Shown here piece by piece: positions 1-64,000 of a stretch of 64,000 nucleotides of DNA; the stretch's first letter is position 1; every line of letters begins with the position of its first letter. Where the stretch lies: contig JAUCBJ010007486.1 in the NCBI GenBank assembly GCA_032718475.1, positions 1 through 64,000 of the forward strand, given 5' to 3'. Position numbers and translations under genes: made by a program. This DNA comes from Nemertoderma westbladi (Eukaryota; Animalia; Xenacoelomorpha). The notes beneath the pieces are model-generated. The model did no database searches, had not been told where the DNA came from, and was given only the letters and a program-made list of their open reading frames with translations.

Positions 1-204
1 TTATTGGTTAGACGAGAACTTATTAGGTTGGCAGAAGGATATTAACGGGTATTGGTCTGTTCAACAGTTCTGCTGTTAGTATAGAGGTCGCGGTTGTTTA
101 TCACCCTCCTCTAAACTAGGCACTTTATAAAATTTCATATACACTATATGTTCATAATTACGCCAGCCGCACGCACTTCATCTTTAGTTTATTAAAAAAA
201 AAAA

Positions 205-915
205 GGAATGCGGGATGTTGGCTAGACGCGATTCCCTGCAGTTCCCTAGGTCTCACGCTTTCTAACTCTCAGCTCCGCCTATCAATCGCTACCCGCCTCG
301 GCTGCAAATTTACCGAGCCCCACGCCTGCACCAGGTGTGGAAGCCCAGTCCATGCGGATGGACTACCCGGCCTTTATTGCCAGAAGAGTGCTGGCCGATT
401 CGCCCGCCATTCAATGTTGAATGAGATTGTGAAGCGTGGGTTGGCCAGCTGTAATATCCCCTCTATTCTAGAACCACCCGGCCTCTCTAGAACAAATGGT
501 AAACGGGTAGATGGGATGACTCTAGTACCTTGGGAGAGCGGAAAGACTTTGACCTGGGACGCCTCTGTGGTGGACCCCCTCGCACCAAGCCACTTATCCA
601 CCAGCCAGAATGAGGGAGGACGGACGCGTTGCCCAGGAACAGGAGAAAATAAAAACACGAAAGTACCTGGATCTTATAGACTGTAGTTATCAATTTACTC
701 CTGTTGCGTTTGAGACCTTTGGCCGACCAGGACCAGCCACTGCAACCTTCCTGAAAGACCTAGGAAGACGACTCCACAACGCTACCATGGAGCCACGATC
801 CCATCGATTCCTGTTGCAGAGGCTGTCAATAGCAATCTTAATGGGTAACGCCGCATCTATCCTGGGAACAGTAGACTCTAGTAACTCTGATGGGCTTTTT
901 GATTTACTCGAATAA
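205..915 (+). mobile_element. 5'-truncated CRE-clade non-LTR retrotransposon fragment (C-terminal zinc finger and restriction-like endonuclease), frameshifted near 610
   Basis: Translation CWLDAIPCSSLGLTL...HACTRCG...C...GRFARHSMLNEIVKRGL...EPPGLSRTNGKRVDGMTLVPW...WDASVVD then FTPVAFETFG...LQRLSIAILMGNAASILG matches the typical CRE-type RLE tail. Confidence 0.8.
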
Positions 916-1189
916 ATACAACCATTACGTAATAATTTCACCTAATACTTCTAGATCAGTAACAATTACTGAAAGAGACATAAAATAATTAAGTTTGTTT
1001 TAAATAAAAAATTCTTCTAAATAACTTTACTTGGAAATTTTAAATACAGAAATTTCAGTTTATTAAATATTAGTTTTATTGCACCGTTAAAGATTAAATA
1101 AAGTTTGGATGGTACTCATGCCCTCATTCTTCTTAATTATATGTATATCATATAATTTATTACAGGCTAGGCATAGTTTGTCTAGCTAC

Positions 1190-1937
1190 ATTAGCACAAC
1201 ATTAGCTAGCCAGATAATATACACACTGGCCAATATTGCGGTTAAACCTAGTCATATAATTGATTACACTGAGTTCAGTTAGCACAATATTAGTTAGCCA
1301 GATAATATACACACTCGCCATGGTTACACCTAGTCATATAATTGATGACACTGTAGTTGAGTTGTTAGCAGAACATTAGTTAGCCAGATAATATACAGAC
1401 ACACCAATATTGGTTACACCTTGTCATATAATTGATTACACTGCAGTTGTGTTGTTAGCACAATATTAGCTAGCCAGATAATATACACACTCGCCATGGT
1501 TACACCTAGTCATATAATTGATGACACTGTAGTTGAGTTGTTAGCACAACATTAGTTAGCCAGATAATATACAAACACAAATATTGGTTACACCTTGTCA
1601 TATAATTGATTACACTGTAGTTGTGTTGTTAGCACAATATTAGCTAGCCAGATAATATACACACTCGCCAATATTGCGGTTAAACCTGGTGATATAATTG
1701 ATTACACTGAGTTCAGTTAGCACAATATTAGTTAGCCAGATAATATACACACACACCAATATTGGTTACACCTTGTCATATAATTGATTACACTAAGATC
1801 AGTTAGCACAATATTAGCTAGCCAGATAATATACACACTCGCCATGGTTACACCTAGTCATATAATTGATTACACTGTAGTTCTGTTAGCACAATATTAG
1901 TTAGCCAGTTAATATACACGCTCTCCAATATTGGTTT
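1190..1937. repeat. Tandem repeat, ~85-90-bp unit, about 9 copies
   Basis: Recurring TTAGCACAATATTAGYTAGCCAGATAATATACACAC...GGTTACACCTWGTCATATAATTGATTACACTG. Confidence 0.9.
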
Positions 1938-2399
1938 TAATAATAATAATAATTGGATCTTTACTTGTTATCCAAAGGATATGAAATTACATTCAAAGAA
2001 ATTGAAGGACGTGTTAGATTTAAATACACTTGGTTACATTTTAGTTCAGGTTAGTTAAAAATTGCAATGTTAGTAAAATAATTTGGTGCGCAAAATCAAG
2101 TTGGCCAGCGATAAGTCGAGGATAATGATGTACACGTACTGTTTAAGAGGGGGGAGAACATGTTGTAGGCGTGGCGTGGGCAGGAAATATAGTTGTCGGT
2201 TGTACCTTTGGGGTTAGCGCAAAAAGCGCAGAAACGGGATTCATACAGACTCAATATGGATTTTATTATAGATTCAATAATAATGTTAAATATTTTGCAA
2301 GATCAGCCTCTAGATATGACTATACGGAATATAACTTTATGGACTTTATCAACTTTAAGACATGTACCTAACGTTAAAACTACAACACAATCTGTGAAC

Positions 2400-2902
2400 G
2401 GTTGGTGAAAATTCTTAGCCCGCGTGTTTTCTTAGCCCGCGAGTATTCTTAGCCCGCGAGTATTCTTAGCCCGCCGGTATTCTTAGGCCGCGAGTATTCT
2501 CAGCCCGCGGGTATTCTTAGCCAGTAAGTATTCTTAGCCCGCGAGTTAGTAAAGGAGCAGGTTAGTAAAGGAGCAGGTTTCAGAGGCGTATTGGGGCAAC
2601 CAAGACAATAAACGTTATTGTTTTGCAGGCTAAGAATACCCACGGGCAGAGAATACCAACGGGCTAAGAATACCCATGGGCTAAGAATACTCGCGGGCTA
2701 AGAAAACCCATGTGCTAAGAATACCCACGGGCTAAGAATACGCACGGGCTAAGAATACGCACGGGCTAAGAATACACGCGGTCTAAGAATACGCACGGGC
2801 TAAGACTACACGCGGTCTAAGAATACCCACGGGCTAAGAATGCACGAGGGCTAAGAATACATGCGGGCTAAGAACACCCACCGGCTAAGAATTCCTGAGA
2901 CC
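2400..2902. mobile_element. Foldback-type MITE with arms built of 17-bp subrepeats and an 8-bp TSD
   Basis: CTGTGAAC at 2392-2399 and 2903-2910; GG...CC termini; left arm (TTCTTAGCCCGCGAGTA)n and right arm the inverted (GGCTAAGAATACCCACG)n. Confidence 0.8.
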
Positions 2903-2914
2903 CTGTGAACTCAT

Positions 2915-3050
2915 GGAATCAATACACCTAACATAAAATTCTTGGAATTGATACACCTACCAGTAATCTTATGGAAACAATACACCTAACAGTAATCGGG
3001 TGGAAGCGATACACCTAACAGTATACGGGTGGAAGTGATACACCTAACAT
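2915..3050. repeat. 29-bp tandem repeat containing ATACACCTAAC, about 5 copies
   Basis: GGAANNRATACACCTAAC recurs at ~29-bp spacing; an inverted GTTAGGTGTAT occurs at ~3256. Confidence 0.7.
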
Positions 3051-4417
3051 GTATATTTACTATATATTCCCATTGCAGCTGCATGGGGGCGCAAGGTAAA
3101 AAAACACACTGAAAATTTATCTGGCAAATTAAATTCACCTAACATAGCTTGAAACTTTGCGACATGATTTTTTTCGTAATTTGAGACAACTGTTAGCGGA
3201 AAGTGTTAGCACAATTGCGAAGTTAGCACAATGATTGTGGGAATCTGGCGAAATGTTAGGTGTATTACGCGTTTGCACGCGCACACACACACACACACAC
3301 CCCTCTTTGTACAACCCCCATTCTGGGGACCGTTATTTCTATCGGTCGGTTTTGGGGTCGATATTGATTCCCTTATAACTTCTTTATTCTTGGTTTAAAT
3401 TAAATTATTTTGGCACCAATAGACTCAGGAGACCATTTTACGTCATTCTATTGTTTCAAAATTTATCAACTCTAAAGATTGCTAATTTGTTACTCATAGG
3501 TTGAACTGGGGTCCTCAAACATACACATTTCACTGGTGTGTTTAAGTTTTTCTCCAATCACGACCCGGTCCCCAGTGTGATTGAGCACATTTCAGGTAGA
3601 GTTTACACAATCATTAACTCTACCGAATGTTAAACATTTAACAATGTGCAGCCGTGTCAGACAATATGTGATTGGATAACAAATAATGTTCTGGAATATT
3701 CTTGAGAAATAGAAAGGGTTTAATGTGCAGGCAGCCATAATCTTCAAACCCTTGTATTCGTAACTAACTCCGCAATATGATTTTGATGTGAGGAAACAAT
3801 ACGTAGATTTAATTTTGCTACCAATTTTAACTAAATATTTTAATATTTTTATTGCTATTTGTGATAATAATCAAAATAACCAATGAACTTGAAATAAATA
3901 ATTAACTAAACCTAAGAAACATTTATTTAATTTCGCAGTATGTAGTGCCTAATAATAGTATATTATTGACTACATGATGTTCGTAACATTAATACAGTCA
4001 GATAATATAGTTAAATGCTTTAATTCTGAATTACTTAATATATAAGAAGAAAACAATACATGTATTATTTCGTTTCTAAAATTTATATTTTAATAAGCGA
4101 TTCATTTATTTCGTACTGAATATTTAGAAAAATTGATGTTGATGTAGATTGCATTTTAGCTACCAATTCATTCCGGGGACGTCCCCGGATTGTTAATCGT
4201 CCCCGGTTTGTCGCTGTGTATTCATGCTATTGTCCCCGGTATGAATCAGGTACAACTTAATCCTGTGTAATCCGTATCCGTATGTAATGTATATTTTTGA
4301 ATACATATGATTGCATGAACATATCAAGTAGGATAGGGTACTAAGCAAGTTAAATTCTTTAGTACTAAATACATAAAAATGAAAACATACGATACGTTGG
4401 CCTAGGTATTATTTTAA

Positions 4418-5649
4418 GGCCCCGCGGTAGCGCTACATGGACATGATTTTTATATTGCCTTGTTAGAGCAACTTCTCATTGTCAGAAACGACCATAACTT
4501 GGTATGAAGGTCAATGGAAGATTTGTAATTATGAATAAAAATAAAAAAATTCAAATTTTTCAAAAATTTGGAAAAATATTAACAAATATTGACAAATTTT
4601 TGGACAAAAATCCAAAAACCTTCATCAGATTCAATCTTGAGTATTTTCCTTTCTAATTTTTCAAATCGCATCAAAAATGTATGCTCTTTCGATATCTCGA
4701 AGCAAAATTTCAAAAATTAATTAACAATTGTCATTTTGGTGCTGTTTTTTGTTTTGTTTATTGTTTAATTTTGACAAATTAAAAATTATAAATATTTTAT
4801 TCAATTTTGGCCAATTATTTCCATATTGGAATAAAACAATCAGAATTCGAGATCGAGATATCTGAAGAAGAGCACATCAGAGAACCCCTCTGAGCAAAAT
4901 TTTTGAAAATTTATTGAAAATTGAATTGTCTGAAGCTATTTTTATGCAAAAAAAAACCATTCCGAGATAATTGCCTTTAAAATTTGAACCTTCCCGCGCA
5001 AAAATTGTCTGTTAATATGTGAGAAAGTTTGTCAATATATAGGTATCAACAAGAAAGCATAAACCATGCTAAAAATTTTGCTATGGGGGTATTCCTGGTA
5101 GCTGATTTCATTTCTGAGGTCAGTTTTCAATTTTAATGAAATCTAGTTTGTCTGAATGTTTGTCTGTCGGTCTTTCTGACCATCCGACTTATCTGTCTGT
5201 CAAATATTAGAAAAAGGCACAGCATTGAGCTAAAAGTTTAGCTATAGGGGTTTTCCTGGTCGCAGAATTCATTTCGAGTGTCAATTTTAACATTTGATGA
5301 CTTCCAAATTGTCTGTTTCGCTGTCAGACTGTCGGTTATATTTTGACAGACAGACTGACAGGCATACAGACAGAACCGACGAGGGCAAATTTGATTAATG
5401 GCATCAGAAATGAAGTCACCGACCACGAAAACCCACACAGGGAATTTTATTAGACAAATCGTATGTTTTTTATTGACGGACAGACATACTGACGGACAAA
5501 CCGACAGTAAAACGGACAGACAGCAATATCTCGATAAATAGGACAGATCTTGCTAAGCGGTTTTCAAATTTGGAATCTTGATAAATCTGCTCTAGATGAA
5601 ATTAGAAAAATTTTTTGAAAAAAATTATTGAAGTAGTGCTACCGGGGCC
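4418..5649. mobile_element. Kolobok-type non-autonomous DNA transposon (TTAA TSD)
   Basis: TTAA|GGCCCCGCGGTAGCGCTAC ... GTAGTGCTACCGGGGCC|TTAA; no transposase ORF inside. Confidence 0.75.
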
Positions 5650-6135
5650 TTAAGTGTTTTTCTCTAATTCTCTAATTATATCAACTTTGTACAGTTCTAG
5701 AAAAATTGTTATAGGATCAAAAAGTTGAACTTTCTTGGTTATGCCTGGGATTCACAATTTCAAGTTAAGTGCAAACAAGTTTCTATGTATAAAGTTGATA
5801 TAATTGGAGAAAATTACAAACATACTTATAAGAAAGAAGCACTTTATAGCGTTATGACATTTTATAACACTCGCTTCGTTCAGATAATAAACACACTCTG
5901 GCCGACCTCTAAAAAGTGCTACTTTTTACAAAGTGTATTAATAGTAAATGAAATCAATGTATAAAATAATTGTAAATACATGGATGTTAACGTGTTTATG
6001 GGGTTGAAAAGGAAGGAGAAAAGGTATTGAATACAAGAAGAAGAAGGTGGAATAACACGGAAGTTATCAAATCTTACCCAAAACGAAGCAGAGCAACTAG
6101 AAGATTGGACAATAAAGCAGAGATACAGAGCGATA

Positions 6136-8657
6136 TTGAAGGTTAAAGAAGTGGGTGGGGCAGGGTCGTTGGAGTTTAAAGGAGTGGGTGGGGCAGGGCT
6201 GTCTGAGTTTAAAGGAGTGAGTGGGGCAGGGTTGTCGGAGGTTGAAGGAGTGGGTGGGGCAGGGTCATTTGAGTTTAAAGGAGTGAGTGGGGCAGGGTTG
6301 TCGGAGGTTGAAGGAGTGGGTGGGGCAGGGTCATTTGAGTTTAAAGGAGTGGCTGGTGCAGGGTTGTCGGAGTTTAAAGGAGTGAGTGGGGCAGGGTTGT
6401 CGGAGTTTTAAGTAGTGAGTGGGACAGGGTTGTCGGATGTCGAAGGAGTGGGTGGGGCAGGGTCATTGGAGTTTAAAGGAGTCACCATTCTTGTTCATTA
6501 TTGTGGTTGACTATGTTCTACGCATGTCCTTATATCATTATAATGATGATGGGGTGATGATAACTCCACCTACTGGCTCCAGAAGTCGAGGAAATCCTGC
6601 CAAGTACCTAACTGATCTAGACTCTGCTGATGACTTAGGAGTACTCTCAGAATCATTAGAGGGAGCCCAACGGCTCCTCAGCTCATTAGAACATGCTGCT
6701 TCTAGTGTTGGTCTTTTTATTAACTCCAGAAAGACCAAAATTCTGACAGTTAACTTTGAAAGTCCTCAGCAAGTCTCTGATCGGATGAGCATAAGCTCAA
6801 AGGATGGTATGCTTGAGCATGTGGACGACTTCTGTTACCTGGGATCATGGATCCGGAAGTCAGGTGAGGACCTTCGAATACGTAAGGGAAAGGCATGGGC
6901 AGCCTTGAATAGGCTTTCCAGGATTTGGAAGTCACCGAGAATTAATCGGAAACTTAAGGTCCGATTATTTAGAGCAGCAGTAGTTCCAGTACTCCTCTAC
7001 GGGAGTCCATGCTGGGCTCTAACTGCTGAGGACACCAAATCTCTGGATGGCACATTCACAAGAATGCTACGCCGGGTTCATTGTGTCAAGTACAATGCAC
7101 ACATCTCCAACCAGACACTATATAACATTGGAGGTGTCTCATTGGTTCCCCCAAGCTTGACACTAGAACAAAATCGCCTCCGCTTTGCAGGACATTGCTT
7201 TCGCCGTGAGGACCAGCCAGTGCATAATCTTGTACTTTGGCAGCCTCATGGAGTGAATAAGCATGGTAGACAGCCCATGACTTTCTTGAGACGCATCTTA
7301 AAGGACACTGGCCTTAAAGATGCGGATGATCTAGCAAATGTCATGGGTGATAGGGAGTTGTGGCGGTGCAATTTTGTTGACAAGCCGGCACAGCATTCTT
7401 AAAAATGCAGCTGCAATGCAGCATGCCGATCCTAGTAGTAGTAGTAGTAGGGGCAGGGTTGTCCGAGGTTGAAGGAGTGGGTGGGGCAGAGTCGTTGGAG
7501 GTTGAAGGAGTGGGTGGGGCGAGATCGTTGGAGGTTGAAGGAGTGGGTGGGGCAGGGTCATTGGAATTTAAAGGAGTGAGTGGGGCAGTGTTGTCGGAGT
7601 TTAAAGGAGTGAGTGGGGCAGGGTTGTCGGAGTTTAAAGGAGTGAGTGGGGCAGGGTTGTCGGAGGTTTAAGGAGTGGGTGAGGCAGGGTCGTTGAAGGT
7701 TGATGGAGTGGGTGGGGCAGGGTCGTTGAAGGTTGAAGGAGTGGGTGGCGCAGGGTTGTTGAAGGTTGAAGGAGTGGGTGGGGCAGAGTCATTGGAGTTT
7801 AAAGGAGTGAGTGGGGCAGGGTCGTCTGAGTTTAAAGGAGTGAGTGAGGCAGGGTTGTCGGAGGTTGAAGGAGTGGGTGGGGCAGGGTCATTTGAGTTTA
7901 AAGGAGTGAGTGGGGCAGGGTTGTCGGAGGTCGAAGGAGTGGGTGGGGCAGGGTCATTTGAGTTTAAAGGAGTGAGTGGGGCAGGGTTGTCTGAGTTTAA
8001 AGGAGTGAGTGGGGCAGGGTTGTCGGAGGTTGAAGGAGTCGGTGGGGCAGGGTCATTTGAGTTTAAAGGAGTGAGTGGGGCAGGGTTGTCGGAGGTTGAA
8101 GGAGTGGGTGGGGCAGGGTCATTGGAGTTTAAAGGAGTGGCTGGGGCAGGATTGTCGGAGTTTAAAGGAGTGGGTGGGGCAGGGTCATTGGAGTTTAAAG
8201 GAGTGAGTGGGGCAGGGTTGTCGGAGGTTGAAGGAGTGGGTGGGGCAGGGTCATTGGAGTTAAAAGGAGTGGCTGGGGCAGGATTGTCGGAGTTTAAAGG
8301 AGTGGGTGGGGCAGGGTTGTCGGAGGTTGAAGGAGTGAGTGGGGCAGGGTCGTCTGAGTTTAAAGGTGTGAGTGGGGCAGGGTTGTCGGATGTTGAAGGA
8401 GTGGGTGGGGCAGGGTTGTCCGAGGTTGAAGGAGTGGGTGGGACGAGGTCGTTGGGGGTTGAAGGAGTGGGTGGGGCAGGGTTGTCGGAGTTTTAAGTAG
8501 TGAGTGGGGCAGGGTCGTCTGAGTTTAAAGGTGTGAGTGTGGCAGGGTTGTCGGATGTTGAAGGAGTGGGTGGGGCAGGGTTGTCTGAGGTTGAAGGAGT
8601 GGGTGGGACGAGGTCGTTGGGGGTTGAAGGAGTGGATGGGGCAGGGTCGTTGGAGGA
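6136..8657. repeat. G-rich 30-bp minisatellite, interrupted by an RTE fragment
   Basis: Unit ~GGAGTGRGTGGGGCAGGGTYGTCGGAGKTTRAA repeated dozens of times; explains the GVGGAG pseudo-ORFs. Confidence 0.95.
6481..7450 (+). mobile_element. 5'-truncated RTE-clade LINE (RT C-terminal half)
   Basis: SPFLFIIVVDYVLR...LTDLDSADDL (FADD-like)...FCYLGS...LLYGS...RLRFAGHC, stop at 7402, short UTR and (GTA)n tail at 7432-7450. Confidence 0.9.
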
Positions 8658-9742
8658 GGATAGGGTTTGGGGGCAAGGTTAACTGCGTCTGTTGTTGTTA
8701 TGCAAACCATGCGTTCATGGCATGACTTATTTGATACATCAGATTTAACTACCACCAATGTTCTTGATATTGTTAAGGAGTTTACATGGTGCAGCAACTA
8801 TGCTGAACTTGCAGATTGCATCAGTGAGCATCATGTCAGCAATCCGGCATTGAGTAACTGTGACATGGTCTGTGGTGATTCTCAAGAAGATAAAAACAAT
8901 CTATGCAATTCTGATACTGATTCGGGAAATGTTTCTGGTAAAGATGATATGGATGTATTTTCAAGTAACTGAATTTGAATTTGAGTCAGAATCAGCTTAT
9001 ACAAATTATAGCAAGAAAACGAAACGTAACGTTCTTAATGAATGTCCTTCATGAACCACTTTCAATTGTATATTGCAAATGTATATCAAGTTGTTTATCA
9101 GGAAAATTTGTCATAAAATTATATATTCGATTTGATTTCTTATTGTTTGTTGAAATAATAGATAATAGAAATGAAATGAATGAAATAATAGCAGTGAGGG
9201 GCGCCATTCTGCTTTAAAACACGATTACTAAAGTATTTGATTTCCAAATTGGCACATTCGACATATATATATTCTACTTACTTAAAATTAATCTCTACTT
9301 TTTAGGTGACAATGAATTCCTAGTCCCCATTTTGAACCATACCACACATACTGCTGCGTTTGGTCAAAATGTTAAATTAGATCACAACATATTAATTACA
9401 TTGTAGATTCCAGTCCCCACATTGAACAACAGCACCCATACTACAACGTGTGTTTGGAATGTTATATTAACTGTATGGAAAAGGGGACACTTGAAACTAT
9501 CGCATTATACTGGGGTCAGTGAAATTTTCAAAACTCAAACACAAATTTACACACGTATTTGACAGGTTTGGGTGGAACAGGGGACATCGCCGAAATGATC
9601 TGAAATTTTCAGAATCCATTAATTTTAGTACGTAGATTCCATTTTTGATATCTTTTCATTCCGGGGACGTCCCCGGATTGTAGATCGTCCCCGGTTTGTC
9701 GCTGTGTATTCATGCTATTGTCCCCTGTTTGAACCAGTTCAC

Positions 9743-9784
<42 letters not shown>

Positions 9785-10649
9785 TTTTGAAAAACGGCCA
9801 TAGTATAATTATATCAGTTCGCTGATGGCTCGCCATTTGTGTCTCGCCCCACATCCTGGAGAGAACAGAAATCACTGTGTTTTAGTTTTGGTACTATCTA
9901 TAAAAGGGTTGTGGATGTCCGTAAATAACAAGTCATTGAAGGACCGTGTATTATTGCGAGCTATTTTCATGTCAGTCTTGATTCCGAGAAACCAAAACAG
10001 TAAGGGAACTGAAAGGATCACTTATTTGAACTTTTAGAGATACAAAGCCGTTTTAGGAGCTTATCGTAAATCCTGATAAAATAATATATTCAAATAATTT
10101 ACTAAATATTGAAGAAATAGCTAGTGGTTTGTAACTAGTTTTATTATCAATAGCTCCTTTCTTGTCTTTGATAATTGGTATTAATAAACAATGTATTGCT
10201 CTACCTGGAATTACACCATGAATATTCATAGACGTAACTAACTAGGCACTAATTATGCACTGCGCTTCTTCTGGGACTGCGGTTCCTCATAACATAAGCA
10301 ACAAAAGGTCTGATTCGACAGAATTGCAGCCAGGCTTCCAGTTTTTAACTCCTGTTCCATTAAACCTCCCGTAAAAACGTCCAGTCTCCATTTGCCACTC
10401 TAACCTTTGGATATACCTATATTGGATATTCTGACTACAAATGGAATGAATAACCTTTCTGTAAGAATTGCTCGCTGATTGGTATTAAAACTTATTCGTT
10501 AATTGTAATTTCCTAATAAGTTTCTATTAAAAAAAATATATATATATATTATTCATATTCATTCATAAATATTCTATAATAATGTTTTGTGGCTGGTTGA
10601 TTGAATTCAAATTTTTTTATGAAATTTACTTCTATTTAATTTCATTTAG

Positions 10650-11273
10650 ATGAATGTGAAGAACTGGTTGCCATTAGAAATGGAGATCTTGTGCCAACCG
10701 AATCGAACAGCCTGAACGGTTTCCAACACCATGACAAAACAACAGCAGGAGGTCCGTGGACCATCATCCAAAGGAGGATTGATGGATCAGTTGACTTCAA
10801 TAGAATATGGGATGACTATACTGCAGGATTTGGAAATGTTAACTCTGAATTTTTCCTAGGTTTAGAAAACATCCATACACTTACCTCTGGAGGAGTTCAT
10901 CTTAGGATAGATATGTGTCGTAGCGACGGAGTGTACAGATACGCAGAGTATCATTCATTCTCTGTTGGACCAGCGCCTTTGTATAAGTTGAACATCTCTG
11001 GATACAGCGGTGATGCTGGCGATAATATACTAGTTGAGGACCCACCCTTTAATCAACGTTACTTAAATGACATGGAGTTTTCAACAAAGGATCGTGATAA
11101 ACTCATGCCCCGTAACTGTGCAGAAAGTAATGAAGCGGGATGGTGGTATAATTGGTGTAGCTATTCTACACTCAACGGTGTATTCGGAAAGATTTCGAGT
11201 TCGATTTGGGGTACATTCACATCTACAAAGCCTCTAGCGATTACGGAAATGAAAATAAAGCAACGTGGAAGTG
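10650..11273 (+). CDS. Host exon encoding a fibrinogen C-terminal (FReD/FBG) domain
   Basis: WTIIQRRIDGSVDFNRIWDDY..GFG...EFFLGLENIH...YSGDAGD...FSTKDRD...NCA...GWWYNWC; acceptor TTCATTTAG|, donor |GTAAGC, 624 nt, phase 1-1. Confidence 0.9.
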
Positions 11274-11880
11274 GTAAGCAAATATATAATTAAATGTGCA
11301 AAGAAAAATGACGGGAATGCGGGGATAGTAAATATTAGGTAATATTTGTGTGCAGTCACGTATGAAGGCACCACCAAGCAAAATTAAGTTAAGGTATAAA
11401 TGACTAACTATATTATAATGTATGACTGACTACATTATAATCCTTCTTCAGGCAAATAGAATATATACAATATAACCGTTAACACGTTAGATATAACTGA
11501 AAGTTTTAAATTTCCCGCCAATTGTAAAGGTTATAAACGTTTGGTTATGGTAAAGAAGGTGTGAGTTGGTAAATGTAAACTAGGTGTGAGGTACAGTAGG
11601 TGCACGCTGGTAAATATTAAAACATTGCAAAGGAGGTAACAATGAAATAATGAAAGAAATATAATTATGCTATGCCTTAATAGTAATATTATGAATATGA
11701 ATATGTTTGAATATATGTGTGAATTAGCGTTCCTGGCATGACCCTACCAGTAATTTATTTATTTATATTACGACTGCATCAGTGTCTCGTGTCTTTGTTA
11801 CATGTACGTACAGTGCAATATAATTTTTATTTTTTTTAATTTTATTTGTTGTTTGTAAAGTAGGCCTACGGTTGAATATT

Positions 11881-12008
11881 ATTATATACATAAGGGCATT
11901 CTAGACCAAATTAAATTTCTTGTGATTATGTTTTACATCTTGTCTTTTGACTTTGACTTTGTCTCGGTAGTGTGAACGCGGCCTAAAGTGCCATTTTATT
12001 GGCCCTTT
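11881..12008 (+). repeat. ~125-bp direct repeat, copy 1 (copy 2 at 52059-52180)
   Basis: ATTATATACATAAGGGCATTCTAGACC...GTGCCATTTTATTGGCCCTTT is nearly identical at both places. Confidence 0.9.
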
Positions 12009-12808
12009 CTCAACCAGGATTACGTCAAGGTGGGATCAGGAGTCCAAAGTGATTTGGAGAGCGACTTCAACGCCATGACGGATTTGGAGGATCGATTGCC
12101 GAGACCGTTTGTCGACACCAAGCTATTGTTGCTAAGGGCACAGGATATTGGAATTTATAGAGAGTACCCAAACTCTGCTAAGACTGGTATGGGCTTTATA
12201 GCGCATTTGTTGTACAACTGGGACTTCAAGTTGAAGACGCAAAAGAAATACGAGGAGGCATAAGGTGAATATAACACGCCGCCGGGAGCGGAGTTCAAAT
12301 CCCACTTTAAGCAGCAAGCGTTAGTGTATTGGAACATCTGCGCGCCACCCCGTGCGTCGCTGCAATATTATTTGGTGCTGGAGTCGAACACAGTAACTTG
12401 TTTAATCGCGGATATCGTTGCGCGAGTTCTGAAGCGTCATATTGGTGTTCGGAGGAGATCAATACGTTCGTTCGAAGGGAGGAATCCAATCCGACGTGAT
12501 GAAGCATTTCTTAACCCCGTTCTTCAACCAATCGCTAGAAAACACGTCGATGGTTAGGAGAGGATTAGCGATATTCGAAGGAGTATATCGACAGAACATC
12601 GGAGATTTGGGAGACCGACCTTCGATGGAGTATCCAACGCCAGAGGCCTTGGAGAAGTGGTTCGGGAATCAAACCTGCGGGTTTGGTACTCCCGTCCACT
12701 TGGAGGCGGATAGACCCGTTAGAGAGGGTTGGCCTGAGACGTTAGTGGAGGTGTTCGGAATAGATCTCCCGGTGGAGAAGACATATCCGAAACGGACGCG
12801 AGAGGAAA
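12009..12808 (+). pseudogene. Element D accessory gene, part 1: exonuclease-like domain (5'-truncated, disrupted)
   Basis: DYVKVGSGVQSDL..DF...PFVDT...GFIAHLLYNWDFK...FLTPF...GLAIFEGV aligns by eye with the 58242-59972 protein (ILKIGSAVYGDL..DF...PFVDT...HLAFQEYGWNFK...FLTPF...GFAIFQDV). Confidence 0.75.
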
Positions 12809-15800
12809 TAGTCCGGCAGCCACAATGGTATACCGAAAATTTTTGGACGGATTCAATTTTTTTGATGTTTTGAGTTCTATAGGTCCCACTTATTGAGGAA
12901 ATGGCGTTTTTAAAATTTTTGACTTTGGGCATTTTGAAATAACGACCTAGTTGCTAAGGACCACGTAATTCTCATTTAAAGCATAGCAACTCCAAAACAG
13001 CATGTCATAATGGATTGAAATCTTCTACAAAGTCAATATAGTTCATTTACGAAATAATGGCAATCTTTTTTGTCTGATTTTTAGATCCTGTTGCTATGGA
13101 GACGGCATTCAAGTTTAGTGCTTCGATTTCAAACACCTTTAATTATACCATTAGTTACAAAATATGCACCAAAGTTAGTTAAATTATGTTTATTTTATTA
13201 GCGTGGCCTTTCTGTAACTTTAGACAAGGTTAAGAATCTCAATTGGGATGATATTTATGTCCTAACCTGACATGTTTGAGTGTTAACATAATTATTAAAG
13301 ACAACAAATTTCAGCGATTATAACATTTAGGTGATGTTTCTACGGTAACTATATTTGTTATTTCCAGTTTAGCTCCTTTCTACTGTACTGTGCATCTTAT
13401 TTTATTGTACCCGTCTTCATAAATCGATACCGTAAGGGAATAGTACAGATAAAGTGCATAACCTTAGCAAAGTAGATTAGAGTGGATTCTACTGTACAGA
13501 ATAGTATGTTCCTGCGTTCCAACATACGATATAATAATATTTATAATATTTCCAAATTTTGAGTTGGGTACTACAGTACTTTTTCTTGGGTGATCATTTC
13601 GATATGGAGAATTGGGTTTGGAATTCATAACTAATGATGATCATTAGTTATGATTATTAGTTATTAATCATTAGTTAGGCCTATGATTACTCACATTTAG
13701 TGTTTTCTTCATGGAATAGCTAGTGAGTTTCCAGGTCTCTTATTTAAATGGGACTTGTAGTTCTCTAGAAATATAACAGTTGATGATAGCTAATCGAATT
13801 AGGAAACCTAGCAATTACTGTAAAAAATTCTAAAATGACTAGTTCGAACATTCATATGATATTATGGGGGCCACCTGCAAAAAACAGTAACTATTGTATC
13901 TGGTAAAAAAAAATAGCTTGTAAAATCTCAAAAATTGATCATATTTAAAAGTCAATAGATAAAATGTGGTTAGCGGGCCGGTACTAGTTAACGGGTCGGG
14001 ACTAGAGTCATCCGACTCCCTTACAGGTTGACCTCGGAGTTTACCTAGGTAATGCCAAGCAAACTACTTTATAAACGAATTAAGTTCCATGAATTGTAAG
14101 AAATCCACGCATTCACTAGCTATGCTAATAACCCAACCAAACAGGAATATTGGACCTACCTTATCACATGTGGATGAAGCGGATCATTCTATACTGAGAT
14201 TGACCAAAAAGGAAATGTCAAAAGAACTAGATTATGACAGATATCAAGAGTTATACTGGTATTTCAAACCCGGTAATGCCTTGCCATTAATAGTTTTGGC
14301 GGGGTCTGCTATTGGTCTACATCGAGCTAAATGTATTGACCATGAGTTCCTCAAAGATGTCACTATGTAATTTGGTATTCTCCTGTTCAGTACGGTGGAC
14401 TTACATTAAGGGGGATGCATACATTAATGATTGGATCCATAGGAAGTTTAGTGGTTGAAACCGACCTCTCTGAAGTCTATCGTGTGTATTTTGGCGGTGT
14501 TTCGAAGATGTTATCTGGGAAAAAGTTTCCACAGAACATGCGCGCTATGCGCAATTTCGCAGATAAATATTCTGTATTTCTTCTATTATTACATTTTTAT
14601 CTGACGGAAAGTACAAGTATAACCAATTCAATTTTCATAAAGTCCCCATTAAAAAACCGTACCGCAGTAATAGACGTGGGAGAAGCAGTAAAAATGCATC
14701 GTTGCATCATAGGAATTCTTTTGGGAGGCCATGCATTATCTGGGTGTGAAACGGTTGCGACTATGTTTGGGATTGGCAAAGCGAAAGTCATCAAGGCTTT
14801 GGATAAAGGACTCACTCTTACTTGTTTGGGAGATATGGAGGCACCGCAATTTACAGTCTTAATGGAATGTACTAACTTTATAACTGACTGGCGTGACTGC
14901 TATGGATATGACTCAGACAACATGACCCAGTCACGACAAAAGGTGTGCACAGAAAAAACAATTACCAACTGTGAAAAGCTGCAAACAATACCACCAACCA
15001 CTGACTCTTTCTCAGAGAACGTGAAAAGGGCCCATTTGAAAGTAATGGTGTGGAAGAACACAATGGAGAACACAGTTAGACCACCTAGTGTAGACCCCAG
15101 AAAATATGGGTGGAGAATAGCTTTCCCCGATTGTAATCCCTGAGGGCATACCACCAGCTCCGGAATGCATTTTGCAATTAATTCGGTGTAACTGTTAATC
15201 CAAAATCCCATGTAAATCGCAGAAGTGCACCTGCAGAAACAACCAACCTGATTGCACAGAATTTTGCAACTGCAATAAAGATTAATGCGCAAACTTTTCG
15301 TAATTTCATATTGTATTATAATCAAACAATGAATAATATAAAATGCATAGTCTCCATATTCGCCATGCATTAAATAAATTTTGTATATTTAGCATTAAAA
15401 AAGTGTTATAAACAAGCAGGAGACAAATTATTAATATATACATTTTAAGGTAATAAATTTCTATCAAGGTTTTAAATGCTTCAGATGTGATGTCCGCAAT
15501 AAATTACTGTGGTTTCCATGAATACGGGTATTTGTTGCTAACCATACTTCTACACAAAATTGATGTGGTGCATATTAATTAGGGAAACATATTATTAATA
15601 AAGTGCACAAACGAAACAAAAAACACATGAGTGTCAGTAGGCATAGTAGTTTTTCATTTGGAAAAATAGAGCGTTAGCTGTAACCTTCGTTACCATAACA
15701 ACACTTCAATAGTTTCTTTAAAATTTTCATATTTTCGATCAAAATTACAACCAGTTCAAACCCAACAGTTAATCGCCATTCTGATCGCTTAAAAGCTTTT

Positions 15801-15977
15801 ATAGAAATTACTGTAGTCCATAGAAACGGGTCATTAATTCAAATTGCCCAAGGTGTCAAAGTCCATAAATCACTTTTTTATGTTAAGAGGGACCCCTAGA
15901 CACCAAAACATCCAAAAAATGTAATCCGTCCAAAAATTTTCGTTTAGGCCAAAAAGAGGTACGTGGCTGCCGGACTA
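12809..15977 (+). mobile_element. Academ DNA transposon, internally deleted
   Basis: TIRs TAGTCCGGCAGCCAC...GTGGCTGCCGGACTA with longer subterminal inverted similarity (GAAAATTTTTGGACGGATT); 3-bp TSD AAA at 12806-12808 and 15978-15980. Confidence 0.9.
14400..15143 (+). pseudogene. Academ transposase / XPG-like remnant
   Basis: GGMHTLM..IGSL...FGGVSKMLSGKKFPQNMRAMR and HALSGCETVA.MFGIGK...IPPTTDSF.ENVKRAHL..VW...YGW, typical Academ motifs fused by a deletion. Confidence 0.85.
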
Positions 15978-15980
15978 AAA

Positions 15981-16514
15981 TATTGGAGATCGAAGACAAA
16001 GGCGAGGATGTTTACTTTGTTCCGGATCGACAACCTTTGACCGGAGAGGACGACATCGTTTTAGACATTGGGAAGGAAGGGAGTGCGAAGCCGATTGGAG
16101 ACCTCATATACGAGAGGGCCTGGTTTCCGCAAGCTCGTAGATGCAAGTTGTGCGGCAGCACAAGGCATAGTCAAAGGTCGTGCGATGCTGTAGTAGAGGC
16201 GGCGCATAAGGTTTGCCGTTGGTGCAACGAGACTGACCATTCATTCCTTACGTGCACTGTCTTCATTTCTCAGTGTGGATATTGTGGAGTAAAGGGACAC
16301 CATAGTGCAAAATGTCAACTGCGTGATGATTCTTTCCAGAATCATAGCGCCAACCTCCTCCGGGAAATGTTAGACAAGTGGGAGGGTGTGGCTGACTACC
16401 ACATCCAGGCGCAAATGCGGTGGTTGCCGTTTAAAGCAGGATACGGGTTCTGGGCGGTAGATCCATCACACGTTGCATATGAACCGTATTTGCAATCCCT
16501 ACCGCAATACCAGG
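15981..16514 (+). pseudogene. Element D accessory gene, part 2: three CCHC zinc knuckles
   Basis: CKLCGSTRHSQRSC, CRWCNETDHSFLTC, CGYCGVKGHHSAKC; removing Academ restores the frame (...RTREEI-LEIEDKG...). Confidence 0.8.
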
Positions 16515-18373
16515 TGTTGTGTCCTCTACGGTAGGGACTACCCTACAGCCTACAAATCTACTAATACGAAGCTATAGAATATCTCTATCCGTAAAGTCCA
16601 GTAGTATACCGCTTACCAGATCCTAGTAACGATGTATCTTACTGTAAGACTCTAGTAATGAAACGGGCTCGTACAGTATCTGACAACAAATCCCAGTCCA
16701 GGATATCTAAACAAACAGATACAATACACAAACTACTACTGGCGAGGAGCAGAGCCTGGTGTCTATTCTAGGTACGTGGGCGGGTCTAATGCCTACGTAC
16801 TAGACAAAAGGATACCTGTCCTCTAACCGGTATGGCAGATGTACAGTTACAGTAACAGACCAAACTCACGGGAAAACAATCCCCGCGCAGCGAATCCTAA
16901 CTATCGCTGACAGTCTTAAATACAGTAACTTGCCGCGGTGTGATTTATATGGTTTATATACGAGCTAGGTGGGTTACAGCCCTAGCGTAACAATACTGAT
17001 CCCCCTGTCTGAATCAGCCTAAAAGAGGTCGTGCCTAAATGTAACGATAACTGATCTCCCTGCACGAAATCAGTCTAAAAGGTCAGGCCTAAATGTAACA
17101 ATACTGCTGCGCAGAAAACAACAGTTTAATAACGAAAATGAAATGCTCCCTCTTGCCGTAACTAAATATCTGATCCTAATTTACAAATACAGATAATTTC
17201 TGCCTAAAAGTAATCTAAAGTGCGCTATAACTAGTAGAAACTCTAAGGGTAAATATGTTTTAGGGCGTGTGTGTGTGTGGGTGTGTTACAAATAAAACAA
17301 TTTTGGTGTTATCTTTTCACTAGGTTTTAGTAATTCTCTGACCGAAATAATACCGTGCACTAGCTACTAAAATAAGCTAGTCGCGTTTTGTAGAACTTTA
17401 TACTCACAAATGACGTCAAAGCTCTCTCCTTCCTATCCACAACTCAACTGGACAACCACGGTGTTAGTAACTACACCCGTGATCGGCACAAATACCAGAT
17501 TCTGGTTGTAAGATAAGAAATAGGGATTAATTGCTACCGTACGTTAGCTGATCTGGTATACAAATTTGATTCTAGAACTTTGTTGCCGCAGTAGTTAGCA
17601 GCAATACCTATCAGTACATGGCAAGGCGCGGTAGGATATTAATAAAACCTCCCTAGGCCAAGCGGTGTGCCGGTAGCAGAAATGTTCCTTGCCTGATCAA
17701 ATAACCAACTTCAGGCAGGGGGGGGGGGGGGGGGGGTACTAATGTATGCTCTACAAAGCGAACCGGTACCAAACGGTCAGTACTGCGAATTACTAAATTA
17801 TGGAACATATGCTGTCTGTACCTAATATGTACTCGCGTACTGATGGACGGCAATAATTCGCTTCTACCTGTGAGGTATACAGGTAACCCAGGGGTTCGCA
17901 GGACTGACAAAGGGGGTTCTGCCTAAAATATAGTTATTTGATCCTAAATTTGCGGCGTCCCAGGACGACGTCACGCTTACCCTGATCTATAGGTCTTACG
18001 GCGGGCAAGGGCGTCAAACAAGTCTTACCTTCCTCATAAAGCGGGCGCTGCATGGCATGTGGAACATTTCGAAGGGCGAAGGGGGTGTGCGGTCCAAGTT
18101 AATGTGGGCGCTAGCGTGTTGTGGACATCCTTTCCCTGCGTTGCTGACGGCCTAACGGTCTAGGCGGTCATCTTCCCGATGTTTGGCTGTCCCAAAGTTG
18201 GACCAAAGAAAAACATGTTCAGGAGTTTGCAGTGTATTTACAGTTTAGCAAAGATTTATCAAACAGATTTAGAAATAGTTTCAACAAGAAACAAATAACT
18301 AAGCAAGAAGCAAAGTGAAGTGATAAGTCAAGTGGATACTAATAGTGAAGAGTGATAACCGAAGGCAAACCAG

Positions 18374-18516
18374 CCCTTTATATACTAAATCTGGGACATA
18401 GAATTTACTAGAACCTCCTAGAGTATTCCATGGCCTCACATTGGAGCAATAAGATATTCCATGCCTTATGATTGGCCTAACTCATCGTTCGATACGTTGT
18501 ACGCACCTCATTGGCT
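18374..18516 (-). promoter_or_regulatory. Candidate U3 Pol II promoter of LTR A (CCAAT boxes and TATA)
   Basis: Minus strand has three CCAAT boxes (plus ATTGG at ~18440, 18471, 18510) followed by TATATAAA at ~18377-18384. Confidence 0.55.
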
Positions 18517-18564
18517 TACCAATTTGTACCAAATGAAAATAAATTGCCCCAAAATACAAATTTC

Positions 18565-18631
18565 CCGACTAAGATTCGAACTCGTAACCTATGTAATGCA
18601 ACCAACGCCTTAACCATCTGACCACTACGCC
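18565..18631 (-). ncRNA. Degenerate tRNA-like Pol III unit inside LTR A (second copy ~50504-50569)
   Basis: Minus strand GGCGTAGTGGTCAGATGGTTAAGGCG (A box, Ser/Leu-like D arm)...GAGTTCGAATC (B box), with TTTT about 10-15 nt downstream; cloverleaf incomplete. Confidence 0.55.
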
Positions 18632-19194
18632 ACGAGAGTAACTAGGGGTTTTATGTATACAAATATGAATAGGCATATTACATTACTGTAACTTAATCAA
18701 AGTGCGTCGGATTTTCGAAAGTTTTTTACGTTATACTACAAATGCTATTCTATAGTGAAATAATTCATCACCGCTCCATGAAAACAGTAAGTAAGACTGT
18801 TTTCACCAATCGAAATACGAAAACTATTTACAAATACTTCTAAGTCTACTGGTAGGGCCTAAAATATAAAACAATCACTATCTAATTATTGCATACTTAA
18901 TATTGCAGGTACAGCGTAAATACAATCCATCATACATACAAATACAAATTTACAAATCAACTTTAGTGCATAAAATACAAAAAGGCTTTCGGTTATCAAG
19001 ATAAACAAATTAAACAAATTAGATCAAACAAATTAGAACAAATCAAACAAATAATTTCAATCTTTCAATAAATCTTTATATATTGTAAATATACATAATT
19101 AACTTCCACCAAATTAAATCAGTTCAAATATAAAATAAACACAAGGCGCTAAAATCCCTTAAATAAGTATTAAAGTGTCCACCTGACGATCTAA

Positions 19195-19779
19195 ATAGTT
19201 CGTCCTGCTGGTCTGGATGTCTTCTCCTGAGCACTAATTGCTAACGGTAGGCTCGCAAGCCTTCCTTCCTTCATCTCGCTCTCCTAATCCTTGGTCGACG
19301 CTTTCGTCATTCTGGGCTCCTCCTCTTTAGGTATGGGCTCATCCACGTCCTCTAATACGATTGGGTGGTGGTCGGGATCGAACTGGCGCTCGGACTTCGG
19401 TGTCGAGCTGTCGGTGGTTCCTACGTCGAGTTGCCTGCGGTTCTAGAATACCGGGAAATGAAACGACCGCCTTCTTGATAACTTTGGTGGTTTGGGCAAC
19501 GCGCTAATATCGGCTCGGGGTTCTCGCAAACGTCGCTGGCGTCGCATAATGCATCGTAGGTGTACAACGCTTTGAACTCCGCCCGTAACTCCTCCGCTCT
19601 TTTGTTATGAGCGTCCAATCGCTGTCGCGTAACGTTTGGATCCGCCTTGGATTTAGCGAGCTTGGCTGTACTCCTAGCCATACTCTCCACTCCAAACAGG
19701 TTAAAGTTTTGGCCCCATATCGGTTGAACGGTGCCTGGTGCTCCTATTCCTGCGTGGATCCCTGATAATAGTGTTTCTA
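19195..19779 (-). pseudogene. Accessory 3' ORF region of element A, unknown product, disrupted
   Basis: GC-richer coding-like segment between pol and the 3' LTR (MARSTAKLAKSKADPNVTRQRLDAHNKRAEELRAEFKALY...C..C...C.H), preceded by a strong splice acceptor at 19780-19805. Confidence 0.45.
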
Positions 19780-20489
19780 CTAGAGGAAACACAAACAGAG
19801 GTTAGATGTGAGGAGACTTAGAGTTTTGTCGGCTTTTGGCTCAACTTTGCTCTAAAACCCCTACCCATTTGCCTAATGACTTCGGGTTCGCGTGATTTTG
19901 CACTGGCTCCTAATCCAAAATATGTGCCGATAAAAAACGAATTCCGGGTAAACTAGCCGCGAGTCTAAAATACTCACCTTTTAATTTCCCAAACTACATT
20001 CCCAAAGAAATAATAGTGCAGTCGAGAATTAATTCGGTCTGAATAATAGTAGACACGACTACGTAGAACAAGGCCGGTTTTCTTTTCCAAAAAAAAATTA
20101 TCGGTAGGCTCGCAAGCCTTCCATCCGCTCTTGTCCTCCCCAATTTTAATTTTATCTAGCTGTATTCTAGAATTCGCATTCACTGGAGAATCATTTTTCT
20201 TAAATTTAAATCCAACTAAATCGATTTGTCTAATAATTTTGAAAAATTGTCTCACTTGTGGGTTCCAAGTGGAATTCCATTCCTACTGTACACACAATCC
20301 CGCTCCTATGTGATACATAAGGGTACTACCCTCCATGTTCACATATAAAGACAATGGAATTCCACCGCTGTCTCTATCTACAGTGAAGAGGATTACAAAT
20401 GCACATACAGTAATACAAATACTAAATTACTAAAATACGGTAGGTCTATGTGGCGGCCAACAAAGGTCCCACATCTATTTACTAATATT

Positions 20490-21141
20490 GGGTGGAGATT
20501 TGTAGTCTCCTGTCTCGTTTCTAGTCTCCTCAAGGAGCACGAGACGTTGTACAGGTCTGTCTACGGTACGACCGTCGATAGTCCTTACAGTAACTGTTCT
20601 TATTACACCAGATGTAGGGTGCGTGGTCAAAATGACTCCCAGTCAGCCAAAACCATCTTTTCAGATTGGCTTCAGCCAATAAAACATGGTCACCACGTCT
20701 TAAACATCGGGTATTAAGATACCAAGAGGTTCTGGTCGAAATAGAGGGCAAATAATCTTTCTGCCATATTTCCCAGAATTTATTTGCAAGCAATTGAGTG
20801 ATTTTCCAAGCTTTGTTGCCGTATCCGTCGCTATTAACGGGTACCGAAATGGGCAACAATGTCGTCGGCGCCTGCATAAGCAGGTGCGCTGGTGTCAAGG
20901 CAAACTGTGCGTCGTTATCGTCTGGGATCAAAGCGATCGGTCTAGTGTTCAAAATCGCTTCGATTTCTATTAACAACGTCGTCAGTTGGTCGTCTGTCAA
21001 TATGTGTTGCGTCGGTACGACTTTAGCCATAGCTGTTTTTATTGAGTCAATCAGCCTTTCCCAAACGCCGCCTCTCCACGGACTGTCTGGAGTATTGAAA
21101 TACCAAACAATTCGGTGAGGACGTAGTTCCTCGGTAATCTG
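20490..21141 (-). pseudogene. Element A integrase, C-terminal part
   Basis: QITEEL...WYFNTPDSPWRGGVWERLI...EIEAILNTRP...LTPAHLL...FWEIW..DYL continues in frame from 33243 once element B is removed. Confidence 0.9.
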
Positions 21142-22409
21142 TGTACGCGCTTTTGAAGACCTTTAGCAGTTTAACCTGCCAAAATTTATATGTCTTTTGG
21201 TTTATAAATCGACTCTAGAAGATGACAATATTTAATACCAATAAACACAACATTAGCAGAAGCCAGCCTAGTGCGCGTCCATTCACCCGCTGGATAATCC
21301 CGGGAGACTGGATTCTGTCGGCTTAGATTATTATTGCAGTGAAGCTTACGGTATTGTATTATTCGATTGATCGTTAATAATTAATTTCTGACTAATATTA
21401 TTCACTTTCGGGAAATATTAACAGTTCCTTTAGGACGTGGCGCTCTATCTAAGTAAACAGAGATATGACTTATACTAATCACAACGGTAAGTCGGTAAGG
21501 CTTATGATTCACGTATGAGGCGCATTCTTTAGGAAATGCTTAGTTATCAGCCACAATCATGCACACTACCGGTAACACACAATACTGCTCACTAATTTGC
21601 CGACCGTCAATGAATTTTATCATATATAAAGAGAATAGCAACGGACTCATGTAGGGCTTATCAAATAGCATTAAATTCAATACACACCACAATAATATAA
21701 GTCGCAATCGCTATATATATAACCCGCCTCTCTAACCTGTAGTGTATCAAGAAAATTGGGAAATTTGGGTTCTTTATAAATGTTCTCCAAATAATATTCA
21801 ATCCACTGATATAAGATATGACAACAGTAAAAACATTAAGACGGTAGGTTAAGATATGATATGAACAGATATGTACAGCGATATGCACTGATATGGACCG
21901 ATAACAGTCATACGCTCTATAATTTAAGCCTACTAATGTTTCTTCTAAATTATGAAAAGAATTAACTCTAGAGCCGGTGTTTCTGGCTTAGACAGCAATA
22001 ACAACAAAGTATCAGTAAAAACAGTAAGACTGAACACTCTCCTTATAATCGACCGAAAAGCTACACGTCGACAGGAAAAATCGCTCTGATTGGCTCAAGC
22101 CAAACAAAGAACCATGCGTCCAATGGCTGTTTCCATGTCAGCAACCAGCTGTTAGATGTCGTAATATGAATCATCACGGCTAAGCTGTGAAAGGTATTTG
22201 GTGCATTGTAGGTTTTTTGCCTTACCATGTCTGCCAAAACACGTATATAGTAGAATGACTTTTATGTCCGTTAAAACACCTATAACGGTACCTTGCGGGC
22301 GAGGGGAATATTTATACAGTTAGAGAACCTTTTAGAGTATTCCAGCGCCTGGGGGGGAAACTGGATTGCGAAGCAAAGGGGCCAGTTATATCCCACAGAA
22401 GCTTTTACA
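21142..22409 (-). repeat. 3' LTR of element B
   Basis: Direct repeat of 32002-33242; PPT-like GGGAGCGG on the minus strand at 22410-22417. Confidence 0.95.
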
Positions 22410-22487
22410 CCGCTCCCAGAAAATGGGATTTGAGTCTATAAAATATACAAAATCACAGTTTCTAATATACGTAAATACTCTAAACAG

Positions 22488-23936
22488 TTAGTCTTTCTTG
22501 CGCGGACGGCGTTTACGCAGTTTCTTAAAGCTAGCCAGAGTCCTTTTCTCTTTGGGGCGAGCCACTTCACAAGGAGGGCTATAACTCCTGGGTGAAGGGT
22601 GCAATATGATTGCATCAGAGGATGTAGGATTATGGTCGGTGTATCCGCCAGTCGAAGTACCGGGTTGATTGACATCAACGTCAGGTGAGAGGGGTCTAAC
22701 GGCTTTGAGAGCTCGTTTCAAGACAGCCGCTCTTACGGGTCCTTTACGAGTGGTCTGAACGAGGGCCGTGGGTGGACCATAGGCAGTTAGAAACCTCCGG
22801 GGTTTAATGGTCCTTTCCAACTCGCGTTCGCGGGCTCGGTATTCGTAAGTCCGTCGATATACTTCCTGTAACTCGGGGTGTGAGTTAACAAATAAGTCTC
22901 CATAGTCCGGATCCTGACGGATATAATTGATTAAGTTATAGGAATGAAGGTCGCTAGGATTAACACTCCTGAGAAATTTGCGTACGAACTTGGTTGAAAT
23001 ACATTCTCCGACGCGCTTCAGTGGTTCGTAACTCGATATGCGTGATTTCTGTTCGACAGAAGCGAATAGATAAGGATGGAACGCATAAATTCCTTCGTAA
23101 GCGTGTCCGGGATAATAGCGATGGCGCGAATCACAATGTAAATCAGCGTTCGCTTCCCAAGCTCTGATGTAACGTAGTGTGATCATTTCATCTACGCTTT
23201 CCAAATCGCAATTAAAAGGGCAATCGAAACTGGCGTGTCCCTTTAGTTGACAATGGTGACATTGAGTCATAAATTGAGGGCAAACCGCAAAAATGTGCAA
23301 GTTATTGAGTCTGCAATACGCACAATAAATTTCCATCACCGGTTATTCGTGGAAATAGGAACAGCGGACGTTTGTGTACATGGGCGTAACATGGTCTCCC
23401 GATGCGCACAACCGACAACGTTGCCGAGAAACACAGTTGGCATGGCGATAATTGTACGCAGTGAGACACTGTGGACCTCGATACCATTCTAGGATATAAT
23501 CGTTGTCGCTGTTCCGGGCGCGATAGGCTGAATCTCCTCAGATTCTAGACATATTGGTTTGTCTTCCCAGTCTGTTACGAATAGAATTTTCGTGATCTAT
23601 TCTCGGTTTATCGTTACGACTCCGCTGGGTATGATATTTAAATAGAACCATTTCCCTTTCGGTGTCTACATCGTCCGTATCATGTAAATCGATAGGATGG
23701 CCGGTAGTTAGGAAGTCCATATACGTATCGTTACGATTCGTATAGCGAGTGGTGAATTTTCGATAGTCCAATTCACGCGCAAGTTGCTCTTGGGACATCG
23801 GCGGTTCGATATAACGACCATCGTCCTCCGTAATGGTTGGATCGGCTTCACCGCGTATTAAGCTATCCACAAATGCTTGTAAAGGTAGAGTATATCGCTC
23901 CCTAATACCAAGATCATCTTCTATCAACTCCGTCAT
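22488..23936 (-). pseudogene. Element B accessory 3' ORF: unrelated N-terminus plus CCHC knuckle module, two in-frame stops
   Basis: ORFs 23538-23936 and 22488-23339 share one frame; CRLC..., CAYC..H..C, CHHCQLKGHASFDC; C-terminal part closely matches 57436-58540. Confidence 0.8.
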
Positions 23937-25566
23937 ATCTGCTATCTGAGTTTATTAATATCAAATAAGTTTATATTTAGGCGAGCGGGCGTCGCTGCCT
24001 ACTTCTCTTTGCCCCCGGACAGTGGGATTCTCAGCGCCGATGTACCGTCGTCGCGGTGTTTACGCCAACATGTAGCAACATCACGACAACGATAACCGGC
24101 ACAAGTCACTCCACTGTCCGTCCCAAAGGCTTGAATCCACTTTAGGTTCTTTCTATAGGAGAGTTGGGCTACTTTCACAATTGCGACTAGCTACTGTAAA
24201 CACACCTTAGCAGTAACATTCACCTACAAACGCACAAATTCCACACAACTGTCACCAATTGTACACATACAGGCCATTTGTCCGTTAGTCAGTGCCTTCC
24301 AGAATGTCACGTTATTACTGTGTATCCTTGGATACTAACAGTGTGCTATGTATTCTCTATGCTATGCAATGTGACAAGCTTTCTATTGTTCTCTTAACTT
24401 GCTTCTAATTCTAGCGTGGGTGTTGCTATGGTGACATTATGGAAAGCTAGCGGTAGAATTAGGGTAATTCTCATGCATACAGATCTGGGATGCTATTTAA
24501 TAATAATTCTTTAATTGTCAATATCCTCTTTATGCATGATTTTATTAATTTTATCGGCTATTGACTATATGTTGGAGATTCTCGCACTCTAATACACTCA
24601 ATAGGATGAATCTCCGCTCCCATGATCTATTAATTAATGGAATTTTGGGAATGTTATAAATTGTACAAAATGACAATTTATGAAATTCATTTAAAATATG
24701 AATTTGAATTTATTCCCGTGAATTTTATTATTTGATGTTAAAATTGACACAATTTGATTCCAGAGCAGGTCTGGGGACATAGGATCCTTAATTCTATAAA
24801 ATTGTCTTTTAAGAGTATCGGTAAGTGCTGCGATATCTTAATTGACTAGAAATTTCAAAGGACCTGAATTTTACAGATTTTTACTAAATATTAAATTAAT
24901 ATTTAAGATGGGCACCGATTTATTCCAGAACTTGTCTGGGGACGTTAACCATTGATTCTAGAATTTGTCTTTCAAGTATATCGGTGGGTGCCGCGATATC
25001 TTAATCGACTAGAATTACAGATGGTCAAAAAGTTTAACAGATTTATTTGCGTTTTACGCTACTGTTAGAGGGACATCACGCTACTATATGTATTATTATA
25101 TATGGTATGAGAGCAATATCGCACGAAGCAATGTCAGTGTGAAGAGGCAAGTCGTTTCCAAGGTCTACCCAGAGCTTGGTTTAGCCGAGACACGAGGATC
25201 TGAACTTTGCATTCCTAATACTCTGCCTACCAATAATACTTAAGTATAGTAGGAGCTTTATTGTACTTTAATAAGTACGGACATTTCATCTTACTGTAGT
25301 CACGTATTTATAATATGATACGGACAGTAAGGAAAGAGAAAAAATAATTATTTCTCGCCGTCGCACTAAATATTATATATTATAAGTAATTACGTACGTA
25401 ATAAACACTAATATATTGCACTAATCTACTAGATAATCACTAAAAGAACATTCTACTAAATAAAATTAAAGAAAACGATTATAATAAAATTACATAATAA
25501 TACATACATAAATATAAAATAAAACAAATATAAAATGATATAGTCACACGCCCACTCCATATGTTA

Positions 25567-26214
25567 TTACGTTATGGAGTCCCTAGATATTTGTCGGATT
25601 AGGGAAGTGGTCGTAGGAAGAGTATCTTGCCTTCCATAGTTTCCGGACAGTTTTTGGTCTCTTTCCCGTAAACATAAACGACTAGCTGGGCGATTGAGTT
25701 GTTGTGTTACTTTCTCCGCTCCCTTGGCCTGTCTAATCTCCGCCGGGGTAAGATAAGGAGGCCATTCTTCTTCTTCTTTACTTAAGAAGTCGGATCCACC
25801 TAACCAACCTGGAGTATCTATCAGTTCTTGAGGAGTTGCTCCTCTGGAAGCGATGTCGGCTGGATTAATCGTCCCAAGGCAATGTCTCCATTGATCTACA
25901 TTGGAGTTAATATCGTCATTATCTGAGGAGTATGGTGTTCCCTCAGTTGGATCGTCCACATCACTGCTCTCCACTTCCCATTCCTTTACTTGGTATACCG
26001 GTTGTTGAGGTAATCTCTCTTTGAGAGTTCTACGGGAAGGGCCAGTGAAGTACCAACCTACTCTAGTTCTTACCGCATAGGTTTGCAGTGGCTGCGGTTG
26101 AGCAGGCCGTTTCTCCAATGTCTCGAGCGCCTCATGCGCGTTTTGGCCGATGAGTATTTGCACTCCAGGATAATCTGTCTGGAATCGAGGTATCTTAAGA
26201 TCAACCTCAATCAA
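25567..26214 (-). pseudogene. Element B pol remnant (post-protease segment joined to RNase H tail)
   Basis: QILIGQN...AVRTRVGWYFTGP then directly QWRHCLGTINPADIASRG...WLGGSDFL.K..EEWP; no RT between them. Confidence 0.8.
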
Positions 26215-26235
26215 TCCTCAAACCTCAAACCAATC

Positions 26236-29200
26236 TCAAACCTGTATAATTCCTGACATATTCAATTTAGTCCGGAATTTGGGTTGTCCAGCAAAAATAT
26301 CTTCGGCTAGTTCTTGATCGATGAATGTTCCTGTGCTGCCGGAGTCAAGGAGGGCATTCACTATGTAACTTTTGTTGGGACCGTGAACTCTTACCTGCAC
26401 TACAGGAAATTCTCTGATTCCTACGTTGGAAGTTGGAGCTTTCCAAGATGGTTGTTTGGCAAAAGTAGTTGGGGGAAACTCATTGTTGGTGTCCTTTTCA
26501 TAAGTAAGTGCTCGATACACTGAGGTATTTATTAGGTAACAGGATTCGATGGCGTCGGAGAATTCGTCAGTATAGAATCCTTCCATCTCAGACTCTTGAT
26601 CAGTGTCATTTACATCACTGAATTGGACATGTAGTTCGGGCTCACTTACCTGACTCGGGTTGTTTCGTTCGAACTCACTGTGTAACAAGATGTGATGTTT
26701 CGCGCCACACTTTGCACACTTTACGTCGGAGTAACAGGTTCGCCGTTGGTGTCCTGATCTGAGGCAATTATAGCATAACCGCTTATTCCATAGGACTGTA
26801 CGTCTGTCTACAAGGGATTTCTTTAGAAATTCAGCACACGCACTCAAACGGTGGGGCCCGTCGCACAGCGCACATTTTGGTTTGATATTACTCACCTTAC
26901 CTTGGGTAACGTTATGCACTCTCGTTCTTTCTTCGGGCTTTCTTCCGTGAATTCTCTTAGGAGACGTAGGAGGGGTTGTTGTTACCTGTTCTCTCCTGTC
27001 ACTGATTCGAGACTTGTATTTACTTACGTCTTTATAGGTCTTATTGTCATAGTAAGATTTTACTGTGTCTTTCCCGCTGTCCTCTTCTTGAGAAGCTTGG
27101 CTTTCGCCGTCGTCAGTATAACACACTGGTATTATCCTTCTCCTAGAAACGGGTTTCTCACTTACCTTATTTTCCAATGTTTTCTCTCTGGACTGCTTTA
27201 TGAGTTGTAATTTTACTTCATTATCTAAGAAGGACGTGAGATCAGCCATGGTAGGGCTTCGTCGTTGCTGCTCATTCATATACAACACTTTCTTGTCCCA
27301 GCGTGTACATACTCCACCCTTTGGTAAAGTAGAGACTACGGCTCCAATAACCATGGAACTCTGATATTCATGAGACTTACCTAACCAGTCCAATTGTCTA
27401 CAGATTTCCTGAATTTCATCGGAAAACTCTATAATCCCGCTACTAAGGAAGTGTCGAGGGGCCACTAATTTTGCATACAAATATTTAGCTATATTGTCCT
27501 TGTTACCATACCTGATGTTTAATGTATCCCAAACTTGTCTTAATCCTTCTGGATGTCCAATAAACTTTAACGCCATTAACTTGGGAGGTCCTTCCAAGCA
27601 TTTGATGAGGAACCTAAGTTTCTCTCCGTTAGATAGCACAGAGTGCTGTATGCTGTCTTTGTAATATTCATTGAAGGGTAACCATTTCATCTCATCTCCA
27701 TTGAATTTGACGATCTCTCCCACTTTGACCGCTTGGCGGGCTTCTGTTCTAGCCATCTGACGCGTAAAGCTCTCTTGGGCCATCGTGTTATTTAATATCG
27801 AATTATCGGTATATAAATTTCTCGGATCATTATCAGGTCTATAAGGAATATCATTAATAACAGGTCTATAATCACCCTTAATAGGGTTTGCTATAGGGGT
27901 TTCTACTTCACTAGCAGTATAGATGCGTGTAGGCTCCACACCTTGCGCATGTAATACTTCAGACCTAACAGGTTGACACAATGTTACAGGGGGTATTGGT
28001 ATGCCCTTTTGTATATTGACTAATTTGTCGCGTTCCAGCGCGATACTTTGCTGCACTTCTTGCAACTCTGCCCTACTTTCCCTTACTGTTCCCTTAAGCT
28101 GGTGGACAGTCTCCTGCATCTGTCCGAGCAGGAGGTTCATTCCCCGCCGTCCCTCCTCTACCCACTCAACCGCCGAAGCGGGAGTCGCCAACATTGTAGC
28201 GGGTTGACGCGGGACGATGGGAGACAAATCTTTGATTCCTCTCTCAATGCTCAGGACAGGGGTATTTGCATGGACTGTTCCACCGGGTACAGGCAGTGTA
28301 GTACTGTGTAAAGGGAATTTAGAGTTAAGCTCTGGAAGTGCAGGGGTCTCTAGCACAGGAGTGACTTTGGGAACGACAGGCCTAATTATTTCAGGCTCAT
28401 CGACTATAGTAGGGAGTCTTTTGACCTGAAGAAATTGTTCTATGGGTTCTACACTACCTAAGTCTGTGCTAGTTAGTTGTCTTTTAACAGCTGGGGGCAA
28501 ATCAGGCAATTTGTGACGGTAAGATGTTTTTCTACGCCTGCTTAGACGAGATCTATTTCCTCCGCCTTCAGGATCGGTGGTTTCGCTTTCCTCCGATGAA
28601 GTATAGCCCTGGCGTTTGGGAGTAGATTTTCTCATCATCTGCATGTGACTAGCAGTTAACTTTTTATTTATGTTGTCTTGCGTCTCTTGCAGCTTCTCCA
28701 ACTCCAGTTGGGTAGTCTGCTCAGACGCTCTTCGTTCTGCTTCTGCTACTGCCTTTTTCGCCCTTGCTTCTGCTTCTGCCATGGCCGCCTTTGCTTCTGC
28801 CGCCGCTGCCTTTCTTTGTGCTTCTGCTTCTGCCATGGCCGCCTTTGCTTCTGCCGCCGCTGCCTTTCTTTGTATTTCTGCTTCTGCCATGGCCGCCTTT
28901 CTTTGTATTTCTGCTTCTGCCCTTGCCGCTGCCTCCTTTCTTTCTGCTTCGGCTTCTGCCATGGCCGCCACCCTTTGTTCCTCTATCCGTCTTTTCTTTA
29001 CTTGTTCTTCTTGGACTCTAACGAGTCGGAGTTTCTCATCAAACTCAGCTTGGTTAGCAGCTAACATTTCAGCATCGATTGCGTCCAACACAAGCTTGGT
29101 TCCTTCACTATTAGGGCGAAGTCCAGACAGTCGTCTCCTCAACTCTTCGTCTCCTATGAATCGCTGATAGTCTGACAGATAGATGTCAATGGCGTCTCTA

Positions 29201-29748
29201 GTTCGCGGCTTCTCTGCTGCTGTTAATTCGCTTTCCACTTCGCTTTCCACCTCGCTTTCCACTTCGCTTTCCACCTCACTTTCCACTTCGCTTTCCACCT
29301 CACTTTCCACTTCGCTTTCCACCTCACTTTCCACTTGAGAAGAAGTGGCGTCGGTTGATTCTTCATAGGTTGGCCGCTCATCATAAACCGTATCCGCCAT
29401 CTTCGCTCCGCGTTCGGGCGTCCGCTCAACAGTATCCGAACTACTGGAGCTATCGGGCCGCTGAGAACTAGGTTCTTGGCTAGGAGGTTGCTGCTGTTTT
29501 ATAGCTTCTTCTTGATCCCGCTTGACTTGGGCCCGAGTGCCTATGGCAGACCAACGGCGCTTCACTAACTTCGCAAATTGCGAAATCTTTTCTACCAACC
29601 TAGGTTCTGACACAACCACTGCAGGGGTTGCCCTTCTTACCGTATGAGGGGTTTCAGACCTTGGTCTGGGATTCTCTACACTTTGATCTGAGAAACAGGC
29701 TGTTGTTTCTAGGAGACTATCTGACAGAGTTTGCCTTGTGTCAGCCAT
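26236..29748 (-). CDS. Element B Gag-protease polyprotein (1170 aa)
   Basis: Coiled-coil N-terminus, capsid-like KFNGDEMKWLPF...EKLRFLIKCLEG, BEL triple knuckle (CALCDGPH..C / CYNCLRSGH...C / CAKCGAKHHILLH), protease ALLDSGS. Confidence 0.9.
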   Translation of the reverse strand: MADTRQTLSDSLLETTACFSDQSVENPRPRSETPHTVRRATPAVVVSEPRLVEKISQFAKLVKRRWSAIGTRAQVKRDQEEAIKQQQPPSQEPSSQRPDSSSSSDTVERTPERGAKMADTVYDERPTYEESTDATSSQVESEVESEVESEVESEVESEVESEVESEVESEVESELTAAEKPRTRDAIDIYLSDYQRFIGDEELRRRLSGLRPNSEGTKLVLDAIDAEMLAANQAEFDEKLRLVRVQEEQVKKRRIEEQRVAAMAEAEAERKEAAARAEAEIQRKAAMAEAEIQRKAAAAEAKAAMAEAEAQRKAAAAEAKAAMAEAEARAKKAVAEAERRASEQTTQLELEKLQETQDNINKKLTASHMQMMRKSTPKRQGYTSSEESETTDPEGGGNRSRLSRRRKTSYRHKLPDLPPAVKRQLTSTDLGSVEPIEQFLQVKRLPTIVDEPEIIRPVVPKVTPVLETPALPELNSKFPLHSTTLPVPGGTVHANTPVLSIERGIKDLSPIVPRQPATMLATPASAVEWVEEGRRGMNLLLGQMQETVHQLKGTVRESRAELQEVQQSIALERDKLVNIQKGIPIPPVTLCQPVRSEVLHAQGVEPTRIYTASEVETPIANPIKGDYRPVINDIPYRPDNDPRNLYTDNSILNNTMAQESFTRQMARTEARQAVKVGEIVKFNGDEMKWLPFNEYYKDSIQHSVLSNGEKLRFLIKCLEGPPKLMALKFIGHPEGLRQVWDTLNIRYGNKDNIAKYLYAKLVAPRHFLSSGIIEFSDEIQEICRQLDWLGKSHEYQSSMVIGAVVSTLPKGGVCTRWDKKVLYMNEQQRRSPTMADLTSFLDNEVKLQLIKQSREKTLENKVSEKPVSRRRIIPVCYTDDGESQASQEEDSGKDTVKSYYDNKTYKDVSKYKSRISDRREQVTTTPPTSPKRIHGRKPEERTRVHNVTQGKVSNIKPKCALCDGPHRLSACAEFLKKSLVDRRTVLWNKRLCYNCLRSGHQRRTCYSDVKCAKCGAKHHILLHSEFERNNPSQVSEPELHVQFSDVNDTDQESEMEGFYTDEFSDAIESCYLINTSVYRALTYEKDTNNEFPPTTFAKQPSWKAPTSNVGIREFPVVQVRVHGPNKSYIVNALLDSGSTGTFIDQELAEDIFAGQPKFRTKLNMSGIIQV

Positions 29749-31019
29749 GTTTGATTGTACAGTCGAATGCCTACTGCTATATTACAGTTAAAGCAAGTCT
29801 AGTAATTCAGTATCACTGTTAGCCTAATAATTAATTACCGATACTGCTACTCAGTGTAGCGTGATATATATATAATATATTAGAATACCGGTATGCTTAT
29901 AATATATATATAAGTATTATTACAGACTAGATTTGTCACAGAGTACCGGTATATAATTTTAGCACAAATATATATAAATATATAATAGGCCTATCGTGAA
30001 TACCGGTATGCAGCTTACACTTATAGTATATAAGTATAATTCTGGACTAGAATTAATTACAGAATACCAGTATGATTTCAGCACAAATCCATAGAAATAA
30101 ATATAATAAGCCTATGGTAAATACCGGTATGTCAATTATTTTAGAATAATTGATTTTCTGAATATTTTAGTGTTACTTGGTTACTTTAACTTACTTTGTT
30201 ACCGTTATTTAAGCAGTAGTCCAACTGATATTGAGACCTAGTTGTTGTATGGTAGGCCTACTATTTATAAATCGTTTGAGTTGATTTATAATAGATATAT
30301 ACCCATTTAAAAGGGGTTTTGTCAAGATTTGAAATAAATGTTATTATTTCTGGGGGAGTCACTACACAGAAGCTGTGCGCTCTCAGTGAAGTGCTACCTA
30401 TGGGACACTAAAACAGATAATTCTAATTTACCTAAGTTACTTAATACTACAAATTACTTACGATACGGGTGAGATTAAATCTCTAATTTAACACAACAAA
30501 AATATTACGTACGAAATTTTTAGGGTAATTTTACAGGAAGTCTACAAACCAGCCTAACAAAGGGTTAGAATTCTGGTTATTACAACGGACGGGGTACTAC
30601 GGTATTTGAAAATAATAAGTAGTAGTAAATATATTGCGTTGTCCAGATAGGAAAATACCACCGCCTGACGACCTATAACCGTATCGCTATAGGTACTACG
30701 TTATGTATCACGGAGTGTTCCTACCCAGAAGTTAATAGAGCTAACGAATGTGCCTATCAACCACTTTACAACACAAATATACTGCCTACACACTAATTAC
30801 TTCGGAAAGCACTGTACACTAAACCCTAAATTAGGTACAAGTACTGGTACAACAAATAATCAGTAGTTAAATATACTTGAACAGTTAAAAGAACCACGGC
30901 ATCTGCTGGAGTGACCGAAGCACAAAGTCACCAGTCTTTACCTACGCCAAGCAGCCCGTGTAGTACCGGGGTTAATTTAACTATAACGGTATGTGTAACA
31001 AACACAATTACTGTAGGAA

Positions 31020-31600
31020 TAAACTTGGGGACATGAATGTTGCGAATAATCGCATAAACTCTGAATAATAAATATTACGCTACCCGTACAGAATACCCAA
31101 ACAAATACAAACCAAAATGCTGGCAGACTACCACCAAGCCTAAATAAACTACTGTATGTGCAGATTCCAAAACGGTTAGTTAGTATGCGTTCTAACACGG
31201 TAGTACGACTTATTCTTTAAGAGGGGATTGACCTTACAGTTATGACTGCCCCAACTTACTAACTGGCACTTTATCAGACAAACTCTACACAAGCAGCAAT
31301 CTCTTCAGACCTAGTAATAGCTAGACAACAATCCAGCCTACAAAATATCTGAGTAATAACTATTACGGTACCTGGACAGACTACACAAACAAACACAGGC
31401 CTAAACGCTGGCAGAATACTGTCAAGCCTAAATAAACTACAGTATGTGCAGATTCCAAAATCGTTAGTTAGTATGCGTTCTAACACGGTAGTACGACTTA
31501 TTCTTTAAGAGGGGGTTGACCTTACACTCAAGTTGCCCCAACTTACTAACTGGCACTCTATCGGACAAACTCCACACACGCCGTAATCTCTCCAAACCCA
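31020..31600. repeat. ~290-bp tandem duplication in the element B leader (with shorter repeats at ~29840-30130 and ~31810-31935)
   Basis: GCCTAAATAAACTAC...GTAGTACGACTTATTCTTTAAGAGGGG...AACTGGCACT occurs at ~31138 and ~31426. Confidence 0.8.
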
Positions 31601-31990
31601 ACAACAATCCGACAACAGTCTGGCCTACAGTTATCTGAACAATCTGAGCAGACTTACACGTCTTCAGCTCAATATTAACTTACTAGGAAATAAAACCGAC
31701 AGAAATAGGTAAAATCTCAATAAAAACCAGGGCTGCAGTCCCTGATTAAATACTAAGACCTACCGGTATACAATAATCAAAATCGAATAATACTAATGTA
31801 CTTATACTGGAAGTACCGGTTAGGACAGTTGGGCCTACAGGCCTACAGAAGTACCGGTTCTGGCAGTTGGACCTACGGACCTACAGCAGTACCGGTTCTG
31901 GCAGTTGGGCCTACTGACCTACAGAAGTACCGGTTCAGGTTTACCGGTCGATCGGTACTTTCAACTTTATTGCTTACTGCAATAAAGTCA

Positions 31991-32001
31991 ATGACTGTTA
32001 T
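31991..32001 (-). promoter_or_regulatory. PBS-position sequence of element B, complementary to its own LTR
   Basis: Minus-strand ATAACAGTCAT abuts the 5' LTR; its reverse complement lies in the LTR at 32735-32745 and 21901-21911. Confidence 0.7.
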
Positions 32002-33242
32002 TGTACGCGCTTTTGAAGACCTTTAGCAGTTTAACCTGCCAAAATTTATATGTCTTTTGGTTTATAAATCGACTCTTGAAGATGACAATATTTAATACCA
32101 ATAAACACAACATTAGCAGAAGCCAGCCTAGTGCGCGTCCATTCACCCGCTGGATAATCCCGGGAGACTGGATTCTGTCGGCTTAGATTATTATTGCAGT
32201 GAAGCTTACGGTATTGTATTATTCGATTGATCGTTAATAATTAATTTCTGACTAATATTATTCACTTTCGGGAAATATTAACAGTTCCTTTAGGACGTGG
32301 CGCTCTATCTAAGTAAACAGAGATATGACTTATACTAATCACAACGGTAAGTCGGTAAGGCTTATGATTCACGTATGAGGCGCATTCTTTAGGAAATGCT
32401 TAGTTATCAGCCACAATACTGCTCACTAATTTGCCGACCGTCAATGAATTTTATCATATATAAAGAGAATAGCAACGGACTCATGTAGGGCTTATCAAAT
32501 AGCATTAAATTCAATACACACCACAATAATATAAGTCGCAATCGCTATATATATAACCCGCCTCTCTAACCTGTAGTGTATCAAGAAAATTGGGAAATTT
32601 GGGTTCTTTATAAATGTTCTCCAAATAATATTCAATCCACTGATATAAGATATGACAACAGTAAAAACATTAAGACGGTAGGTTAAGATATGATATGAAC
32701 AGATATGTACAGCGATATGCACTGATATGGACCGATAACAGTCATACGCTCTATAATTTAAGCCTACTAATGTTTCTTCTAAAGTATGAAAAGAATTAAC
32801 TCTAGAGCCGGTGTTTCTGGCTTAGACAGCAATAACAACAAAGTATCAGTAAAAACAGTAAGACTGAACACTCTCCTTATAATCGACCGAAAAGCTACAC
32901 GTCGACAGGAAAAATCGCTCTGATTGGCTCAAGCCAAACAAAGAACCATGCGTCCAATGGCTGTTTCCATGTCAGCAACCAGCTGTTAGATGTCGTAATA
33001 TGAATCATCACGGCTAAGCTGTGAAAGGTATTTGGTACATTATAGGTTTTTTGCCTTACCATGTCCGCCAAAACACGTATATAGTAGAATGACTTTTATG
33101 TCCGTTAAAACACCTATAACGGTACCTTGCGGGCGAGGGGAATATTTATACAGTTAGAGAACCTTTTAGAGTATTCCAGCGCCTGGGGGGAAACTGGATT
33201 GCGAAGCAAAGGGGCCAGTTATATCCCACAGAAGCTTTTACA
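32002..33242 (-). repeat. 5' LTR of element B
   Basis: Direct repeat of 21142-22409. Confidence 0.95.
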
Positions 33243-36200
33243 ATCTGGTTTTGGTCCAACTTTCTCAAAGCTCTGGTTATATCGTTCCGTGCACCCACAA
33301 AGTTTGTCCCTTGGTCGCAATAAATGGATTTGACCAATCCACGTCTAGCGATAAATCGCCGTAAGGCTAGGATAAAGGCATTGGTGGTCAAATCTGTCAC
33401 ACGCTCTATATGGACAGCTCTGCTGGCCATGCAAGTGAAGATCAATCCCCAACGTTTTACCTGTACCCTTCCGCGTTTTGCGATTATGGGTCCAAAACAG
33501 TCTATCCCTGTCTCAGTGAAAGGGGGTCTAAATGCCTGTAATCTCGCTAGTGGTAGTTCACTCATTTCTTGGTGTCCTATCCTCGCGTGCACCTTCTTAC
33601 AAATCATACAGTTCCGTGTTACCGAACTCAGTGCCTTACTAGGTCTAATCAGTACAATCCTCGATCGTAAGTGTGATAGACAGTGGTGTCTACCCACGTG
33701 TTTGAGTTGTACATGTGCGTCCAGTATCATAGCGCGCTGTAATTCATGGTGTTGCGGTATGATGATAGGATACCTAAAGTCTAGTGCAAAGTCGATGTTT
33801 TGGAGTCTGGACTTGTGACAAAGTAAGCCCCGGTAAATAATCGGACTCCAACTCAAAATCGGTGAAGACTTAATCTGTTTACCTTGGTTGATCGCTGTGA
33901 ACTCTCGTGTGAAATATCGCAATTGATAATGTCTAATGATATCAACTTCGCAATGACCAATTTCCTTTAAGGTAAGTCTTCTAGGAAAGTCGCGTTTGCC
34001 TCTGGCATATTGTCTCAAACGTTTGAGCCATGCTAACTTGCGGCACGCGTCAGTCCATGATCTAGTTAGGTTTACTATCCGGTCAACGTAAGTGTTAGTG
34101 ACGTCATCAGGTAAGGTATAGTCGTATTGTGGATACTTGTCTGGACTTGGTAGGCCCACGGGCCTTCCGGTGGGTTTGTCTGAGTCCTCAAGTACGTCAA
34201 TCTTTACGGTCTTACCTTTACCGTCCGCTCCTAGTGTGTCGACTGGCAGTAACGGTTTCAACTCTACAGTGTCAGTGTGTTCCTGTGAGCCTGTAAGCTT
34301 CCTAACCTTAGTCACACGTTTACCTGTAGGTGGTAAGTCAAGTACCTTCTTTGAGCGGAGTGTGATTGCTGTGGCCACACCTTTGTCGTCCAAAGAAGTC
34401 AAATCCGGTAAGTCTCTAAATTTCCGCTCCAATGGGTCTTCTAGTGGAGTGTCTAGTAGACAGTCTGGTGAAGCGTCCGGTGAACAGTCTGGTGAGACGT
34501 CTGGTGAGACATAGCGCGGAACTTCCAGCGAAATGTCCTGTCGTCGGTCCCAAGGTCTGTCTGGCGTAACTTCTATCAGAAAGTCTGGTCCAAAGTCTGG
34601 TCTAAAGTCTGGTGGACAGTCTGTCGAGATGTCTGGTGGAAAGTCTGGTGAGACGTCTGGTAGACATTCTGTCGAGAGTTCCATCAAACAATCTGGCGAA
34701 CAATCCGGAGAACAATCTGGTGTCACTTCTGGTGAATAATCTGGCGAGTAATCTGGTGAACAATCCGGCGAAATGTCTGGTGAAATCTCCCGCGGAACAT
34801 CCGGTGAAAGATTCGTACAAGCGTCTGGTCGAGTGTCTGGTGAGATGTCTGGCGTAATGTCAGGTCTGGCGTCCAGGTCATCAGATTTCATCCGTCCTTG
34901 TTTCCTCTTGACCTTGGCGTTGGCTTTCGCTTTGGACTTGACAACCTTGTCGATTTTTATCTCGGCACCCTCTGGTATGGTGTTGGTTGTCGCGTCGAAT
35001 AACAGTGGCTATTCATCTGATGGTCGCTGTAGGAAATCGGGTCCTCTAAACCAAAAGGATTTATTGTCCGGTTTACAAAAGACAAGCGGTTGCATCCCCC
35101 GTGACGCGATGTCAGCTGGGTTCAGCTTCCCTGGACCGTGACGCCAATCTTGTTTGAGCGACCGGTCTAATATTTCAGCCCGTCTGTTGGCTACGAAAGT
35201 CTTGAACTCAAATGCTTCGTTGTTTATGTACCAAAGTACCAACGTCGCATCCGTCCAATATGTGACCTTCAAGTTAGCCTCCAGCTCGCGTTGAACTAGA
35301 CTGACAATATCAGTGGATATCGTCCCGGCTTGCAGCTCCCCACGAGGTACAGTCATATACTTCAACGGCATTGTTCTAGCCCTAGAAGTAACGAGAGACA
35401 CATCGTAGCTGTCCGATGTCACTTGTCGTCTAAGGTACAAAGTAACCCCCAATCCATCCTTGCTAGCGTCACTAAAGCTGTGAAGCTCTAAATCGGCTGG
35501 AAAGGTGGTTTGCAAAGGAAAGTATACCCTCGGTATGGTATAGTCTTGTAGGAACATCAGTTGGGCTTCCCAGTCCCTCCATCGCTCAGCTAACTTTTCT
35601 GGGATGGGATCGTCCCATTCCAGTCCGGCTTGCCAAATGCTGCGGAGTATGATCCTAGCATGTAGGATCACTGGACTAATGAAACACAATGGGTCATACA
35701 ATCGACTCATGGTCGATAAGCAAGTCCTCTTAGTGAGAGGTCTAGTCTGGTCGTTGGACCTTACACGTACCCTAAAATTGTCGGTGTTAGGGTCCCAACT
35801 AAGTCCTAATACTTTGGTCGTCGGCAGAGGTTCTAGGTCTAAGTCTAAATCACCTCCACTGCGATCCGTCGGGTCAAATGAGTTCACCAGTTCGGGTTCG
35901 TTGGAAGCGAACTTCGTCAGGTGGAATCCGCCCTCAGCGAGACAATCCTGGAGTTGGTGTGCTACGGTTGTAGCGCGCTCCAAGGTGTCACAACTCTTGA
36001 GGCCGTCATCCACGTAGAAATCTCGTTCCACTGTCCGAACTACTTCTGGATCAAATTGGTCTCGTCTGTCCAATGCGGTCTGCTTTAAGGCGTACATGGT
36101 GCAGTTGGGGCTGTCCCTGGCTCCAAATACTCTTACCTGCATTTGGTAAGTTTCTGGCGGAAGTTCTAAGTTTCCGTCCGGATACCAAAGAAACCTCAAG

Positions 36201-37180
36201 CTGTCCCTGTCCCGCTCCAAAGCCTTAACCTGGTGAAACATGGCCTCTACGTCACAGGTGAAAGCCACTTTGCGTTGTCTAAAACGCATTAGGACTCCCA
36301 TGAGGTAATTGTTCATATTCGGCCCGTCCATCAGTTCGCTGTTCATAGACATCCCTTGGTAAAGCGCAGCGCAGTCGTTGACTACACGCACCTTGCCAGG
36401 TTTGTCCGGGTGTCGAACAAAATGATGTGGCAGGTAATATGTCTGGTCTGTGGTTACCTCGGGATTTAACATCCTAATGGCGTATCCCTTTTGGAGATAC
36501 GTCTGAAGTTGTGCATTGTATTGCATATGGGCCGTCTCGTCTCGCAACAATCACTGCCTTATTGATTTGAGTCGCCTCAAAGCAAGCGGGTAATTGTTAA
36601 CGAGTTTAGGTTGTCCATTGCGCCACAACATACCAACCTCATAGTGGCCATTCGCGGTCTGGCGAATGGTATCTCTCATAATATTTAATGACCGTTTTTC
36701 CTGTTCTGACATAGCGGTCTCGTAACTACCGGGTTCTGCTGAGTCCTGTTCCAACCATTGAATGGTCCGTTCAGTCAGCAGTCGGTCTAGCGCTGCTTGC
36801 ACTGCGCCCTGGTCCTCGTCCACGTCTTCGTCCGCTGCGGTGGCTAGTGTCAATGCGTCTGGTAGGCTCGCAAGCCTTCCGGTGTCACTAGTCGGCGTCG
36901 AATCGTCGTGCGGCGGTTTGACAACTTCTTGATCTATCGGTAGGCTCGCAAGCCTTCCAAGATCAACGACCGGTGTCGAAGCCTGGTGGGTGGGGTCAAT
37001 GACCTTTGGATTTTTCGGTAGGCTCGCAAGCCTTCCAAAATCCTCGTTCATCGAGTCATCCACAGCAACAACCCTTTGGTCTTCGGTAGTCAATACAACC
37101 TGGTTTACTGCAAGTAGTTGTAAGTCAGAGGTCCGTGTGGTCGTGTCCAGATCAGTTACGTCAGTATCGGTGGCGTCTGC
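33243..37180 (-). pseudogene. Element A pol: RT, RNase H and integrase N-terminus/core, with stops
   Basis: YYLPHH...KVRVVNDCAA...CDVEAMFHQV...FGARDSP...FYVDD; HSFSDAS...VPRGELQA...WTDA...NPADIASRG; H-H-C-C (DAHVQLKH...CMICK), TGIDCFGP, IYCDQGTNFVGA. Confidence 0.95.
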
Positions 37181-37181
37181 G

Positions 37182-40100
37182 TTAGCGACGCAAGTCTGTC
37201 GTAGTGCCGTCCGTACAATTGGACCACAGGGAGTGTGAAGGAGAGTTATCTATCGTAGTAGTCAATAAACTACATGTACTCAAAACATCGTCCTCCTGGT
37301 CACTTACCTCTAGTGAACGTATTGGTGCTCTAGTATACCAACCTATGGGAGTTCTACATGCGTAGGGGTTGCCCGCTGTAATAACAGATGGGCGTGTCTC
37401 CCATACCTGATGTAAGTTAAACTGGTCTGTCCCAATTAACATCGCAATGGAACGATAATTAACAGGACATTCCGGTATTCCAAGGTGTCGGAAATACTTA
37501 CGATCTTCCGGTGATTGCTCTGGCACAGGGCCGAGCAAGTTACTAAAGTCCTTCGTAGCTGCAAAGGTCAAATTTCTTACCGGAAGTAATGAGCGCTCCT
37601 CCTTGCTGTGTTCCGCTTTGGAAAGAAGAGTGTCTAAGGTTAGTTTTACTCTTGTCACAGGGATCGCTCTCTTACCATGCATGCTGCTTACAGTATACTG
37701 AGCAGTCTTACCTTGACTCATGTCCGTAACCACGTCGGCTACTTGTTCGTCGACATAACTATGCGATGACGCAGAGTCTAGGATAGCGTATATACGCTTG
37801 CTCCCTCGGGTTCCGGTAATCTTTATAGGAACCACGCTAAACCCTTTCAATTGGTTCTGTGTGAGGAGCGTTACCGATGGTTGTTCCTCACCCGCATGCA
37901 CGTAGAAAGTATCGTCTTCCTCCTCGTCCTCGTCCGATGATCCTGACTGATCCATACAGTCCGCGTAAAACGTACGGATCTCGCGCGGCGCACGCTCCTT
38001 ATATAATGCGTCGCATCTAGCCGCTTTATCTGGATGCTCTCGTCGAAAGCGTCTGGTCGGAGTATGACTAGTAGTGTGAAGTAACGCGTCATGGTTACGT
38101 CCACACAGAGGACATGTATCGTCGCTCGGGCAATCCTTCCGGACGTGTCCTGGCTTCGTACATCTCCAGCAAGAATCTAAAGATCGGATTTGGAGTCTCC
38201 TCTCCTCGATTCCCAACTCTTTAAAGGCGCGACATCCACGAAGTTTATGTCCGCTATGGTTTCTGCCGTTCCGCTCGCAGTATGAGCATCCCACAAAGTC
38301 CGCCGGCAACTGTTGTCGTGGCTGCGTGGTGCCGATAGGCGTCAGAACTTTAGAAGTCTCAGTAGGGGTGGCGTAGGTAACGGCTTTCGCGTTCGTCGGA
38401 AACGGTTTAGTCCGATTCGGCGCAGAAATAGCTATCCCTTCTGCCGCGATATGATGATCAGTATAGTTCGATCGGGTCTCGATCACGGCCTCCCGCGAAA
38501 TCAGTTGATAGACGTCAGTGAGTTTTAATAGCCCGCCGGCCTCTTCACGCTGGTACTCGATGCGACGCCATTCTCGTCGGAGTCGATGATGAAGTCGACC
38601 GATTATCCTGATGAGAACTGTCGGTGCGTTAGCGTACTCGAGTTGTCCAATGGACCGTAAAGTCCCTATAGCGTTTTTATTTCGTCCGCGAGTCGTAGAA
38701 GATCGATCGGTTTCGAAATGCTGCCTCCTCTACAGAGGTCTTCGATAATGGATTTAGCCATGGCGACGTTACCTCCGTAAATCGAATATAAACGGTCGTA
38801 CGCCAACTCAAAGGCATCGGGAACACCAATGAAGGTTTCCGCTAATCGTTTCGGCTCACCAGACAGGACTAGGAGCAAGTAATTAAACTTCTCCGTCGAG
38901 GTGAAAGCACACTTAGCGATCTGGGACTCTACGTAGTCTACCAGTGTGCGCCAGTGTTTCGCGTTGCCAGAGAACTTCGGCGGTTGCTGTGCCGGTAATC
39001 CGTGTCTAGCCGCGAATTTCGCAATCTCGCTAACCAAATCCAACTGTCCACGTCCCTGTTCGGTGGCGTCGTCCAGTCGCTCCCTTCCGCGCGTTGTTCG
39101 TCGGTAGGAATTATTAACGGGATCTTCTTCTCGATGGTTCGGAGTCTGTCTAGTCTCCTGTTCTCTCCTTGGTGATCGATGTTGTCTAGGTTGTTCTAAC
39201 TCCACGCTGGTTCGTGATCGATCCGACGGTTGTGTTTCGAGTCGTTCTTCGATTTGAGCTAGTCGGTCCGCCATCTCGGTGAACTGTTTGGCGTTAATCG
39301 CTTCCGCTGGTTGCAACGTGGGTTTCTGCAAAGGTGTTTCTCGTGGTGGATTGTCGATGTATGGGTTCGTTGATCATTCCTCCCGTTTGTAATCAGCCGC
39401 CGCTCCAGTACGGAATATTTCCCATTCCGTCGACTCCGAATCGCTGGATGAATCGCTGTCATCCGGATAAGGTGGTTGGCGGGTTCGCGTACGGCGTATT
39501 ACTCTTGGTCGAGTTCGTTGTGGTCTGGGATCTACGGCTCTCCGTTGTTCGGTAGGATCGCAAGCCTTCCACGAAGTCGTAGGTCTCGTTGAACTCGGTT
39601 CGATCCTGTGGGTATTACCCACATCCGTCGTCCTTCGTTGTTCGGTAGGCACGCAAGCCTTCCACGAAGTCGTAGGTCTCGATAAACACTGTGTGAGGGG
39701 TCTAGTAAAAACATCGGAGTTAAGTGCTACTGTAGGTTTATAAATGACTGGGTTCGCGCCGCACGTTACAGGTTTAACTTGTAATGGTTTACTCACCTGT
39801 TTTACTGTCATAAACGCAGGTTCGTCTCTCTCTACTAGTAAACTACGGCTTACAGTAGGTGGACTACTTATCTTACCTGCGAGAATCGGCGATGAAGTCG
39901 CTCGTGGCTGCGGAATTGATTCCGACATAACAAACCTATTCGCTTGCACGGGTGATATTTCCTTCGGTTTTGCAACCATAACCGGTGTTACTGGAGTCAT
40001 GGGTTTGAGCATAGGAATAACTTGGGGAAAACGTTTACAGTAATCCTCGACGAACGCCTCTCCTCGATCTATCGCTCCCACACTTCCTTCCTCGATTCGC

Positions 40101-41279
40101 TTCTGAATTCCGCGATATCGAGTCTCCATGCGATCCAGGGCAGACAAGTCGTGTCCAGCTCGAGACCTTATAGATCTATCTCTCGCGTCGAGTTCGAGGT
40201 CCTCTTGCGCGTTCGCCGCCTCGCGCGATCTATGATTTAGTTTGAACTGGAGCTGCATCTCCCTTTCGCGTCGATCTGCTATCTGTTGTTGCGCTGCTCA
40301 TTCCGCTTCCTGTATAGCTAAACGAGCGTTTATTTGTCGCGCCTCCAACTTGGCACGAGCGTCGGATGCTGCTTTCTTCCATGCAAACTCAGCTGCGTTT
40401 ACTGCCGCAACTCGTGCTAACTCATCGGCTGCCGCCGCCCGTCGTGCTAACTCGTCGGCTGCTGCCGCTGCGGCCGCTTCTCGCGCTAAGTCCTCTTCCA
40501 GTCTCCGCATTTCTGAAGCTTCAAATTCGGCTTGAGCCTGGAGTTTCGTAAAGTTTGCTACATCGTCTCTACGCTGTCTTTCTCCTTCAGCCGCAATCTG
40601 TGCCAACTGCCGTTGCGTTTCTTCCTCAGTGACTTGTTGTCGGCGTGCGACCTCCTGTTGTTGTCGAGTAATTACAGACGCTGTCCTACTAACGTCGCCA
40701 ACGTCGCTCCGTACACTAACGAACGATCTATCCAGTGGTGGAATTTGGTAGGCTCGCGAGCCTTCCGTAGTAAGAACTTCCGTCGTCCCTCGCGGTTCGA
40801 CTTCCGGTTCTTCGATCGGTACGCCGCATCTACGAAGAAAATTGGTGAGCGTCTCTAACCTCCCGTCCAGGCAGTAGAGTTCTTCTTCCTCTTCGGGTTG
40901 TAACAACGCGTCCGAAACTGACTCACCTAGCAGTTAGTCGAACTGCTCCTGTTGAGCCAATCTTATCACCGACTTAAACTGGATAAGGCTTTCTCTCGCA
41001 CTTACCAACTTGTCTATTATCTTTACCTGAGTAAAGTTATCGCCACGCAACTCTGCAAGTTCGTATAAACCTTTAAGTTTATCTACGGAGGCATGTACCC
41101 TCTACCTTCTATCCTTACCTGTAAGGTGTAGAACTCGTATCTCGACATCGGGGTGGTTAACTCGCGTAAAACGCGAAAACCTTCTCCGAGGTTCCGAGTA
41201 ATCTGGGCCATGTGTCCTCCTATACTCCTAATAACGTTCTCCTGGCTTCCAGTCGAACTTACCATGTCCGGTTCCCGCG
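37182..41279 (-). pseudogene. Element A gag-protease, several stops; N-terminus lies at 47310-47511 beyond the LINE
   Basis: KFSGNAKHW...EKFNYL; CSYC..H...C / CWRCTKPGHVRKDC / CPLCGRNHDALLH; protease AILDSAS; frame restored across the LINE (...FLTVP-REPDMVSS...). Confidence 0.9.
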
Positions 41280-41617
41280 ATCTGGTCAGCAGTATGTGTG
41301 TGCTCTGATTGTCTGCTGTTGTGTTGCAAATACCGGTATTGAATTAGGCCTAATGGCCCCATTTTGAACTCTTTAATTATTGAGATGCGCATCCATATTG
41401 CCATGATCCTGCCCACTGCCTGAGCCATAAACCACTCTACGCTGACTTTAATCAAGTACTCTGTCAGTCTGTACTCGCCTGATACCAGTAATTCGTGGGA
41501 CCTCCGGAACTGGGAATTTTCAAATTGTAGTCTGCCAATCAACCTACAATCAGTGACTGACCTACTCTTCTCGACTTCTGTAGGCTGAATCTGTGGAAAA
41601 GGCAGAAAGGCCTAGTT

Positions 41618-42367
41618 ATGCCTACGTGGAAAGATGTGGGCGAGGAAATCCTCGCCCGTCTTGACGATCTACAACAGGGCCAGTCTGACATAATAAAAGA
41701 CGTTCGCGAATCACGATCTGAAATCGTTGCAGTTTGTTCGAGATTGGATAATCTCGAAACCAACAATCGAGTAATTACCGAGACCAATACAACAATACAG
41801 AGACAACAGGCGGAACTCCATCACGATAACGAAGAGCTTACCTCTTATCAACGACGCCACAACATACTTGTTCATCACCTTCCAGAGGTGGTCAGCCCCG
41901 ACGAAGAGCGTCATCAGCTTATCTCAGAAGTGCTATCCCCTCTAAACCTCTCGATTAGTGACGTTGATTTGTACCACAGGTTAGGTAAAACATCGAAGCC
42001 GACTGGTCCCTCGGCCACACATTCGTCTTCTTTAACAAGCGAGCCACCAAAACCTCGTCTATTAATTATTCGGTTCTACGGCCACAGCGCTCGTATAACT
42101 GCCTTGGTTAATAAGAAAAAGTTGAAGCGTCCTTTATCGATTACGGAACATCTTACCCCCACGGGCTCGAAATTAATTACCCGCGTGCGCGAATTACATC
42201 GGGCTAAGTTAATATTCTCTTACTTCACACGCAATGGATCTGTATTTGTTTGCACCGCGGAGAAATCGATACCAAAGAAGATATGTTCGGATTCTGATGT
42301 TGTGGCTATTCGTGCCCTCCAAGTCAGTCCATCCCATATGGTCAATGAAGGGAACAGGATCAGGTAA
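41618..42367 (+). CDS. LINE ORF1 (coiled coil plus RRM-like domain)
   Basis: Heptad-rich N-terminus, RRHNILVHHLPE, HRLGK, PRLLIIRF, ITEHLT motifs. Confidence 0.85.
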   Translation: MPTWKDVGEEILARLDDLQQGQSDIIKDVRESRSEIVAVCSRLDNLETNNRVITETNTTIQRQQAELHHDNEELTSYQRRHNILVHHLPEVVSPDEERHQLISEVLSPLNLSISDVDLYHRLGKTSKPTGPSATHSSSLTSEPPKPRLLIIRFYGHSARITALVNKKKLKRPLSITEHLTPTGSKLITRVRELHRAKLIFSYFTRNGSVFVCTAEKSIPKKICSDSDVVAIRALQVSPSHMVNEGNRIR

Positions 42368-42807
42368 TTTATCTTACTGGTTTTTTTGTTAAATTGGTAT
42401 GACCCACCAATTTCTTGGGTTTAGCTAACATACTGCTATAATGAATGTTCCGAGCTGTATTTCGACGTTGATGCTTTCCCCAAACATTAAAATCTCTACA
42501 TACTGGTATAAATCTGCATGTCTGTCAGTCCATTTATTTTTCTATTGTAGTCTTACTCATTACTATTAGAGCCTATATAACAGTAACAAGTGAATATGCT
42601 GTTAGTCCGGAAAATTTGAAGTTGCATTTTGGTTTATTTTTCTATTATTGGCTAAGTCTTGATTTATTATTATTTCTTTTTTTGATTTATTTTTATTTCT
42701 TTACCTTCTGGTAATATAGGCTAGAAGGGCTGCGATATATAATGCCAATACTGTACCATTATGTACTAGGGCCTATATCAGTATATCGGTGATATATTAA
42801 ACTAATA

Positions 42808-43263
42808 GGTGTTATACCGTTAGTATGGGCAATAATAGAAGTTTAACCTATGTATTTCTATTTTATATATATATATTCAGGGTACGATATATTATACTAT
42901 CACGGTACAATATGTTGTACTATTACGTGTTATACCGTTAGTATGGGCTTTATATAATAGAAGTTTAAACTATGTATTTCTATTTTATATATATATATTC
43001 AGGGTACGATATATTATACTATCATGGTACAATATGTTGTACTATTACGTGTTATACCGTTAGTATGGGCTTTATATAATAGAAGTTTAAACTATGTATT
43101 TCTATTTTATATATATATATTCAGGGTACGATATATTATACTATCACGGTACAATATGTTGTACTATTACGTGTTATACCGTTAGTATGGGCTTTATATA
43201 ATAGAAGTTTAAACTATGTATTTCTATTTTTTATATATATTCAGGGCACGATATATTATACTA
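42808..43263. repeat. ~120-bp AT-rich tandem repeat, about 4 copies, in the LINE inter-ORF spacer
   Basis: GTGTTATACCGTTAGTATGGGC...TTCAGGGTACGATATATTATACTATC repeated. Confidence 0.9.
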
Positions 43264-43535
43264 AATACTTTTTATACCGGTGGTTTGGGCTATATATATA
43301 TATTAGAACCTTATTTAGGACATCAATATGTAATTTGTGTATATAATGCGTATTACGTGTAAAACATTTAATTCTGGTCCACGTTTAGTGTATCATATAT
43401 GACATGTGTTATACCGGATATATACTATAATAGATTATAGGTAGATACCGGTATATACCACATTGGTTGCTGGGGAATGTAATTTGAATTTTAGCGGCCA
43501 CTTAAGATAAATATTGCAACATAACACATTGTATA

Positions 43536-46500
43536 ATGCAACAAATTGCGTCAGACACTAATTCTAGTGGTAGTGCGACGACGGCTGTTGGCATTGGGTG
43601 CGGTCTTTGTTTTTCAACTTTTCAAAATTCAGATTTAATTATCAACTGCAATCTTTGTAAACAGAAATATCACCGACAATGTGGTTCATTCTTTGAGACT
43701 ATCGATTTTTCAGACACTACCATTTTATCACACTGGTGCAATTTTTGTTATCATTATCTATTTCCTTTTGGTAGTGTTGAAAATGACGATCTCGATATAT
43801 TTTCTAATGAAACGGGTGAAGTTAATTGTGAAGACATACAGGCTGCTGGCAACATCTTTAGTGATATTAATCCTGACGATAACTTGAATTGCAATTTGAT
43901 TCTAGGGGATTACTTTAATGAAACAATATTTGATAACCAATTTTACGGAAATGACAGCAGATCGAATTTTTCATTAATGCATTTAAATTGCAGGAGCTTA
44001 AACGCAAATATATGTGCAATAACAAATTTTTTGGAATCTATGAATGCCAATTTCGACATTCTGACTTTTTCTGAAACGTTTTTAACTAAAGATAGTGTAT
44101 TAAATGAAGTTGCCGTTCGTGGTTTTAAGGAACCTTACTGTGATTTTCGAAAATGGGGTAAGAGACTAGCCAGAGGAGGCACGGCTATTTATGCGCGCTC
44201 CGATTTAGAAACATCAATACGACCCGACCTTCATTTCAACGGCCCTGAAAATTGCTGGATAGAAGTGGCGAGGCCTCACCCTAATAAGCCCTTAATAATT
44301 GGATGTATTTATCGCTCAGACGAAATAGAATTTGATAGTTTTAATAAAGGTTTTAATGATACACTTTCCAAATTGGCCTCAACAAATTACGACGTTGTTA
44401 TAACCGGTGATTATAATATTGATGTTTCTAAACCAAATAAGCCTCGTACTAGTGAATATATTAATACAATATCTTCTAACGGCTTCACTCAAACTATAAA
44501 CCAACATACTCGTATCACTCCCTATTCTAGATCTACTATAGACCACATCCTTTGTAACATACACTCATCTATTTGCTCACCTGGTGTATTTTTAACAGAA
44601 ACTGGTACTACCGACCACCTTCCTACTTTCATGGTTTTAACTGATTATTCTATGTTTTTTCTTCCTCCTGATACAAAGCGCACTTACGATTACTCGCAAT
44701 TTAATAAAGATAGGTTTACTAATGATGTACGAAACTTTTCCTTTAGATATTCAGCTAATAACACCCCTGACAAACTTAAACTAGAAAGTTTTTATGATGA
44801 CTTCACAAATATTTGCAAGGATAACCTTCCCTCCGTGGTTGTACAAAAACGAGATGTTCCAAAGAAATCTTGGCTCACAAAATCGCTAATTTTAGGAATA
44901 AAAAAGAAAAACTTATTATACGCAATATATTCTAAATCACCCACAACTGAAAATCATAATCGTTATAAATTATACAGAAATAAATTAACCACACTACTTA
45001 GAGCAGCTGAAAAACAATACTACAACTCCGAATTCAATAAAAATTCTAATAATATGCGTAAGACTTGGAAAACATTAAACTCTTTATTACACCGTTCTGC
45101 AAAAACATCAACACCAAAGAGATTAAACGTGGACAAAGACGGGGAAATTATTTCTCTCTCCAATCCAGCTGATATAGCCAACGCCTTTAACAATTTCTTT
45201 TCCAACATTGGTCCTCAACTTGCTTCACAATTTGCTTCAAGTTCTCGTTGTCCTACTCGCCATGTAAGACATTCCAAATCCAATTCCTTCGGACTTTCAG
45301 AAACATCTCCCGCTGAAATTCATTACATCATTTTACAATTAGATGAGAAGTGCGCCTCCAATGACGATTTTCCGATTTCTTTAGTAAAGCTTGCGGCCCC
45401 ATTTATATCTACTCATTTATGTAGCTTGATTAATCTCAGTTTACGACTAGGGCATTTTCCTGATTGTCTTAAGTTAGCAAAGGTCATTCCAGCTTATAAG
45501 GGTGGTAACCCATTTCTTCCTACAAACTACCGTCCAATCTCCCTCCTCCCTGTTTTCCATAAAATTTTCGAAACAGTTTTATACAACCAGCTTATAGCAT
45601 ACCTTAATAAATTCAATGTAATTTCGCGTAATCAATTCGGCTTCCGGAAAAAATTCACCACATCATATGCAGTAATAAATATAGTGGAGTCAATTCGAAA
45701 TGCTCTCGATAATCATCAATCCTCTTGTTTAGTATATATAGACCTCCGTAAGGCATTTGATACTCTTGACCACTCCATCCTTATAAAGAAACTTCAGTCA
45801 TATGGTATACGCGGTACCCCTCTGTCGATTTTCTCAGATTACTTATCCAATCGTAAACAGTTTGTTTCATTAGGTGTTACGTCATCTTTAGTTAATTCAA
45901 TCACCTGTGGTATCCCGCAAGGTTCGGTACTAGGCCCAATTCTTTTTTTACTTTATATAAATGATCTCCCAAATGCAACCTCTCTCATTGCCACTCTGTT
46001 TGCAGACGATACATCTCTCATGTTCCACGATAGTAACATAACCAGATTAACTAATACTATAAGTACCGAAAGTAATTTAATTAATGATTGGCTGATAGAT
46101 AATAAATTAACCTTAAACACCGATAAAACAGAATACTCCATATTTACATTCTCGCAAAATTTCAACTTACCAAGCACAACAATTAATATCAACAACAAAC
46201 CCATCAGATACACGTCCGCTGCAAAATACTTAGGCATAATTATAGATGATAAACTCACATTTAAGGCGCACATTAAATACATACTTAAAAAAATTTCTAA
46301 AACAGGTGGACTGTTCTATAAACTTCGACATATACTTTCTAGAGAGTTACTCCGCATGCTTTTTAATACATTAATTTATCCTTACATTTTCTATGGCTTG
46401 ATTGTTTGGGGCGGCACTTACAAGTCAAACACAGATCCTTTGAAAATAAAAATCAATAAGATATTGCGTTGTATCACATTTAATCATTCTCAATCCTCAT

Positions 46501-46826
46501 CCTATCCCATCTACCAACAATTACGTATCCTACCTCTAGATCTCCTCTATAAATACCAGGTGCTAATACTCATGTTTGAAGTCCATAATAATCCATCTCA
46601 CCCTCTAGCTTACCTCTTTACTAAAGCCTCTTCGGTTCACTCATATAATACTCGCTCTGCTTCCTCTGGCCTGTATCATTTACCTCCGGCTCGTTTGGAT
46701 GTTCGCCATCTTTCATTATCTATGCAAGGGCCACTTTTGTGGAACTCATTATCACAACTTATTAGGGACAGTCGAAACCTGGCGATATTTAAGAAAAAAT
46801 TAAAATACCACTTACTGCAGATATGA
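43536..46826 (+). CDS. LINE ORF2: PHD-like finger, APE endonuclease and reverse transcriptase (1096 aa, intact)
   Basis: CGLC...CNLCKQKYHRQC...CNFC; HLNCRSL, SET, GDYN, IDH, TDH; YRPISLL, QFGFR, DLRKAFD, GIPQGSVLGP, FADDT, KYLG. Confidence 0.95.
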   Translation: MQQIASDTNSSGSATTAVGIGCGLCFSTFQNSDLIINCNLCKQKYHRQCGSFFETIDFSDTTILSHWCNFCYHYLFPFGSVENDDLDIFSNETGEVNCEDIQAAGNIFSDINPDDNLNCNLILGDYFNETIFDNQFYGNDSRSNFSLMHLNCRSLNANICAITNFLESMNANFDILTFSETFLTKDSVLNEVAVRGFKEPYCDFRKWGKRLARGGTAIYARSDLETSIRPDLHFNGPENCWIEVARPHPNKPLIIGCIYRSDEIEFDSFNKGFNDTLSKLASTNYDVVITGDYNIDVSKPNKPRTSEYINTISSNGFTQTINQHTRITPYSRSTIDHILCNIHSSICSPGVFLTETGTTDHLPTFMVLTDYSMFFLPPDTKRTYDYSQFNKDRFTNDVRNFSFRYSANNTPDKLKLESFYDDFTNICKDNLPSVVVQKRDVPKKSWLTKSLILGIKKKNLLYAIYSKSPTTENHNRYKLYRNKLTTLLRAAEKQYYNSEFNKNSNNMRKTWKTLNSLLHRSAKTSTPKRLNVDKDGEIISLSNPADIANAFNNFFSNIGPQLASQFASSSRCPTRHVRHSKSNSFGLSETSPAEIHYIILQLDEKCASNDDFPISLVKLAAPFISTHLCSLINLSLRLGHFPDCLKLAKVIPAYKGGNPFLPTNYRPISLLPVFHKIFETVLYNQLIAYLNKFNVISRNQFGFRKKFTTSYAVINIVESIRNALDNHQSSCLVYIDLRKAFDTLDHSILIKKLQSYGIRGTPLSIFSDYLSNRKQFVSLGVTSSLVNSITCGIPQGSVLGPILFLLYINDLPNATSLIATLFADDTSLMFHDSNITRLTNTISTESNLINDWLIDNKLTLNTDKTEYSIFTFSQNFNLPSTTININNKPIRYTSAAKYLGIIIDDKLTFKAHIKYILKKISKTGGLFYKLRHILSRELLRMLFNTLIYPYIFYGLIVWGGTYKSNTDPLKIKINKILRCITFNHSQSSSYPIYQQLRILPLDLLYKYQVLILMFEVHNNPSHPLAYLFTKASSVHSYNTRSASSGLYHLPPARLDVRHLSLSMQGPLLWNSLSQLIRDSRNLAIFKKKLKYHLLQI

Positions 46827-48453
46827 TTAAACCATTTCAATTTCAATAGCATACATATATTTTTTCATTATCCTTTTTTCATATACATTCTCCCCAATTG
46901 GTTATCAACAACTTGCGTTATATAAATATATTTTCCTTTACATATTTTGCGTCATATATATAGTTTCATACTTTTTTTCTTTACATATACATTCTCCCCT
47001 ATTGGTTATCATCAGTTTGCTATGCAGTCTTGTACATACCACAAATTTATTTTTTTACATGCAGGAAAAAACAAATATTTATAAAATTCCGACAGCAGTC
47101 AACCGCACCGCACCCACCTATCTGTATAATTAAATTTACTTTAAACATTCTAGAACTCTCCAGATGCAGGGGTGAGCTAAAACTACACTAGCTATGCTAT
47201 AGCGGAAGCTCACACCAATCAACCCAGCAATCAATTTTGTAGGGTATTGTGCGTTATTTTTATTTTATAATTTTGGAGGAAATAAATAAATAAGAATAAA
47301 AAATAAGCGGGACGGTAAGGAAATCTTCGATTCTGCCGTCGCCATGCGTTGCGGCTTCCGGTATTTCCGTTCGGGGTACCGGCGATGCACGCGGTGTGAC
47401 ATCGGTGGAATCTCGGGTTCTCCTTCTCGGTTCGTCTACTGTCGATCTGTCCGGGTCGCACGAGTCATAGTCGGTAGGTGGGTATCGAGTCGAATGGGGT
47501 GTGTCACTCATGTCTTATTATATACGTCAAGTACGGGTAATAAAATGTCAAAGTATCTGAGTGTTGAAATGTCAAACTTACCTTGATATATATAGTATAT
47601 ATATACCCTAACTGGTACAAATAAATCAACAAGTCAGAAATGTCGAAATGTCAAAATGTCAAAATGTCAAACTTACCTTGATATATATATATATCATATA
47701 TATACCCTAACCGGTACAAATAAAACTAACAAAGTATATAATAAAATAAGTAATAATCTAGCCTACCGGCTAAATTTGTACGAATAAATGAGATAACGGT
47801 ATACGTTACCAAAATGTAGATCAACAAGTACAAATAATAGGCAAAACAGCAACGTCTAATGGGAAAATAAGTACCAACAACACTACTATTAGACAGTGAA
47901 ACCCACAAATTGTGAGTACTACTGTGCTTTCTTAAGTTTGAACGACACGAGTCGTAAAACTTACGTTCCTTTGATCTTCCAGTCGTGCAAATTCCCAAAT
48001 ACAAACCGGACGTGGGTCGTTCCGTTTTTCGGCGGCGTGGACGAATTTATTGTCTCCCAAACTTTGCGAAAAGCGGTCTAATCCTCGAAGCGGTCCAGAA
48101 ATGAGTCCTTGAGTCCTGAAAGGTCGAAGGTGAGAGTTTTACTTCTACACTACAAAAAATCTTCCTAAGTACCGATACAACTTGGTCTTTAAACCCTATG
48201 TACCTTTTCAAGTACCGAAAAGTAACACCGCATACACACGGCGTAAAACAAGATGCTACAAACTAACTATTAGCTAGTCAAATATTAAATACGAAACTAC
48301 TAGCTACCCTAAAGGCCTACTGAAGCAGGGGACGTTTTACAAATTACTAAATTTACTAACCTTAAATTTTAAATATCTCCTACTTACAATAGCTAACAGT
48401 ATGTGAGAGACCTCACGGTTGGGATATATATTTCCTACTTTCGTAAGAATAAA

Positions 48454-48463
48454 TATACCTCAC
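48454..48463 (-). promoter_or_regulatory. PBS-position sequence of element A, complementary to its own LTR
   Basis: Minus-strand GTGAGGTATA abuts the 5' LTR; its reverse complement lies in the LTR at 49803-49812 and 17870-17879. Confidence 0.7.
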
Positions 48464-50708
48464 TGTTGTGTCCTCTACGGTAGGGACTACCCTACAGCCT
48501 ACAAATCTACTAATACGAAGCTATAGAATATCTCTATCCGTAAAGTCCAGTAGTATACCGCTTACCAGATCCTAGTAACAATGTATCTTACTGTAAGACT
48601 CTAGTAATGAAACGGGCTCGTACAGTATCTGACAACAAATCCCAGTCCAGGATATCTAAACAAACAGATACAATACACAAACTACTACTGGCGAGGAGCA
48701 GAGCCTGGTGTCTATTCTAGGTACGTGGGCGGGTCTATTGCCTACGTACTAGACAAAAGGATACCTGTCCTCTAACCGGTATGGCAGATGTACAGTTACA
48801 GTAACAAACCAAACTCACGGGAAAACAATCCCCGCGCAGCGAATCCTAACTATCGCTGACAGTCCTAAATACAGTAACTTGCCGCGGTGTGATTTATATG
48901 GTTTATATACGAACTAGGTGGGTTACAGCCCTAGCGTAACAATACTGATCCCCCTGTCTGAATCAGCCTAAAAGAGGTCGTGCCTAAATGTAACGATAAC
49001 TGATCTCCCTGCACGAAATCAGTCTAAAAGGTCAGGCCTAAATGTAACAATACTGCTGCGCAGAAAACAACAGTTTAATAACGAAAATGAAATGCTCCCT
49101 CTTGCCGTAACTAAATATCTGATCCTAATTTACAAATACAGATAATTTCTGCCTAAAAGTAATCTAAAGTGCGCTATAACTAGTAGAAACTCTAAGGGTA
49201 AACGTGTTAGAAAAGTGTTACAAATAAAACAATTTTGGTGTTATCTTTTCACTAGGTTTTAGTAATTCTCTGACCGAAATAACACCGTGTGCTAGCTACT
49301 AAAATAAGCTAGTCGCGTTTTGTAGAACTTTATACTCACAAATGAAGTGAAAGCTCTCTCCTTCCTATCCACAACTCAACTGGGCAACCACGGTGTTAGT
49401 AACTACACCCGTGATCGGCACAAATACCAGATTCTGGTTGTAAGATAAGAAATAGGGATTAATTGCTACTGTACGTTAGCTGATCTGGTATACAAATTTG
49501 ATTCTAGAACTTTGTTGCCGCGGTAGTTAGCAGCAATACCTATCAGTACGTGGCAAGGCGCGGTAGGATATTAATAAAACCTCCCTAGGCCAAGCGGTGT
49601 GCCGGTAGCAGAAATGTTCCTTGCCACATCAAATAACCAACTTCAGGCAGGGGGGGGGGGGGGGGGGGGTACTAATGTATGCTCTACAAAGCGAACCGGT
49701 ACCAAACGGTCAGTACTGCGAATTACTAAATTATGGAACATATGCTGTCTGTACCTAATATGTACTCGCGTACGGACGGACGGCAATAATTCGCTTCTAC
49801 CTGTGAGGTATACAGGTAACCCAGGGGTTCGCAGGACTGACAAAGGGGGTTCTGCCTAAAATATAGTTATTTGATCCTAAATTTGTGGCGTCCCAGGACG
49901 ACGTCACGCTTACCCTGATCTATAGGTCTTACGGCGGGCAAGGGCGTCAAACAAAGTCTTACCTTCCTCATAAAGCGGGTGCTGCATGGCATGTGGAACA
50001 TTTTGAAGGGCGAAGGGGGTGTGCGGTCCAAGTTAATGTGGGCGCTAGCGTGTTGTGGACATCCTTTCCCTGCATTGCTGACGGCCTAACGGTCTAGGCG
50101 GTCAACTTCCCGATGTTTGGCTGTCCCAAAGTTGGACCAAAGAAAAACATGTTCAGGAGTTTGCAGTGTATTTACAGTTTAGCAAAGATTTATCAAACAG
50201 ATTTACAAATAGTTTCAACAAGAAACAAATAACTAAGCAAGAAGCAAAGTGAAGTGATAAGTCAAGTGGATACTAATAGTGAAGAGTGATAACCGATGGC
50301 AAACCAGCCCTTTATATACTAAATCTGGGACATAGAATTTACTAGAACCTCCTAGAGTATTCCATGGCCTCACATTGGAGCAATAAGATATTCCATGCCT
50401 TATGATTGGCCTAACTCATCGTTCGATACGTTGTACGCACCTCATTGGCTTACTTACCAATTTGTACCAAATGAAAATAAATTGCCCCAAAATACAAATT
50501 TCCCGACTAAGATTCGAACTCGTAACCTATGTAATGCAACCAACGCCTTAACCATCTGACCACTATGCCACGAGAGTAACTAGGGGTTTTATGTATACAA
50601 ATATGAATAGGCATATTACATTACTGTAACTTAATCAAAGTGCGTCGGATTTTCGAAAGTTTTTTACGTTATACTACAAATGCTATTCTATAGTGAAATA
50701 ATTCATCA
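48464..50708 (-). repeat. 5' LTR of element A
   Basis: Direct repeat of 16515-18770, followed by TSD CCAGG. Confidence 0.95.
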
Positions 50709-50713
50709 CCAGG

Positions 50714-51099
50714 AGCTAATACTAACCGCTCAAGACCTTCCACAGAACACAGGAGTCGTAGTTGTTAGATCATATTTCTGACAGTTAAACATGGACAATA
50801 AATATACCTGGAATTTTGTTGCTATTTGCGACAGAATAACCAGAGGAGTGTTTTCGGAGACGAGAAAGGTGGTGCGCGCGCGAGGAGATTGGAGGATGGC
50901 GGCTATACAATACCGCAACGAATTCTTGTTGACTCACGTACGGGTGGGGTCATTGACCGCTGAATGTGTAGAGGAGCAACGAACCGCGGCACCCACAGCA
51001 ACAACAGCCGGAGCTCACAGCTCGCGGCAAGTACCAGAAGGTATACTGTGGTATACTGATACGCTACTGTGTGGTTTTAGTGCACTAGCTGACTGGTAG
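50714..51099 (+). pseudogene. Element D accessory gene, part 3 (C-terminus)
   Basis: Removing element A gives ...LPQYQ-ELILTAQDLPQNTGVVVVRSYF*QLNMDNKYTWNFV..., loosely matching FVRKFLRSVNPSDLHSYNLI of the B/C proteins. Confidence 0.65.
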
Positions 51100-52058
51100 T
51101 CAACGCAGTACCGTACTACTAGCTGATTGCTACGCTGATGTATGTATTGCTAAAGTGCGCCTGATTCTTGATTGTGAATGCTTAGATAGGCGCCTTTCCC
51201 TTGATTGATTTCTATTTCTTAGTTTACATTTAATAATTGCTGATTAGGTCAAAATAATACAGTATTTAGGCTGTTGCTAGTGTAACCCAGTGCGTAATAA
51301 ATTAGAATTGCGTATTCTGGAACATTTAGTAATTAGTACGCTGTTCCGTATTTATGACTGTAGTTAATTAGTGTTAAAATAAGAATTTGTACGCAGCATA
51401 GCGGAGAGTAGTTTAAGTATTTATTTAGAATACTATAGACTATTCACGCTGGGCGGTTATTTGAAAATAGCGGGCAACAAGCTGATAGCAGCATCCAGTA
51501 TACAGTAGTAAGTTGCTGGCCTAAAGCCAGCCGAAGGCAAGTTTAGACCCAAATACAGTACCACGATTGGTCACGGTAGGTCATTCAGTCATTAAGTTAG
51601 TTTAAACATTCTCACATTCATCAATTCTGTTAGTGAATCCCAGTATATGCGATTGAGCGATAAGTGAACACGCTGAGTGTAACCTCTCCCACACTCGTTT
51701 TAAGTGGCTTAGGGAGCCGATTCGGGTTTATTGTTTTGGTTATTCCTGCGTGGCTCATAGATTCGAACAGTTAGCTCTCTGTCGAGCGATCGGTAGAGAA
51801 AGGAACAAGCGATTTGTAGGGGCCGTATAAAATTAGTAAAAAAAATTAGCGGACGGCCAGGTTAGCGCCATCCAGCGGTGAGAAGCAATTTTGTGTTTAG
51901 CAGCAGTGCAGCAGTAATAACGCGCTCCTGATCGCCCCTTTTTAACACTGTGCATAGTCGTTATTAATGGTGAAATCAATATTGGTGACGTATACTGTAT
52001 CTCCAACCATAATACTTATATTGTATTAGTGTTGCGTTGAAATAAATGAAATTAAAAA

Positions 52059-52180
52059 ATTATATACATAAGGGCATTCTAGACCAAATTAAATTTCTTC
52101 TGATTATGTTTTACATTTTGTCTTTTGACTTTGACTCGGTAGTGTGAACGCGGCCTAAAGTGCCATTTTATTGGCCCTTT
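52059..52180 (+). repeat. ~125-bp direct repeat, copy 2
   Basis: Matches 11881-12008. Confidence 0.9.
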
Positions 52181-52461
52181 TTGAAAAAATTGTTTGGCCA
52201 TCACTAAACTCCCTGGACGCGATGTTTAGAGCACTAAATTCAAATTTCACTCAATTTTAGAATGCAGAAAAAATACAATGAATGGTTAGGGCGTCAATTT
52301 TACCTTTTTTTGGTAAATATATACATGACAAATCATATTTCTAAGAACGATTGATGATTATGTAATACTATCCGATTATCATGTCCATTTCATTTAGTTC
52401 TAAATTCTGTAAACAACATCGGTAAAATCATACAAATTCTTACATACTTATTTATTCACAG

Positions 52462-53724
52462 ATACCCAAACAGCCACAACAACTGCACATTCGTCAACAC
52501 CTGCAGCCACAACAACACCTGAAGCAACAACAACACCTGAAGCAACAACAACACCTGCAGCCACAACAACATCTGGAGCTACAACACCTCGAGCTACAAC
52601 ACCTGCAGCCATAACAACACCTGGAACTACAACACTTGGAGCCACAACAACACATGGAGCTACAACGACACCTGGAGCTACAACAACACTTGGAGCTACA
52701 ACAACACCTGAAGCAACAACAACACCTGGAGCTACAACAACACCTGAAGCAACAACAACACCTGGAGCTACAACACTTGGAGCCACAGCAACACCTGCAG
52801 CTACAACAAAAGCTGGAGCTACAACAAAATCTGATGCAACAACACCTGGAGCTACCACAACACCTGGAGCTACAACAACACCTGGAGCTACAACAACACC
52901 TGGAGCTACAACAACACCTGTAACTACATCAACACCTGAAGCTTCAATAATACCTGGATCTACAACACTTGGAGCCACAACAACAACTGCAGCTACAACA
53001 ACACCTGGAGCTACAACAACACATGGAGCTACAACAACACCTGGAGCTACAACACCTGGAGACACACTAACACCTGGAGCTACAACAACACTTGGAGCTA
53101 TTATAACACCTGAAGCTACGACAACACCTGGAGCTACAACACCTGGAGACACAACAACAGCTGGAGCTACAACAACACCTGCAGCCACAACAACACCTGG
53201 AGCTACAACAACACCTGGAGCTACAATAACACCTGAAGCAACAACACCTGGAGCTACAACAACGCCTGGAGCTATAACAACACATGGAGCAATAACAACA
53301 GCTGGAGCTACAACAACACTTGGAGCTACAACAACATCTGGAGCTACAACACTTGGAGCCACAGCAACACCTGCAGCTACAACAACACCTGGAGCTACAA
53401 CACCTGGAGCTACAACACCTGGAGCTACAACACCTGGAGCTACCACAACACCTGGAGCTACAACAACACCTGGAGCTACAACAACACCTGTAACTACATC
53501 AACACCTGGAGCTACAACAACACCTGGAGCTACAACACCTGGAGCTACAACACCTGGAGCCTCAACAACACCTGGAGCTACAACAACACCTGGAGCTACC
53601 ACAACACCTGGAGCTACAACAACACCTGGAGCTACAACAACACCTGCAGCCACAACAACACCTGGAGCTACAACAACACCTGGAGCTACAACAACACCTT
53701 TAGACACAACCACTGGATTCCCAG
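52462..53724 (+). CDS. Host mucin-like exon (TTTPGA repeats, 421 codons)
   Basis: Acceptor TTTATTCACAG|, open frame DTQTATTTAHSSTPAATTTPEA...(TTTPGA)n...LDTTTGFP, donor CCAG|GTAAAC; phase 1-1, compatible with the FReD exon. Confidence 0.85.
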
Positions 53725-54586
53725 GTAAACAATATCCTTCTGGACTTGATAAACAATTTTCCGATAGGTCTGAAGGGGAGAAACGGGGGAAACTATTTAG
53801 TGAGTCAAAAAGGGTCAATTTATCAGGGATAAGGTTATATCCAAAAGGCATCAGATGGATAGGAAAGATAGGAAACAGTTGTACAGTAAACCGTATAATG
53901 GATCATATGGTAACCGAAATGGGTTCCATTGAATTAGATAATTCTGGTCTCAGATATCTATTTTGTGATTGTTGTGTATGAAATCGAATGAAATTCAGAA
54001 ATCGAATGAAATTTTCATAGGTCGGAATTGTCCGGATCCAGCATAGGACAATTCCGACCCAGATAATTTAAAAATAATAATAATAATAAAAAATAATTTT
54101 TATTCCAAAATTGTAACATTACTGAACGCCGTTAGTATTAACAGCGAGTTGTTATTTAGCACTTTACAACTTTAGAGGACATTACAGCATTATATTGGCC
54201 TGTACATTTAGTATTGTATTTGGTGTTATTGTTTACGTGACGACGCATGACGACGTTAAGTAATGTCCACTAAGGGGACATAACTTAACACCGTCATTGG
54301 ATACCACGTAAACACTAGGTGGAAATTTGCATGACAGCCAGATAGGCCTACTGCATTACCTACCGCAATGCGGGGTATAGCTATGTACATGGTACAATTT
54401 TATCCGGCAGTGGGAAAATTGTTAAACCCAATTTAATAAAATTATTATTAATAGTCTGGCTTCGATATGAAATGTAGGAAAGACATTTTTCACATGCCTA
54501 ATAGGTATGCATGACGTACAGTTTTATTGATATAATATTATTATCGGTTAAGAAAATGAAGGAACAATAAAGCTAATCAGAATCAA

Positions 54587-54815
54587 GGGGGACAGCCCAC
54601 AGTGCACAGGTAGACAGGTATAAAACCACACTACCACACATTCTTACATGTGGCTGTATCTGTGAAAGTGAAAGGGGCGCTAACACGCGGATCCCACCCT
54701 GAGAGAGACCACCCGATCCCAACCCAACGGGAATAAACCCCACGACCAACCACGGAGCCGGAAGTGGTTCATCTTGGAGACGTGAGTCAGACATCCGTCG
54801 CTAACCAACAGGGGA
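54587..54815 (-). mobile_element. Possible tRNA-derived SINE remnant
   Basis: GC-rich island with weak A-box (TGGTTAGCGACGG) and B-box (GGGTTTATTCC) similarity on the minus strand. Confidence 0.3.
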
Positions 54816-55797
54816 AAGGGGAGGCATCGACCCGAACTATATTGCCTTTAGTGATCCATGGAGTTAGCCGATGGCATGACTAGGCTAACTGACATGTAAT
54901 AACTGTGAACGATAGGCCTATTGACTGCCGGTCTGTGACGTAGGCCGGTCAGCCGGTGTTGAACGCAGGCGATGTAAGTATGTCAAGTGGTGAAATTAGT
55001 CAATAACGTCTAATTGCTAAATTGTATACAACCGTCAGTCAAGCTAATGAAAGCTGCCTGTTCCGGTGTATTTATTAAATTACCAAATATATTTACCGGT
55101 GCTGGTTAATGAAGCCTGACTACAGTACAAGACTATAATGCTATAATATCCTACTGTATACTGATGTATAAACAGTGGTACCGGTACCTGCGGTAGGCAA
55201 TGATAATAAAATTGTTGCATGCCATGGCCAGGGCATGGCCTATAAAGAAGTCCACATGCATGGGTCAATTTGTTGTGGAGAAAAGCAAGATAAAAAATGA
55301 CACTACCCCCATAAAATTGATATAAGACTTATTATAACATTTTTATCAAAAGATGAAAACCGCTTTTCTTCCAAAAGGATATAAAATTTGTCTCAACTTG
55401 CTTTAAAATCATATCTCATGATGCTAAATAACCTCCAGGGTAATAGAGGCTTGGAAAAAATATTACGTATACTAAAAGCACAAGAAAATTGCACAAAAAT
55501 ATATTTCTCTACTTTCCATATCTCATATATAAGGTACTAAATATTCACTCTGGCCTAATACAAAATAACCTTCCACGTATTACGTATAAGAATATTATGG
55601 ATACTAAAAGCACAATAAATTGCACAAAATATATTTATCTACTTCCCATATCTCATATATAAGGTACACGGGTATAGGGTATAAGGTACAAGTAAGAAAA
55701 TGTCATGTGTATTTTACCATCTGAGCCACGTCAGTTTCAGATTAATTACATTTGACCGAGTTTGATCTAACTCCAACATCACCAAAGTACAATTTCC

Positions 55798-56206
55798 TTA
55801 ATGAGGTTGTCCATTTATTTGGATTTTTAGGATTTTAGTTTTATGTTTCTTAGTAGCGATTACTAATTTCGCAGTTGGTTCTACCCCTGCAACTCTCAGT
55901 TCGGGTGTAGTTGGTTGTGAATCTACCAACATTACTAAACGTTGGATTGGGCGCTCGAGGATAGATCCAGTTGTAGTCTTGACGTGTGCTGTTCGGACAA
56001 GACCGTTATTATCAGCAATAACATCAACTATAACAACAGGAACCCAATGTTTTCGTGGTATGTTCTCCCCTTGAAGCAGAACAAAATCTCCAATTTTTAA
56101 ATTCTCACCAGTGCCAAGCCATTTATGAGCTAAAGAAAGCCGAGAAATGTAGCTTCTCTGCCACTGATCCCAAAATATGTCTGCGACACGTTGGGTTCTT
56201 TTCCAG
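55798..56206 (-). pseudogene. Integrase C-terminal tail of a further BEL/Pao element (E), interrupted by element C
   Basis: WKRTQRVADIFWDQWQRSYI...KW...LKIGDFVLL...PRKHW...NGLVRTAHVKT...LERPIQRLV; not in the supplied ORF track. Confidence 0.85.
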
Positions 56207-57383
56207 TGTTCGCGCTTTTAGACCTTTAGCAGTTTAACCCGCTAATTTTAGGTGTCTTCTAGTTAATAAATCGACTTTAGCCTATAACAAGTATTTGTTG
56301 CATATAAGATATAAAGTTACATTAGCCGAAGCCAGCCTATGCGCGACCATTCACCCACAGTTAAGGGAGACTGGATTCGGAGGCTCTGACCTTATTGCGG
56401 TGTAGACTTACTGTATTATTCGATTGCTCGTTAATATAATATCTCTGACAAATATTATTTACTTTCGGGAAATATTAACAGTTCCTTTAGGACGTGGCGC
56501 TCTAAGTATGTAAACAGAGTTATGACTTACACTAAACACAACGGGATGGCTAATGATTTTCGTATAAAGCGCATTCTTTAGGAAATGCTTTATCTGTCAC
56601 ACTCATGCACACTACCGCACACTGCTGCACACTGATCTGCCGACCTTCACCAAATTTGATCATATATAAGGAGAATAGCAACTGACACATGTAGGGATTA
56701 TGAAATAGCATTCAATTCACTCCAAAACCACTATAATGTAAGTCGCAGTTGCTACAGGTAACCGGTCTCTCTAACCTTCAGTATATCAAGAAGATTGGGG
56801 TTTTATGATTATTTATCGATATTCTCCAAATATAACAACATATCCATCAACTTATAACAATTAATAACCGACAGTAAATAGCAGTAAAATAATGCGGTGA
56901 AAGGTATGTATAGTATGCTATGAGCTGCGATAACAGTTATACGTTCCTATAATCAAAGCCTTCGAATGTTTGGCTTAAGTCTGAAACTCAGAATAATTCC
57001 AAAGCCGATGTTCTGGGGCTCAGGAAAAGGTAAACAAAGACCGTCATGCATTGCGCAATTTCCCATAGGCTTCTGTGCAAATAAAATGAAAATCGCTCTG
57101 ATTGGTCGAGTGAGCCGAACAAAGAGAGTTAAGAAAGCTCCACATCGACATCAAAATCAGCTGATAGATTTCGTAATCTAAACCACACTGTATTAAGAGT
57201 ATTTTGGCGTATTGCGGCATAAAATAGCTTGTTATGTCCGCTAAAGTACACATACAGAAAAATGGCTTTTTATGTCCGCTAAAACACCTACACAGTAAGA
57301 AAAACGGCTTTTTATGTCCGCTAAAACACCTACAGAGTACTTTGCGGGGGAAATGACTAGTTATATCCGCAAAAGCCTTTACA
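56207..57383 (-). repeat. 3' LTR of BEL element C, a diverged relative of LTR B
   Basis: TGTTCGCGCTTTT...GCCTTTACA with many blocks shared with LTR B; same PPT context (plus CCGCTCCCAGAAAATGGG). Confidence 0.85.
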
Positions 57384-57435
57384 CCGCTCCCAGAAAATGG
57401 GAATTAATTCTATAAAATATAAAAAATCACAGTTT

Positions 57436-60182
57436 CTAAAATAGGTATAAAAATGCTCTAAACAGTTCTTTCTTGCGCGGACGGCATTTACGCAGTTTTT
57501 TGAGGCTAGCAAGAGTCCTTTTCTCTTTGGGGCGAGCCACTTTACTAGGAGGGCTATAACTCCTGGGTGAAGGGTGCAATACAATTGCATCGGAAGGTTT
57601 AGGATTACGGTCGGTGTATCCGCCGGTCGAGGTACCTGGTTGATCGATATCAACCTCAGTGGAGCGAGGTCGAACGGCCTTTAGAGCGCGTTTCAGGACA
57701 GCAGCTCTTACTGGTCCCTGACGAGTCGTCTGAACAAGAGCGGTGGGTGGACCATGGGTAGTGAGAAACTTCCTCGGTTTAATGGTTCTTTCCAACTCGC
57801 GTTCTCGGGCTCGATATTCGTAGGGCCGTCGATGCACTTCCTGTAACTCTGGATGCGAGTTGATGAACAAATCGCCATATTCCGGATCTTGACGGATGAA
57901 GTTGATCAAGTTATAGGAATTAAGATCGTTAGGATTAATGTCCCTGAGATATTTACGAACAAATTTGGTTGAAATGCACTCGCCAACACGCTTCATTAGT
58001 TCGTAACTCGGTGTGCTTGATTTTTGTTCAACAGACGCGAATAGATAAGGATGGAACGCATAAACTCCTTCGTAGGCACGTCCAGGGTAATAGCAATGGC
58101 GTGACTCACAATGTAAATCCGCGTTCGCTTCCCAAGCTCGGATGTAGCGTAGGGTAATCATTTCATCTACGCTTTCCAGATCGCGGTTAAAAGGGCAATC
58201 AAAACTGGCATTTCCTTTAAGTTGACAATGATGGCATTGAGTCATAAATTGGGGGCAGACTGCGAAAATGTGCAAGTTATTGAGTCTGCAATATGCACAA
58301 TAGATCTCCATCGCCGGTTGTTCATGGAAATAGGAGCAGGGTACGTCTGAGTCCATGGGGGTGAGATGGTCTCTCGATGCGCATAAGCGGCAACGTTTTC
58401 GAGAAACATAGTTGGCATGCCGATAATCGTATGCGGGAGACACTGTGGACCTTGATACCATTCCAAGACGTAGTTGTTGTCGCTGCTCCGGGGCGCTGTA
58501 GGCTGAATCTCCTCGGATTCTAAGCATATTGGTTCATCTTCCAATTGCATAGCTGAGGTAGGTGTGGCGATCTCCTCAAGCGAACCCACTGTCTGAACTT
58601 CCACGATAGAATAACCCGTGGGGATTCCAGGTCTTTGTATAACAGAGGAATGTAAGTTCTGTATACAAACATCCTGGAAAATGGCGAATCCAGCGCTGTC
58701 TAACTTCTCAGCAGCTGAGTCTCTCAGACTGAGCTTGGTCAGAGCGCGGTCCTTGAACTGACTATCAACGTTACGGAACGGAGTCAGAAAGCGCCTAAAG
58801 CATTCGAAGCGGATGAATTTATTGTGATCATCTAGCTTGGCGAGTTTGGTTCCAAGTATTAAGGGATGGGCGCGTATAGTATGACTGCACACATCGGCTA
58901 GCCAACCGGCAAGTGCGGCGTTTTCAAAGATCGTGTATATAGCTAAGGAGGGACGAAGTGGAACACTCATGAAGCTATACACGACGCCAGGTGCGGTCAA
59001 TGGTCCATCGAAGTATAATCGAGAATAATGATCTCCATATACTTGTTGATAGTTGATAGGATTTCCGACCTTGAAATTCCATCCGTATTCTTGAAAGGCA
59101 AGATGTCCGATGGAGGTTCGTTGTACTTTAGTAATGCCGCTGGGTGTATTGGCATACATAGTTCGGAAGAAACCTCGGCCTTCTGCCCAGGGAGCAATCA
59201 GCTGAGTATCTACGAAAGGATATGGGATATTCTCCATGTTCCGAAAGTCGTTTTGAAGATCTCCATAAACAGCTGAGCCGATTTTAAGGATTCTTTCGTT
59301 AAACAACATCTCTAGCACGGGCTGGGGTAACATCGATCCATCGATACCCATGGCCGGTTTGCGCTCGGTGTCAGTGACGTAACGCTGCGCGAGTTCGAAT
59401 TGTCCATGTCGGAGTTTCTTTTGTATCTCGGTGAGGGTCTCAAAAGAATAATCAATCACGTCGGAACACGCTCGAGTAAACACGTGGTTAGAACCAGCTA
59501 GTCCTCGTATATGTATCATGCGCGTAGTTCCCAGTTCTCCAACCGGAACGCTACCTTCGTTATCGTAAGTGACAACTCCATACATCTCGATAACGTTAAG
59601 AGTTTCGTTCCACTCTTTAGTGGCGTTTTCTAGGGTCATTCCCACTGGATGCCACAAGGTGGCGCATTCGCTAGCGTTAGGTAGATCTCTATAGTTCAAA
59701 TACTGTGTAGTGTCTCCATATCGTTGTATTCTCTCCTCCTCGAATAACACGTCGAGATTCCAGTGGACTAATCGAGTTTTGATAAATCCATCGAGATTAT
59801 ACGGAGGTATTATATCCTTCTCTATTCTGGAAACATTATAGGGTTTTCGGAATGAGTTTACTTTCACTAACTGATCCAGATGTTTCTGCAGTTGTTCGAG
59901 TTCGACAAGATCGAGAGGATTTATTAGTGGTAGAAACCTTAGACTATGTGTAGGATCTTCCGGTTTTACCATGTAATATTGAGTTAGATTGACATAATAA
60001 GGGTGATCTTTGATCCCATAAAACGAGTTCGGTTAAGGTCTAGCTCGTATGTTGACCTCGTGTACCATACGACGGACAAGATCCGCTCTATTGTCCGGAG
60101 GTTCAACGAGTATACCGTCGACACGAGCGGCCTCGATTGGCGGACGTTGCAACATTTCAATGTTTGCAATGTTTCCCTCCAA
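57436..60182 (-). pseudogene. Element C accessory 3' gene: RNase D/WRN-like 3'-5' exonuclease fold plus three CCHC-type knuckles (one stop, one frameshift)
   Basis: VVTYDNE (ExoI-like), LPQPVLEMLFNERILKIGSAVYGDL (ExoII-like), FVDTQ, SIGHLA; 1-nt frameshift near 58436 joins 58242-59972 to 57436-58527; frame extends upstream to ~60182 through one TAA at 60033-60035. Confidence 0.75.
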
Positions 60183-60392
60183 TTGTAGAAGAATATAGGG
60201 CGATGTGAATAAACAAAATAAAATTTACTTTCAAACAATTTAATGACTTGGTTCTATAATAATTCTAATATGTACAAATATTGCCACTGATATTGCATAA
60301 TGATTTTTACATACAAATTAAATTACAAAAATATTGCTTTCTTTACTGCATAATGATTACTACATACAAATTAAATTACAAAATATTGCTTT

Positions 60393-60515
60393 CTTTATTT
60401 ATTTATTTAAAAATTGACGGTCTACCTAAATAATATAAAAAACACTCTGGCTAGGGCAGGTGAAAGGGGTAAGCCAAACCCGCGGGTTTGTCTCCCCAGT
60501 CACCTCCTTCCCCTC
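60393..60515 (-). mobile_element. 3' terminus of a LINE (stem-loop plus (AATA)n tail)
   Basis: Hairpin GGTGA..GGGG..CAAACCCGCGGGTTTG..CCCC..TCACC followed on the minus strand by AAATAAATAAATAAAG. Confidence 0.5.
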
Positions 60516-62113
60516 TCGCTATTAATATTATATCATAATATAATATACATTACTTATGAAATTCTAAAATATGGATACGACTAGTGTATATGAGTCCAGT
60601 CGAATGTTTTATCAAAACCTACGATATACATCAGAGCGACGATGATGTATATGCTGTTGACGGTGTCCGTGAGGCGTCGCTTCCCGGAACCTGCGACGAC
60701 GTTCCCTGGGCCCCATCTGTGGCCCGATGCTTCCCGGGTTCAATTTTCAATTCCCCGATCACACCGGCACAGCTCGTCGAATGTGTAGCCAGATGGACGG
60801 CTACTGTCAATTTACTGTGGCCTGACTGTACATTGAGCCAACTCAGAGAGTCAACCGGCAGGTGGGCCAGTCGATAGTGATCGAGCACCAAGGTTGCCCT
60901 TGGGCCTAACCGACGGTCTTGTCCCATGTGGGCTTGCGCTACCCAACATGGAATTTTGACTCGTTTTCACCTGCCTCACCAGCAGTATTGAAAAAACAAT
61001 ACTGTCTAGCTCAAAAGCTAAGAACAAGTAACCACTTACCAGTCACTGTACATGTGTACTCAACAGATGTTCACAATATCAAGTACACAAATTGGACACA
61101 TACCATGCACACACAGAGGACATAATCGGGAAAGAACAAATCGGGGTCAAAATCGAGAAAGACAAAATCGAGAGGGAATAGTTGTATCGACTAGAGAAAA
61201 CATGAGAGTCGAGAGTACCTTATTTTGCCGTCAGGGCAAAATAACTTTATGTGCACAAACATTAAACACACGTAATACGTACTAACTAGGTTTTAGCCTC
61301 CAGTCATAATTAAAGGCGTGGTATAAAAGCACACCAAACTGCTTAATTTTGCAATCCGATGTCAGACTGAGGAGTTTAAGAAATTTGACTGATAGAGCGG
61401 ACATTTAAGTGCGAAGTGGTATTCATCCTCCACTTCTTAGAGATTACAGAGCTGGCATAATCTATCGTTACGCGGTACATTATGCCAACGTCCGTATTCG
61501 ATTTGTAGATCGTGTGAGGAACACCTTAGGCGGCGATGTATAATGTTCACGAACTTCATTCTCATTCTATTCATGATATTGCAATTTACCACTGCCGATG
61601 GGGATAACATTTCCGTATGCCCGTATTACGGATACAAACCAAACCGGTACAGGACTGTACTGGTGTGACAGGAGGAAGACAATTCTCCATGGTTACAGGA
61701 TAACACAAAGTAATTTATTTTAGATGTTGTGGAATGCAGTGATTTAATTATAAATAGTTTATGTACAGGTTATAAGACAGAAATAAGCGCTATAAAGCAC
61801 TTAATAAAGATAAATTAAAAAAATAAAAATCTTCATATATAGAATTCCAATAAAAAGTCGACCGAAAAGTGAAATCCTTAGAACTTAGAAATGTATTCCA
61901 GTAGAATCAGCGCCCCAGAAAACCTGAAAATGTCAATTTATAGCTGATATGTACTGATATGTACAATATACATGGCTCGCCCCTTATAGGACTAGGTACC
62001 ACTAGATAGGTGGAGGGTTTTCCCTATTGCTATGCTGTACTGAAATTACACTGTACAACACAAAAAGTTTCAGTTCGCCAAACAACGCATCCAATTCGCT
62101 GGTTTTATACTTT

Positions 62114-64000
62114 CCAGCGCCGGAGTAGAGGCCGATCCGGAGAAAATCCGCGCAATTGTTGAATATAACAGAGTTGAGAAGCTTCATGGGTCTCACCAAC
62201 CAGCTGGGATGTTTCTCCTCAGCCGCAATTCCTCTGCATGAATTATTGCGCACTAGAAATAGTTTCACCTGGGCAACCATGCAGGATAATGCATTTAAAG
62301 AGGTTAAGCTCTCGTTAACGAGTCCCCCTGTCTTAGCCCCATTTGAACTCCAGGCCGAAACGCGCCTTGAAACAGACGCCAGTCGGTACAAGGTCTGGGT
62401 TTTAATTTAATGCAAAAACAACAAAATGAATGGAAATTAATCATGTGTGGTAGTCGATTTTTAATGAGTGTGGAAAGTCGATATGCAACTATAGAACTCG
62501 AAACCATTGCAATAAAGTTTGGTTTGGAGAAATGCCGCATATATCTGGCTGGCATTGAACCTTTTAAAGTAATTACTGACCACCGCCCACTCGTTTCTAT
62601 TTTTAACAAACATACACTGGGTCAAGTTGAGAATAACAAAATACAGCGTATAAATGCTGAGTTGCAGTCAAATTATCAATTTGATGTAGAATGGCGGCAA
62701 GGTGAGAAAAATCGCATTGCCGACGGTTTAAGCCGTGCCCCAGTTGATAATCCAGAGGATGTAATCGAGGATGAGATGGATAACACCTCAACTTTGGCTG
62801 CAATTTCCTCTGCATTACAACCCCATCAAAATAGTACGCAAACTATTACCTTACAGTGTGACTCGCCCCATATCCCTTCTACTGATGACCCTGTCATAGA
62901 AGAGATCCAGGATGCAGCATTAGTGGACCCTGACTACCAATCCCTTGTGTGTGAAATTCTTCAGGGACCTACAAATAAAAATACTGTGTCCAGCGTGACA
63001 CAACAGTGTAAATCTATTATCCACGAAATGTCCGTCGAAAATGGACTGGTTCTATTTGGTGTACAATTAGTCATCCCGAAATCAAAACGAACCTCGTTCT
63101 AGAACGTTTACACGCCCCACATCAGGGTATAGTACGTACCAAACAACGAGCTCGCGAAGTCATTTTTTGGCCCGGGATAAATAAGGACATTGCCAAACTC
63201 GTTGGAGGCTGCGAGCAATGCCAACAGCGCCAACGCAGCCTACCTAAGGAGAAACTAATAACGGACCTTCCCCCAGACAGACCATTTCAGTGGGTATCTG
63301 CGGATTTATTCACTACTGCTGGACGCAAATACTTGGTTTATACAGATATGTTGTCAGGCTACCCTGTAGTTGCCCAATGGCGAAACGACCCCTCTTCACG
63401 GCAGGTCGCCGCTGTTGTCCATCATTTCTTTGCCGACTTCGGAGTTCCAACTCACATGCGGACAGACAACGGACCACAAACTTTCTAGAACACTGGGGAG
63501 TAAAATGGGCACCAAGTAGTCCCCATTTTCCTTCCAGTAATGGCCACGCGGAATGTAACGTTAACATAATAAAATCTATGCTAGCGAAGTTGCCCACACA
63601 GGATATTACTTCCGAGAACTTCCAGGAAGCTATTCTAGAATTACGCAATACCCCGCGTTTCGACGGCCGTTCTCCCAATGAGATTGTGTTCGGTCACAAT
63701 CTACAGTCACGAGTGCCAGCTCACCATACTACTTACGATCCTAAATGGTGCGATGCTGCTGAAGAAGCAGACAACAAACACAGCATTATTCGTGAGAAGG
63801 CGATAGACCACTATAATAGCACTGCGCGAAACCTAAAACCATGCACTGCGCGAAACCTAAAACCATTGCCCGTTGATACCAAAGTGCGCCTACAAAACGC
63901 CCGCACCAGACATTGGTACCGCACTGGAATTATTACCAGCCGGCAAGGAGCGCGTGACTATTGGATAAAACTCCCATCTGGGCACACAATGCGGAGAAAC
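62114..64000 (+). pseudogene. Decayed Ty3/Gypsy pol fragment (RT connection, RNase H, integrase), runs off the window
   Basis: ADPEKIRAI, ELRSFMG, LETDAS, RYATIELE, VITDHRPL, NRIADGLSR, LHAPHQGI...WPG...CEQC, TDNGPQ, SSPHFPSSNGHAE; several frameshifts. Confidence 0.9.

Follow-up and report, generated by a model that had tools for sequence, protein, structure and literature searches.

Nine copies of a near-palindrome in one retrotransposon

Why does a single retrotransposon carry the same 20-nt near-palindrome at nine places along its length, and does this motif act as RNA, as DNA or not at all? In the window, by which we mean the whole 64,000-nucleotide stretch analysed here, the motif occurs exactly at 19246, 20103, 36861, 36939 and 37017, and with one change at 39551, 39644 and 40747, just as the initial annotation listed it. 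The remaining copy, at 34149, had been described there as carrying a compensatory stem change; that change is present, but the copy has four changes in all: a compensatory pair in the stem, with the other two falling in the loop. All nine copies lie on one strand, the minus strand, as do all features described below unless stated otherwise.

Copy 1 (40747..40766) lies in the N-terminal region of gag, and copies 2 (39644..39663) and 3 (39551..39570) form a 93-bp pair, also in gag. Copies 4 (37017..37036), 5 (36939..36958) and 6 (36861..36880) make up a 78-bp triplet in the linker between protease and reverse transcriptase (RT), and copy 7 (34149..34168) lies in the linker between RNase H and integrase. 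The motif is also present downstream of pol, as had been noted, in copies 8 (20103..20122) and 9 (19246..19265), the latter in the terminal part of a probable 3' accessory ORF; around copy 8, a codon-score test for coding gave an ambiguous result. The translations given earlier, GRLASLP in pol and WKAC.PT and EGSRAY in gag, are correct; copy 1 is read as EGSRAY and copy 9 as GRLASLP. The single change in copy 2 (place 39651) occurs in this genomic copy alone: in two runs, all of the read depth has the canonical letter.

The host, element A (16515..50708), is a Bel/Pao LTR retrotransposon of about 16 kb once its two nested inserts are subtracted, and it belongs to a multi-copy family with an unusually long RNA genome of about 14 kb. 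Its 5' LTR (48464..50708; 2245 bp, TG...CA) and 3' LTR (16515..18770) differ by 33 substitutions over 2239 aligned bases, and a purine tract before the 3' LTR and a 5-bp target duplication (CCAGG) complete the LTR hallmarks of the group. The gag-pol region (33146..41200) encodes a Gag that carries DUF1759 and three zinc knuckles, followed in order by protease, RT, the Pao RNase H domain (Peptidase_A17) and integrase; DUF5641, the C-terminal part of integrase (20530..21141), follows on the other side of an insertion. In this copy gag-pol is disrupted by several stops and two frameshifts. That insertion, element B (21142..33242; target duplication ATCTG), is itself a Bel/Pao element whose pol is largely deleted, and a LINE (41200..47310, plus strand, ends approximate and set by eye) sits inside the start of A's gag; neither contains the motif.

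Directly after A's 5' LTR there is no tRNA primer binding site and no TGG start. A 10-mer within the LTR (49803..49812) is complementary to the first 10 bases past the 5' LTR (48463 downward), and both A and B have such a self-priming signature where a tRNA primer site would otherwise lie.

Specificity of the motif

The reported confinement of the motif to A holds within the window: the repeat was not seen in B or the related element C (B lacks most of pol), and the best matches in A's LTRs and leader have 8 mismatches. Beyond the nine copies, the window contains no further site within 6 mismatches, and over the 48,016 bases that lie outside A the closest match has 7. Dinucleotide shuffles gave matches in 0 of 100 cases with up to 3 mismatches allowed, and A has no other dispersed repeat except a TA-rich stretch. 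Within the window, therefore, the motif does not behave as a micro-insertion unrelated to A, its best match in the remainder having 7 mismatches; we also rejected micro-insertion with target duplication, as the flanks of the copies show no consistent duplication.

Searches beyond the window returned no exact match in viral contigs, one in metagenomes (inside a bacterial gene) and two in prokaryote genomes, and a degenerate pattern gave four single matches in viral contigs. We regard these seven loci as chance, since at none of them does the motif recur within 5 mismatches, and none is similar to the window. Rfam gave no match in the window at gathering score and none at E<=10 over the triplet. 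To our knowledge, the histone stem-loop, the iron-responsive element and p53 and ETS sites do not match the motif. For Bel/Pao elements, our literature search turned up no account of cis-acting RNA signals.

Constraint on the nucleotides

The motif appears in six unrelated contexts and three reading frames, and its peptide readings occur in 0 of 120 related proteins. Across the copies, 15 columns are invariant, all of them within the 20-mer, and identity stops at the edges of the palindrome. In the triplet (36861-37036), the motif is identical at 20/20 positions and the spacers at 32/58 (binomial 7e-6), which bears out the earlier description of an invariant motif between diverged spacers. Third positions across the three triplet copies show the same pattern, being identical at 6/6 sites in the motif and 8/18 in the spacers. 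Among family members, none of the 10 variable places in the triplet falls inside the motif (60 of 228 positions; hypergeometric 0.044, or 0.013 over the inner 176 positions), a test that rests on short unitigs; the motif is therefore better conserved than its flanks, at a modest p of about 0.01-0.04. Because the motif is kept in three frames, is identical in the triplet against its spacers and shows no family variants, these observations support the view that it is constrained as nucleic acid rather than as protein.

At least 7 of the 9 copies are coding, 7 of them in gag-pol frames. All four pol copies are placed within in-frame, element-specific linker expansions that relatives lack. The protease-RT linker (36810..37310), which contains the triplet, is 139-167 residues longer than in 5/5 relatives spanning the region, and the RNase H-integrase linker (34100..35000), which contains copy 7, is 242-329 residues longer than in 21/21. 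No relative of the triplet linker was found among 7995 scored candidates, which is weak evidence. Motif-bearing linkers of this kind offer a possible reason why retrotransposon polyproteins may gain long disordered linkers.

A predicted hairpin that can pair with itself

Computational folding reproduced the hairpin proposed for the element strand, GG-A-AGGCU-(UGCG)-AGCCU-A-CC. The sense RNA is predicted to form a GG/CC base, followed by an A-A mismatch that is invariant in 9/9 copies and a stem of 5 bp capped by a YGYG loop; the base is closed by U-G in 5/9. The loop is UGCG in 7/9 copies, CGCG in copy 1 (which may be a private mutation, as far as 40 of 628 variant rows show) and CGUG in copy 7, and both loop G are invariant. 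With 35-nt flanks, the predicted hairpin probability is 0.79-0.96 for 7/9 copies, 0.14 for copy 3, which has one stem mismatch, and 0.02 for copy 7, in which a stem U-A pair has become C-G.

Through G-U pairs, the motif is also wholly self-complementary on the sense strand. The computed energy of the sense dimer minus two monomers is -14.9 kcal/mol, versus -7.1 for the antisense. Of all possible sense-strand loops, 36/256 are self-pairing, and UGCG, CGCG and CGUG are all among them; two of the three corresponding antisense loops fall outside the 36.

How strongly do the copies covary? A Watson-Crick stem together with the A-A mismatch, as in copy 7, survives in only 0.4% of four-change variants when any change is allowed and in 1.3% for transitions, but with G-U stems permitted the stem is kept in 14% of four-transition variants. 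Covariance across copies was not significant: the single two-sided pair change was matched by 168/500 shuffles, the score lay below the shuffle mean, and there is little variation to score. The lower stems of copies 4 and 5, both bulged, differ by two compensated pairs in their predicted folds; against flank shuffles they score 0.038 and 0.12, and the other seven 0.19-0.95, so we rejected a general lower stem extending the motif for 7/9 copies. Antisense lower stems score equally well (0.03, 0.04). The first proposal that selection acts on the nucleic acid is supported by the three frames, the third positions and the lack of family variants within the motif. Given the non-significant covariation and the value of 0.02 for copy 7, either of the two forms offered there, an RNA hairpin or a DNA-binding site, may underlie it. 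At 20 nt, the motif lends itself to synthetic RNA and DNA probes, and its natural variants (a compensated stem, three loops) provide built-in controls.

A candidate packaging and dimer-linkage signal

We tentatively favor the reading, at a probability of about 0.4, that the 20-mer is a dispersed packaging and dimer-linkage signal on A's genomic RNA, recognized by Gag. The copies sit in linkers, stretches of the polyprotein that can accommodate them, and Gag would contact the loop G through its zinc knuckles, much as nucleocapsid (NC) of Rous sarcoma virus (RSV) binds G218 of a UGCG loop. Several copies lie 78-93 nt apart, a spacing that could allow multivalent Gag loading. Chaperone activity of Gag might then convert hairpins into 20-nt duplexes between copies, which the G-U pairs make possible on the sense strand, and such duplexes could link two RNA genomes or compact one of about 14 kb. 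The long leader presumably lies in the LTR and first exon; because it would be common to a spliced 3' ORF message, the signal may have moved into gag-pol, 8/9 copies falling within the putative intron.

Known systems offer partial parallels. PMC5035970 and PMC7291142 describe an NC zinc finger of RSV binding G218 in the UGCG loop of SL-C, and give this loop secondary weight in packaging. Element A resembles RSV micro-Psi stem-loop C in its UGCG loop (7/9), its second-position G (9/9) and its Gag zinc knuckles; RSV, however, has one copy within an 82-nt 5' leader signal, whereas A has nine near-identical 20-mers in gag, pol and the 3' region, and their binding is predicted. Ty1 PAL (PMC4974528) is a precedent for self-complementary RNA sequences. 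Like PAL and the retroviral DIS, the motif is a self-complementary RNA whose hairpin could open into an intermolecular duplex (computed for A), but theirs are one to few distinct 5' sequences, and A repeats one sequence, always with the A-A mismatch, at sites distant from the 5' end. Many coding-sequence hairpins along a long RNA genome are likewise found in MS2, HBV, picornaviruses and SARS-CoV-2 (preprint 10.64898/2026.06.18.733228), and PMC8472981 documents dispersed packaging signals in RNA viruses. These signals are known from viruses that are not retroelements, whereas A is an LTR retrotransposon. Dispersed viral packaging signals are degenerate and are not known to repeat an exact 20-nt sequence.

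Several observations count against a packaging and dimer signal. Covariation is weak, and the hairpins of copies 3 and 7 are poorly predicted in context; the related elements B and C have no such repeat, though B lacks most of pol. The single orientation does not discriminate, since VANC DNA motifs are arrayed likewise. Known signals of retroviruses and Ty1 are found close to the 5' end, and A's LTR and leader contain no copy of the motif. If the packaging and dimer reading is true, the dispersed-signal model extends to LTR retrotransposons, and the motif could serve as a portable tag to load long RNAs into Gag particles. A bolder version, which we think improbable though worth stating, is that this lineage swapped a single 5' signal for a portable 20-nt module housed in purpose-grown linkers; its nine copies would zip a pair of ~14-kb genomes together and nucleate Gag lengthwise, with LTR self-priming in place of a tRNA.

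Alternative readings

Could the 3' accessory protein, or some host adaptor, instead bind the hairpins multivalently on unspliced RNA and so drive nuclear export or germline localisation by the logic of Rev/RRE, CERV or CTE/DR? We consider this rather unlikely, at perhaps one chance in several. The probable 3' accessory ORF (19170..19801; GC 0.5-0.55, coding-like codon score) has strong donor-like sites upstream at 47676, 47581 and 19977, and an acceptor-like site near 19780 that was recognized by eye and lies below the scan threshold. If these putative splice sites hold, 8/9 copies would be intronic, as an export signal would predict, but one would fall in the 3' exon. The invariant A-A mismatch further suggests specific recognition and not maximal pairing, although an export role does not need the loop's full self-complementarity. 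According to PMC10309623, the LTR element Cer1 needs CERV from a spliced message to export its genomic RNA, and according to PMC5035971 two direct repeats serve RSV export. Element A shares with Rev/RRE and CERV a probable spliced accessory ORF and a putative intron holding most copies, but it has no single large response element, and its 3' ORF, which in this copy is interrupted near 19440 and 19290, shows no homology (0/7 candidates, no usable Atlas match, best Pfam E 0.067) and no usable fold in an AlphaFold single-sequence model (pLDDT 55).

Somewhat less probable still is a palindromic double-stranded DNA site (half-sites GGWAGGCT, 4-bp spacer), through which a dimeric element or host protein would keep the element body active in the manner of VANC. 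The dyad is near-perfect, the motif is family-specific within the window, covariation is weak and the lower stems are not strand-specific. The partly tandem spread and single orientation also recall VANC targets as presented in PMC5735166. Those motifs, according to the same paper, are mainly non-coding, however, and A's copies lie mostly in coding linkers; VANDAL elements of Arabidopsis are moreover DNA transposons with a 9-bp non-palindromic motif, in contrast to the 20-nt dyad of a retrotransposon. A DNA site would not require the symmetric two-sided change of copy 7, nor explain why the observed spacer changes all preserve sense-strand pairing, and the motif is missing from the LTR and leader, the expected place for chromatin control. 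CpG in A stands at 1.14, that is, undepleted, and hence gives no sign of methylation pressure. Were either the export or the DNA-site reading true, the motif would be a clue to the role of the uncharacterised accessory ORF.

The least probable reading is that the motif has no function: in a family that amplifies fast, template switching or conversion in the course of reverse transcription would have spread a short palindrome and made its copies uniform. Two tandem duplications do account for 5/9 copies, a record from run X4 holds just one of the two 93-bp units, and the family-level conservation test is modest, but the six unrelated contexts in three frames, the restriction of identity to the palindrome and the lack of comparable repeats in A speak against it, as does a contig from run X3, in which the motif persists in a further context with two of its ends joined across 32 unrelated letters.

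Element A is a nested Bel/Pao retrotransposon with a self-priming signature

Element A, which carries the motif, is a minus-strand Bel/Pao LTR retrotransposon. Its LTRs (48464-50708 and 16515-18770) have TG...CA ends and lie 1.5% apart, a CCAGG target duplication flanks it, and it encodes DUF1759, three zinc knuckles, Peptidase_A17, integrase and DUF5641. It measures about 16 kb after subtraction of two nested insertions, element B (also Bel/Pao; 21142-33242) and a LINE (about 41200-47310). The gag-pol of this copy is decayed, with several stops and two frameshifts, and the closest database proteins share 45% identity across RT-RNase H. The family is multi-copy: two runs belonging to separate studies, one possibly the window's own source, contribute 9880 and 4916 contigs that match 7 kb of A.

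The nesting spans four levels (16515-50708). A interrupts the 3' ORF of another element that runs on the opposite strand, B lies within A's integrase, and the LINE, whose 1106-aa ORF2 is intact, occupies A's gag; LTR divergences of 1.5% (A) and 0.4% (B) agree with this order. By eye, A's LTR opens with ~560 bases (50151-50708, 18217-18770) that resemble a complete short LTR (TG...CA and TATA, then TGGTCC) and include a tRNA-like stretch; ARAGORN found no tRNA there. The 2.25-kb LTR may have been enlarged by absorbing an old leader.

A tRNA primer site just after the 5' LTR is absent in both A and B. Instead, the 10-11 bases that directly follow the 5' LTR exactly complement a stretch inside the element's own LTR (A, 48454-48463 with 49803-49812, chance 0.0024; B, 31991-32001 with 32735-32745, chance 0.0008), and control offsets 0-499 gave matches at 2 and 7 offsets. 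Judged from sequence, both elements carry a Tf1-type self-priming signature; the portions of the literature consulted list it for Tf1/Sushi, Tcn1, TAR, Houba and Osr-1, Bel/Pao not being among them.

The motif is a constrained signal specific to element A

The initial annotation placed nine copies of a 20-nt near-palindrome in A, all in one orientation. Scanning both strands of the window at up to six mismatches recovered exactly these and none extra: five exact (19246, 20103, 36861, 36939 and 37017), three with one change (39551, 39644 and 40747) and one with four (34149). No shuffle of 100 contained a match within three mismatches, and a 16/20 match like that at 34149 is expected 0.006 times per 16 kb. 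The annotation's failure to see copies in B, in the related element C or in the LTRs also held, the closest match outside A having 7 mismatches (48,016 bases) and A's LTRs and leader, which lack copies, 8. An unbiased search for dispersed 18-mers returned the motif as the sole family in A, TA-rich sequence aside, while B, C, the LINE and the tested flanks yielded none. Rfam contains no matching family, and viral, metagenome and prokaryote collections yielded chance singletons only. Searches of full-text literature, largely outside subscription journals, turned up no comparable cis signal in Bel/Pao.

As the annotation had stated, the motif is translated in all three frames, and therefore the peptide is not what is conserved. 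In the three copies spaced 78 bp apart in the protease-RT linker, the motif is 20/20 identical, against 32/58 positions in the two complete spacers (binomial 7e-6); at third codon positions the figures are 6/6 and 8/18. Across the family, 36835-37062 contains 10 variable places (at least 2% of depth), none in the 60 motif positions (hypergeometric p = 0.044 over 228 bases, 0.013 over the inner 176, and 0.021 without one possibly misplaced row; Poisson p = 0.025-0.031 when the 7-kb rate serves as reference). The motif is thus better conserved than its flanks, with the modest support that short unitigs afford. The single change in copy 39644 belongs to this genomic copy alone; those at 39551, 40747 and 34149 may be private or shared in the family, given the 40 of 628 variant rows listed. 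In one contig, 32 unrelated letters separate two joined motif ends, and a record from another run has one 93-bp unit in place of the two in gag (39551 and 39644); family members therefore differ in motif number and context but retain the motif. We conclude that the motif is a genuine signal of this element, under constraint and specific to it.

All four pol copies lie inside in-frame linker expansions. The protease-RT linker is 139-167 residues longer than in all five relatives (of 120) that span it, and the RNase H-integrase linker 242-329 residues longer than in 21/21 spanning relatives, a comparison whose coverage begins beyond the gag N-terminus. Degenerate 12-bp repeats (DxSP-type; 34400-34870) make up much of the latter expansion.

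The motif is predicted to fold as an RNA hairpin and probably acts as RNA

The proposed hairpin was reproduced by prediction: the sense strand folds into GG/CC, an A-A mismatch, five pairs and a four-base loop, with probabilities in local context of 0.79-0.96 for 7/9 copies, 0.14 for 39551 and 0.02 for 34149. Fifteen columns are invariant, including both mismatched A's and the G at each of loop positions 2 and 4. The loops (UGCG in seven copies, CGCG and CGUG in the others) are each computed to self-pair in an antiparallel sense dimer through C-G and G-U pairs, whereas two of the three fail on the antisense strand; the computed dimer gain is -14.9 kcal/mol sense versus -7.1 antisense. With 150-nt flanks, the 78-bp-spaced copies are predicted to pair with one another on the sense strand only. 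The compensatory change claimed at 34149 stood in part: it keeps the Watson-Crick stem and A-A mismatch, as do 0.4-1.3% of four-change variants (14% once transitions to G-U count), but covariation across copies is non-significant (168 of 500 shuffles).

These properties make action at the RNA level probable. The copies' shared orientation does not favor RNA over DNA, VANC DNA motifs being likewise arrayed in one orientation (PMC5735166), and the lower stems exceed a flank shuffle only at 37017 and marginally at 36939, equally on the antisense strand; still, we regard action as DNA as unlikely. That the motif has no function is very unlikely.

Placement suggests a possible packaging and dimer-linkage signal

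Thirteen donor-like sites include strong ones at 47676 and 47581, and by eye an acceptor-like site, under the scan threshold, lies near 19780, upstream of a probable accessory ORF. Eight of the nine copies fall within this putative intron. Should this splice occur, both messages would share the leader, so a signal for full-length RNA would have to be intronic.

Because of this argument and of precedents elsewhere, we favor, at a probability of roughly 0.4, a reading by analogy in which the copies are dispersed Gag-binding and dimer-linkage hairpins. Gag would bind the repeated loops; in RSV, the packaging signal contains a UGCG loop whose G is contacted by NC, a loop described as secondary in vivo (PMC5035970, PMC7291142). 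The hairpins might also link RNA genomes as dimers; Ty1 dimers are thought to form via palindromes that bind protein too (PMC4974528), and dispersed packaging-type signals are known from RNA viruses (PMC8472981; bioRxiv 10.64898/2026.06.18.733228). The motif resembles Psi/DIS and dispersed packaging signals in its proposed working but falls outside their positional definition. Ranked second, and rather doubtful, is export or localisation through A's putative accessory protein, a role that CERV plays for Cer1 (PMC10309623); our searches found no homolog of the probable 3' accessory ORF.

Other features of the window

Related 3' ORFs occur in C (57436-60032), B (22488-23951) and the host element of A (15887-16514), and have a zinc-knuckle region in common (tblastx E 3e-8). 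A 596-aa part of C's ORF is similar to 3'-5' exonucleases of viruses (Atlas 0.91, with 28-38% of members carrying PF01612) and has no sequence match in Pfam or PDB; it is a possible anti-small-RNA nuclease, offered as a lead only. At 2377-2926, two facing arrays of 17-bp units form a large inverted repeat. A mucin-like TTPGA repeat ORF (52413-53981) and a fibrinogen C-terminal domain exon (10640-11293) are probably host genes.

Follow-up and report, generated by a model that had tools for sequence, protein, structure and literature searches.

Two BEL/Pao LTR retrotransposons of Nemertoderma westbladi, here called A and B, and relatives from other animals are likely to start reverse transcription without a tRNA, using as primer a short segment of their own transcript that, as judged from the sequences, probably lies inside R and would be cut out by RNase H as in Tf1. 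Compared with shuffled and control sequences, the complementarity on which this proposal is built is a real feature rather than a chance one, and it is common to a wide set of BEL/Pao elements. Both elements lie in the window, which is the whole 64,000-nt stretch analysed (contig JAUCBJ010007486.1, positions 1 to 64,000). Element B, in which the complementarity was first noticed, has the following parts.

21142-33242, minus strand: element B, an internally deleted BEL/Pao LTR retrotransposon that interrupts the integrase gene of element A
33243-33247, minus strand: target site duplication (TSD) of B, CAGAT (5 bp), on the 5' side; second copy at 21137-21141
32002-33242, minus strand: 5' LTR of B, 1,241 nt, TGTA...TACA
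32735-32745, minus strand: candidate self-primer of B, ATGACTGTTAT, LTR positions 498-508, the exact reverse complement of ATAACAGTCAT
31991-32001, minus strand: primer binding site (PBS) position of B, ATAACAGTCAT, directly after the 5' LTR, no TGG
31961-31991, minus strand: predicted 13-bp hairpin just 3' of the PBS position (z -3.5; equalled by 1 of 200 shuffles)
31781-31793, minus strand: second leader segment of 13 nt, complementary to LTR positions 1015-1027 (32228-32216)
26236-29781, minus strand: gag-protease ORF with DUF1759, three Cys-His knuckles and a DSG protease motif
25735-25905, minus strand: RNase H remnant (end of the BEL/Pao RNase H region)
22410-22419, minus strand: polypurine tract, ending GGAGCGG as in A
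21142-22409, minus strand: 3' LTR of B, 1,268 nt
21901-21911, minus strand: second copy of the candidate self-primer, in the 3' LTR

The LTRs of B are 5 substitutions and 2 indels apart, and this near identity, together with the flanking CAGAT duplication, shows that the insertion is young and that the LTR end is certain. The element keeps gag and protease (DUF1759 at E 8e-12 in a domain search, with the knuckles and the DSG motif visible), while RT, integrase and most of RNase H are missing; alignment of its interior with three intact relatives likewise showed RT and integrase to be gone. Since B is internally deleted, its enzymes would have to come in trans. No homologs of the gag region of B were found in a search limited to longer proteins, and a 19-nt LTR-end pattern had no match in metagenome or viral contigs.

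The initial annotation had stated that no TGG follows the 5' LTR of B, that the 11 nt found there instead have an exact reverse complement within the LTR, and that the duplex stops exactly at the LTR boundary. All three statements were confirmed: ATAACAGTCAT adjoins the ...TACA end, the complement is present in both LTRs, and the boundary is fixed independently by the second LTR and the CAGAT duplication. All 11 bases pair at offset 0, with no contiguous extension on either flank. The chance of such a match had been put there at about 3e-4 for uniform base composition; the 11-mer was present in 20 of 20,000 dinucleotide shuffles of its LTR, about three times that rate. Of the 9,583 11-mers in the interior of B, five find a complement in the LTR: the word at the PBS position, three that overlap within a single 13-mer, and one further word. 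Local hairpins around the candidate primers were no better than those of shuffles. At about 1 in 1,000 per element, and across many windows, the single match in B could be a chance product of a large scan; this doubt is removed by its replication in element A and in the relatives.

Element A provides an independent case within the same window.

16515-50708, minus strand: element A, the BEL/Pao element that hosts B, gag-pol broken; LTRs 50708-48464 and 18770-16515, TSD CCTGG
49803-49812, minus strand: candidate self-primer of A, TATACCTCAC, LTR positions 897-906; also at 17870-17879 in the 3' LTR
48453-48463, minus strand: PBS position of A, GTGAGGTATAT, no TGG; a predicted hairpin is next to it
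35009-36550, minus strand: RT-RNase H frame of A, Pfam Peptidase_A17 (E 4e-40), YVDD; the query for relatives

The bases that follow the LTR of A, GTGAGGTATA, form 10 of 10 pairs at offset 0 with both LTRs, and the eleventh pair is G-U. This 10-mer was found in 4 of 1,000 LTR shuffles; with offsets and splicing allowed, the match of A was reached by 6 of 150 shuffles and at 4 of 100 control positions. The PBS sequences of A and B are unrelated, their proteins are 22-44% identical, and their LTRs do not align, sharing only one 27-nt motif. Both matches together would be expected by chance about 4 times in a million. The gag of A contains DUF1759 (E 5e-7), its pol has the order PR-RT-RH-IN, and in the tree A forms a long branch among the 16 relatives described below. 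The 27-nt motif (50370-50344 in A and 33184-33158 in B, minus strand) lies upstream of a TATA word in both LTRs and has an alternating GAA/TTC pattern that resembles a heat-shock element. The U3 of A also has a stretch (50571-50511, minus strand) with A-box- and B-box-like words that we regard as tRNA-like; it was not called by ARAGORN or Rfam and is not complementary to the PBS of A.

A further line of evidence came from the family of B itself, of which a sister family is represented in the window by a single LTR.

56207-57383, minus strand: LTR C, sister family of B, ~72-75% identical to the LTR of B; the only LTR of C in the window, its PBS lying outside
56930-56940, minus strand: candidate self-primer of C, ATAACTGTTAT, one change from B, at the base paired with 31993

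The diverged LTR C had been said to keep a corresponding sequence at the equivalent place, at ~56930, and does so: in the alignment this place reads ATAACAGTTAT on the plus strand (56930-56940). Between B and C the 11-mer is not much better conserved than its surroundings. Contigs from four public runs (X1, X3, X4 and X5) were aligned onto 31940-32060, which covers the LTR end and the leader. Six variable places were listed across these 121 bases, and among the 11 bases of the PBS only 31993 was listed as variable. The variant at 31993 accounted for 54,594 of 74,814 depth units (73%) on 28 contigs in X1, for all depth on 15 contigs in X3, and for 9.3 of 12.9 depth units (72%) in X4; X5 has no depth at this position. 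A PBS with the variant is the exact complement of the C 11-mer, the G-C pair of B becoming an A-U pair in the C type. We estimate the chance that a variant would fit C by position and base alone at a few percent, and the U at the variable PBS position can also pair G-U with the primer of B. Co-variation of the PBS and LTR 11-mers, a check that the initial annotation had called for, finds partial support: the sole listed PBS variant fits the primer of C, but the variant and a C-type primer were not seen on one molecule. No variants inside the LTR 11-mer were present among the matches listed for the public contigs, which carries no weight either way. At least three further subfamilies, visible as loose contig ends at 31940-32060, differ after the LTR end, one of them almost wholly; none starts with TGG, and some retain a hairpin after the LTR end.

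From 16515 to 64000 the window is a nested cluster of elements: A contains B and a LINE with RT and endonuclease (43506-46826, plus strand), the integrase of a further BEL remnant (56205-55945) is interrupted by LTR C, and a gypsy pol lies at about 62000-64000 (plus strand). One host-type gene fragment was seen, a frame with a fibrinogen C-terminal domain (10640-11293, plus strand; E 5e-43), which fits an animal host. The B/C family has extra ORFs between pol and the 3' LTR (60032-58242 and 58533-57436, minus strand), with remnants in B at 23951-22488 and related frames at 12006-12509 and 15974-16519 (plus strand). For the extra ORF of 596 aa, ESM Atlas gave a weak resemblance to clusters of 3'-5' exonucleases (score 0.90-0.91, 150-154 shared features), which is a lead only; the ORF of 365 aa is rich in Cys and His. 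Trimming of a primer end by an exonuclease is conceivable, although nothing ties the extra ORF to priming. Searches with the extra ORF of C found no homologs and no PDB or Pfam match, and its predicted fold had a pLDDT of 29.

To collect relatives from other animals, the RT-RNase H of A was aligned with 42 of at least 120 homologs and used in a search of contigs. Named protein matches came from cnidarians, hemichordates, molluscs, tunicates and fish. The search gave 99 loci that were 33-46% identical, 80 of them (of at least 551) from a partial scan of metagenome contigs and 19 from genome contigs; viral contigs gave no relatives. Fifty loci lacked paired LTRs, and in 30 the contig end truncated a repeat, leaving 19 that were examined. 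Of these, L075 and L076 were dropped for their unclear ends and L093 because its pair does not flank the match, so that 16 relatives remained. For L031, L067, L071 and L097 the boundaries were adjusted manually by a few bases ahead of scoring, and sister copies support those of L031, L067 and L097. A match was defined as a perfect run of at least 10 nt at offsets 0-3; matching across splice junctions was a later addition to the test. The loci L081-L099 come from contigs that are filed as bacterial MAGs; they contain BEL/Pao sequences, some of which are whole elements with both LTRs (L082, L083), and most likely represent contamination from an animal host.

A TGG start was present in none of the 16 relatives. 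Eleven have a perfect match of 10-15 nt to their own LTR, each reached by at most 4 of 300 shuffles. The match is contiguous in L006, L036 and L054, and in the other eight (L011, L097, L032, L034, L067, L078, L082 and L083) it exists only across a predicted GT..AG junction with consensus-like sites. Eight of the 11 positive relatives leave 1-3 unpaired bases beside the LTR end. The remaining five relatives (L017, L031, L035, L071 and L090) failed the test; matches of L017, L035 and L071 at larger offsets were recognised after the fact and left out of the count. A run of 10 nt was reached at 5 of 1,600 control positions in the same elements and by 1 of 302 pairings between elements. That one pairing, of the PBS of B with the LTR of A, was a 10-mer that needs splicing and lies at offset 3; it does not exceed the control rate and was rejected. 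Together with the joint probability for A and B, the contrast between the relatives and their control positions leaves a chance match a negligible explanation.

The 11 positive relatives represent about eight separate lineages, the kin being L011/L097, L082/L083 and L032/L036, the last pair weakly supported. Between the sisters L082 and L083, three bases of exon 1 differ, as do the three PBS bases that pair with them. In L036 (LTRs 1-326 and 6694-7103) the 5' LTR carries the acceptor and intron sequence, while the 3' LTR is intron-less and has a contiguous 11-nt match, ~125 nt past a TATA box. L036 supports, at the level of DNA, the reality of the predicted intron and the view that contiguous primers in R can arise by intron loss; its mixed LTRs may reflect natural copying of a spliced LTR, or else two copies joined in one contig. 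Splice-made primers were not found for A and B (best 5-6 nt). The sole AATAAA or ATTAAA of the LTR is 3' of the match in 10 of the 11 positive relatives, L006 having none, and this is the order that strand transfer requires.

The position of the primer in the transcript was assessed from promoter and splice motifs in the LTRs and from predicted RNA folding.

33150-33143, minus strand: TATAAA of B, with TATA-like words further downstream at 32556-32545 and 32463-32455; motifs only
32918-32927, minus strand: CCAAT box present in both B and C, ~180 nt 5' of the 11-mer; motif only
50310-50318, minus strand: TATA box of A (LTR position 391), after three CCAAT words; motif only
LTR positions 744 and 793 (donors) and 846 and 865 (acceptors) of A, minus strand: splice-like sites, all upstream of the primer; motifs only

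To the initial annotation the primer seemed to lie inside R and not at the cap. This is supported for A, whose TATA box lies about 500 nt upstream of the primer and, with the donor-like sites, would put it about 470 nt inside the predicted transcript, and for the relatives, on account of their splice junctions and of L036, but B is ambiguous. Self-priming could take another form in B and C, in which the transcripts start at the 11-mer and the primer is the capped 5' end exactly as in Tf1. Predicted folding of B RNAs agrees with that form, the duplex having a P of 0.77 if the RNA starts at LTR position 498, the first base of the 11-mer, and near 0 for upstream starts. So do the identity of 17 of 20 bases between B and C in the block just 5' of the 11-mer and the return of similarity, in diverged contigs of three runs, at 32734, the 3' edge of the 11-mer. 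However, a TATA word ~30 nt upstream of the 11-mer is absent in both B and C, where CCAAT and TATAAA lie 180-400 nt upstream, and a cap position is excluded for the match in A and in the relatives whose match is spliced; we consider a cap-site primer in B and C rather doubtful. The TATA-like words downstream of the 11-mer of B could also place it in U3. For A, the predicted duplex P was near 0 in all four starts tried, long-range predictions of this kind being unreliable. In A, B, L006, L036 and L054, flanking helices like those of Tf1 (the pretzel) were sought over the 80 nt that follow the primer on its 3' side, and no pairing beat shuffles; helices further away may exist, as the 13-nt match between LTR and leader in B suggests. 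Taking these motifs and predictions together, we favour with some reserve an internal primer site for B as well.

The duplex might also be a structural or regulatory helix, acting in packaging, dimerisation or a switch between spliced and unspliced RNA, with another molecule or site as the primer. Consistent with such a role, B has the second complementarity of 13 nt between LTR and leader, the LTR side of which (32228-32216) is also retained in LTR C; hairpins follow the PBS position in both A and B; the leader of A repeats the PBS core 47 nt downstream; and many relatives have the unpaired bases at the LTR end. Nevertheless, the match occupies the one place where minus-strand priming must occur, a tRNA site is found there in 0 of 18 elements, and its uninterrupted Watson-Crick runs of 10-15 nt fit the 11 nt of Tf1, which together make a purely structural helix unlikely. 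That an internal fragment of a tRNA serves as the primer and the LTR match is a coincidence appears more unlikely still. The primer of B and C holds CTGTTA, which we presume to be the pattern of the Asn anticodon loop and which makes a tRNA-Asn half the concrete candidate, and both PBS variants could be paired by a tRNA that carries G at the variable position. Half-tRNA priming exists in some copia lineages and yields a PBS without TGG (PMC6317226, in the sections available). A tRNA fragment leaves the LTR copy, element A and the splice-junction matches unexplained, however, and the many PBS sequences of the relatives match their own LTR and not those of others. ARAGORN found no tRNA genes in the window or in the 99 loci, its mitochondrial mode giving noise only, and Rfam had no match in the window. 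The claim of the initial annotation that this lineage primes without a tRNA is well supported, though as an inference only, by the variant at 31993, by element A and by 11 of 16 relatives that match with different sequences of their own.

Under self-priming, the primer stretch would be transcribed and would precede the poly(A) signal, probably within R, and it would anneal to the PBS in the particle. The RNase H of the RT would then cut at the 3' end of the primer, as in Tf1, leaving a 3'-OH from which U5 and the R sequence downstream of the cut could be copied; for B, which is without RT, the enzyme would be supplied by an intact family member. The strong-stop DNA would transfer to R at the 3' end, and this copy would be the template for restoring the primer and all sequence upstream of it. 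Plus-strand synthesis, we infer, would copy the attached primer back into the PBS. Such copy-back would account for a PBS that drifts between families yet stays Watson-Crick complementary, even to a splice junction that exists only in RNA. A broader reading is that a widespread branch of BEL/Pao elements in aquatic animals dropped tRNA priming in favour of a primer cut inside its own transcript, built in many families by host splicing of an LTR intron and copied back to the PBS in each cycle, the contiguous primers of A and B being intron-free forms; for this we see the case as evenly balanced. If self-priming holds here, a third LTR superfamily has evolved it, and the form is new: the primer comes from within the transcript and is in many cases assembled by splicing, which would tie reverse transcription to splicing. 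It would also account for BEL/Pao elements without a recognisable PBS and supply a rule for annotation tools, and such elements may escape host control via tRNA fragments.

According to the ICTV description, replication of Belpaoviridae is poorly understood and is primed by a host tRNA, the 18-nt PBS being complementary to the 3' end of either tRNA-Arg or tRNA-Gly (PMC8742986). Like members of this family (Semotivirus), A and B show TG..CA LTRs, a 5-bp TSD, a polypurine tract and a gag with DUF1759; the three Cys-His knuckles and the DSG protease motif are visible in B, which of the later domains retains only the BEL-type RNase H remnant, and A has the YVDD RT and the order PR-RT-RH-IN. Unlike the ICTV description, A, B and all 16 relatives have no TGG-type PBS, and the LTR of A, at 2.2 kb, exceeds the 0.2-1.2 kb given for the family (PMC8742986). 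The membership of A and B in BEL/Pao follows from their proteins, and the PBS is a described trait in which they differ. Cer7 of Caenorhabditis elegans, also a BEL/Pao element, is reported to encode a tRNA-like complement of its own PBS. This segment of Cer7 is longer and lies outside the LTR, whereas the complement in A and B is 10-11 nt, lies in the LTR and has no tRNA or Rfam match. A full-text literature search, which took in few subscription papers and part of PMC8220671, found no self-priming BEL/Pao element; the words primer, PBS, tRNA and priming are absent from the text of PMC3118150, and PBS and tRNA from that of PMC554778.

Self-priming has been described for the Tf1/sushi group and predicted for the Tcn1 clade and the copia TAR lineage (accessible parts of PMC6317226, PMC4600332, PMC3601003 and PMC6934838). 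For the Tcn1 clade (Ty3/gypsy) and the TAR lineage the prediction was made from complementarity between LTR and PBS alone, which implies that self-priming arose more than once (PMC6317226, in part). These are plant gypsy and copia lineages, and the portion of PMC6317226 available does not treat BEL/Pao. Tf1 is the precedent for self-priming with an RNase H cut at the 3' end of the primer (PMC7175516, as excerpted). Tf1 and Tf2 of Schizosaccharomyces pombe, Tj1 and Tosmo1-3, of the Tf1/sushi group, have no tRNA PBS and carry an 11-nt stretch of the 5' LTR complementary to the bases beside the LTR end (PMC7175516, PMC4600332 and 10.1101/2022.12.06.519325, each in part), and the available text of the last describes a pretzel structure for priming of the Tf1 type. 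Like these elements, A and B have a PBS without TGG and about 11 nt of complementarity to their own 5' LTR. Unlike the Tf1/sushi elements, which are Ty3/gypsy chromoviruses, their proteins are of BEL/Pao type, and pretzel helices were not found near the primer. A and B resemble Tf1 in the sequence logic of self-priming but stand outside the Tf1/sushi group, and their primer is probably internal.

Follow-up and report, generated by a model that had tools for sequence, protein, structure and literature searches.

Self-complementary primer sites suggest tRNA-free, partly splice-made priming in a BEL/Pao retrotransposon lineage that includes an element of Nemertoderma westbladi

Background

BEL/Pao elements are a main LTR group of animals, and their replication is described as poorly understood and tRNA-primed (PMC8742986). 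The ICTV describes Belpaoviridae/Semotivirus as having LTRs of 0.2-1.2 kb and a primer site of 18 nt for tRNA-Arg or tRNA-Gly (PMC8742986). The main texts of a BEL/Pao survey (PMC3118150) and of the Sinbad paper (PMC554778), as distinct from their supplements, contain neither 'PBS' nor 'tRNA'.

The closest described systems are found outside BEL/Pao. Tf1/Tf2 of Schizosaccharomyces pombe, Tj1 and Tf1/sushi possess no tRNA site, and the 10-11 nt after their 5' LTR are complementary to the element's own LTR transcript; an RNase H cut has been proposed to free the primer of Tf1 and Tj1 (PMC7175516 and PMC4600332, in the parts covered). Plant Tcn1 chromoviruses and the TAR copia elements Houba and Osr-1 are predicted self-primers as well, again belonging to gypsy and copia and not to BEL/Pao. 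The rule behind this prediction, as given in the part of PMC6317226 covered, is a complement of at least 10 bp situated 0-5 bp from the LTR, and the same part makes no mention of a splice-made primer for Tcn1 or TAR. Primer sites without TGG are also known from copia, with half-tRNA priming, and from GalEa, with a conserved hairpin site. The open literature, covered mostly as titles and abstract openings and taken apart from Repbase, GyDB and the full ICTV report, yielded no account of self-priming or splice-made primers in BEL/Pao; PMC3601003, PMC8220671, PMC5443660 and PMC3286476 were compared too, likewise in part. Here we set a BEL/Pao element of Nemertoderma westbladi, element A, against these systems.

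Methods

The window, i.e. the whole stretch of DNA analysed, comprises 64,000 nt of Nemertoderma westbladi (GCA_032718475.1, contig JAUCBJ010007486.1, positions 1-64,000, forward strand). Relatives were fetched by RT alignment, as the best 80 of at least 543 loci in metagenome contigs together with 24 loci in genome records (104 loci); the search of viral contigs gave no BEL/Pao loci and likewise no Gypsy loci to serve as tRNA-primed controls. The 24 loci from genome records (L081-L104) carry a BEL/Pao RT within bacterial or archaeal records and are most likely animal DNA contaminating the bins.

The fixed-end set consists of the 12 of 104 loci (11 families) whose LTR end is set by a second LTR copy, or of 14 elements when A and B are included. 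Dropped before counting were L094, L006, L014, L047 and L063 (families already represented), L045, L046 and L010, in which the repeat lies in coding sequence, L095, which belongs to another element, and all loci without a second copy fixing the LTR end. For L034, L048 and L064 the LTR ends were placed by eye and are less certain, the L064 copies being 77% alike; the LTRs of L034, L048, L064 and L071 end in TA, not CA. The RT tree was built from 82 RT pieces and midpoint-rooted, without outgroup or named references.

Results

Element A and its surroundings

Nested BEL/Pao elements occupy the minus strand of the window (Table 1), with element B inside the integrase of A and a LINE inside the leader of A. 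The domain order of A is of the PR-RT-RH-INT type of BEL/Pao (Pfam DUF1759, Peptidase_A17, Integrase_H2C2 below cut-off, and DUF5641), and TG...CA LTRs, a target duplication and a purine tract are all present. Its ORF also holds acidic motifs that we take to be of the RNase H type. Judged by these features, A is a defective BEL/Pao LTR retrotransposon. It shares with the ICTV description of BEL/Pao the DUF1759 gag, the Peptidase_A17 RT-RNase H, the integrase after RNase H, the LTRs, a 5-bp target duplication and the purine tract, but differs in having no tRNA site and an LTR of 2.2 kb instead of 0.2-1.2 kb. TGG is missing from the 5 nt that follow the LTR in both A and B, and the ICTV-type 18-nt tRNA site is thus absent from both, which is a departure from the described BEL/Pao priming mode and not from the protein-based family. 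The RT-RNase H of A is 40-47% identical to its best relatives; these homologues carry Peptidase_A17 and, where the source is named, come mostly from marine invertebrates and fish.

Table 1. Coordinates of features in the window
Feature	Position	Strand	Remarks
5' LTR, element A	48464..50708	-	2245 nt, TG...CA; 97.6% match to 16515-18770
3' LTR, element A	16515..18770	-	preceded by purine-rich tract ending GGAGCGG
Target duplication of A, CCAGG	16510-16514 and 50709-50713		5 bp; fixes LTR ends together with second LTR copy
gag-pol of A	33146..40933	-	stops and frameshifts give several ORFs: DUF1759 gag, protease region, RT-RNase H, integrase start
RT-RNase H of A			Peptidase_A17, E 4e-40; YVDD at 36016
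Integrase end of A	20530..21162	-	DUF5641; severed by insertion of B
Primer-binding position, A	48454..48463	-	adjoins LTR directly; no TGG
Candidate self-primer end, A 5' LTR	49803..49812	-	10-nt complement; G at 49813 gives G-U; 1339 nt before LTR end
Same 10-mer, A 3' LTR	17870..17879	-	
TATA-like box, LTR A	50312..50318	-	516 nt upstream of primer end; three CCAAT boxes above; putative promoter
Sole AATAAA/ATTAAA hexamer, LTR A	49074..49079	-	723 nt downstream of primer end
Stem-loop, A	48420..48459	-	just 3' of primer site and overlapping its distal half
5' LTR, element B	32002..33242	-	nested; 1241 nt; target duplication ATCTG
3' LTR, element B	21142-22409	-	target duplication ATCTG
Primer-binding position, B	31991..32001	-	11 nt directly after LTR; no TGG
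11-nt complement, B	32735..32745 (5' LTR); also 21901-21911	-	733 nt before LTR end
Equivalent LTR segment, element C (relative of B)	56930..56940	-	differs from B at 1 of 11 bases; C primer site outside window
LINE in leader of A	43506..46826	+	endonuclease and RT; outside priming system

Several other features were observed in the window. B contains a long gag-protease ORF followed immediately by a piece resembling the end of RNase H (25567-29781, -), most of its RT seemingly being deleted; the LTRs of B are nevertheless 99% identical, and B may have moved in trans. Both B and C have an extra ORF just before the 3' LTR (22488-23342 and 57436-58533, -), with two Cys/His knuckle-like motifs and no Pfam match, and C has a 596-aa ORF that is also without Pfam match (58242-60032, -). 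The LINE has an open frame of 1106 aa with a weak RING-like match at the N-terminus, and a clear target duplication was not found for it. Tandem repeats of 12 nt occur in frame in the pol of A (Pro/Asp-rich, 34428-34853), and repeats of 12 and 33 nt in the gag of B (28733-29400). An ORF with a fibrinogen C-terminal domain (10640-11293, +) is probably a host gene exon, while for a Gypsy-type RNase H fragment (62371-63102, +) no LTR pair was found within the window.

The primer site of element A

Read on the element strand, the 5' LTR of A closes with ...ACAACA (last base 48464), with GTGAGGTATA directly after it (48463-48454). The reverse complement of GTGAGGTATA occurs exactly twice in the window, once per LTR. 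The initial annotation had reported this 10-nt complement, extended by one G-U pair and ending exactly at the LTR edge, and we confirm it in both LTRs and nowhere else in the window; base 11 forms the G-U pair and base 12 is a mismatch. The predicted duplex of the 10-mer with the primer site has an energy of -17.0 kcal/mol. The stem-loop next to the primer site has z -2.64 for 48420-48500 (z -2.2 in a second run). A donor-like CAG/GTAGAA lies 2 nt past the candidate primer end (49799-49802, -), where splicing would shorten the 1.3-kb loop; its counterpart was not found in B or C.

The complement had also been placed largely in the loop of a small hairpin. A 7-bp stem whose loop holds 7 of the 10 bases is indeed predicted, but its stability is at chance level (z 0.25; 110 of 200 shuffles fold as well). 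A loop-presenting hairpin was rejected as a shared feature, since the number of paired bases among the last 10 of the primer varies between 0 and 9 in the 13 elements compared.

An exact 10-mer at offset 0 is obtained with 22 of 5000 dinucleotide-shuffled LTRs of A (0.0044), about twice the chance expectation of 2e-3 stated earlier, and the exact 11-mer of B at offset 0 with 5 of 5000 (p 0.001). Once offsets 0-5 are allowed, the match of A has p = 0.017, and one of 13 foreign primer sites, namely that of B, reaches 10 nt in the long LTR of A (offsets and splicing allowed). Because of the shuffle frequencies of 0.0044-0.017 and this foreign site, A alone is modest evidence for self-priming. The complements of both A and B fall within the self-primer rule as stated in the covered part of PMC6317226.

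Elements A and B compared

The predicted duplex of B has an energy of -15.7 kcal/mol, and a TATA-like box is located 148 or 416 nt upstream of its primer segment. The sole strong donor and the best acceptor above the primer of B delimit a possible LTR intron of 281 nt (32778-33059, -) that ends 44 nt before the primer end. Immediately after the primer site of B is a near-perfect 13-bp hairpin (31960-31992, -), similar to the hairpin after that of A; a stem-loop after the primer site with z < -2 is found in A and B only and in none of 12 relatives.

The two LTRs had been described as without visible similarity, and they are unalignable apart from a single 27-nt match (E 7e-4), the sole similarity between them. 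Since unalignable LTRs leave no column that covaries, 'full covariation' between A and B, as it was called, is an overstatement. Nor does A stand as the independent replicate of B that it had been taken for: their gag/protease regions are 24-28% identical. As related BEL/Pao elements, A and B are probably inherited copies of one trait and not independent origins, to judge from these protein identities.

Own and foreign primer sites among relatives

In the fixed-end set, the own primer site reaches at least 10 nt in the own LTR in 13 of 14 elements (A, B and 11 of 12 relatives; mean 11.4, complements of 10-15 nt), compared with 5 of 180 foreign primer site/LTR pairings (mean 6.3), one of the five being the site of B in the LTR of A. 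The exception, L090, has 8 exact bases, or 10 of 11 with one mismatch by eye. All matches begin within 0-5 nt of the LTR end. TGG occurs in the first 5 nt after the LTR in one of the 14, and a junction match of 14 nt is present at that site. A conserved LTR-complementary primer site, as initially proposed, is therefore well supported by relatives from other genomes and not by the comparison of A with B. Priming in copia and GalEa relies on half of a host tRNA or on an internal hairpin (PMC6317226 and PMC6934838, each in part), whereas the sites found here vary among families and match the own LTR.

A test for contiguous complements in 12 LTRs (the first 10 fixed-end relatives, A and B) gave a Fisher p of 7e-9, a combined value that overstates independence because the elements are related, the controls being shuffled LTRs and foreign pairings among these same related elements. 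Many of the contiguous matches were just 7-9 nt long and started right after a pyrimidine tract followed by AG.

A blind search of 37 further loci without LTR ends gave at least 10 nt in 14, and 11 of these begin 0-5 nt past an ACA, which the search had not required; singly, p is at most 0.05 in 7 of the 37, many contigs missing part of the LTR. Relaxed scans requiring an LTR-like end had top matches of at least 10 nt in 16 of 22 and 9 of 12 loci, but they have no null, include some surely chance matches and serve as leads only. The blind scan also revealed a contiguous complement of at least 25 nt after ACA in L059 (7075-7100), which is either a primer site or an unrelated inverted repeat.

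Complements formed by splicing

If any GT..AG intron is allowed, the matches lengthen to 11-15 nt in 8 of 12 fixed-end relatives and to 8 nt in L090, for the most part at consensus splice sites. The complement spans a predicted LTR intron in nine relatives and is contiguous in L034, L064, L089, A and B. Against shuffled LTRs, the spliced test gives p<=0.05 in 8 of 13. The donor chosen is GTAAGT or GTGAGT in five of the nine spliced cases, although any GT..AG was permitted, and the acceptor ranks first among all AG in three of the nine. For A and B themselves a splice-made primer was rejected, the best spliced match being 8 nt in A (p 0.94) and 10 nt at a non-consensus donor in B (p 0.06).

Closely related loci bear on these introns. 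In L008 a 168-nt intron was predicted from the complement alone, and precisely this intron is missing from L011, which is ~90% identical to L008; on this comparison L011, whether derived from DNA or RNA, marks the L008 junction as a true product of splicing. The sister families L082 and L083 have a homologous donor and near-identical flanks, but exon end and site are CAC and GTG in one and TAA and TTA in the other, i.e. two compensatory changes. The sister families L004 and L072 show one compensatory change, and L017, the sister of the spliced-type L036, has a contiguous complement in each of its two LTR copies.

In the RT tree, spliced types are found on both main branches and contiguous types are scattered, a distribution that fits an ancestral spliced state with repeated loss. 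A belongs to a clade (support 0.994) with the spliced-type L068 and L044; the primer site of L044 starts with GTGA, as does that of A, and most relatives' sites start with GT. On this placement A is a contiguous, rather weak member of a clade whose primer is mostly splice-made. Named BEL/Pao references (Sinbad, Suzu, Tas, Bel, Pao, Dan, Flow) are not among the homologue matches of A, and its relatives come mainly from marine animals.

Folding and polyA signals

Duplex energies range from -15.7 to -20.9 kcal/mol in relatives when spliced versus -5.0 to -16.2 kcal/mol unspliced, and the duplexes of A and B equal those of the spliced relatives. A helix probability of at least 0.73 is predicted for five of nine spliced leaders, none of nine unspliced leaders and both short contiguous ones (7 of 11 relatives in all). 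It is 0.00 in A and B, as in four of the nine spliced relatives. The distance from the segment to the LTR end is 1339 nt in A and 733 nt in B, as against 44-154 nt in 11 relatives; in A and B, each of the two pairing partners is partly covered by local hairpins. Because predicted folding favours no helix at such spacing, A and B would need Gag chaperoning, a further splice or a trans primer in order to pair; this is the main weakness in the case for A.

Of 13 LTRs, 12 have a single polyA hexamer, and in each of these it falls inside the segment or downstream of it. Relative to the segment end, the hexamer is at -8 to +93 nt in 10 of 11 relatives; the distance is 638 nt in B, and A has it still farther away (Table 1). 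The gap at the purine tract and the gap at the primer site are correlated (Spearman 0.65, p 0.017, n=13; 0.54, p 0.088 without A and B), but the equal-gap rule (symmetric end processing) was set after data inspection, and L034, L089, L026 and L051 disagree with it.

Discussion

Taken together, the sequences make it quite probable that A works like a Tf1-type self-primer with an internal primer, and that its lineage primes with its own RNA. A resembles Tf1 and its kin in the missing tRNA site and in the complement after the 5' LTR, but Tf1/sushi belongs to the Ty3/gypsy chromovirus lineage, while the domains of A are of BEL/Pao, a different superfamily. Moreover, the primer of Tf1 consists of the transcript's first 11 bases, whereas the TATA-like boxes well upstream of the complement suggest that the primer of A is probably internal.

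A segment of 10-15 nt inside the LTR transcript would anneal to the site that adjoins the 5' LTR, and a cut at the 3' end of the segment, presumably by the element's RNase H as in Tf1, would release it as the primer. As transcription would start upstream of the segment, given the TATA-like box, the primer would be an internal piece on a long 5' fragment; no precedent for an internal cut of this kind was found in the literature covered, part of it in excerpt. The two halves of the segment would, in most relatives, be joined when the host splices out an intron of the 5' LTR; A and B would represent contiguous variants, whose match does not depend on splicing. The strong-stop DNA would then span only the stretch from the cut to the LTR end before jumping to the RNA 3' end, so that a polyA site would be required downstream of the cut, and the hexamers are positioned as such a cut and jump would need. 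The intron could be recovered from the unspliced 3' LTR and would be lost if that copy were also spliced. For the cut, the extension and the unspliced 3' LTR, this scheme follows Tf1 and the logic of LTR replication.

It is unlikely that the pairing is real but regulatory, folding the 5' leader so as to hide the polyA signal or to mark spliced RNA for packaging, with priming by a tRNA fragment or a protein. AATAAA does lie inside the paired segment in L068/75 and L051, the hexamer follows at once in L082/L083, and the pairing is possible in the 5' LTR only. The hexamers of A and B are nonetheless distant, the match always begins within 0-5 nt of the LTR end, the position required of a primer, and the primer sites differ by family and each match the own LTR, which leaves no shared host primer. 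Less likely again is self-priming in trans, in which a short spliced transcript of the 5' LTR or of a solo LTR, ended at the LTR polyA site, trimmed and packaged, would prime the genomic RNA. The 3' end of such a transcript would still have to coincide exactly with the duplex edge, at a distance from where polyA cleavage is expected, and folding in cis already favours the helix in 7 of 11 relatives, even if the closeness of the hexamer to the segment end in 10 of 11 relatives speaks for it and the long loop that makes the helix of A and B improbable would be avoided. Least likely is that the clade self-primes while the 10-mer of A is a chance match, its real primer being lost, mutated or elsewhere: the 2245-nt LTR, the p of 0.017 with offsets, the one foreign site in 13 that reaches 10 nt, the helix probability of 0.00, the defective state of A and a comparison covering a single copy of A would all allow this, but the match stands at offset 0 (p 0.0044), the best spliced alternative has just 8 nt, B has the same geometry (p 0.001), and the site begins with GT like most relatives and with GTGA like L044 of the same clade.

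We thus retain self-priming by the element's own RNA as the preferred reading. A broader reading, towards which we lean with some reserve, is that a large, old BEL/Pao branch of marine animals builds its primer via the host spliceosome. The LTR intron would split the primer, only the spliced 5' RNA end would be able to prime, and the unspliced 3' LTR would transmit the intron; elements like A and B would be repeated escapes from the dependence on splicing, through intron loss or a primer that slid into one exon, and would prime across a loop of ~1 kb.

Conclusions

The self-priming model gives exact and cheap predictions, such as junction reads, RNA cut sites and strong-stop lengths. If it is true, such elements would be overlooked or wrongly labelled by annotation tools that require a tRNA site. 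Priming without a tRNA would then have one more origin, in a lineage that is neither Gypsy nor Copia, and with a primer that is internal and mostly splice-made, RNA processing would be tied to the start of reverse transcription.

Follow-up and report, generated by a model that had tools for sequence, protein, structure and literature searches.

A third gene with a predicted DEDDy-type exonuclease domain and three zinc knuckles in a BEL/Pao-related LTR retrotransposon family of Nemertoderma westbladi

Described accessory genes and exonuclease-knuckle proteins

LTR elements are thought to need gag and pol only, plus env for infection. Malik et al. reportedly noticed, in 2000, an RNase D-like domain in Cer7 and Cer13. 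The Juno and Vesta LTR retrotransposons of bdelloid rotifers encode a DEDDy exonuclease as ORF3, as do Athena/Terminon elements, and 3' processing and silencing were proposed as its functions (Rodriguez, Kenefick, Arkhipova, 2017; PMC5408684). Among BEL/Pao elements (Belpaoviridae), an env-like ORF3 is present in Tas, Cer7, Cer13 and Atlas (PMC8742986, PMC9094657). Outside mobile elements, the RNase D of Trypanosoma brucei, TbRND, joins a 3'-5' exonuclease domain to tandem CCHC fingers that bind RNA and raise cleavage, a pairing called very unusual in the accessible portion of its description (PMC7797062).

The family reported here was found in a 64,000-nucleotide stretch of Nemertoderma westbladi DNA (contig JAUCBJ010007486.1, hereafter the window). 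Its likeness to Juno and Vesta lies in an RNase D-like DEDDy ORF that comes third, after pol and ahead of the 3' LTR (in our element C, it precedes the polypurine tract, PPT, and LTR), in the lack of a transmembrane segment and in a family-specific presence. Compared by description only, the rotifer elements differ in belonging to other LTR lineages with a dUTPase in pol, whereas the linked elements here are BEL/Pao, in their DEED motif as against D-E-D-E in the element C family, and in that no triple CCHC knuckles were described for them; the gene here has about 900 codons and is under clear purifying selection. The sequence searches brought up no rotifer sequence. Tas, Cer7, Cer13 and Atlas share with the BEL/Pao-related element C a third coding region, set between pol and the 3' LTR, but theirs encodes membrane glycoproteins, whereas the element C protein has no transmembrane segment. 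The order of TbRND, exonuclease then tandem CCHC, recurs in element C, in a second copy (copy D) and in an outside homologue, P0001. As far as the accessible text goes, however, TbRND is a mitochondrial enzyme of the cell that acts on the U tails of guide RNAs, with four fingers and a linker under 30 residues, whereas the gene here belongs to a mobile element and has three knuckles, which a linker of about 150-270 residues sets apart from the exonuclease domain. No match to the trypanosome entries 7C42/7C45 came up when C, A2, A4 and P0001 were used in PDB sequence searches, and the shared layout is probably convergent. Egalitarian, Exd1 and Exuperantia similarly use a DEDDy-derived domain in RNA binding, but they are host proteins with other partner domains and are not carried by LTR elements, and the available part of the preprint describes no knuckles for them (bioRxiv 2025.08.03.668247).

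No report of a BEL/Pao exonuclease gene, or of a DEDDy ORF3 with knuckles, was found by a literature search of mainly open-access main texts; term look-ups in the accessible parts of PMC2774666, PMC554778, PMC3118150, PMC11662393, PMC9094657 and PMC535339 likewise returned no BEL/Pao exonuclease. Novelty is lowered by the DEDDy ORF3s already published for LTR retrotransposons (PMC5408684): such an ORF3 is known from rotifer LTR elements, and what may be new here is the BEL/Pao carrier and the three knuckles.

The third gene of element C and its relatives

Element C comprises the following features.

57436..60155, minus strand: accessory gene (ORF3), first ATG at 60155, stop at 57436, about 906 codons
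60156..61390, minus strand: non-coding region upstream of the gene, still multi-copy
58872..59600, minus strand: DEDDy/RNase D-type exonuclease-like domain, from profiles, alignments, embedding and fold ranks
58195..58392, minus strand: three Cys/His zinc knuckles, starting at 58392, 58299 and 58236
58000..58194, minus strand: small conserved block past the knuckles, in which a W, an A, a G and a Y are invariant among C, B, D and P0001
57439..57760, minus strand: Pro/Ser-rich basic C-terminal tail
57384..57390, minus strand: polypurine tract GGAGCGG, which also stands unchanged ahead of the 3' LTRs of A and B
56207..57383, minus strand: 3' LTR, TG...CA, 78.5% identical to the element B LTR

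The first-pass annotation had described a frame of about 900 codons in the env slot of a BEL/Pao-related LTR family. Such a frame was recovered at 60155-57436 (minus strand), directly 5' of the PPT and 3' LTR, and all motifs named for it were present where they had been placed. Its place and length stood, its openness did not: the window copy has one stop codon (60035-60033) and one frameshift near 58437. At the stop codon, the window letter was matched by no aligned contig depth in four runs, and contigs from all four runs showed length differences at the frameshift site. Also as first described, the protein has no transmembrane segment, and the signal peptide and transmembrane anchor of env-like ORF3s were not found, the highest 19-residue Kyte-Doolittle mean being only 1.19. 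Three knuckles do follow the exonuclease motifs, though they are irregular in element C: the first two read CX2CX4HX9C and CX2CX5HX4C, and in the third Asn replaces the His that is found in element B. A basic tail was confirmed behind them: the last 107 residues comprise 24 K/R vs 7 D/E. Triple CCHC knuckles are reminiscent of proteins that bind single-stranded RNA, such as nucleocapsid, Air2 and those of the CNBP type.

Related copies in the window are listed below.

21142..33242, minus strand: element B, a complete LTR-bounded BEL/Pao derivative
23567-22488, minus strand: knuckle half only of the gene, in element B, 85% DNA identity to element C
16515..50708, minus strand: element A, BEL/Pao with gag-pol and a self-complementary PBS
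12006..12830, plus strand: copy D, exonuclease half, with ExoII Asp at 12051, ExoIII Tyr at 12369 and Glu at 12381, and a stop at 12261
12834-15942: DNA element with inverted ends, splitting the halves of copy D
15943..16514, plus strand: copy D, knuckle half, with three regular CX2CX4HX4C knuckles

Elements A and B show TG...CA LTRs, a PPT and a target-site duplication, and element C shows the PPT and 3' LTR in the window. The LTRs of element B (33242-32002 and 22409-21142) are 99.6% identical and flanked by the duplication CAGAT; those of element A (50708-48464 and 18770-16515, 2.2 kb) are 98.5% identical. Element B, which carries the knuckle half only, has a BEL-type gag with DUF1759 (E 8e-12) and triple Cys-His, a protease and a Pao pol in the form of a remnant of the RNase H region; upstream of its knuckles there is no similarity to the N-terminal half of the element C gene. 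No homologue of the gene was found in element A. Element C sits within the integrase end of a further BEL element, and neither its gag-pol nor its 5' LTR was found within the window, where no intact single element uniting gag-pol with the complete gene was observed. It is linked to element B by the LTR, PPT and gene identity that the two share.

Copy D is 5'-truncated, hence lacks ExoI, and is also interrupted by element A, resuming at 50709; neither a confirmed LTR nor gag-pol was found for it within the window. Both its halves are matched by the element C gene with tblastn (1e-15 and 2e-12). P0001, the one outside homologue found, was obtained with HMMER (E 5e-5 in 1.84 billion) and has the same layout of exonuclease and three CCHC knuckles, with DxE, D and YxxxE. 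Mutual identity among C, D and P0001 is only 24-37%. A second HMMER match, P0002 (E 6e-4), was rejected as a repetitive protein matched outside the domain. Word-indexed homologue searches gave nothing at E 0.01, and scans of metagenome and viral contig loci gave no relative; in alignment A4, conservation was too low in every stretch for such a scan.

The accessory gene of element C is under purifying selection. A dN/dS check, suggested in the first-pass annotation, gave 0.108 over 321 codons of the knuckle half against sister element B. In the exonuclease half, 30 of the 33 variant rows among copies at 58920-59130 were synonymous vs 0.29 expected (p about 2e-13, from rows that are not independent), in a stretch at whose edge, where rows can be suppressed, lie the Tyr and Glu codons of YxxxE. 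Among the 40 listed of about 650 substitution rows, 14 of the 22 classified inside the gene were synonymous, a weaker signal that is expected if many substitutions are private to the decayed window copy. Conservation beyond chance is thus indicated by dN/dS, by the synonymous excess and by the divergent second copy D. Element C has a high copy number, matching 22,566, 15,140, 8,478 and 446 contigs in four runs from three samples.

Fold assignment and catalytic register

The RNase D/WRN/EXD-like domain proposed initially was checked with HMMER, hhalign and structure models, and the assignment was retained on profile and fold support that is concordant though weak. The NCBIfam RNase D profile TIGR01388 matched element C over the ExoII stretch (E=0.0028), and hhalign against E. 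coli RNase D gave a probability of 68 (E 5e-5, 47 columns). In the ESM Atlas, the PF01612/Exd1 set made up 24 of 30 matches (top score 0.92), with an Exd1-like cluster at rank 2; the match has 157 of 256 features in common, below the 170 usual for family members. Pfam gave no exonuclease match for element C even at E up to 10, nor did PHROGs and phage tblastn; NCBIfam gave none for copy D or P0001, and PDB sequence searches gave no match. A single-sequence AlphaFold model was poor, with a mean pLDDT of 29, and so was a four-row model of the P0001 domain (not of element C), at 42. With the latter, Foldseek ranks 1-13 were all DEDD exonucleases or exonuclease-bearing polymerases, at non-significant E values of 0.76-2.5, the nearest by rank including EXD2, WRN exonuclease and the apicoplast polymerase exonuclease; the best Z from VIA was 2.9, its top-ranked chain was unrelated, and 9 of its 27 rows were DEDD exonucleases. 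Taken together, the element C domain very probably has an exonuclease fold.

The motifs of element C, all on the minus strand, are placed as follows.

59576-59556, minus strand: VVTYDNE
59564-59562 and 59558-59556, minus strand: Asp and Glu, proposed ExoI residues
59330-59256, minus strand: LPQPVLEMLFNERILKIGSAVYGDL
59261-59259, minus strand: Asp, proposed ExoII residue
59216-59202, minus strand: FVDTQ
59114-59097, minus strand: SIGHLA
58979-58965, minus strand: YSFMS
58937-58935 and 58925-58923, minus strand: Tyr and Glu, proposed ExoIII residues

ExoI is present in two sequences only, where DxE stands behind a hydrophobic strand (VVTYDNEG in element C, ILSIDVER in P0001). MAFFT did not align these two; compared ungapped, the P0001 ExoI segment scored highest on element C at GVVTYDNEG. 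By eye, element C has about 33 additional residues relative to P0001, from the third strand to LPQP. The ExoII Asp occurs as GDL, SDL and ADL in C, D and P0001, followed by VDTQ, VDTK and LDTQ, and ExoII of element C was aligned to RNase D by both TIGR01388 and hhalign.

ExoIII had been placed at YSFMS, or YWNIC in copy D, where the fourth residue past Tyr is Ser or Cys. We initially accepted YSFMS, then dropped it once P0001 offered a better register. In the alignment with P0001, the motif falls 14 residues downstream of YSFMS, at a YxxxE that is gap-free in C, D and P0001 (YTIFE, YLVLE and YIYCE), its acid four residues past Tyr being Glu, not the canonical Asp, in all three. The Pro-to-Tyr and Tyr-to-acid distances are those of RNase D, and the ungapped P0001 ExoIII segment scored highest on element C at MSVPLRPSLAIYTIFENA, in a tie; the RNase D ExoIII segment alone scored equally (13, tied) on the YSFMS register. 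No variant row among copies touches the Ser codon of YSFMS. Most likely, then, YSFMS/YWNIC is not the third exonuclease motif, and with this shift falls the main reason for which catalysis had been doubted. As ExoIII moves to YxxxE and the predicted active site has the acidic set D-E-D-E plus Tyr, the enzyme may be active; we lean slightly towards catalytic competence with Glu replacing the last Asp.

Possible roles of the third gene

The reading that we prefer, with about an even chance of being right, is that the third gene encodes a DEDDy-type 3'-5' exoribonuclease, held on single-stranded RNA by its three knuckles and removing unpaired 3' tails from RNA, an aid that the element can do without. 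The BEL/Pao-related LTR family retains this gene through purifying selection and, given its position, may express it from a spliced or subgenomic message. RNA is presumed to be the substrate, as in trypanosome RNase D, whose CCHC fingers bind it and raise cleavage, and the likeliest targets would be 3' tails of the element's own RNA or of small RNAs against the element. Its role would be RNA upkeep or counter-silencing and no obligatory step of reverse transcription. The gene is dispensable in cis, as it is missing from element A.

The product might instead be a pseudo-nuclease adaptor, whose fold and knuckles bind the genomic RNA of the element for export, localisation or packaging, or imitate piRNA factors such as Exd1, with no cutting. 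Egalitarian, Exuperantia and Exd1 bind RNA by the same fold, Egalitarian carries I-factor RNA, and it can dispense with the five residues although all are retained, according to the available part of the preprint (bioRxiv 2025.08.03.668247); CERV of Cer1 provides an RNA-export accessory protein of an LTR element, as far as its accessible description goes (PMC10309623). The Asp-to-Glu change at the last position in all three sequences, the Exd1-like cluster at ESM Atlas rank 2 and the retention of the knuckle half alone in element B point the same way. However, Tyr and acidic residues are retained at every testable motif position despite 24-37% identity, a degree of conservation that would be unusual for a dead site, and we hold the adaptor to be rather unlikely.

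A different proposal, made in the first-pass annotation, was that the self-primer arises when the enzyme shortens an unpaired 3' tail as far as the 11-bp PBS duplex, in trans where the gene is missing. Neither A nor B has a tRNA-type PBS as defined in the ICTV profile, judged on a start other than TGG and on pairing with the own LTR over 11 nt, which 2 of 300 and 0 of 300 LTR shuffles reached for A and B, respectively; the element C 3' LTR has a homologous 11-mer with 10 of 11 letters of the element B site, and the corrected ExoIII motif makes activity plausible. Tf1 has a similar 11-nt PBS complementarity to its own LTR, but is a Ty3/gypsy element whose primer is released by RNase H cutting between bases 11 and 12, and no accessory exonuclease is named in the accessible part of that account (PMC7175516). 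Since element A lacks the gene and the Tf1 primer is made by RNase H, a priming role is unlikely; the exonuclease half is also absent from B, the PBS of element C lies outside the window, and the main text on the rotifer DEDDy ORF3 elements reports no self-priming (PMC5408684). The case for primer maturation is therefore weak, and we regard it as improbable. More improbable is an enzyme acting on DNA, one that would trim or proofread the ends of cDNA in the course of reverse transcription or ahead of integration: there are DNases among DEDDy enzymes (PMC5408684) and EXD2, WRN exonuclease and the apicoplast polymerase exonuclease were among the structures ranked nearest, non-significantly, but the knuckles resemble those of single-stranded RNA binders and the gene stands apart from pol and is missing in element A. 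It is very improbable that the carrier of the gene is non-BEL or non-autonomous, or that the fold is wrongly assigned. C and D lack gag-pol in the window, D lacks a confirmed LTR and the structural matches are all non-significant; against this, C and B share the PPT, LTR and 3' half of the gene, B is flanked by a target-site duplication and has a BEL gag, and several methods indicate the same exonuclease clan.

With selection, at least three members at 24-37% identity, a candidate active site and a putative RNA-binding module, the question is directly testable. Strong purifying selection is seen here in a high-copy family; for the DEDDy ORF3s of rotifers, neither selection nor activity had been demonstrated. 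If the protein is active, BEL/Pao elements would encode an enzyme of their own for RNA 3' ends, similar in layout to trypanosome RNase D and with a possible bearing on transposon evasion of small-RNA defence or on tRNA-free priming. In a broader and doubtful scenario, an old and widespread self-RNA-priming BEL/Pao clade would possess an exoribonuclease not described before, with a working D-E-D-E-Tyr site and a triple CCHC module as its reader, removing single-stranded 3' tails in trans, either in finishing the self-primer or in stripping decay or silencing tails; if true, this would be a retrotransposon-encoded RNA-end-processing or counter-silencing enzyme.

Layout of the window and of the accessory gene

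The window consists of animal DNA with nested mobile elements, in which self-comparison and Pfam distinguished four relevant units, namely the BEL/Pao elements A and B, the BEL/Pao-related LTR element C with its accessory gene, and D, a divergent second copy of this gene:

LTRs 50708-48464 and 18770-16515, minus strand: element A, BEL/Pao, with 2.2-kb LTRs 98.5% identical and a 5-bp target-site duplication
33242-21142, minus strand: element B, within the integrase of A, with LTRs 99.6% identical and target-site duplication CAGAT
60155 (ATG) to 57436, minus strand: accessory gene of C, about 906 codons
Plus strand: copy D, divergent, into which a DNA element and A have cut

The gag-pol of A matches Peptidase_A17 (E 4e-40) and DUF5641 in Pfam, and in B the gag, with DUF1759 (E 8e-12), is accompanied by a protease and by what is left of the Pao RNase H region, at 44% to A. 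The LTRs of A are 2.2 kb long, compared to 0.2-1.2 kb in the ICTV profile of Belpaoviridae (PMC8742986).

The accessory gene ends 46 bases before a polypurine tract (PPT) followed by a TG...CA LTR, which bears out its placement by the first-pass annotation directly before the PPT and 3' LTR. The PPT (GGAGCGG) has the same letters in A, B and C, and the LTRs of C and B are 78.5% identical. Besides LTR and PPT, B and C have in common the gene's 3' half (85% at the DNA level), the exonuclease half being absent from B. Gag-pol and the 5' LTR of C were not found within the window, so that the BEL identity of C rests on B; upstream of C, the 5' part is hidden by a decayed Ty3/gypsy-type pol with an RNase H match (62000-64000, plus) and by what we take, from its motifs, to be a short LINE-like 3' fragment (61390-61560, minus). 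The frame has the approximately 900 codons expected, but the window copy contains a stop (60035-60033) and a frameshift near 58437. All motifs previously named are present in C, and no hydrophobic segment was found in the product (best 19-residue mean 1.19), in agreement with the absence of an apparent transmembrane segment. Copy D matches both gene halves (1e-15 and 2e-12) and has three regular CCHC knuckles. B has a 137-codon open stretch before its knuckle region (23951-23541, minus) that is unlike the N-terminal half of C, and the knuckle module may thus have an alternative partner in B.

Several other features were recorded in the nest. Past its integrase and before its 3' LTR, A has an open stretch of 126 codons (19801-19424, minus) that is unrelated to the exonuclease gene. 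A 12-nt repeat array (34428-34853) separates the RNase H of A from its integrase as a low-complexity insert that keeps the frame, and the gag region of A contains a LINE (41561-46826, plus) whose ORF1 is accompanied by an ORF2 open over 1106 codons (RING-like, endonuclease, RT). Copy D is split by a 3.1-kb element (12834-15942) with inverted ends of about 138 bp and a decayed ORF. Host exons at 10640-11293 and 52413-53723 (plus) encode a fibrinogen C-terminal domain and a mucin-like repeat rich in Thr and Pro, and two segments 94% alike (11881-12008 and 52059-52180) bracket the entire nest.

Exonuclease-like domain and predicted active site

The domain of C gave no exonuclease match in Pfam and no match in PDB sequence searches or word-indexed homologue searches. 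The positive signals are weak, yet concordant. The RNase D family of NCBIfam has a match in the ExoII stretch (E 0.0028), the hhalign probability against Escherichia coli RNase D rose from 30 to 68 upon adding one homologue, and 24 of the 30 ESM Atlas matches belong to the PF01612 3'-5' exonuclease/Exd1 set (0.92), with 157 of 256 features in common, which is under the usual family level. HMMER on 1.84 billion representatives returned two proteins, the second of which was repetitive and was dropped. The other, P0001 (648 aa), is a singleton that comes from an ENA contig. Its domain shows 29-30% identity, and the protein has the layout of C, in which the exonuclease motifs are followed by a long linker, by three CCHC knuckles (in P0001 matching HIV NC, E 1e-4, and Air2, 0.064) and by a W/G block. 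Its domain model, from a four-row alignment, reached a pLDDT of just 42; with this model, DEDD exonucleases or their polymerase carriers filled Foldseek ranks 1-13 (E 0.76-2.5), including EXD2, apicoplast polymerase, WRN, RICE1 and NrnC, and VIA gave Z ≤ 2.9, with DEDD enzymes in 9 of 27 rows and an unrelated chain on top. Neither structure search was significant. Overall, the domain very probably has a DEDD exonuclease fold.

The first-pass annotation had placed ExoIII at YSFMS in C and YWNIC in D, a register with the same Pro-to-Tyr spacing of 8 in C, but lacking the acid in all three sequences and Pro-Leu in D. This placement was abandoned, since P0001 (WTKPLCHDQLYYIYCENT), C (MSVPLRPSLAIYTIFENA) and D (ICAPPRASLQYYLVLESN) align gaplessly at another register, with Glu as the acid in 3/3. 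There, Pro-to-Tyr is 8 residues and Tyr-to-acid 4, as in RNase D (PLTERQCEYAAAD), whose ExoIII segment by itself does not tell the two registers apart. The ExoI segment of P0001 scores highest on GVVTYDNEG of C; MAFFT puts it elsewhere because of an insert. Together, these placements yield a predicted catalytic set of D-E-D-E plus Tyr. The domain is therefore not a strict DEDDy member, Glu replacing the last Asp, and despite this substitution catalytic activity seems plausible and slightly favored.

Selection and copy number

The accessory gene is real and under selection. The dN/dS comparison proposed earlier, run as B versus C over 321 codons, gave a dS of 0.64, a dN of 0.069 and a ratio of 0.108. 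Four public DNA runs from this organism (3 samples) contain the C family along the whole gene in 22,566, 15,140, 8,478, and 446 contigs, which do not share the stop-codon letter of the window and present length differences at the frameshift site. The stretch 58920-59130, which belongs to the exonuclease half, has 33 variant rows; 30 of these lie at third codon positions and 30 are synonymous, where a fraction of 0.29 would be expected, the p of 2e-13 being overstated because variant rows share ancestry. Judging from these patterns, the gene is functional in its family. Contigs of two runs join 57870 to 59917, a C-family deletion derivative that lost most of the gene.

Counterparts and possible roles

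An RNase D-like domain has reportedly been noted in nematode BEL elements (Cer7/Cer13). Rodriguez et al. (2017; PMC5408684) described RNase D-like DEDDy ORF3s with a DEED motif, whose activity was not demonstrated there, for Terminons and for the rotifer elements Juno and Vesta, as restated in a review (PMC6431247). The genes named in the ICTV profile of Belpaoviridae are limited to gag, pol and env, and the priming to tRNA (PMC8742986). Our literature searches returned no report of a BEL/Pao exonuclease, nor of a knuckle fusion in any retrotransposon.

The primer-binding site (PBS) of A and B is not of the TGG type, the 11 nt past the 5' LTR pairing with a site within their own LTR:

48463-48453 with the 49820 region, minus strand: self-pairing of A, one G-U
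32001-31991 with the 32752 region, minus strand: self-pairing of B, 11 nt

Shuffles reached the observed pairing in 2/300 cases for A and 0/300 for B, and the LTR of C retains a homologous 11-mer. The premise of the earlier priming idea, in which the enzyme would trim an RNA 3' tail to the 11-bp duplex and so make the self-primer, is thus borne out, but A lacks the gene, B lacks its nuclease half, and the Tf1 primer is described as freed by RNase H (PMC7175516); we consider such primer maturation improbable. The boldest reading, an active tail-trimming enzyme tied to either self-priming or counter-silencing, is unlikely. The main rival of the exoribonuclease reading given below, somewhat less doubtful than this boldest one, is a non-cutting RNA adaptor that would resemble Egalitarian or Exd1 (bioRxiv 2025.08.03.668247) or, by its role, CERV (PMC10309623). 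A role at DNA ends would be slightly less probable than primer maturation, and a wrong carrier or wrong fold very improbable.

In the trypanosome RNase D, a domain of this kind is described as being joined to CCHC fingers, which enhance cleavage and through which the enzyme binds single-stranded RNA (PMC7797062), an arrangement like that of the gene of C. By analogy, there is roughly an even chance that the product is a 3'-5' exoribonuclease, which its knuckles would tether to RNA and which would serve the element as an optional helper by trimming unpaired tails, either of the element's RNA or of small RNAs directed against it.
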